Shown here in pieces: positions 1 to 24,000 of a DNA stretch of 24,000 nt. The DNA lies in contig NZ_UHIA01000003.1 of the NCBI RefSeq assembly GCF_900460215.1, positions 131,944 through 155,943 on the forward strand, read 5' to 3'. The DNA comes from Suttonella indologenes. Its GTDB lineage: Bacteria > Pseudomonadota > Gammaproteobacteria > Cardiobacteriales > Cardiobacteriaceae. Numbering within the stretch: position 1 is the stretch's first letter; the number at the start of each line of letters is the position of its first letter. The notes below the pieces were generated by a model. The model was not told the DNA's origin. It did no database searches and worked only from the letters and a program-made list of their open reading frames with translations. A program made the translations under genes and the position numbers.

Positions 1-390
1 AGCGCGTGCCAAACGCAAAGCGCTCATGGTCGCCTCGGTGCCGGAATTGCACATCCGCACCATATCGATACCCGATACGCGCGCCACCACCATCTCCGCC
101 AATTGCGATTCCGCCTCTGTGGGCGCGCCGAAGCTCATACCCAAAGCCGCCGCTTCCTGCACCGCTTTTACCACCTCGGGATGCGCATGTCCGTTAATCA
201 TCGGGCCGTAGGAGCCGACATAATCGATATAGCGCGTCTCATCAATATCTTGAATAAAAGCCCCTTCGGCGCGGCGGATAAACAAGGGATCGCCGCCCAC
301 ACTAGCGAAAGCCCGCACCGGCGAATTCACCCCGCCGGGAATCACTTTTTTAGCACGTTCAAAAGCCTGATACGAAGCTGGGTATGACAT
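1..390 (-). CDS. hemL: glutamate-1-semialdehyde 2,1-aminomutase, N-terminal 130 codons; gene continues beyond window start
   Basis: Own minus-strand translation from the ATG (complement of 388-390) gives [28 protein letters not shown]...[21 protein letters not shown], open to position 1. [12 protein letters not shown] and NSGTEATM are HemL/class-III aminotransferase N-terminal signatures. It is absent from the ORF track because it has no stop inside the window. Confidence 0.9.
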
Positions 391-408
391 ATAATCCTCT
401 CATTTACG

Positions 409-546
409 ATGTTTCAACACGCAGGACGACGCAATAAAGCGCCGCTCTATATTTTGTCCCGAATCAAGAGAGAGCAATCGCTCTCCATTTCATTATCCTC
501 GCTGAAGAAAAGCGTTTCAAGCAATCAAACAACAAAGAATTTTTGA
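409..546. repeat. copy A of a ~130-140 bp intergenic repeat (starts ATGTTTCAACAC, ends AATTTTTGAT)
   Basis: Aligns end to end with 1162-1291 in the same orientation. Shared blocks are ATGTTTCAACAC, ATAAAGCG.CGCTCT, CTCTCC, ATTATCCTC, GTTTCAA and TTTTGAT. An internal hairpin GAGAGC(470-475)/GCTCTC(480-485) sits at the position where copy B also has one. Confidence 0.6.
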
Positions 547-697
547 TAAATTTTTGGCATTATCTGTGGATGTGGCGGCAATTACAAGCCGATACTGGCA
601 AAATAAATAGATAGAATTTAAGTGGAGCAGGCGCCGCCTTCTTCTAAACGCCGCAAAATCGCAAAATACCGTTATTTGAGATAGTCAGGCAATAACA

Positions 698-726
698 TTG
701 ACTTTTCTACCTGATTCAGGCATTAT
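698..726 (+). promoter_or_regulatory. candidate sigma70 promoter of rpsT
   Basis: TTGACT (698-703), 17-nt spacer, CATTAT (721-726), about 47 nt upstream of the rpsT ATG. This is a motif match only. Confidence 0.4.
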
Positions 727-773
727 CTGCCGCCTTAAATTTCAAGCAAAAGCTAATTTTATTAGGAGCATTC

Positions 774-1040
774 ATGGCAAATTCAGCACAAGCCAAAAAA
801 CGAGTCCGCCAAGCGGAAAAAGCCCGCGCACGCAACGCAAGCCAACGTTCTGCAATGCGTACTTCTGTGAAAAAAGTTCTCAAAGCAATTGAAGCCAAAG
901 ATTTGGACGCTGCACGCAGCAACTACCAATACGCCGTCAGCCTGCTTGACCGCGCTGCGAGCAAAGGACTCATTCATAAAAACAAAGCCGCGCGCCTTAA
1001 AAGCCGCGTGAATGCCAAAATCAAAGCGATTGCCGCTTAA
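774..1040 (+). CDS. rpsT: 30S ribosomal protein S20
   Basis: The 88-aa basic protein [35 protein letters not shown]... is the canonical S20 N-terminus. An AGGAG lies 5 nt upstream of the ATG and a terminator follows. Confidence 0.95.
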
Positions 1041-1062
1041 GATTTTCGCCTGCTTTGCTTGT

Positions 1063-1089
1063 AAACCCGCTTTTTAGCGGGTTTTTTAT
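1063..1089 (+). terminator. rho-independent terminator of rpsT
   Basis: Stem AACCCGCT (1064-1071) / AGCGGGTT (1076-1083) with a TTTT loop, followed by a T-run, 24 nt after the rpsT stop. Confidence 0.8.
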
Positions 1090-1161
1090 TGCCTCAAATA
1101 TTGAAAATGTAATCAAAAAACATGATTATCAAATAGATAGCTAGTCATTCAAGAATCCGAC

Positions 1162-1291
1162 ATGTTTCAACACACAGAGCGACACATAAAGCGTCGCTCT
1201 ACGTGTTGCCCTGAATTGGAAGAGGTTACACCTCTCCCACAAGATTATCCTCCCTAAAGGAAGGGGTTTCAACCAGTAAGGAAATTTTGAT
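1162..1291. repeat. copy B of the ~130-140 bp intergenic repeat
   Basis: Collinear with 409-546. It contains a perfect 8-bp hairpin AGAGCGAC/GTCGCTCT (about 1175-1199) and a second hairpin AGAGGT(1221-1226)/ACCTCT(1230-1235). Confidence 0.6.
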
Positions 1292-1413
1292 GAAAAAATC
1301 TACCAAAGACAAAAACCGCAAAAATCTCTGCGAAAAAATCTTTCTTTTATCTGCCGCTTAATGAATATCTATTGCCAAGTTAATAAAATCTCCTTGCCAA
1401 TCGATACATTTAG

Positions 1414-1460
1414 GCACAATATATTGTGCATGACAAAACAAAATACACCATATATTGTGA
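1414..1460 (+). promoter_or_regulatory. tandem NrdR boxes (operator of nrdGD)
   Basis: Box 1 is GCACAATATATTGTGC (1414-1429), a perfect 16-bp palindrome. Box 2 is ACACCATATATTGTGA (1445-1460). Both fit the remembered NrdR consensus acaCwAtATaTwGtgt. Their starts are 31 bp apart, which is the typical tandem spacing. Confidence 0.7.
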
Positions 1461-1963
1461 AAAATTCCTTATTTTTCTGTTCCGAAGACATTGTCTGGCA
1501 GGAAGTGCCGCAGGAAGCCTCTTTAGCTTTTTTGATTGCCGGCTGTCCGCTGCGCTGCCATGGTTGCCATAGTGCGGATTCTTGGCATCCGCAGCAGGCG
1601 CAGGCATTAAGCGCCGATTATTTGCGACAGCGCCTGCACATCTATCGCGGACTCATTACCTGTCTGCTATTTATGGGCGGCGAATGGCAGCCGCAAGCCT
1701 TGCAGGAATTGCTGCGCATCGCGCGGGCGCAGGGTTTGAAAACCTGCCTTTACACAGGAGCGGAACTTGAGGATTTGCAGCAATTGACGCCGCCTTTGCT
1801 GCCCTATTTGGATTATGTGAAAACAGGGCCTTGGAAAGCGGATTTGGGCGGATTGGACAACCCTTGCAGCAATCAGCGTTTTATCGAAGTCAGCAGCGGC
1901 AAGGTATTGAACCATCTGTTTCTCGCCCGCAATGCTAATACCAATACCGTATCGGTTTATTAA
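1430..1963 (+). CDS. nrdG: anaerobic ribonucleoside-triphosphate reductase activating protein (radical SAM)
   Basis: The ORF contains the CPLRCHGCHS radical-SAM cluster motif near its N-terminus, preceded by DIVWQEVPQE. It lies immediately upstream of nrdD. The start is set at the first ATG after NrdR box 1 and is uncertain, because box 2 lies inside this reading frame. The track's 1361 start is rejected. Confidence 0.8.
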   Translation: MTKQNTPYIVKNSLFFCSEDIVWQEVPQEASLAFLIAGCPLRCHGCHSADSWHPQQAQALSADYLRQRLHIYRGLITCLLFMGGEWQPQALQELLRIARAQGLKTCLYTGAELEDLQQLTPPLLPYLDYVKTGPWKADLGGLDNPCSNQRFIEVSSGKVLNHLFLARNANTNTVSVY

Positions 1964-1975
1964 ACAGGAGGAAAA

Positions 1976-3766
1976 ATGATTCGTTTGGATAATGCGCAAA
2001 TCGCAGGCAAATTGGATTTTATGCGCCGCTACATCGCGGCAAACAATGCCGCCGACGGCTCGACGATGGATGCCAATGCCAATGTCACGCAGAAAAACAT
2101 CGCCACGATGGAAGCCGAGCTGATGAAAGATTTCTTTGTGCAAATCAACCGCGCACAAGTATCGGGCAAAATCGCGCAATTATTCGGGCAGGACTGCGCC
2201 GATGAATATTTGCGCCAAATCGAAGCACATGAAATTTATGTGCATGATGAAACCAGCCTCAAGCCTTATTGCGTATCGGTAACGCTCTATCCGTTTTTAT
2301 TGGACGGCTTGCGCACATTGGGCGGCGAATCCGATGCACCCAAACATCTGGCTTCTTTTTGCGGTTCTTTTGTGAACTTAGTATTTGCCATCAGCGCACA
2401 ATTTGCCGGCGCGGTGGCGACAGTGGAATTTCTCAGCTATTTTGATTATTTCGCCCGCAAAGATTACGGCGATGATTATTTACGCAGCCACCGCGCGGAA
2501 ATCGCCAATCACTTACAGCAAGTCGTCTATAGCATCAACCAACCGGCGGCGGCGCGCGGCTATCAAAGCGTATTCTGGAATATCTCGGTATATGACCGCC
2601 ATTATTTTGAAGCGATGTTCGGCAACTTCGTCTTTCCGGATTTGTCGCGCCCCGACTGGCAAAGCGTCTCCGCCTTGCAGGAATTTTTCCTGACATGGTT
2701 TAACCAAGAACGCCGCCGCGCCTTATTAACCTTCCCTGTCGTTACCGCCGCTATGCTTACCGCCGAAGGCAGCTGCAAAGACATGCCTTTTGCGCAAATG
2801 CTGGCGCAGCAACTGGCAGAAGGCAACTCCTTTTTCATGTACCTATCGGATAATCCCGACTCATTGGCGTCCTGCTGCCGCCTGCGCAATGCCGTTGAAG
2901 ACCGCAGCTTTTCCTACACCTTGGGTGCGGGCGGCGTCGCGACAGGCTCAATCAACGTCATCAGCATCAATATGAACCGTCTTGAACAAGACGGACGCGA
3001 TTTGGCGCAAGAAGTCGCCAAAATTCATCAATATCAATACGCCTACCGCAAACTGATGGAAGACTACCAAGCGGCAGGCATGCTGCCGGTCTATGATGCA
3101 GGTTTCATCACGCTCGACAAACAATTCTTAACCATCGGCATCAACGGCATGGTCGAAGCGGCGGAATCTCAAGGCATTCGCCCCGGCTATCATGCGCAAT
3201 ACGTAGAATTTGTACAAAGCCGCCTCAAAACCATCTTTGAAGCCAATCAAGCCGCTTCCAAACATTACGGCGTTAAATTCAACACCGAATTCGTGCCGGC
3301 GGAAAATCTCGGCGTAAAAAACGCCAAATGGGATAAAGCCGACGGCTACGCCGTCAAACGCGACTGCTACAACTCCTATTTTTACGCCGTGGAAGACGAC
3401 AGCATCAATGCCCTAGACAAATTCCTCCTGCACGGCAAAGAATTGATTGACTGGCTTGACGGCGGCTCTGCTCTGCATTTGAATCTTGATGAAGCACTAC
3501 CGGCAAGCGGCTATCTGTCTTTGCTCAATATCGCCGCCAAAACAGGCTGCAACTATTTCTGCGTCAACGTGCGCATTACCATCTGCAATGACTGCGAACA
3601 CATCGACAAACGCACCTTATGCGCCTGCCCTGCCTGCGGCTCGGACAATATCGACTACGGCACGCGCGTCATCGGCTACCTCAAACGCGTTTCCGCTTTT
3701 TCCGGCGGACGGCGTAAAGAACACGCCCTGCGCCATTACCACCGCGAAGCCGCACATGCGGAATAG
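1976..3766 (+). CDS. nrdD: anaerobic ribonucleoside-triphosphate reductase (class III, short form)
   Basis: 596 aa with a C-terminal Zn-ribbon CNDCEH...CACPACGS followed by the glycyl-radical loop TRVIGYLKRV. CAGGAGG lies 5 nt upstream of the ATG. It is paired with nrdG. Confidence 0.95.
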   Translation: MIRLDNAQIAGKLDFMRRYIAANNAADGSTMDANANVTQKNIATMEAELMKDFFVQINRAQVSGKIAQLFGQDCADEYLRQIEAHEIYVHDETSLKPYCVSVTLYPFLLDGLRTLGGESDAPKHLASFCGSFVNLVFAISAQFAGAVATVEFLSYFDYFARKDYGDDYLRSHRAEIANHLQQVVYSINQPAAARGYQSVFWNISVYDRHYFEAMFGNFVFPDLSRPDWQSVSALQEFFLTWFNQERRRALLTFPVVTAAMLTAEGSCKDMPFAQMLAQQLAEGNSFFMYLSDNPDSLASCCRLRNAVEDRSFSYTLGAGGVATGSINVISINMNRLEQDGRDLAQEVAKIHQYQYAYRKLMEDYQAAGMLPVYDAGFITLDKQFLTIGINGMVEAAESQGIRPGYHAQYVEFVQSRLKTIFEANQAASKHYGVKFNTEFVPAENLGVKNAKWDKADGYAVKRDCYNSYFYAVEDDSINALDKFLLHGKELIDWLDGGSALHLNLDEALPASGYLSLLNIAAKTGCNYFCVNVRITICNDCEHIDKRTLCACPACGSDNIDYGTRVIGYLKRVSAFSGGRRKEHALRHYHREAAHAE

Positions 3767-3806
3767 ATAGACTTTATCAAAGGTAACTAAAATTAAAGGA
3801 GGTGAT

Positions 3807-3816
3807 GGGGGGGGGG
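3807..3816 (+). repeat. homopolymeric G10 tract directly fused to an RBS-ATG
   Basis: AAAGGAGGTGATGGGGGGGGGG, where the first G of the run is the G of the ATG at 3805-3807. Confidence 0.9.
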
Positions 3817-3919
3817 TTGCGTCAAAAATTATAGACACCAAGTTATTACAGGGATAAAAATGGGCTGTTTGAATACATTAAATAACCTAATAGCGCTCTA
3901 TTAACCATAGATTATTTAG

Positions 3920-4117
3920 AATCACGGACAAAACGAATTTGCACATGACAGCAGACACATCAACGGTATAGAAAGTTTTTGGAGTTTTACCAAAAGAAGG
4001 CTTGCAAAATTTAACGGTGTAAGCAAAAATTTCGAATAGCATTTGAAGGAATGCGAATGGCGCTGGAAGCAGAGTATTGATGATTTAGAAAAACATTTAT
4101 GGTCGCTTCTGCAATAA
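3920..4117 (+). pseudogene. IS1595-family transposase, C-terminal remnant with internal stop
   Basis: Own translation gives NHGQNEFAHDSRHINGIESFWSFTKRRLAKFNGVSKNFE*HLKECEWRWKQSIDDLEKHLWSLLQ*. The HINGIE(S/N)FW...KFNG...LKECEWR block is the conserved IS1595/ISXO2-like transposase tail. There is no N-terminal part and an in-frame TAG is present. Degenerate homology may extend upstream to about 3830. Confidence 0.65.
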
Positions 4118-4164
4118 ATTATACCAATCACCCTGCTAGTCTAGAGCCTCACTGATTACCGTCT

Positions 4165-4401
4165 TCACTTGATACGGCAACCAGGGCTTAAAAACTGACT
4201 CTTATACTCTTTAATCTTACTGGTACCCAACACATCGCCTACCGTCGCATTCGGATGGTTTTGTTGCAAGTAAGCCTCTACCTGTTTTTGGTAATCCTGT
4301 ATCGCCGTATTGACCGCATCTTGATTCAAGTTTTTCACCAAACCTGTCGTCTCATCCACCGTTACCCTTGTTTTAGCTTTATTTTTCGGCTTTAATGTCA
4401 A
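4165..4401 (-). CDS. hypothetical ORF, probably a gene fragment (no ATG; the track start is TTG)
   Basis: A 78-codon ORF with no internal Met. It is in the same frame as the upstream 218-aa ORF, separated only by TGA plus one codon. It looks less AT-rich than its neighbour. No family was recognised. Confidence 0.3.
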   Translation of the reverse strand: MTLKPKNKAKTRVTVDETTGLVKNLNQDAVNTAIQDYQKQVEAYLQQNHPNATVGDVLGTSKIKEYKSQFLSPGCRIK

Positions 4402-4404
4402 AGA

Positions 4405-5061
4405 TCAATCCATATTGTCACTGTCAAATAGATTTATATCACTAAATAATACCTTCAAGTAAGGTAGCCAATATTCGTAAAAAAAGGTTTTTTGAGTTTT
4501 ATCTGGTTTGTCAAAAATGATCTGTTTTTCTTCAAATCTATGGCATAAAAAGAAAGCTATTAAACTTTTTTGTTTATCATCTAATTTGGTAAAATCATTA
4601 TAATATTCATTTTTAGGATATTCTAAACCCTTTATAAATGGTGGTAAAAGGTGATTTTCCCATGCAAAAAATGATAAATCATTTAGGTTAGTCTTGGTTG
4701 GAAACTTTTGCGTTATTGTCTGAATAATAAATTTTGGGATATAAAAATTTCTCTTCGTTGGAGTTGTAAAACTTAAACCCTCATGACTTAAATCGGGAAG
4801 ATACCAATCTGGTATATCCGTCCATATTTTAAAAGGCTCAATAAATAGTCCTTGTTTTATATTATTTTCAATATAATCGATATGCTGATTTAGTGAGTTA
4901 CTCCCTTTTATGTAGCTATAGAGAGCTGACCTATCATTCCATAGTTCTTGTTTATCTAAATCTCTAAAGATAGCTATAACTAAGGATTCATTTTCCTCAT
5001 TTGAGATATCTTTGAAATTTTCATTTATTAATTTAATAAAACGATTTAATTCTATACACAT
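4405..5061 (-). CDS. hypothetical protein, very AT-rich, no recognised family
   Basis: A 218-aa uninterrupted ORF in a very AT-rich stretch, which is unlikely by chance. It has an ATG start with a weak AAGAG upstream. No signal peptide, TM segment or motif was recognised. Confidence 0.55.
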   Translation of the reverse strand: MCIELNRFIKLINENFKDISNEENESLVIAIFRDLDKQELWNDRSALYSYIKGSNSLNQHIDYIENNIKQGLFIEPFKIWTDIPDWYLPDLSHEGLSFTTPTKRNFYIPKFIIQTITQKFPTKTNLNDLSFFAWENHLLPPFIKGLEYPKNEYYNDFTKLDDKQKSLIAFFLCHRFEEKQIIFDKPDKTQKTFFYEYWLPYLKVLFSDINLFDSDNMD

Positions 5062-5173
5062 ATATAATCTCTTAACAAAATTTCAAAATATATTAGGTTC
5101 TGTTGAACATTCATATCTTAAGCCATTGATAAGCAAAGGCTAGAGCCACATTATTTTCAAAGTTTCTTTTTAG

Positions 5174-6175
5174 CTTAACCTGAGTTCGGGATAAGCCACC
5201 TTTATTTAGCAGCCGCCAAAGCATTCTTCCCAAGCATCTGCGGCTTATACGCAAACAAGCAATATGCCGTTAATCCAGAAATCAGATTCAACAAAAATCC
5301 CTTCTCTGAACGATGGCGAGTATGTTCAATTTGGCATAGATTCTTTAACTGATCAAAAATTGTTTCAACAACACATCTTTGTTTTAACAACCTTTTTTGT
5401 TCAGGACTTTGGGGCGGGGATTTCATATTCTTTTTCTTGCCTGTCAGTAAAGTGATGTTGTATCTCTTTTCTAAGCAATCGCTTAACTCTTTGCTGATAT
5501 AGCCTCTATCCCCAACCAACAATCCAAACAGTTTGTTTGCCATTTGTCGTAAGCCTTTACGGTCATCAACATTGCCTGGCGTTAGGCAGAAATTGACTAG
5601 CTCTCCTACATGATTAAACACTGCATGAAGTTTGAATCCATAGAACCAACCCATGCTGTTTTTGCCACGTTGAGCAATGTTTTTAAACACTTTATGCCTA
5701 TGAATTCGACGATTGTGACAAACAGATAAGATGGTGGAATCCACGATACTGATGCCTGTACATTTCCCCATTTGAGTACTGAGAAAAACCAACATAGCAG
5801 GTAATGCACGTTGTGCTAATTCGATAAATCGATTGTAGCTTGGCATGGTGGGGAATGCTGTTTTCCAAATGGTTTTAATTTGCCATAGATAGTAGCTTTT
5901 GAAATCACGTATGCGGATATGGTGGAAATAGATCCATACGGTAATGATTTCGCAAGTGCTGATAGAGGCTTTTCGGTTTCTGCTGTTGGGTTTGCTGATG
6001 AGTGTGCGGTTAAAGTCTGCTTCAAATGTTTTACAAAAATCATCTACTTGGCAGAAAAGTGTTGTAAGATGTTCCATGTTAAAGGGCTTTTGTGATGGTT
6101 TGTTTTGTCAAAACAGTAGATTATCACAATTGCTCTTTATTTTTTAGTGGGGTGCTTATCCCGAACTCAGGTTAA
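5174..6175 (-). mobile_element. IS982-family insertion sequence, apparently intact
   Basis: Terminal inverted repeats are TTAACCTGAGTTCGGGATAAGC (5175-5196) and its complement GCTTATCCCGAACTCAGGTTAA (6154-6175). They enclose a single transposase ORF. A possible 5-bp target duplication TTTAG lies at 5169-5173 and 6176-6180. Confidence 0.85.
5202..6077 (-). CDS. IS982-family DDE transposase
   Basis: 291 aa beginning MEHLTTLFCQVDDFCKTF..., with DRGYISKEL and VVETIFDQLKN..IEHTRHRS. These blocks are typical of IS982-family transposases as I remember them. Confidence 0.9.
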   Translation of the reverse strand: MEHLTTLFCQVDDFCKTFEADFNRTLISKPNSRNRKASISTCEIITVWIYFHHIRIRDFKSYYLWQIKTIWKTAFPTMPSYNRFIELAQRALPAMLVFLSTQMGKCTGISIVDSTILSVCHNRRIHRHKVFKNIAQRGKNSMGWFYGFKLHAVFNHVGELVNFCLTPGNVDDRKGLRQMANKLFGLLVGDRGYISKELSDCLEKRYNITLLTGKKKNMKSPPQSPEQKRLLKQRCVVETIFDQLKNLCQIEHTRHRSEKGFLLNLISGLTAYCLFAYKPQMLGKNALAAAK

Positions 6176-6292
6176 TTTAGAGGACGTTCAGAAATCTGTC
6201 TCAGTAACATATATTTATTAATCGCTTACGATTGCTATCTAGCACTCATCCAAGTATAATTAATTTCTTACATATATTGTTTTTAAAAACCA

Positions 6293-6651
6293 ATGAAAAG
6301 ACTCTTATCATCAATTATATTCATATTTATGTTTGCATCGCATGCTCAAACATCAAATGAAGAAAAACTCTCATATTATGGTTTCGATGGTGAAGTACAT
6401 AATTACATTAATAAGATTGAAAAAACTGGTAAACGCTCACCTCGAACTGATTGTGTAAATTGCGGAGCTAAAAGCGGCAGTATTGGTGGGATTTATGCCC
6501 TGATTGCTATTTTAAGGAATTTGGAGTACGTCCTGACGGTTCCAATCCTGCTAGCAGAGGAGGTGGTGGAGGATTTATTCCCGGTGGCGGTGGTTGTAAT
6601 GGTTCATGCCATATAGGTGGTGGTTATAGAAGCGGAAGAGGTCGAAAATGA
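6293..6651 (+). pseudogene. secreted Cys/Gly-rich small protein, apparently frameshifted near the A4 run at 6470-6473
   Basis: Frame 1 gives a signal peptide, MKRLLSSIIFIFMFASHAQT..., through ...TDCVNCGAK. The frame offset by +2 is open from 6472 and reads KRQYWWDLCPDCYFKEFGVRPDGSNPASRGGGGGFIPGGGGCNGSCHIGGGYRSGRGRK*. Its TGA (6649-6651) overlaps the ATG (6648-6650) of the next ORF. That frame uses GGT/GGA codons, which fits the local AT bias. The track's frame-1 tail uses GTG/GAG/CCG/GCG. Confidence 0.45.
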
Positions 6652-7004
6652 CAGACCCTAGATTATCCCCCCACAACTTAGCTGAATTAGACCTGATGCT
6701 TGCTGGGAAAAAGAATGTAAGCTATTTCTTCATGGAAATACCCCCAGAATTTCTAATCGGATACAAATATAATAGAGAAATAGAATTTTATGATTTTGCA
6801 GAAGACCCCTGTGTTTATATTTTTTATTTAGTAGGACACAGAAAGAGCGCTATAAGACTAGAACAGCTCATAAAAGAAACTCGTAAAACCAAAGAATTAA
6901 ATGAAGCAGTCGAAAGAGAAATAGGAGAAATCTTAGGATACTCAAAAGAAGAAATTGACTTCTACATTGAAACACAGAAAAAGAGATATAAAGCCCGCAG
7001 CTAA
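6648..7004 (+). CDS. hypothetical protein (118 aa), coupled to the upstream small secreted-protein gene
   Basis: An ATGA overlap with the alternative-frame stop of the upstream gene, and GGAAGAGG upstream of the ATG. The product is charged and cytoplasmic-looking. No family was recognised. Confidence 0.55.
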   Translation: MTDPRLSPHNLAELDLMLAGKKNVSYFFMEIPPEFLIGYKYNREIEFYDFAEDPCVYIFYLVGHRKSAIRLEQLIKETRKTKELNEAVEREIGEILGYSKEEIDFYIETQKKRYKARS

Positions 7005-7037
7005 TTTTCCCTATAACGAGGGCATTAAGAGCGGATA

Positions 7038-7076
7038 AAGCAATCTGAATGGTATTATCCTATTTAGCCTTTAAAA
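7038..7076. repeat. 39-bp direct repeat, copy 1 (pseudo 3' end of tnaB)
   Basis: AAGCAATCTGAATGGTATTATCCTATTTAGCCTTTAAAA matches 7244-7282 at 36 of 39 positions by my count. Confidence 0.8.
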
Positions 7077-7127
7077 TTTTTCGCCAGTTTGGATTCTTAA
7101 ATCCGACAAATTGATACTTCAAGCAAT

Positions 7128-7151
7128 GTCGGATACAAGTATCCGACCTAC
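7128..7151 (-). repeat. REP-like hairpin (minus strand: GTAG-GTCGGATAC-tt-GTATCCGAC)
   Basis: A perfect 9-bp inverted repeat GTCGGATAC/GTATCCGAC flanked by CTAC (GTAG on the minus strand). A related ATCCGAC motif recurs at 7101-7107 and 1154-1160. Only the general REP style was recognised. Confidence 0.3.
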
Positions 7152-7213
7152 CCGATTGAAAAGTGATTAATTTTGTCATGAATTTACTATGAATATCCTA
7201 CCTGATAACTCAT

Positions 7214-7260
7214 TGAAAAACACATAAGCCATTCAGCGCGGTGAAGCAATCCGAATGGCT
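7214..7260 (-). terminator. candidate terminator downstream of tnaB
   Basis: The minus strand reads AGCCATTCGG..14-nt loop..CTGAATGGCT (arms 7251-7260 and 7227-7236, one mismatch), then TATGTGTTTTT. The loop is long and the T-run is offset, so this is tentative. Confidence 0.35.
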
Positions 7261-7282
7261 TTATCCTATTTAGCCTTTAAAA
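7244..7282. repeat. 39-bp direct repeat, copy 2 (genuine tnaB 3' end plus 26 bp downstream)
   Basis: AAGCAATCCGAATGGCTTTATCCTATTTAGCCTTTAAAA. It includes the tnaB stop (7270-7272) and the last three sense codons plus one base of the fourth. Confidence 0.8.
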
Positions 7283-8484
7283 GCCGGCAATAGTTCCAAC
7301 ATATTCATAAAGTGGAAAATCATTACCGCCACGCCGTAAATAATCACGGCAATGACCATGCCCGAACCGCCGACGGTTTTAAATCCGCCCGCATTCGGAT
7401 GACGTTTGCGCACTTTGCTCACTAATAAGGCGGGGATAATGCAAGCCCAAATGGTCGCCGCCGCCCCTGCATAGCCGATGGCAATGACAAAGCCGAAGGG
7501 GAAGAGCAAAGATAAAATTAAAGGCGGCACAAAAGTGAATAAACAGGTAATGAAACGTCCTTTTTTATCATCGCTGCGGTGAAAGAAATCGGCGAGAAAA
7601 TCAAATAATCCCAAGCCTACGCCGATAAAGGAAGACAGTATCGCGGCGATGGAAAAGGCGTGAATGGTTTGGGCGACGGTTTTGGATTCGATGGCATTTC
7701 CCAATGCCGCCAATAAGGCTTCTATTTCGCCGCTTTTTTCAATCACAGGGGCAAATTCCGCACGCGGCAAATTGCCGAATATGCTGACTAACCAAATGAT
7801 ATAAAAACCTAAGGCGATAGAAGTGCCGCCGATAATGGCTTTTTGCGCTTTGTGTTCGTCGCCGTAATAAATCCGCATGGAGGCGACGGAGTGATGATAG
7901 CCGAAAGAGACTAATGCCACAGGCAGCATGCCGAAGAAATACGGCAGATAGGCGCCATCGGCATTATGGCTGTCAAATAAAATATCCAGTTTAATATTTG
8001 CCGCCATGCCGGAGATGCTGAAGATAAAACTCAAGCCCATAAAAATAATCAGTATGGTGGAAATTCTATCGACCAGCCTTGTGGAATGCCAAACAACCGC
8101 GGCAAATATCAGCACAAATATTATCGACATGACTTTATTATTGATTTGCGTGAGCTGCTGCAAAATACCGCCCGAGGTCGTGATATAGGCATATAGTAAG
8201 ATGCCGCCGACAAAATATACGGAAATATCATTAATCATATTCAGTTTTTTGCCCAATAAATCATTGGTTACCGTATCGAATGAGGCATGAATATCATAAT
8301 GCTTGAATGTTTCTAATAACATCAGACCGGAAATGGTCATAATCACCATTGTTAAGATAATGGCTGCCAAAGATACCCATGTCCAAGCCCCTGCGCCGGA
8401 AGTGGGCAAGCCCAGCATGCCCGCCCCTACGCAAACACCGGCGATAATACAGGCACCGCCGAAAATAGAAGGTGTTTTTTCCAT
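7270..8484 (-). CDS. tnaB: tryptophan-specific permease (HAAAP family aromatic amino acid transporter)
   Basis: A polytopic membrane protein directly downstream of tnaA. The blocks FGYHHSV, GLGLFDFLADFF and RFITCLFTFVPPL parallel the E. coli TnaB/Mtr/TyrP family as I remember it. The start is set at the ATG at 8482-8484, with AAGGA 7 nt upstream, rather than the track's TTG at 8508. Confidence 0.85.
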   Translation of the reverse strand: MEKTPSIFGGACIIAGVCVGAGMLGLPTSGAGAWTWVSLAAIILTMVIMTISGLMLLETFKHYDIHASFDTVTNDLLGKKLNMINDISVYFVGGILLYAYITTSGGILQQLTQINNKVMSIIFVLIFAAVVWHSTRLVDRISTILIIFMGLSFIFSISGMAANIKLDILFDSHNADGAYLPYFFGMLPVALVSFGYHHSVASMRIYYGDEHKAQKAIIGGTSIALGFYIIWLVSIFGNLPRAEFAPVIEKSGEIEALLAALGNAIESKTVAQTIHAFSIAAILSSFIGVGLGLFDFLADFFHRSDDKKGRFITCLFTFVPPLILSLLFPFGFVIAIGYAGAAATIWACIIPALLVSKVRKRHPNAGGFKTVGGSGMVIAVIIYGVAVMIFHFMNMLELLPAFKG

Positions 8485-8504
8485 AGCGAAATCCTTTTTC
8501 TTAG

Positions 8505-8534
8505 ACAAAAAAGGCGCGACAAATGTCGCGCCCC
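8505..8534 (-). terminator. intercistronic terminator-like hairpin between tnaA and tnaB
   Basis: The minus strand reads GGCGCGAC-ATTT-GTCGCGCC (8513-8532) followed by TTTTTTG. It lies 9 nt after the tnaA stop and about 20 nt before the tnaB ATG. Confidence 0.4.
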
Positions 8535-8541
8535 CTTGATG

Positions 8542-9957
8542 TTAAATTTCTTTCAGTCTTGCCGTGAAATGCCGCAGGACTTTCGGCTCGTAAGTGAAGT
8601 CCAAACCGCGAATTTTAGCGACATTTTCTTTCACGCGTCCAAAGGCTTCAATGATAAAGTCCATATGGGTTTGCGTGTAGGTGGCGCGCGGAATGGTTAA
8701 GCGCAGCAATTCCGCAGGGCATGGCAGTTGCTTGCCTGTTTTCGGATCGCGTCCCAATAAGAAAGACCCGATTTCCACCGCTCGAATACCGGCTACCCGA
8801 TAGAGTTCGCAAGACAATGCCTGCGCGGGGAATTGTTCGGCAGGGATATGCGGCAGCAAGCGTCCTGCATCCACAAAAGCGGCATGTCCGCCGGGCTGCT
8901 GGCAATAAATGCCGATAGCTTCCAAACCTTCGACCAGGTACCGCACTTGGGCAATGCGGTATTCCAGCCAGTCTTGGCGCATACCGTCGCGCAGACCGAC
9001 GGCTAAACGTTCCATCGCACCGCCTTCCAAGCCGCCGTAAGTCGGGAAGCCTTCCTGCACCACGCATAAGGTGCGGCAGGCATTATATTCTTCCAGCCAT
9101 TTCTCGTCTTTAAAGCAGAGCAGACCGCCCATCGGCACCATGGCGTCTTTTTTTGCCGACATCGCCAGCATATCGGCGTATTTGTAGGATTCGTAGGTAA
9201 TTTGCTCAATCGTCCAATCGGCATATTCTTTTTCACGCTGCTGAATAAAATAAGCGTTTTCGGCAAAGCGCGCGGAATCCATGACTACCGGAATATCGTA
9301 TTTTTTCGCGATTTCATAAGCGGCTTTCATATTGGCGATAGATACGGGTTGTCCGCCGGCGGAATTGCAGGTAATCGTCAGCACGATATAAGGCACATGT
9401 TGCGGACCGATTTCCTGAATGCTTTGTTCTAATTTTTCCAAATCAAAATTGCCTTTGAAATCTTCATAGACTTTGGTATTAAAAGCATTCGGCGTATAAA
9501 CATTGCGCGCAACGCATTGATTGATTTGCGTATGCCCCTGCGTGGTATCAAAGAAATAATTGGAAATCGCGACCATTTTGCTGCGGTCGCCGCCTTTTTC
9601 GCGCAGGCATTTTTCAATCAATACGGGAATATAGACCTGCTCCGCTCCGCGACCTTGATGCGTGGGAATGGTGTATTCATAACCGAAAATCTCTTTTACC
9701 GCCTTGCACAAAGCATGATAACTGCGGCTGCCGCTATATGCCTCGTCTCCGCGCAGCATTGCCGCCTGCATGTCTTGAGTGACGGCACCTGTTCCGCTAT
9801 CGGTTAATAAATCGATGAATACGTCTTCGCTGTCTAATAAAAAAGGATTCATGCCGGCGCGTTTCAGCGCTTCTTCACGGTATTCAATGGTCGTACGTTT
9901 GACGGGTTCAATAACGCGGATGCGGAAAGGTTCTGGTAAATGTTTAAAATTGTCCAT
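8542..9957 (-). CDS. tnaA: tryptophanase (tryptophan indole-lyase)
   Basis: 471 aa. [23 protein letters not shown]...[23 protein letters not shown]...[15 protein letters not shown]...[21 protein letters not shown] is nearly collinear with E. coli TnaA as I remember it, including the PLP-lysine region SAKKD. AAGGA lies 6 nt upstream of the ATG. Confidence 0.95.
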
Positions 9958-10117
9958 AGTGTATCCTTAATAATCATTCAAATATTATTTATATACTCAA
10001 AAATTTTGAATAGATTTCAGGCTTCCAAAAAATAATGGTATCCGGAGAATTTAATCAAATTTTTTGCAGAAAAGATAATGAAATCCGCAATTAAGCGAAT
10101 ACAGAAAGAATAAAAGA

Positions 10118-10216
10118 CTATGGAAAATAGAATGCCATTTTATGGTCTTGAATAAACCAAGGCAATAATACGCGATTGCGTATAAAACGCAGGAAAACTT
10201 TTATGATGGCTTTCAT
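10118..10216 (-). CDS. tnaC: tna operon leader peptide (TnaC-type, 32 aa)
   Basis: Own translation gives MKAIIKVFLRFIRNRVLLPWFIQDHKMAFYFP*. AAGGAGG lies 5 nt upstream. Trp20, Asp24 and Pro32-stop reproduce the W-x3-D-x7-P-stop spacing of E. coli TnaC (W12, D16, P24). The stop is 160 nt upstream of tnaA. It is too short for the ORF track. Confidence 0.7.
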   Translation of the reverse strand: MKAIIKVFLRFIRNRVLLPWFIQDHKMAFYFP

Positions 10217-10404
10217 AAAATCCTCCTTTGCCAAGAATGGCGGCAATCCTAGCATAAGGAGAAAACACTGTCCATAGAAAAATGTGAAAAAACGAGCTCT
10301 TTACGTTAATTTATTGCTTTTTATATGAAAACATCTAAAAAACACAAAAACTCGCTCAAATTTCCTCATGTAGACATGGGTAAAGAAGTGAAAGAACTGC
10401 GTAA

Positions 10405-10435
10405 CATCGTAGTCATTTTTAATTCTTCGACTATA
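10405..10435. repeat. orphan right-end of a Correia-like element abutting the complete copy
   Basis: CGTAGTCATTTTTAATTCTTCGACTATA resembles the right end of the full element (CGTAATATTTTTTTAATTCTTCGACTATA). It shares its terminal TATA with the next element, creating the perfect palindrome TCTTCGAC-TATA-GTCGAAGA (10424-10443). Confidence 0.55.
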
Positions 10436-10539
10436 GTCGAAGATTTGAAAAACTGGCACAAGGCGGCGAGCCGCAGGCAGTACAGAGCGTACAGCAAGGC
10501 GAACCAAATCCGTAATATTTTTTTAATTCTTCGACTATA
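10432..10539. mobile_element. Correia-like MITE (108 bp) with variant terminal inverted repeats
   Basis: TATAGTCGAAGATTTGAAAAA...TTTTTTTAATTCTTCGACTATA. The core ACAAGGCGGCGAGCCGCAGGCAGTACAGAGCGTACAGCAAGGCGA closely parallels the Neisseria Correia core (GACAAGGCGACGAAGCCGCAGACAGTACA...GTACGGCAAGGCGA) as I remember it. The termini read TATAGTCGAAGA instead of TATAGTGGATTA. Confidence 0.75.
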
Positions 10540-10545
10540 GCAAAA

Positions 10546-10572
10546 AACAGCGGAATTTATTCATCCGCTGTT
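10546..10572 (-). terminator. rho-independent terminator downstream of the giant RTX gene (bidirectional shape)
   Basis: Stem CAGCGGA (10548-10554) / TCCGCTG (10564-10570), flanked by A6 on one side and T4 on the other. On the minus strand the stem is followed by TTTTTTG. A second hairpin GCTATGC/GCATAGC at 10592-10610 lies nearer the stop. Confidence 0.7.
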
Positions 10573-10636
10573 TTGGCATTTTATTAAAGCAGCTATGCTT
10601 TCGGCATAGCATATTTTAAATATTGAAGAATGATAT

Positions 10637-13600
10637 TTACACCACAATAAAGCTGTTATTATCTAAATTCAAATTGAGTGATAATGTAGCAAAATGTATG
10701 GCATCGGTATGACCGCTTCCATCAGCGTCATAACTAAGCGCGCCGCTGGCTTTGTCATAAAATACATAGTCATTCCAGTTACTCATCGTATTATCCGTTA
10801 AGGATGCAAAGACAGATTTAGATAAGGAAATAATATCTTCGCCTACCGTGAAATCTTCAATCTTTGTAATACTACCGTCTAATTCGGTATTAAAGACAAA
10901 AGTATCTTTGCCCAAACCGCCTAATAAAATATCATTACCGCTGCGCCCTTCTAAAATATCGTCGCCATCGCGGCCTTCTAAACGATTATCTGCGCTATTG
11001 CCAATCAAATGATTGTCCTCATTATTGCCAATACCTTCAGATGCTCCGGTTAAAAGCTGCAAATCTTCAACGTGATCGCTTAAACGATAGTCAACGCTGC
11101 TCAATACTTTATCTCTGCCTTGACCGGCATATTCGATAACTTCGTCATCTTTATTATCCACAATAAAAATATCATTGCCGGCACCGCCCAGCATCACATC
11201 GGCTCCGATACCGCCATCGATGTAATCATCGCCTGCGCCGCCGTCGATACGGTCATTGCCCGCACCGCCTTCTATATGATTGGTCGCATTATTGCCAAAC
11301 AAAATGTCATTAAAGGCAGAACCTTTAAGATTCTCGATTTGCGTGTTGTAACCGATAAATACTTGATCGTCAGTAAAATCATAATCTTCCGGCACTTCTA
11401 ATGGCTGACCGTTAGAACTGCTGATAAGTTTGGCTCGATTATTGACTATTTCGGCCACAAGAAGATGATCATTAGCCGTGCGCCCTACGCCGAAATAATC
11501 GGCTTTATTGCTGGCAAAATTACGAATCACGCCGAATTTCGAACGGTCCAACTGCGCCAACCAGGTATCGAATTCATTCCAAGCCGGCAGATGTTTGCCG
11601 TTATAACTGCGCGATCCCGGCGTCAGATTCACATAAACGCCGTTTTTTTCCTGCGAGGCGTCAAAAGTATCGACACCGCCGCCGTCCCAAATATAAATAT
11701 CATTATCGGCGCTAGACTGATTAAAGGTTTTAAAGCCGTAAGTATCATTACCTTTACGTGCGTTTTGGCTCACGCCGAAGCGGTAATGCAAATAAGCCAA
11801 ATCAAAGAGCCGCAAATCTTGGCTGCCCACGAAATCATGGGCGCTTTCGTAAGATAGCAGCGTTACTCCCAGGCTTTCATCTTCAGAGAATTCCAGAGGG
11901 GTTTTATATGGCGTAGAATTTTCAGGAAAACCTCTAAAAGGATGCGTCATACCGAAAGTGTGCATCAGTTCATGCGCTACTGTGACCCAACCGTCTTTAG
12001 AATTCAGACTGCCCTGCCGAATAACATTATTATCTCCATCTCTTCCGACGATGCGACCGTTATCGCCATAGACTTCATTACTGATAACGACATCTCCGCC
12101 GAAAGTGGCAAAGCCTAAAGTAGCTCCTTTTGAAATATCGCCATTATTCAAATTCACGAGATAAAAACCGAAATCCGCATCTCGGACATACGGCTTCTCA
12201 ACGAATTTCACGTCAATATAATCTTCAAAGGTTTTTAGCACTTCGCGAACAATCGCTTGATTGCCGGCGGTAAAACGGGTATTGGTTTCCGATTTATTAT
12301 TCACCTTAACGCTGTCTCCATAGCTGCCGAAACTATAGCTAATTATTTTAGTACCGTTTGGATTACCGAATTCATATTTTTCTAAACGTTCTCCAATCGC
12401 ATAACGATAACCGTAACTCTCTTTGTAATGCTCGATATCCAATACCTGCATAAAATAAGGCAAATCATTAAAATGTTTTAAGCGACCGCTATGATGTTGC
12501 ATAGCGCCATTAGCGGCAGAGGCGAGAGCCGCATACTCAGAACTGCTTACGGTAACGGTTTCGCCTGCGGCATTTTGCGATTCGACAGTCGCTTGGATTT
12601 TAGCCAAACCTTTCTCTCCCCGGCCTTGCAAATCCGCCGTGTCGATTTTCGCCGTAAAACTCAAATCATTATTGACTTGGGCCTTGTAAGTATTACCGGC
12701 AATGACCAGATTAACGTTATCGCTTGCTTTTACCGCCGCACCGCTGATTTTTCCATGCACCTCGGTATAAAGACTCTCTTTTAAAGCCGCGCTGTTAATC
12801 CGATAACCGTTTTGAGCATCACCGGTTAAATAAACATTTTTTTCCAGATGGATATTAGTATTATCTTCGGTTAGCTCACCTGCCGTTTTCAAATTAGCGA
12901 CTTTTGAATAACCGGAATAATAACTTTCCTCTAAATTATAATATTTATCTGCCGCCTCAATGGAATAAGAAATTTTTTTGCCATTTGCCGCAATCAAATC
13001 CTCGGCTTTTATATCGGCAAAGAAAGTTTGGTTTTCTTCATTAATACCTGCTTCGTATTTTTTATCGCCGATATTCAATGTAATCGATTTAATCCTTCCG
13101 ATATTGCGCCCAATTGAGAACTGCTGATCAAAGACTTCCAGCGTTCCGTTTATCCGCACCACATTCTCGCCATTGCTAAAGCCGATAATACCCTTACCGT
13201 CTTTGCCAATTGAAAGAATCTCGATTTTTGCCTGCGCATTATCGGCAACGGTAAATACTTTTTCACCGGTGACTAAGGCGCCGTCGACCTGTGCGCGCAG
13301 GCTGCCGGCGCCCGCCTCGGCAAAAGCGCTGCCATTGATATGGCTTGTAAAGCGTCCGCCTGCTTCTACGGTTGCCGTCACGCTCTGCTTACCTACGATT
13401 AAGCTGATTTTCTCGCCTTCTTGGGCATTGCTGATCGTGCCGCTCAATGTGATATTTTGTTTTGCTTCATGAGCATTGATAAAGTTGTCGCCTGTAATAT
13501 CATCAAATGCTACATTTAACGTTCTGCCCGGTATTTCAATATGATAGCTTTTCGCCGTACTTCTTACCTCACGGCTGTTACCGGCCTGATCATGGGCCTC

Positions 13601-15793
13601 AACCGCAGCAACCAAGGTTTTATCGCCTAAATCATAAAGCGATTTTCCGGCAATCTTGACCTCAAAATCACCGCCTGTCTGCACGGTCGATTTGCCTAAG
13701 CGCTGCGTGCCCGCATAAATGCTCACCGCATCGCCCTGCTTAAATTCGCCTTCAATGCGTCCTTTCACGACGACATCCTGCGCGATTTCCGCTACAGAAA
13801 CCCGATTGTCATCGCCGGCAATGCTCTCAATTTGCGCGCTTGCCTCCAATTGCGTATCTACTTGATACGTCAAAGGTAAAGACTGCGCTGTTTTGCCGTC
13901 TACACGAATCACCGCATGAATTCGATTACCGCCTTCTGCGCCGGCCAAGTCCTTGCCTTGAAGCGTCAATTGCCAAGTTTTATCTGCCGCATGAGGCGTC
14001 GCCTGTCCCAACAATACATTATTTTTATAGACTTCAATCTTGAACGGATCAAGCGCTGCATATTCGTCATGAGCATAAACGCCTCGAATAATAACGGATT
14101 TATTCAAATCATTGGCATTAATCAAACCGTCATCCACCGCCGCCACGGTAATGCTAGGCTCAATCTGAGAAGCATCAATCTCATACGGCTGCTCCGTCGT
14201 CTGCGTTGTAGGATTGCCCGCCTTATCAAGCGCTTTAATACTGGCGCTGACTTTTTGCTGCCCCCGAAGAACTGCGCCGTCAACCTCCAAACGAAAGGTT
14301 TTATCCGATTCGTTTATAATGACTTTCGGATTTAAACCGGCAGAAGAATAAATATTGCTGCCGATGCTAAGCTCAATCTGTAAATCGGCTAAATCTTCTG
14401 CCTGCACTTGATAAGAGCCGTTAATAACAAAAGTCTTACTTAATTGCTCCTGACTCAGCTTACCGCTGCCTATCGCATTGAGGCTGATGCTGATTTGCGG
14501 CGCTTGCAAATCCACCTGATAGGTCTTGCTTTCTTCGGCGAGTTTTGTCGTATCCTTATCCATGATTTCGACTTTGACCTTATCGCCCTGCACAACGCCG
14601 CTGCCTGCAAAATCCACCGTAAAATTGCCTTCATTATCGATTTTGATTTGATCGCGTGTTGCCACGCAAGCCACACAGCCGCAGGTAATTTTAATCGCAT
14701 CTTCAATCAATAAGCCTTTAATTTTACCGCTTACGGTAATATTGCCGGCAGATTCTTCGATATTCACCACATTATCTTGCGTGACATCATCAATGCTGAT
14801 GCTCGGCATCAAGCGGTAATCTTGGCTACCGCTAACCGTTGCTGATTGTCCATTTGTCTGCGTACCCTTAACCGTTGCGCTGATTTGACTATGATTGGAC
14901 AATGTCGCCCCGTCCACCTCAAAGCTAAAACCGCCGTTTTGCAACTGTGCGCGATAGTGATTGCCGCCGATATTCAGCACAACTTCCGCGCCGTCTTGCA
15001 TATGGCTGACCTTGCCGACAATCATCTGTTTTTGTGCCGCCTCTGCGGTATCAATCAAATTATCACCCGTGATTTTTTCAAATGTCACTTTGGAAACCAA
15101 AGCATTTGGCGTATTTGGCGTATTTGGCGTATTTGGCGTATTTGGCGTATTTGGCGTATTTGGCGTATTTGGCGTATTTGGCGTATTTGGCGTATTTGGC
15201 GTATTTGGCGTATTTGGCGTATTTGGCGTATTTGGCGTATTTGGCGTATTTGGCGTATTTGGCGTATTTGGCGTATTCGGCGTATTCGGCGTATTCGGCG
15301 TATTCGGCGTATTCGGATTTGCAGGAGTCTGCGCCTTAGTATCGGCATCATTCTTATCGCTGCCGCCGGCTGCGCTCAAACCAATCGCGCCCACCGCCGT
15401 CGCAATCCCCAGACTTGGCAGCAAGATACTGCTTGTTTGCACTTGGCTTGCCTGCAAAGCCGCCTGCGGCGTGCCTTCAGGCAGCGTGGCAAAGCTTTGA
15501 TTTGCCGTTTCAAATACCGTCAGCTGACTAGCGTCGCTGATAAAGCCGCCTTGATACGCCGTGATCGCATGGTCTTCGATAATCAGCAAAGGCTCGGAGA
15601 CACCCTCTTTCAAAATCCATAAATCATTGCCTTTGATAATAAATTCCGGATTATTAATCAGGCTGCCGTTCTCTGCCAACAGTTGATACTGCATATCGCC
15701 CAAGGCTTTCAAATGCACGGTTTGACCGCTGCTTAAATGAATCGATGAACTAAGCCCTTCGCCGCGATAAACATGAAATACGTAGGCAGCCAT
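10637..15793 (-). CDS. giant T1SS-type secreted protein: BapA/LapA-like N-terminal module, PNT linker, Ig-like repeats, serralysin-type metzincin domain, RTX repeats
   Basis: 1718 aa from the ATG at 15791-15793, with AGGAGA 4 nt upstream; the track's TTG start at 15814 is rejected. Repeated ~90-100 aa modules of the type (I/V)TGDN.IN..EA......G carry an Ig-like adhesin signature. [13 protein letters not shown] plus the downstream LLSYES and [10 protein letters not shown] blocks match serralysin (M10B). The repeats [35 protein letters not shown] are RTX nonapeptides. The C-terminus ...DNNSFIVV is an acidic-then-hydrophobic T1SS-type tail. Confidence 0.9.
   Translation of the reverse strand: [1718 protein letters not shown]
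10891..11280 (-). repeat. RTX (GGxGxDxUx) calcium-binding nonapeptide repeat blocks within the giant CDS (approximate bounds)
   Basis: Translated blocks are [37 protein letters not shown] and [37 protein letters not shown]. Confidence 0.85.
11942..11974 (-). other. zinc-binding motif [11 protein letters not shown] (HExxHxxGxxH) of the metzincin domain
   Basis: Codons were read directly and are in frame with the giant CDS. Confidence 0.9.
15104..15319 (-). repeat. tandem 9-bp repeat encoding (Pro-Asn-Thr)x23
   Basis: 19 contiguous ATTTGGCGT units (15104-15274) are followed by 4 ATTCGGCGT units (15275-15310) and a partial unit. On the minus strand these read CCA/CCG AAT ACG. The repeat is in frame with the giant CDS. 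Confidence 0.95.
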
Positions 15794-15923
15794 ATTGTCT
15801 CCTGAATGATTCAAAAATAAGATTAGAAAATGACCGTAATTTTATCTTTTTTATCATTTAGCGACAATCCGTCCGCCATAATTTTAGCGCCTAAGCTACT
15901 AAAATTAAGAATTAATCAGCCTC

Positions 15924-16796
15924 TCATTTCTCCCCATACACCGCCCAAGCCTTGAGTACCGCCTGCGCCCAATTGCTGTGCGTGCTGACTTCCTGCATAG
16001 TGGCATCGGCATTAAATACCGCCCTTTGACTGGAGAGAATCTGCTCGGCGAGGTATTTATCGCCGGCAGAGACGCGGTAATGCCGCTCAATCAGGGGAAT
16101 TTGTTCGGGGTGAATGGCGGTTTTGCCGATTAAGCCGTAGCGCAAATCTTCCTGTACTTCCTGCGCCAGCAATGCCTGTTCTTCCAAAAATTCAAATACG
16201 GGCGCAGTCAAATAAAAGCCGTAGGGCTTGAAGATACCGACCAAACGCGCAATCAATACGCCCAATGCGCCTTGATAAATCGTGGCATCGCGCGAGCGGC
16301 GCATGTGCAGCAGGCTCAATAAATCATTGCCGCCGATGCGCAGACATAAAATCCTTGCGAACCATTCGGGATGCAATAATTGGCGGCGCAAATCCAGCAT
16401 CGCGCTTTCAAGGAAGGTATCGCCGGTTTCCAAAGTCGGCATCAGGGCAAAATCATAAGACAGCAGCGGCGCATACTCATGCAGATTATGCGGACTTATT
16501 TTCGGCAGAACAAAGCCGCTGATTTTCTCAATACCGCGCAATTGCAAGATTTCCTGCATCACTTGCGGATTGCGCAGGCGGATAAAATGCAGCCGTCGGT
16601 CTTGCGCCGGCAAGGTATCTAATAATAATTGCAATTGCGCAAAAGCTTGCGGCAAATCATTGGGATGCAGGGCATCTTCGGTGCAATAAATCAAGCTGCG
16701 CACAAAGCCGAGCCTGTCGCCGCGCGCAATCGCCGGCAATTGCTCGTGAATGGCAGGCACATATAAAGAAGCGCCTAGTTGATAAGGATTAATCAT
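15924..16796 (-). CDS. HpcH/HpaI aldolase / citrate-lyase beta (CitE)-like family enzyme
   Basis: 290 aa. The motif series SLYVPA, YCTEDAL, GFVLPKI, MPTLETGD, LRIGGNDL and GKTAIHPEQI parallels the CitE/HpcH TIM-barrel signature blocks (LFVPG, DLEDAV, lPKv, IET, fG..Dl, IHP.Q). Its start overlaps the upstream gene's stop by 8 nt. Confidence 0.7.
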   Translation of the reverse strand: MINPYQLGASLYVPAIHEQLPAIARGDRLGFVRSLIYCTEDALHPNDLPQAFAQLQLLLDTLPAQDRRLHFIRLRNPQVMQEILQLRGIEKISGFVLPKISPHNLHEYAPLLSYDFALMPTLETGDTFLESAMLDLRRQLLHPEWFARILCLRIGGNDLLSLLHMRRSRDATIYQGALGVLIARLVGIFKPYGFYLTAPVFEFLEEQALLAQEVQEDLRYGLIGKTAIHPEQIPLIERHYRVSAGDKYLAEQILSSQRAVFNADATMQEVSTHSNWAQAVLKAWAVYGEK

Positions 16797-17871
16797 GATT
16801 TCTTTTCTGAATAAGGGCGGTGGCTAAATAAGGCAGTCGGGGGCGAATCTCAATCGTCACCTGCTTTTCCGCCGCCAATTGCCGCAAATGTTGCACGGCG
16901 GGCAAATCGGCATCGCGCAGCAGCAGTCTTTGCGGCTGACGACGCAACAAGACGCGTGTGGCTTCGCCGATGCCGGGCTTGATTAAATTCACATTACCGA
17001 TGGCAAATTCCGCCTGCATGGCGGCAATGAAATCGCGGTTCTGCTGCGCTCTTTCCGCGGTCGGCAAAGGCTGTGCCGGCGGCAAATCGCCCTGCGGCAC
17101 GTGATTGAGCAAATCCCGAATAAAACGCTGCGACACATCATGCGCCGCCCATTCTTTAAAAAACACGCAGCCGTGAAAATCCGTCGCGCCAATCTGTTCA
17201 TTCAAAATCGAACGACTGACCAAACCGCTCACGCAAGCATTTAAAATCGCCGAAGGAATCAAATAATCCTCGCTGCCGGCGGCAAAAGGCGTTACGCCCG
17301 CCAAATCGCTCAAAACATACAAATCGCTGCTCAAATTCACATCTTCGCGCCGATTAACATCCGCCACCGCCTTGCACAATTCGCGATGAATCACGCCCTT
17401 GCCCGTCCAGCCGTCGATAAACACAATCTGCTCGGACGCAAAACCCTGCTGCAAAATATAGCGCAACGCATTGGCATCAATCCCGCGATCACGAATAATC
17501 GAGACGGAAAAATGCGGCACCTGTCTGCCGTAATGCCAGCTTAATATCGCCTGCAAAGCCACGCCCACCGGCGTCCCCGCCCGTGCCAAAGAAACCAAAA
17601 CCGGCGCCTGCCGCTCTCGGGCAATCAAAGCCGCCAATTGTCGGCAATCCTGCGCCATCTGCGGCAAATGCTGCGCGCAGGCGCGTTCGAACAAAGCCCA
17701 ATACGCCGGCGAAGGCAAAGCCTCGGGCGAAAGCATCTCGCTATAATGCTTCGCCCCCGTTTGAATCAAACGCTCTTTTTCTTTCACGTCCTCCATCAAT
17801 TGCATCTCGATCGGCTTGAGCAAAAACTGCACCTGATGCGGCAAATAACTGCCATGAAAGGCTTTCATCAT
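16789..17871 (-). CDS. PRTase_2/TRSP-domain phosphoribosyltransferase-like protein (family often labelled 'cysteine protease StiP')
   Basis: 360 aa. VLVSLARAGTPVG and IVFIDGWTGKG resemble the PRTase fold and PRPP-loop motifs. The size and overall pattern match the ter-associated PRTase family as I remember it. The ATG overlaps the jetD stop (ATGA). Confidence 0.6.
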   Translation of the reverse strand: MMKAFHGSYLPHQVQFLLKPIEMQLMEDVKEKERLIQTGAKHYSEMLSPEALPSPAYWALFERACAQHLPQMAQDCRQLAALIARERQAPVLVSLARAGTPVGVALQAILSWHYGRQVPHFSVSIIRDRGIDANALRYILQQGFASEQIVFIDGWTGKGVIHRELCKAVADVNRREDVNLSSDLYVLSDLAGVTPFAAGSEDYLIPSAILNACVSGLVSRSILNEQIGATDFHGCVFFKEWAAHDVSQRFIRDLLNHVPQGDLPPAQPLPTAERAQQNRDFIAAMQAEFAIGNVNLIKPGIGEATRVLLRRQPQRLLLRDADLPAVQHLRQLAAEKQVTIEIRPRLPYLATALIQKRNHD

Positions 17872-19031
17872 TCATTCTCCTTAATGTTTGCGGCATTTGC
17901 GATTATCTGCCAAGCCCAATGCCAATCAATCCGCTCTTGTTCAAGACGCAGATGCTGGGCATAACGATTGTTTTTTAAGGTCTCATACAATGACTGCTCA
18001 GTCGGCATCAGCCCTTCAAATCCATCCGCGCTATGCGGTTTGTCTTCCCTACCCCATAAACTTTGATGCGCCAGCATAGTCGCTTCGTCCATTAAAATCG
18101 ATTGCAAATGCGGCACATAAGTGCGTGCGCGGTGCAAAATCGCAAAACCGTGCGTATCGATATCGCCCCAATAATACACATACGCCTGTTTGAGCCAAAC
18201 GATTTCCGCCAAGACATCTACCGCATAGCCCAAACCCATCATCACGACCGTCTGCCGCATATCCGTAAATGCCAAACCGGTTTGCACATTCTCCACGATA
18301 AAGACTCGCCGCGGCGCAATCGCCAATGCGGCAATTTCTGCCACCGGTGCCGAAATATCGCTTAAACCGCCGCACAGCCTGCGTAAATCCGCATCTAAAA
18401 TACGCATACGCAAACGTGTCGGCGGGGCGAGCAAGCCCGTACAGGCATAGAAATCTTTTTCGTTCAAACCGCCGCGGATAGCCGACAAACAATCTACAAT
18501 CAATCCCTTGCGACTTTCTAACCATTTGCTGTCCATGCCTGCAATCGGCAATTGGCGCGGATAAAGCGAAGCAGCCTCATGCTCAATCAGCCAAAGCAGC
18601 AAATGCTGCAAACGTAAAAAATCCTCATCACTATAGGAACTGAGCTTTTCAATATGTTTCGCTGCCACGCCGGCCAGCTGCCGCCATTGATTCACCAAGG
18701 ATTGATAGCGCTTTCTCATGCTTTGCCAAGCCTCTGCCCGACCTATGGCGGCGGCAAGCGCTTCCGCTTGTGTGAATAGCAATTTTTCGGGCAATCTTTG
18801 CACGGACAAATGTTTCCATTGTTTTTGACTGTACCGCAACTCACCGCCGCCCTGCCATTTCTGCCAAGCTTGCAGCCAAGCGAGAAAACGCTGCATATCC
18901 TGCTGAGCCTTCTGCTCGCTCGGCAAGCCCAGCGATACGGAACATTCGCCAAATCCCTGCTGCAGCCATTGTCGATAATTCGCATCAAAGCGGCGGCGCA
19001 ATATGTTCAGCACATCGTCTGGAAATTTCAT
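17868..19031 (-). CDS. jetD: Wadjet JetD (DUF3322 + DUF2220/Toprim nuclease subunit)
   Basis: 387 aa. The C-terminal Toprim-like motifs are VFIVENVQTGLAF (Glu) and YYWGDIDTHGFAIL (DxD). It sits directly after the SMC-like ATPase with an ATGA overlap. Confidence 0.85.
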   Translation of the reverse strand: MKFPDDVLNILRRRFDANYRQWLQQGFGECSVSLGLPSEQKAQQDMQRFLAWLQAWQKWQGGGELRYSQKQWKHLSVQRLPEKLLFTQAEALAAAIGRAEAWQSMRKRYQSLVNQWRQLAGVAAKHIEKLSSYSDEDFLRLQHLLLWLIEHEAASLYPRQLPIAGMDSKWLESRKGLIVDCLSAIRGGLNEKDFYACTGLLAPPTRLRMRILDADLRRLCGGLSDISAPVAEIAALAIAPRRVFIVENVQTGLAFTDMRQTVVMMGLGYAVDVLAEIVWLKQAYVYYWGDIDTHGFAILHRARTYVPHLQSILMDEATMLAHQSLWGREDKPHSADGFEGLMPTEQSLYETLKNNRYAQHLRLEQERIDWHWAWQIIANAANIKENE

Positions 19032-22000
19032 TGCGCCGCATCCGCCGGCACATTCAGCCGCTGATGCGATTCGTCATAATCAATCAGCAAGACGGAAGAA
19101 TATTTGCGTTCGGAAATATCGACAAAGCAAGCCCCGCCGATAAAGGGTTCCAACGTCATCACCGATTTCAAAGGCGTTGCCACAATCATCTGAAAGCCAA
19201 AATTAATGAAAATATTCATTGCCAAGGCGGTAAATTCATTATCCGCCTTATCAAAAGCCTCATCGAGCACCACAGGAGCATACATCGGCAAACCGTGATC
19301 ATGCCCGCCTAATTGATAACGCAAAGCTGCCGCCAAACAGGTAGCCGCCAATTTTTGCCGCTGACCGCCCGATTTTGCCGCACCGCTGCGATGCGTTTCC
19401 AACACCTTTCCTGCCTCATCATACTCAAGCCCGATAAATTCCACATGCAGGCGCACATCCAACATCAACTCGCGCCAACGCTTCGCCTCTGCTTCCGTGC
19501 CGGATAAGCGCTGCACGATTTTCTGCAAAATTAAAAACCGCGCCTCCGCCTCTTCGCGCGATTCCTGCACAAAAGCATGGCTTAATGCCTGCTGAATATC
19601 TTTTCTAAATTCCTTCACTTCGGGCAAATAGCGGTCTTTTACCTCAATTTTCAAAAAACTTTTTTCTCCGCCCTGCTGATTAAAAGGCACCTGCCCCAGA
19701 CTCTCATTCACCAGCTCCATACGATGCAGAATATCCTTGCGCGCCTGCATTAAATAGCTGGACAAGGCGGCAAGATTCTGCTGACTCTGACTCTGCAGCA
19801 AATCAAAAAACCGCTGCTCATATTCCGGCAGACCGTCACTTTCCAAACGATTTAATTTATTGAAATAATCGCCGGCGCTCGCCAAGCTCGCATCCACATC
19901 GCCGGCTTCCGCCTGCCAACGCCGCTTAAATTCCGCAAAACATTCTTCAATAAAACGCTCATGACTATGAATCTGCTTAGTCTGCCCTTTGATGTCCTCG
20001 CTTAATTGCCGCTCAACCGCCAAAGTTACCTCAGACAAATTCTCTTGCGTCAGCTCTTTGGCAATCGATTGAAACCGCTCGGCAAGCGCCTCTTTTTCAC
20101 GCGGGAGCAATGTAGCCAGTGCCTGAGTCTGTAAATGCTCTAATTGCTTTTGATATTTAGCCAAATCCTGTTCAATCTGCAAATAAGCCAACCGCGCTTG
20201 CTCCCAAACCTCTTTGACCTTCTGATAGCGGCTGTGCTGCTGCTCAATCTCCGCTTCTAACGTCTGCAAATGCTGTGCATCTTGCCGCAGACGATCAATC
20301 TGCCGATTTAAGGCATCAATATGTTTTACCGCACTCGATACATCGACATCCTGCCAATTTAGCAGCATCAGACGATGACAATAACCCATGCGCTCTTCCT
20401 GCTGCTTTTTCTTTTTCTGCAGACCATCAATCGTTTGCTCAAGCGCTTCGATTTCCGCCTCAAGCTGATGCAATTGCTGCTGGTACAAAGCCAATTTCTC
20501 GCGATTATCAAAACCCAAGACCCATTGACGGCGCTCATTTAGCGCATGACGGTCATCTTTTTCATGACGCATCTGATTATGTTTAATCTGCCCTTCTTGG
20601 GTAAGCGCACGTTCGACTTGGCGCAATGCCGCCAAATTCTCAACGCAGACATAATCGAAACGCTGCCGCAACTGCTGCTCCAGCCAATAACGATGCGGAT
20701 GCTCTTTAATCTGTAATTTATGCAATACCGAATCCGTCGAGCGCAAAGAAGAAGGGCTTTTATCGACTCCGCTTAAGCGATAAAACACCAATCGCTGCCC
20801 TAATTGCCGCTCATTCACATATTTATTGACACCGGCATACTGCGCTTCATCTACCAACAAAGACAAAGCAAAACCGCGCAGCAAACGCTCGATTGCCCCA
20901 CGCCAAGCAGCTTCTTGCGCTTTCACCTCCAAAAGCTCGCCGACAAAAGGAAACTGACTTTCATGCACATTCAAAGCCTCGGCCATCTCTCGGCGCAAAG
21001 TCAGCAGAGTTCTTGGAATATTGGAAGGCTGGCGCAGCATCTCCAGAATATCCGCCTGCAAAGAATCCCGCTCTTGCAAGGCTTGATTCAGCGCCTGCTT
21101 AAGCGCGATATAGCGCTCGTTTTCCGAATCATAACGAGCATTCCAGTCTTCTTTTTCTTGCTGTGCCGATACACTGAGCTGGGCAAATTCCTCTACCGTA
21201 TTAGGAAAATGCCAATCCAAAGCCAGACAAATCTTCTGCAATTCCGCCGATTGCTGCACCCGTTTATCCCGTTTGTCTTCCCAATCCCTGCACGCCTGCT
21301 CCAAATGCCTCAGCTCGCTGCCGCCTGCCGCCAAATGCTGCAATCTGAGATTTTCCAGCAATACTTCCTGATGATTTTTCTCCTGCTCCGCCTGCTGCTG
21401 CACATGCTGCTGATGATGCTGCCGCTTCATCAAACGCTCAATCGCTTTGCCCAACAATTGCCGACGACAATGATTGCTATAAATATCAATTCCTTGCTTT
21501 AATTGCTCATGATAGCTGCGCAAAGATTGCAGATGAACATATTCCTGATGCGCCTGAGCTGCGGGACGCAATACCGCAATCTGCTCACGCGCATCCACCA
21601 CCGCCCGATATGCCGCATTCAACTCGGCGAATTCATTGACCAAACGCTGCGCCACCGCAAATGTTTGCGGTTTATCCAGCATAAAATCGCGCAAAAACAC
21701 ATTTAAATCGCCTAAATTCTTCGCCGACTGCGTTTTATGCAGCAAGCGCAAAGCCATCTCGCTCTCTATGCCCAATAAATGGCGAAACCTTTCTGCGTAA
21801 GCGCTGAACTCTTCGCGGATAAAAGCCTGCGAAAAAGTTTGCTTAAGTTTGCGGAGATCAAAATTACTCTCTGCAAAACTCTGCAAAGCCCGCAAATCAA
21901 AATCGCCCTCGCTAATCAAATACACGCGCCGCACATCGGTATTGCTATTGCTATTGCCGCGCAGCCAAAAAATCTGCACCAAGACCACCACGCGTCCCGA

Positions 22001-22381
22001 AGGATTTTCATAACGCAAAGCCAAAGCGCTCCAAGTCGTTCCTGTGCGCAAATAACGCGTGGCAATTTCCCCCGAATCATCGTCTTTTTGCTCCGACCAT
22101 GCTCCGCGCACATAGCTCAACACATTCCGATCATGACCGCTGCGCGCCATTTCACGCGCGGCAGCATTAAAATCCAGCCAACGCGGCGGCACAAGCAAAG
22201 CCGAAATGGCATCTAATAAAGTGGATTTTCCAGCCCCGGAACGCCCGACAAATAAAAAACCTTTCTCGCTTATCGGAATATGATGCAGGCCATGAAAAGT
22301 GCCCCAATGATAGACCTGCAAAGCGCGCATTCTAAATTGCTCGGTCTCAAACAAAGACAAATTATAATCCGCACTACTCAT
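19028..22381 (-). CDS. jetC: Wadjet JetC (SMC/MukB-like ATPase)
   Basis: 1117 aa from the ATG at 22379-22381, with AGGAGG 6 nt upstream. Walker A is GRSGAGKSTLLDA. A long Q/E/L-rich coiled-coil middle is followed by the signature SGGQRQKLA and Walker B VVLDEAFDKAD. Confidence 0.9.
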   Translation of the reverse strand: MSSADYNLSLFETEQFRMRALQVYHWGTFHGLHHIPISEKGFLFVGRSGAGKSTLLDAISALLVPPRWLDFNAAAREMARSGHDRNVLSYVRGAWSEQKDDDSGEIATRYLRTGTTWSALALRYENPSGRVVVLVQIFWLRGNSNSNTDVRRVYLISEGDFDLRALQSFAESNFDLRKLKQTFSQAFIREEFSAYAERFRHLLGIESEMALRLLHKTQSAKNLGDLNVFLRDFMLDKPQTFAVAQRLVNEFAELNAAYRAVVDAREQIAVLRPAAQAHQEYVHLQSLRSYHEQLKQGIDIYSNHCRRQLLGKAIERLMKRQHHQQHVQQQAEQEKNHQEVLLENLRLQHLAAGGSELRHLEQACRDWEDKRDKRVQQSAELQKICLALDWHFPNTVEEFAQLSVSAQQEKEDWNARYDSENERYIALKQALNQALQERDSLQADILEMLRQPSNIPRTLLTLRREMAEALNVHESQFPFVGELLEVKAQEAAWRGAIERLLRGFALSLLVDEAQYAGVNKYVNERQLGQRLVFYRLSGVDKSPSSLRSTDSVLHKLQIKEHPHRYWLEQQLRQRFDYVCVENLAALRQVERALTQEGQIKHNQMRHEKDDRHALNERRQWVLGFDNREKLALYQQQLHQLEAEIEALEQTIDGLQKKKKQQEERMGYCHRLMLLNWQDVDVSSAVKHIDALNRQIDRLRQDAQHLQTLEAEIEQQHSRYQKVKEVWEQARLAYLQIEQDLAKYQKQLEHLQTQALATLLPREKEALAERFQSIAKELTQENLSEVTLAVERQLSEDIKGQTKQIHSHERFIEECFAEFKRRWQAEAGDVDASLASAGDYFNKLNRLESDGLPEYEQRFFDLLQSQSQQNLAALSSYLMQARKDILHRMELVNESLGQVPFNQQGGEKSFLKIEVKDRYLPEVKEFRKDIQQALSHAFVQESREEAEARFLILQKIVQRLSGTEAEAKRWRELMLDVRLHVEFIGLEYDEAGKVLETHRSGAAKSGGQRQKLAATCLAAALRYQLGGHDHGLPMYAPVVLDEAFDKADNEFTALAMNIFINFGFQMIVATPLKSVMTLEPFIGGACFVDISERKYSSVLLIDYDESHQRLNVPADAAQ

Positions 22382-23018
22382 CCGCATCCTCCTGCGCCTC
22401 AAACACCGGCGCTTGATGTGCGGCAATGTGCCGATATTGCCGCGTCAACTCTTGAACCTCTTCCGCCGAAAAGAGCAATTTCAACACCGGCGAAATTTCA
22501 AAACGCCCTTCGCTATTGCGAATTTTTTGCAAAATATTCGGTTTTTTCATTTTCTCTATCGCTGCCTGTATGCGTCTGAGAAACAAAGCCCGATCCGTAT
22601 TGCCGCTGCGCTCAAAAGCCATGAAATATTCCACAATCTCATTTTCGGATACCACCGCCCGTCGCCCCTGCGCCTGCGCTTGAATCAATTGCTGACGCAA
22701 AAACAAAAGCAAGACGGAAGCCTCGAAATTCAAAGGCAGACTTTTCAACATTCGCGGCGCCTCCAACTCTTGCGTATCCGCCTGACGTACAAAAGCAATT
22801 TGTGATGACGTATCAATAATCAACTCTAAAAATAAAGCCGATAAATAACGGCGGATATTCTCTTCATCTTGCAGCAATGCCTGCCATAATCTGCCATGAT
22901 AACGCGCATCCAATGCCGGCCCCTGCAACAACTGAATTAAAGCGCGGCGGCTTTCCAAACACAAATCTCCCGTATCACCGACATATAGCGGCTCAATTGC
23001 CTGCTCTTCAGAATCCAT
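22374..23018 (-). CDS. jetB: Wadjet JetB (DUF4194, MukE/kleisin-partner-like)
   Basis: A 214-aa acidic protein, with LIQLLQGPALDARYHGRLWQALL...IRRYLSALFLELIIDT typical of DUF4194 as I remember it. It lies between jetA and jetC with overlaps on both sides. Confidence 0.8.
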   Translation of the reverse strand: MDSEEQAIEPLYVGDTGDLCLESRRALIQLLQGPALDARYHGRLWQALLQDEENIRRYLSALFLELIIDTSSQIAFVRQADTQELEAPRMLKSLPLNFEASVLLLFLRQQLIQAQAQGRRAVVSENEIVEYFMAFERSGNTDRALFLRRIQAAIEKMKKPNILQKIRNSEGRFEISPVLKLLFSAEEVQELTRQYRHIAAHQAPVFEAQEDADE

Positions 23019-24000
23019 GCTTATCTCTCACAAAAAACAATTTATCAATCCTTGCCCTGCGCAACAGACCATCTTGCCCCTGCCATTGCACCATTTCCGT
23101 CTCCTGCGTCTTAATTCCATCACGACTGGCCAAAGACAATAAGCCGAGCACACTACCCAAACCTTGAGTTGCCGGAAAATCCTCCAAAACCTGCGCAACC
23201 GATGCCTGCGAATGCTTAAGCAACACCTGACGCACATTCTCCTGCAAACGGCGATAATCAATCTCAGATTGCGCCAGCAAATTGCCGACTGCCGCCAAAT
23301 CCACCGTCGCCGCTTCCGCCTCCTGCATCGCCGCAGGATCAGCCTGCTGACTGGGATCATATAAGCGCCATTGGGAAAGAGAATGCACCGCACTGCTGCT
23401 TAAATGCAAGTGATAATTCAACTGCTGCCTAGCGCGCGCCTTATCTTTTACCGCCAAAGCCGCCAACTGCGCCTCACGCAAAAGCGTATTCAAGCGGCGA
23501 AACTCCAAATATTCACGACTTTGCACAAAATGACGCAAACTACCGGCAAAATTACTCAACACATCATGCACCACGCCGCCCTGTTCTAATAAGACCTTCG
23601 TCAAATTCAATAAAAATTGTCGCTCACGGCTCGTTAACTCGCGTACGAAATGGCGCGACATAATCTCCTCAAGCGCCGATTCCAAAGTACTGGACTGCTC
23701 CTGATCAATCAGCAAACGCCAAAACGCTGCGAAAGTCTTGCCCGCCTCGCTCTCGCTAATCACATCCATGCCCGCAAACAAAGCCTCTAAGACTTCGCCG
23801 CGATTCGCCTCTTCTAAAATCTTTTCACGCAAATCGCGATTGAGCTGCTCAAACTCATCGCGCACACGGCGAAAATCACCTAACAATTCATCAGCCAAAC
23901 TAATAATCTCGCGACAACGCTCAACAGCGCGATCCTTGGGCATCACCCGCAACTGCCCTTGCTCAATCGCGGCAATTTCCTGATCAATCCGCGCCCGTTC
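23008..24000 (-). CDS. jetA: Wadjet JetA (DUF3375, MukF-like), C-terminal 330 codons; gene continues beyond window end
   Basis: The reading frame is open from 24000 (ERARIDQEIAAIEQGQLRVMPKD...), so the track's TTG start at 23952 is not the real start. Position and size fit JetA. The call rests on context and general resemblance. Confidence 0.75.
   Translation of the reverse strand, partial: ERARIDQEIAAIEQGQLRVMPKDRAVERCREIISLADELLGDFRRVRDEFEQLNRDLREKILEEANRGEVLEALFAGMDVISESEAGKTFAAFWRLLIDQEQSSTLESALEEIMSRHFVRELTSRERQFLLNLTKVLLEQGGVVHDVLSNFAGSLRHFVQSREYLEFRRLNTLLREAQLAALAVKDKARARQQLNYHLHLSSSAVHSLSQWRLYDPSQQADPAAMQEAEAATVDLAAVGNLLAQSEIDYRRLQENVRQVLLKHSQASVAQVLEDFPATQGLGSVLGLLSLASRDGIKTQETEMVQWQGQDGLLRRARIDKLFFVRDKHGF

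Follow-up and report, generated by a model that had tools for sequence, protein, structure and literature searches.

Type I Wadjet works as four genes: the SMC-like JetABC complex loads onto DNA and detects small circular molecules, which the Toprim nuclease JetD then cleaves. Another described system with a bearing on the locus reported here is the ter biosynthetic module, which comprises PRTase_1/StiP with PELOTA, a C-C lyase, PRTase_2 with TRSP, ATP-grasp and HAD, for example on plasmid pPNAP04 of Polaromonas naphthalenivorans and on enterobacterial ter plasmids. Anantharaman, Iyer and Aravind are said to have predicted in 2012 that the ter enzymes help to make a nucleoside-like metabolite. 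A partnership of ter modules with DNA-processing systems has likewise been predicted (Anantharaman et al. 2012, cited in PMC11090510). CoCoNuTs are nucleic-acid-targeting defence systems embedded within a TerY-PP2C-kinase/VWA array.

The locus belongs to Rappaport israeli (Cardiobacteriaceae) and was read on a window of 24,000 nt, the whole stretch of DNA that was analysed, whose right edge falls inside jetA; contigs of the same species extend past it. The following features were assigned:

23008 to 24000, continuing past 24000, minus strand: jetA (DUF3375), 3' two-thirds in the window; Pfam PF11855 8e-89, PADLOC JetA1 1e-120
22374 to 23018, minus strand: jetB (DUF4194, MksE-like); Pfam PF13835 1e-42, PADLOC JetB1 4e-82
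19028 to 22381, minus strand: jetC, SMC-like ATPase, 1117 aa; Pfam AAA_29 and SbcC_Walker_B, PADLOC JetC1 E=0, 1369 bits
17868 to 19031, minus strand: jetD (DUF3322 and Toprim JetD_C); Pfam PF11795 2e-39 and PF09983 5e-51, PADLOC JetD1 1e-125
16789 to 17871, minus strand: StiP (PRTase_1-type phosphoribosyltransferase-fold domain and C-terminal PELOTA_1); Pfam PF11202 4e-97 and PF15608 5e-29
15924 to 16796, minus strand: TIM-barrel C-C bond lyase (HpcH/CitE-like); Pfam PF15617 1e-78
17868 to 17882, minus strand: jetD/StiP junction, sequence read directly
15794 to 15923, minus strand: intergenic gap of ~130 nt from the lyase stop to the ATG of an RTX protein gene, from sequence and gene calls

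On the minus strand the genes follow in the order jetA, jetB, jetC, jetD, StiP, lyase, and according to the ORF coordinates all five junctions overlap, by 11 nt (jetA/jetB), 8 nt (jetB/jetC), 4 nt (jetC/jetD), an ATGA (jetD/StiP) and 8 nt (StiP/lyase), with an ATGA overlap at either end of jetD. The first real gap of the six-gene array is the one of ~130 nt 3' of the lyase gene, in which no terminator above chance was found. Both the overlap of six minus-strand genes at every junction and the position of this first gap had been described in an earlier note on this DNA and were borne out. The window holds 314 aa of JetA; the full gene encodes 483 aa and lies at positions 3413-4864 of the same-species contig L001. 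The ATG at 22381 was taken as the start of jetC, giving the 1117-aa product called on the same-species contigs; the mechanical ORF list places the start at TTG 22426 instead.

All four jet proteins were assigned to type I (JetA1-D1) by PADLOC with E-values of 1e-82 to 0 (JetB1 4e-82), and the gene content is that of type I Wadjet, with DUF3375 in JetA, DUF4194 in JetB, the JetC ATPase, and DUF3322 plus Toprim in JetD. In JetC the AAA_29 domain spans residues 34-92 and SbcC_Walker_B residues 988-1073 (Pfam), the JetC1 model of PADLOC matches over the full length, and the translation contains both the Walker A motif GRSGAGKST and the Walker B motif VVLDEAF. The Toprim residue E247 and the D290-x-D292 motif of JetD are invariant in the JetD alignment. 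Judged from its sequence, jetABCD is a canonical type I Wadjet cassette, as the earlier note had called it, and the PADLOC run which that note had proposed returned the four type I jet matches. With type I Wadjet (JetABCD, also MksBEFG-like) it shares the order jetA-jetB-jetC-jetD, the overlapping junctions and the intact ATPase and Toprim motifs, and it is predicted to act as described for such systems. What sets it apart are the two non-Wadjet genes fused to the operon at its 3' end and the position of the whole cassette inside a ter cluster.

The first of these two genes had been read as PRTase_2/TRSP. It does encode a ter-linked phosphoribosyltransferase, but of the PF11202 StiP family, formerly PRTase_1, joined to PF15608 PELOTA_1; PRTase_2/TRSP is the other ter-linked PRTase. 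A PRTase fold is supported for StiP at the level of the AF2 model (pLDDT 86), whose best PDB fold matches in Foldseek are PyrR, HGPRT and OPRT. The StiP alignment contains a conserved FxDGWTGKG loop, and the N-terminus reads M-FHGS in relatives versus MMKA-FHGS here. The proposed HpcH/CitE-like enzyme is confirmed as the ter-cluster C-C bond lyase by its PF15617 match; against PDB sequences it gives a weak match to CLYBL/CitE (E=0.004). No PADLOC model matches StiP or the lyase, and the suggested origin of both genes in ter neighbourhoods proved correct.

The pair resembles the ter biosynthetic module in the PRTase_1/StiP-PELOTA_1 fusion, in the adjacent C-C_Bond_Lyase gene with its 8-nt overlap, in the linkage to TerD/TerC/TerY and in the flanking TerD, TerC, TerY/VWA, PP2C and kinase genes. 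The 8-nt StiP/lyase overlap recurs in five other ter loci (L005, L016, L018, L019 and L182), and on plasmid pPNAP04 of Polaromonas a 4-nt ATGA overlap couples StiP to the HAD gene upstream; tight coupling is therefore a property of the ter module itself. StiP homologues were found on 2573 plasmid records. In contrast to the full module, R. israeli keeps two genes only, and the gene coupled upstream is jetD instead of a ter gene such as HAD. In R. israeli the 10 kb to either side hold no ATP-grasp, PRTase_2/TRSP or HAD gene, and the closest relatives lack them too; L005 and L182 have them.

The same-species contigs reveal what lies to the right of the window. Beyond jetA, after 138 bp and in divergent orientation, follow genes for TerD, TerC, a protein kinase (Pkinase), PP2C, TerY (with TerY_C), a TerD protein of 386 aa and two VWA proteins. 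This ter arm starts just past the right edge, and TerD, TerC and TerY lie within 10 kb of the StiP-lyase pair. The statement of the earlier note that no TerD, ATP-grasp or HAD gene is present thus holds within the window, but TerD stands just outside it; the six genes are part of a complete ter cluster, and the premise of a missing TerD was an artefact of the window edge. By Pfam domain order the TerY/PP2C/kinase triad is of the classical ter type, and PADLOC gave no matches of the ter arm to TerY-P (Gao et al. 2020 type), only weak kinase matches to PD-T4-6 and mad6. A second, strain-variable cassette, consisting of a PsyrT/ShosT-like PRTase and a ShosA/DprA-like protein, is located between the two VWA genes, at a site where relatives carry a TerD gene. 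This Shosta/PsyrTA-like cassette indicates that the ter locus accepts defence cassettes.

The closest relatives with long contigs (L015-L017 and L019, StiP 65% identical) match R. israeli in the set, order and orientation of their ter genes, with 46-83% amino acid identity on both sides of the insertion point. In these relatives ~142 bp separate the last VWA gene from the StiP-lyase pair, and jet genes are absent. Jet genes near StiP are also absent in L005 (64%, inside a ter cluster), L008 (62%) and L018 (80%). In all, five StiP relatives of 62-80% identity had their neighbourhoods inspected, and each is free of jet genes. We consider it likely that, in R. israeli only, a canonical type I Wadjet cassette was inserted just ahead of the StiP-lyase pair, separating it from its upstream region. 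The ancestral layout, still found in the closest long-contig relatives, would have been [TerD-TerC-kinase-PP2C-TerY-TerD-VWA-TerD-VWA], a divergent intergenic region of ~140 bp and [StiP-lyase], and jetABCD would now separate the StiP start codon from that intergenic region, which makes StiP and the lyase the two distal genes of a six-gene array. On this reading the six-gene 'operon' reflects a fusion of genes at this locus and does not represent a new type of Wadjet, because Wadjet would have landed directly in front of ter-cluster enzyme genes.

The earlier note had instead proposed a Wadjet variant, in which all six genes form one system and StiP and the lyase make a signal, a cofactor or a modified nucleotide for JetABCD or act as a second defence layer. 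Such a variant would account for the five overlaps, including the ATGA with its Shine-Dalgarno sequence between jetD and StiP, for the nucleotide-metabolism (PRTase) fold modelled for StiP, and for the intact six-gene block in all 8 of the 8 intact same-species contigs fetched (L001-L004 and L011-L014). No R. israeli strain with an empty site was found among the contigs examined. To place the junction in a wider context, two neighbourhood censuses were made by tblastn and profile HMM, each of the 80 best-matching loci. For StiP, species-level loci from GTDB genomes were used, 74 of them with at least 1.5 kb upstream, and jet proteins were found in one of the 74, L022 (R. israeli); in 69/80 the lyase gene lies near StiP, and in 51-52/80 TerD lies within 10 kb. 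For JetD, 54 loci had at least 1.5 kb downstream, and StiP, lyase, TerD and TerY were found in one of them, L102, again R. israeli. Elsewhere the counts were 0/73 for jet genes at StiP loci with room upstream and 0/53 for StiP, lyase or ter genes at JetD loci with room downstream, zero counts that are compatible with linkage of up to ~4-5% elsewhere. Recurrent linkage of the pair to jetD was thus not found among these loci, where the adjacency is a one-off, which the note itself had named as evidence against its variant.

Further observations argue against the variant. StiP and the lyase are an ancient ter-cluster pair with the same 8-nt overlap where Wadjet is absent, the nearest JetD relatives are plain four-gene systems, and four genes are sufficient for type I Wadjet to work. 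The nearest foreign JetD among the best-matching loci, 52% identical and from Neisseria dentiae, belongs to a plain jetABCD operon, behind which come a gap of 345 bp and then a LysR gene in convergent orientation. In base composition StiP and the lyase group with the ter genes rather than with jetA-D: GC3 is 0.52-0.55 for jetA-D but 0.61-0.70 in the ter arm, 0.64 in StiP and 0.58 in the lyase gene, so that the values of jetA-D and of the ter genes on both sides (0.58-0.70) do not overlap. We therefore regard a six-gene Wadjet variant as highly improbable. A functional partnership between Wadjet and the StiP-lyase pair is probably absent, and the two enzymes would be expected to keep the role that they have in other ter clusters, serving the TerD/TerC/TerY machinery and not Wadjet.

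At the jetD/StiP junction the StiP ATG (17871-17869) overlaps the jetD TGA (17870-17868), and the jetD tail contains an AAGGAG Shine-Dalgarno sequence (17882-17877) that is spaced 5 nt from this ATG. An ATGA overlap with a Shine-Dalgarno sequence is a classic signature of a shared transcript. Co-transcription of the six genes is likely, and the tight packing and plausible co-expression pointed out before are supported by the overlaps and this junction. StiP and the lyase would most likely be transcribed by read-through from the jetA promoter, and StiP would most likely be translated from the strong Shine-Dalgarno sequence through the ATGA stop-start overlap. Alternatively, the genes could be adjacent without sharing a transcript if StiP and the lyase had a promoter of their own, retained or newly acquired, within the 3' end of jetD, the modules then being expressed independently. 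A sigma-70-like site (TTGATT-16-GATAAT, 9/12 matches) is indeed present at 17929-17902 of the minus strand, ~30 nt before the StiP start codon, but promoter-like sites are no more frequent in this region than in shuffled sequence (11 observed versus 8.7 +/- 2.7 expected), no terminator-like structure was found near the jetD end, and the junction carries the shared-transcript signature. A separate promoter is thus quite unlikely.

The jetD/StiP junction is unusually clean for a random insertion. The ATGA and the in-gene Shine-Dalgarno sequence imply selection that keeps StiP and the lyase expressed together with jetABCD, and a partnership would give the same pattern. The intergenic region upstream of jetA gave no convincing alignment with the VWA-StiP intergenic region of the relatives.

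A partnership might also extend to the entire locus, with the ter system (TerY-PP2C-kinase switch, TerD/TerC and StiP-lyase) using Wadjet as its DNA-processing arm. The cassette has the TerY/VWA arm on one side and the ter biosynthetic genes on the other, so that it lies within the cluster and not merely beside it, and the shared 138-bp intergenic region between the ter arm and jetA holds two promoter-like sites, one per strand, versus 0.5 expected. The arrangement resembles CoCoNuTs, here also with the Shosta/PsyrTA-like cassette between TerY-like VWA genes; however, the CoCoNuT association recurs across many genomes and defines subtypes, whereas that of Wadjet and ter is confined to one species. 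Relatives of TerD, TerY, PP2C and the kinase occur within 10 kb at no other of the 80 JetD loci, jet genes occur at no other of the 80 StiP/ter loci, and the ter arm proteins match no PADLOC defence models save for the weak kinase matches. In the reference strain B08008, moreover, jetA breaks off at residue 193, an IS5-like element and plasmid-like genes lie upstream of it, jetA and the ter arm are no longer neighbours, and jetC reads in three frames. With jetA truncated and the ter arm separated in this strain, the Wadjet-ter combination is not strictly maintained.

Use of Wadjet by the ter system in this way is hence unlikely; if true, it would be a new case of the predicted link of Ter/TerY-P to DNA restriction and processing complexes. 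That ter and Wadjet form one functional unit in R. israeli, with the StiP-lyase product or the TerY-PP2C-kinase switch modulating JetABCD or with Wadjet as the ter effector, is very unlikely. Such a unit would be the first known from nature to couple an SMC-type defence complex with a small-molecule or phospho-signalling module, and ter products that regulate Wadjet would give a handle both on what the ter biosynthetic enzymes make and on small-molecule regulation of SMC-type defence complexes.

With insertion of Wadjet into a ter cluster, and functional independence of the two modules, as the favoured reading, the message of this locus is mainly cautionary: tight overlaps and an apparent operon can arise from a lineage-specific insertion, and here the window edge concealed the ter genes that explain both accessory enzymes. 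For R. israeli, the ter cluster appears as a landing pad for defence cassettes, which received Wadjet and the strain-variable Shosta/PsyrTA-like pair, and this role fits the view of ter loci as part of the defence and stress gene pool.

The ORF list exactly reproduces the coordinates and overlap lengths that the earlier note had given for six minus-strand genes overlapping at each junction:

15924-16796, minus strand, C-C lyase
16789-17871, minus strand, StiP
17868-19031, minus strand, jetD
19028-22381, minus strand, jetC, start ATG at 22381
22374-23018, minus strand, jetB
23008 to beyond 24000, minus strand, jetA

The overlaps are 11 nt (jetA/jetB), 8 nt (jetB/jetC), 4 nt (jetC/jetD), 4 nt (jetD/StiP) and 8 nt (StiP/lyase). 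From the ATG at 22381 jetC encodes 1117 aa, as gene callers give on same-species contigs, and the mechanical ORF list opens it at a TTG further upstream. At the jetD/StiP junction, read directly as AAGGAGAATGAATGATGAAAGCC, a canonical Shine-Dalgarno sequence (17882-17877) is followed with 5 nt spacing by the StiP ATG (17871-17869), and this start codon overlaps the stop codon TGA of jetD (17870-17868). The array has its first true gap, of about 130 nt, directly 3' of the lyase gene; it was seen in the sequence and in the gene calls, as had been described. The gene directly downstream of the lyase encodes a 1725-aa RTX (HemolysinCabind) protein with a (PNT)n tract near its N-terminus, encoded by a 9-bp tandem repeat (window 15104-15313, 23 copies, 99% identity). 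On the same-species contig L001 this protein has 1658 aa and the blastn alignment breaks at the repeat, so the repeat number seems to be strain-variable.

By Pfam and PADLOC the jet genes form a textbook type I Wadjet system, in agreement with the earlier reading. JetA is assigned to DUF3375, JetB to DUF4194, JetC to AAA_29 plus SbcC_Walker_B and JetD to DUF3322 plus JetD_C, with E-values of 1e-82 to 0 for the PADLOC models JetA1-D1; translation and alignment show the Walker A and B motifs and the acidic residues of the Toprim domain. For StiP (360 aa), which had been labelled PRTase_2/TRSP, Pfam gives PF11202 (StiP, formerly PRTase_1; 4e-97) and PF15608 (PELOTA_1; 5e-29) instead. As StiP has no match in the PDB by sequence search, the fold was tested on a predicted model. 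The AlphaFold model, calculated with 20 homologues as input (pLDDT 86, pTM 0.88), has type I PRTase folds as its top PDB matches in Foldseek (PyrR, HGPRT, OPRT; probability ~1, target TM ~0.5). Together with the PRPP-loop-like motif FxDGWTGKG, which is invariant across the StiP alignment, this makes "PRTase-like" a fair description of the fold. The label "cysteine protease StiP" is traced to an Acinetobacter baylyi study, as cited in PMC11994780. The lyase (290 aa) belongs to PF15617 (C-C_Bond_Lyase, 1e-78) and is weakly similar in sequence to CLYBL/CitE (E=0.004). Neither StiP nor the lyase is represented among the PADLOC models.

The linkage of jet genes to StiP and the lyase was counted from both sides. 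On the StiP side (one genome per GTDB species, best 80 loci, up to 10 kb flank each side, StiP preceded by 1.5 kb or more in 74 of the 80) jet genes were sought by tblastn with the Jet proteins of the window and by a JetD profile HMM. Among these 80 loci the only match was strain B08008 of Rappaport israeli (R. israeli), the species of the window itself; a lyase gene is near StiP in 69/80 and TerD within 10 kb in 51-52/80. On the JetD side (80 best loci, metagenome contigs; 1.5 kb or more downstream in 54 of them) a single locus, again of R. israeli (98-99% identity), had StiP, lyase, TerD, TerY and PP2C; the other loci had none of the five. The nearest foreign JetD, from Neisseria dentiae, is only 52% identical and belongs to an ordinary four-gene operon, which a 345-bp gap separates from a convergent LysR gene downstream. 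Among the best 80 loci on each side, the linkage is thus confined to one species, a one-off adjacency of the kind the earlier note had itself set against its idea, and a frequency elsewhere of up to ~4-5% may still be compatible with both counts. In a literature search on Wadjet with StiP, TerD or tellurite, no report of linkage was found.

In B08008, the R. israeli reference strain (NZ_LXHZ01000016.1, 1-5910 of the locus), similarity to the window begins at jetA residue 193. Upstream of jetA, the place of the ter arm described below is taken by an IS5-like element of the ISKpn26 family, whose E. coli copies are 97-98% identical to it, and by plasmid-like genes (ParA-like ATPase, resolvase, HNH protein). 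The match to jetC is spread over three reading frames. Either this strain has an inactivated Wadjet system or its assembly is at fault (chimeric or error-prone).

On same-species contigs extending past the window (L001-L004, L011-L014) a full ter (tellurite-resistance type) arm starts 138 bp upstream of jetA and is divergent from it. Outward from jetA it carries VWA (211 aa), a strain-variable cassette, VWA (213 aa), TerD (386 aa), TerY (VWA plus TerY_C), PP2C, a Ser/Thr kinase, TerC and TerD. The six-gene array is therefore embedded in a ter cluster, and the earlier statement that no TerD gene is present holds inside the 24-kb window but not beyond its edge. The strain-variable cassette, outside the window (L011 6619-7677; L002 and L003 1472-2530), encodes on some R. 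israeli contigs a 169-aa PRTase-like protein (PADLOC PsyrT 9e-19, ShosT 1e-4) and a 181-aa DprA/SLOG-like protein (ShosA 2e-4; Pfam DNA_processg_A 1e-3), by these matches a putative Shosta/PsyrTA-like toxin-antitoxin defence pair. At this position other R. israeli contigs have only a 54-aa ORF and relatives a 206-aa TerD gene.

The same cluster is found in relatives without Wadjet. For the closest StiP relatives on long contigs, P0004 and P0006 (loci L015-L017 and L019; both 65% identical), the order and orientation are as in R. israeli: TerD, TerC, kinase, PP2C, TerY, TerD387, VWA213, TerD206 and VWA211, directly next to which, at ~142 bp and divergent, lies StiP-lyase. Every R. israeli ter protein on either side of jetABCD is matched there at 46-83% identity, which leaves the four jet genes as the only extra. 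A further relative (L005, StiP 64%) has a ter cluster with PRTase_2+TRSP, TerD, kinase and TerC, and another (L008, StiP 62%) a free-standing StiP-lyase pair, both without jet genes. Of the non-self StiP proteins whose surroundings can be seen, the closest (80%) is encoded on a 4.3-kb metagenome contig (L018, 1-2381), where StiP-lyase lies 40 bp downstream of an MFS-transporter-like gene with neither jet nor ter genes in view, indicating that the setting of the pair changes even between close relatives. The VWA-jetA intergenic region was aligned with the VWA-StiP region of relatives to ask if jetA had inherited the StiP-lyase promoter; the VWA coding part alone aligns.

Base composition divides the locus in the same way. 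GC3 is 0.545, 0.530, 0.523 and 0.531 for jetA to jetD, 0.61-0.70 for seven ter-arm genes, 0.637 for StiP and 0.581 for the lyase; the jet values and the ter values do not overlap, and StiP and lyase side with the ter genes at the far end of the jet block, as predicted for foreign DNA inserted into a pre-existing ter cluster. The idea of a Wadjet variant with StiP-lyase as a dedicated two-enzyme accessory module is thus contradicted by census, synteny and composition. Loss of Wadjet in the relatives instead of gain in R. israeli was rejected on the GC3 break and on parsimony, as distant ter clusters (Polaromonas, Accumulibacter, Xanthomonas and others) are also without Wadjet.

At the other end of the window, 4000-7000 has a low GC content (0.33-0.37 versus 0.46 for the window) and contains a DDE transposase (5202-6077; PF13612 4e-67), a 218-aa ORF (4405-5061) with a sub-threshold DUF6714 match and two small ORFs without family; this is probably an insertion that came with an IS and has no relation to the Wadjet/ter finding. 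The housekeeping neighbours at 1361-3766 and 7270-9957, an anaerobic ribonucleotide reductase activase with NrdD (PF13597 2e-104) and a tryptophanase (Beta_elim_lyase) with a Trp/Tyr permease, give by Pfam and gene calls no sign of a mobile island on that side.

Translational coupling of StiP is itself typical of ter loci: L005, L016, L018, L019 and Polaromonas plasmid pPNAP04 all keep the 8-nt overlap between StiP and lyase. The plasmid has the complete module, in the order ATP-grasp, PRTase, HAD, StiP, lyase, and there StiP shares 4 nt with the HAD gene that precedes it. An ATGA-coupled StiP is thus normal in ter modules, and in R. israeli jetD simply fills the position upstream of StiP. The StiP N-terminus is MMKA-FHGS here versus M-FHGS in relatives, indicating that the junction was remodelled after or during insertion.

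Most likely, a canonical jetABCD cassette was inserted with the divergent intergenic region on one side and the StiP start codon on the other. The StiP-lyase pair would now rely on read-through from the jetA side, and the Shine-Dalgarno sequence within jetD together with the ATGA would keep it translated. We infer that the six genes are co-transcribed. The 138-bp intergenic region contains two promoter-like sites, one per strand, versus 0.5 expected; scans of 15600-24000 gave chance levels of consensus promoters (11 versus 8.7 expected) and terminator-like sites (14 versus 14.1). StiP-lyase might instead be transcribed independently despite the overlap: a sigma-70-like pair, TTGATT-16-GATAAT (17902-17929, minus strand, 9/12 matches), lies within the jetD 3' end ~30 nt upstream of the StiP start and could be an internal promoter, although such sites occur at chance frequency compared with shuffled sequence.

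After such an insertion Wadjet would presumably act as a stand-alone plasmid sensor and cleaver, and StiP and lyase would presumably serve the ter system. The two could also be partners at the level of the locus, since TerY-P modules are reported to occur together with systems that process DNA and with cassettes lying between VWA genes (PMC11090510). Against this, no ter genes occur at other JetD loci among the best 80, and the ter arm matched none of the TerY-P defence models of PADLOC. We regard functional ter-Wadjet coupling, which would be a novel feature, as very improbable. The Wadjet and ter modules are ordinary members of known families, and the jet/StiP-lyase fusion alone is new and, in both counts, confined to one species.
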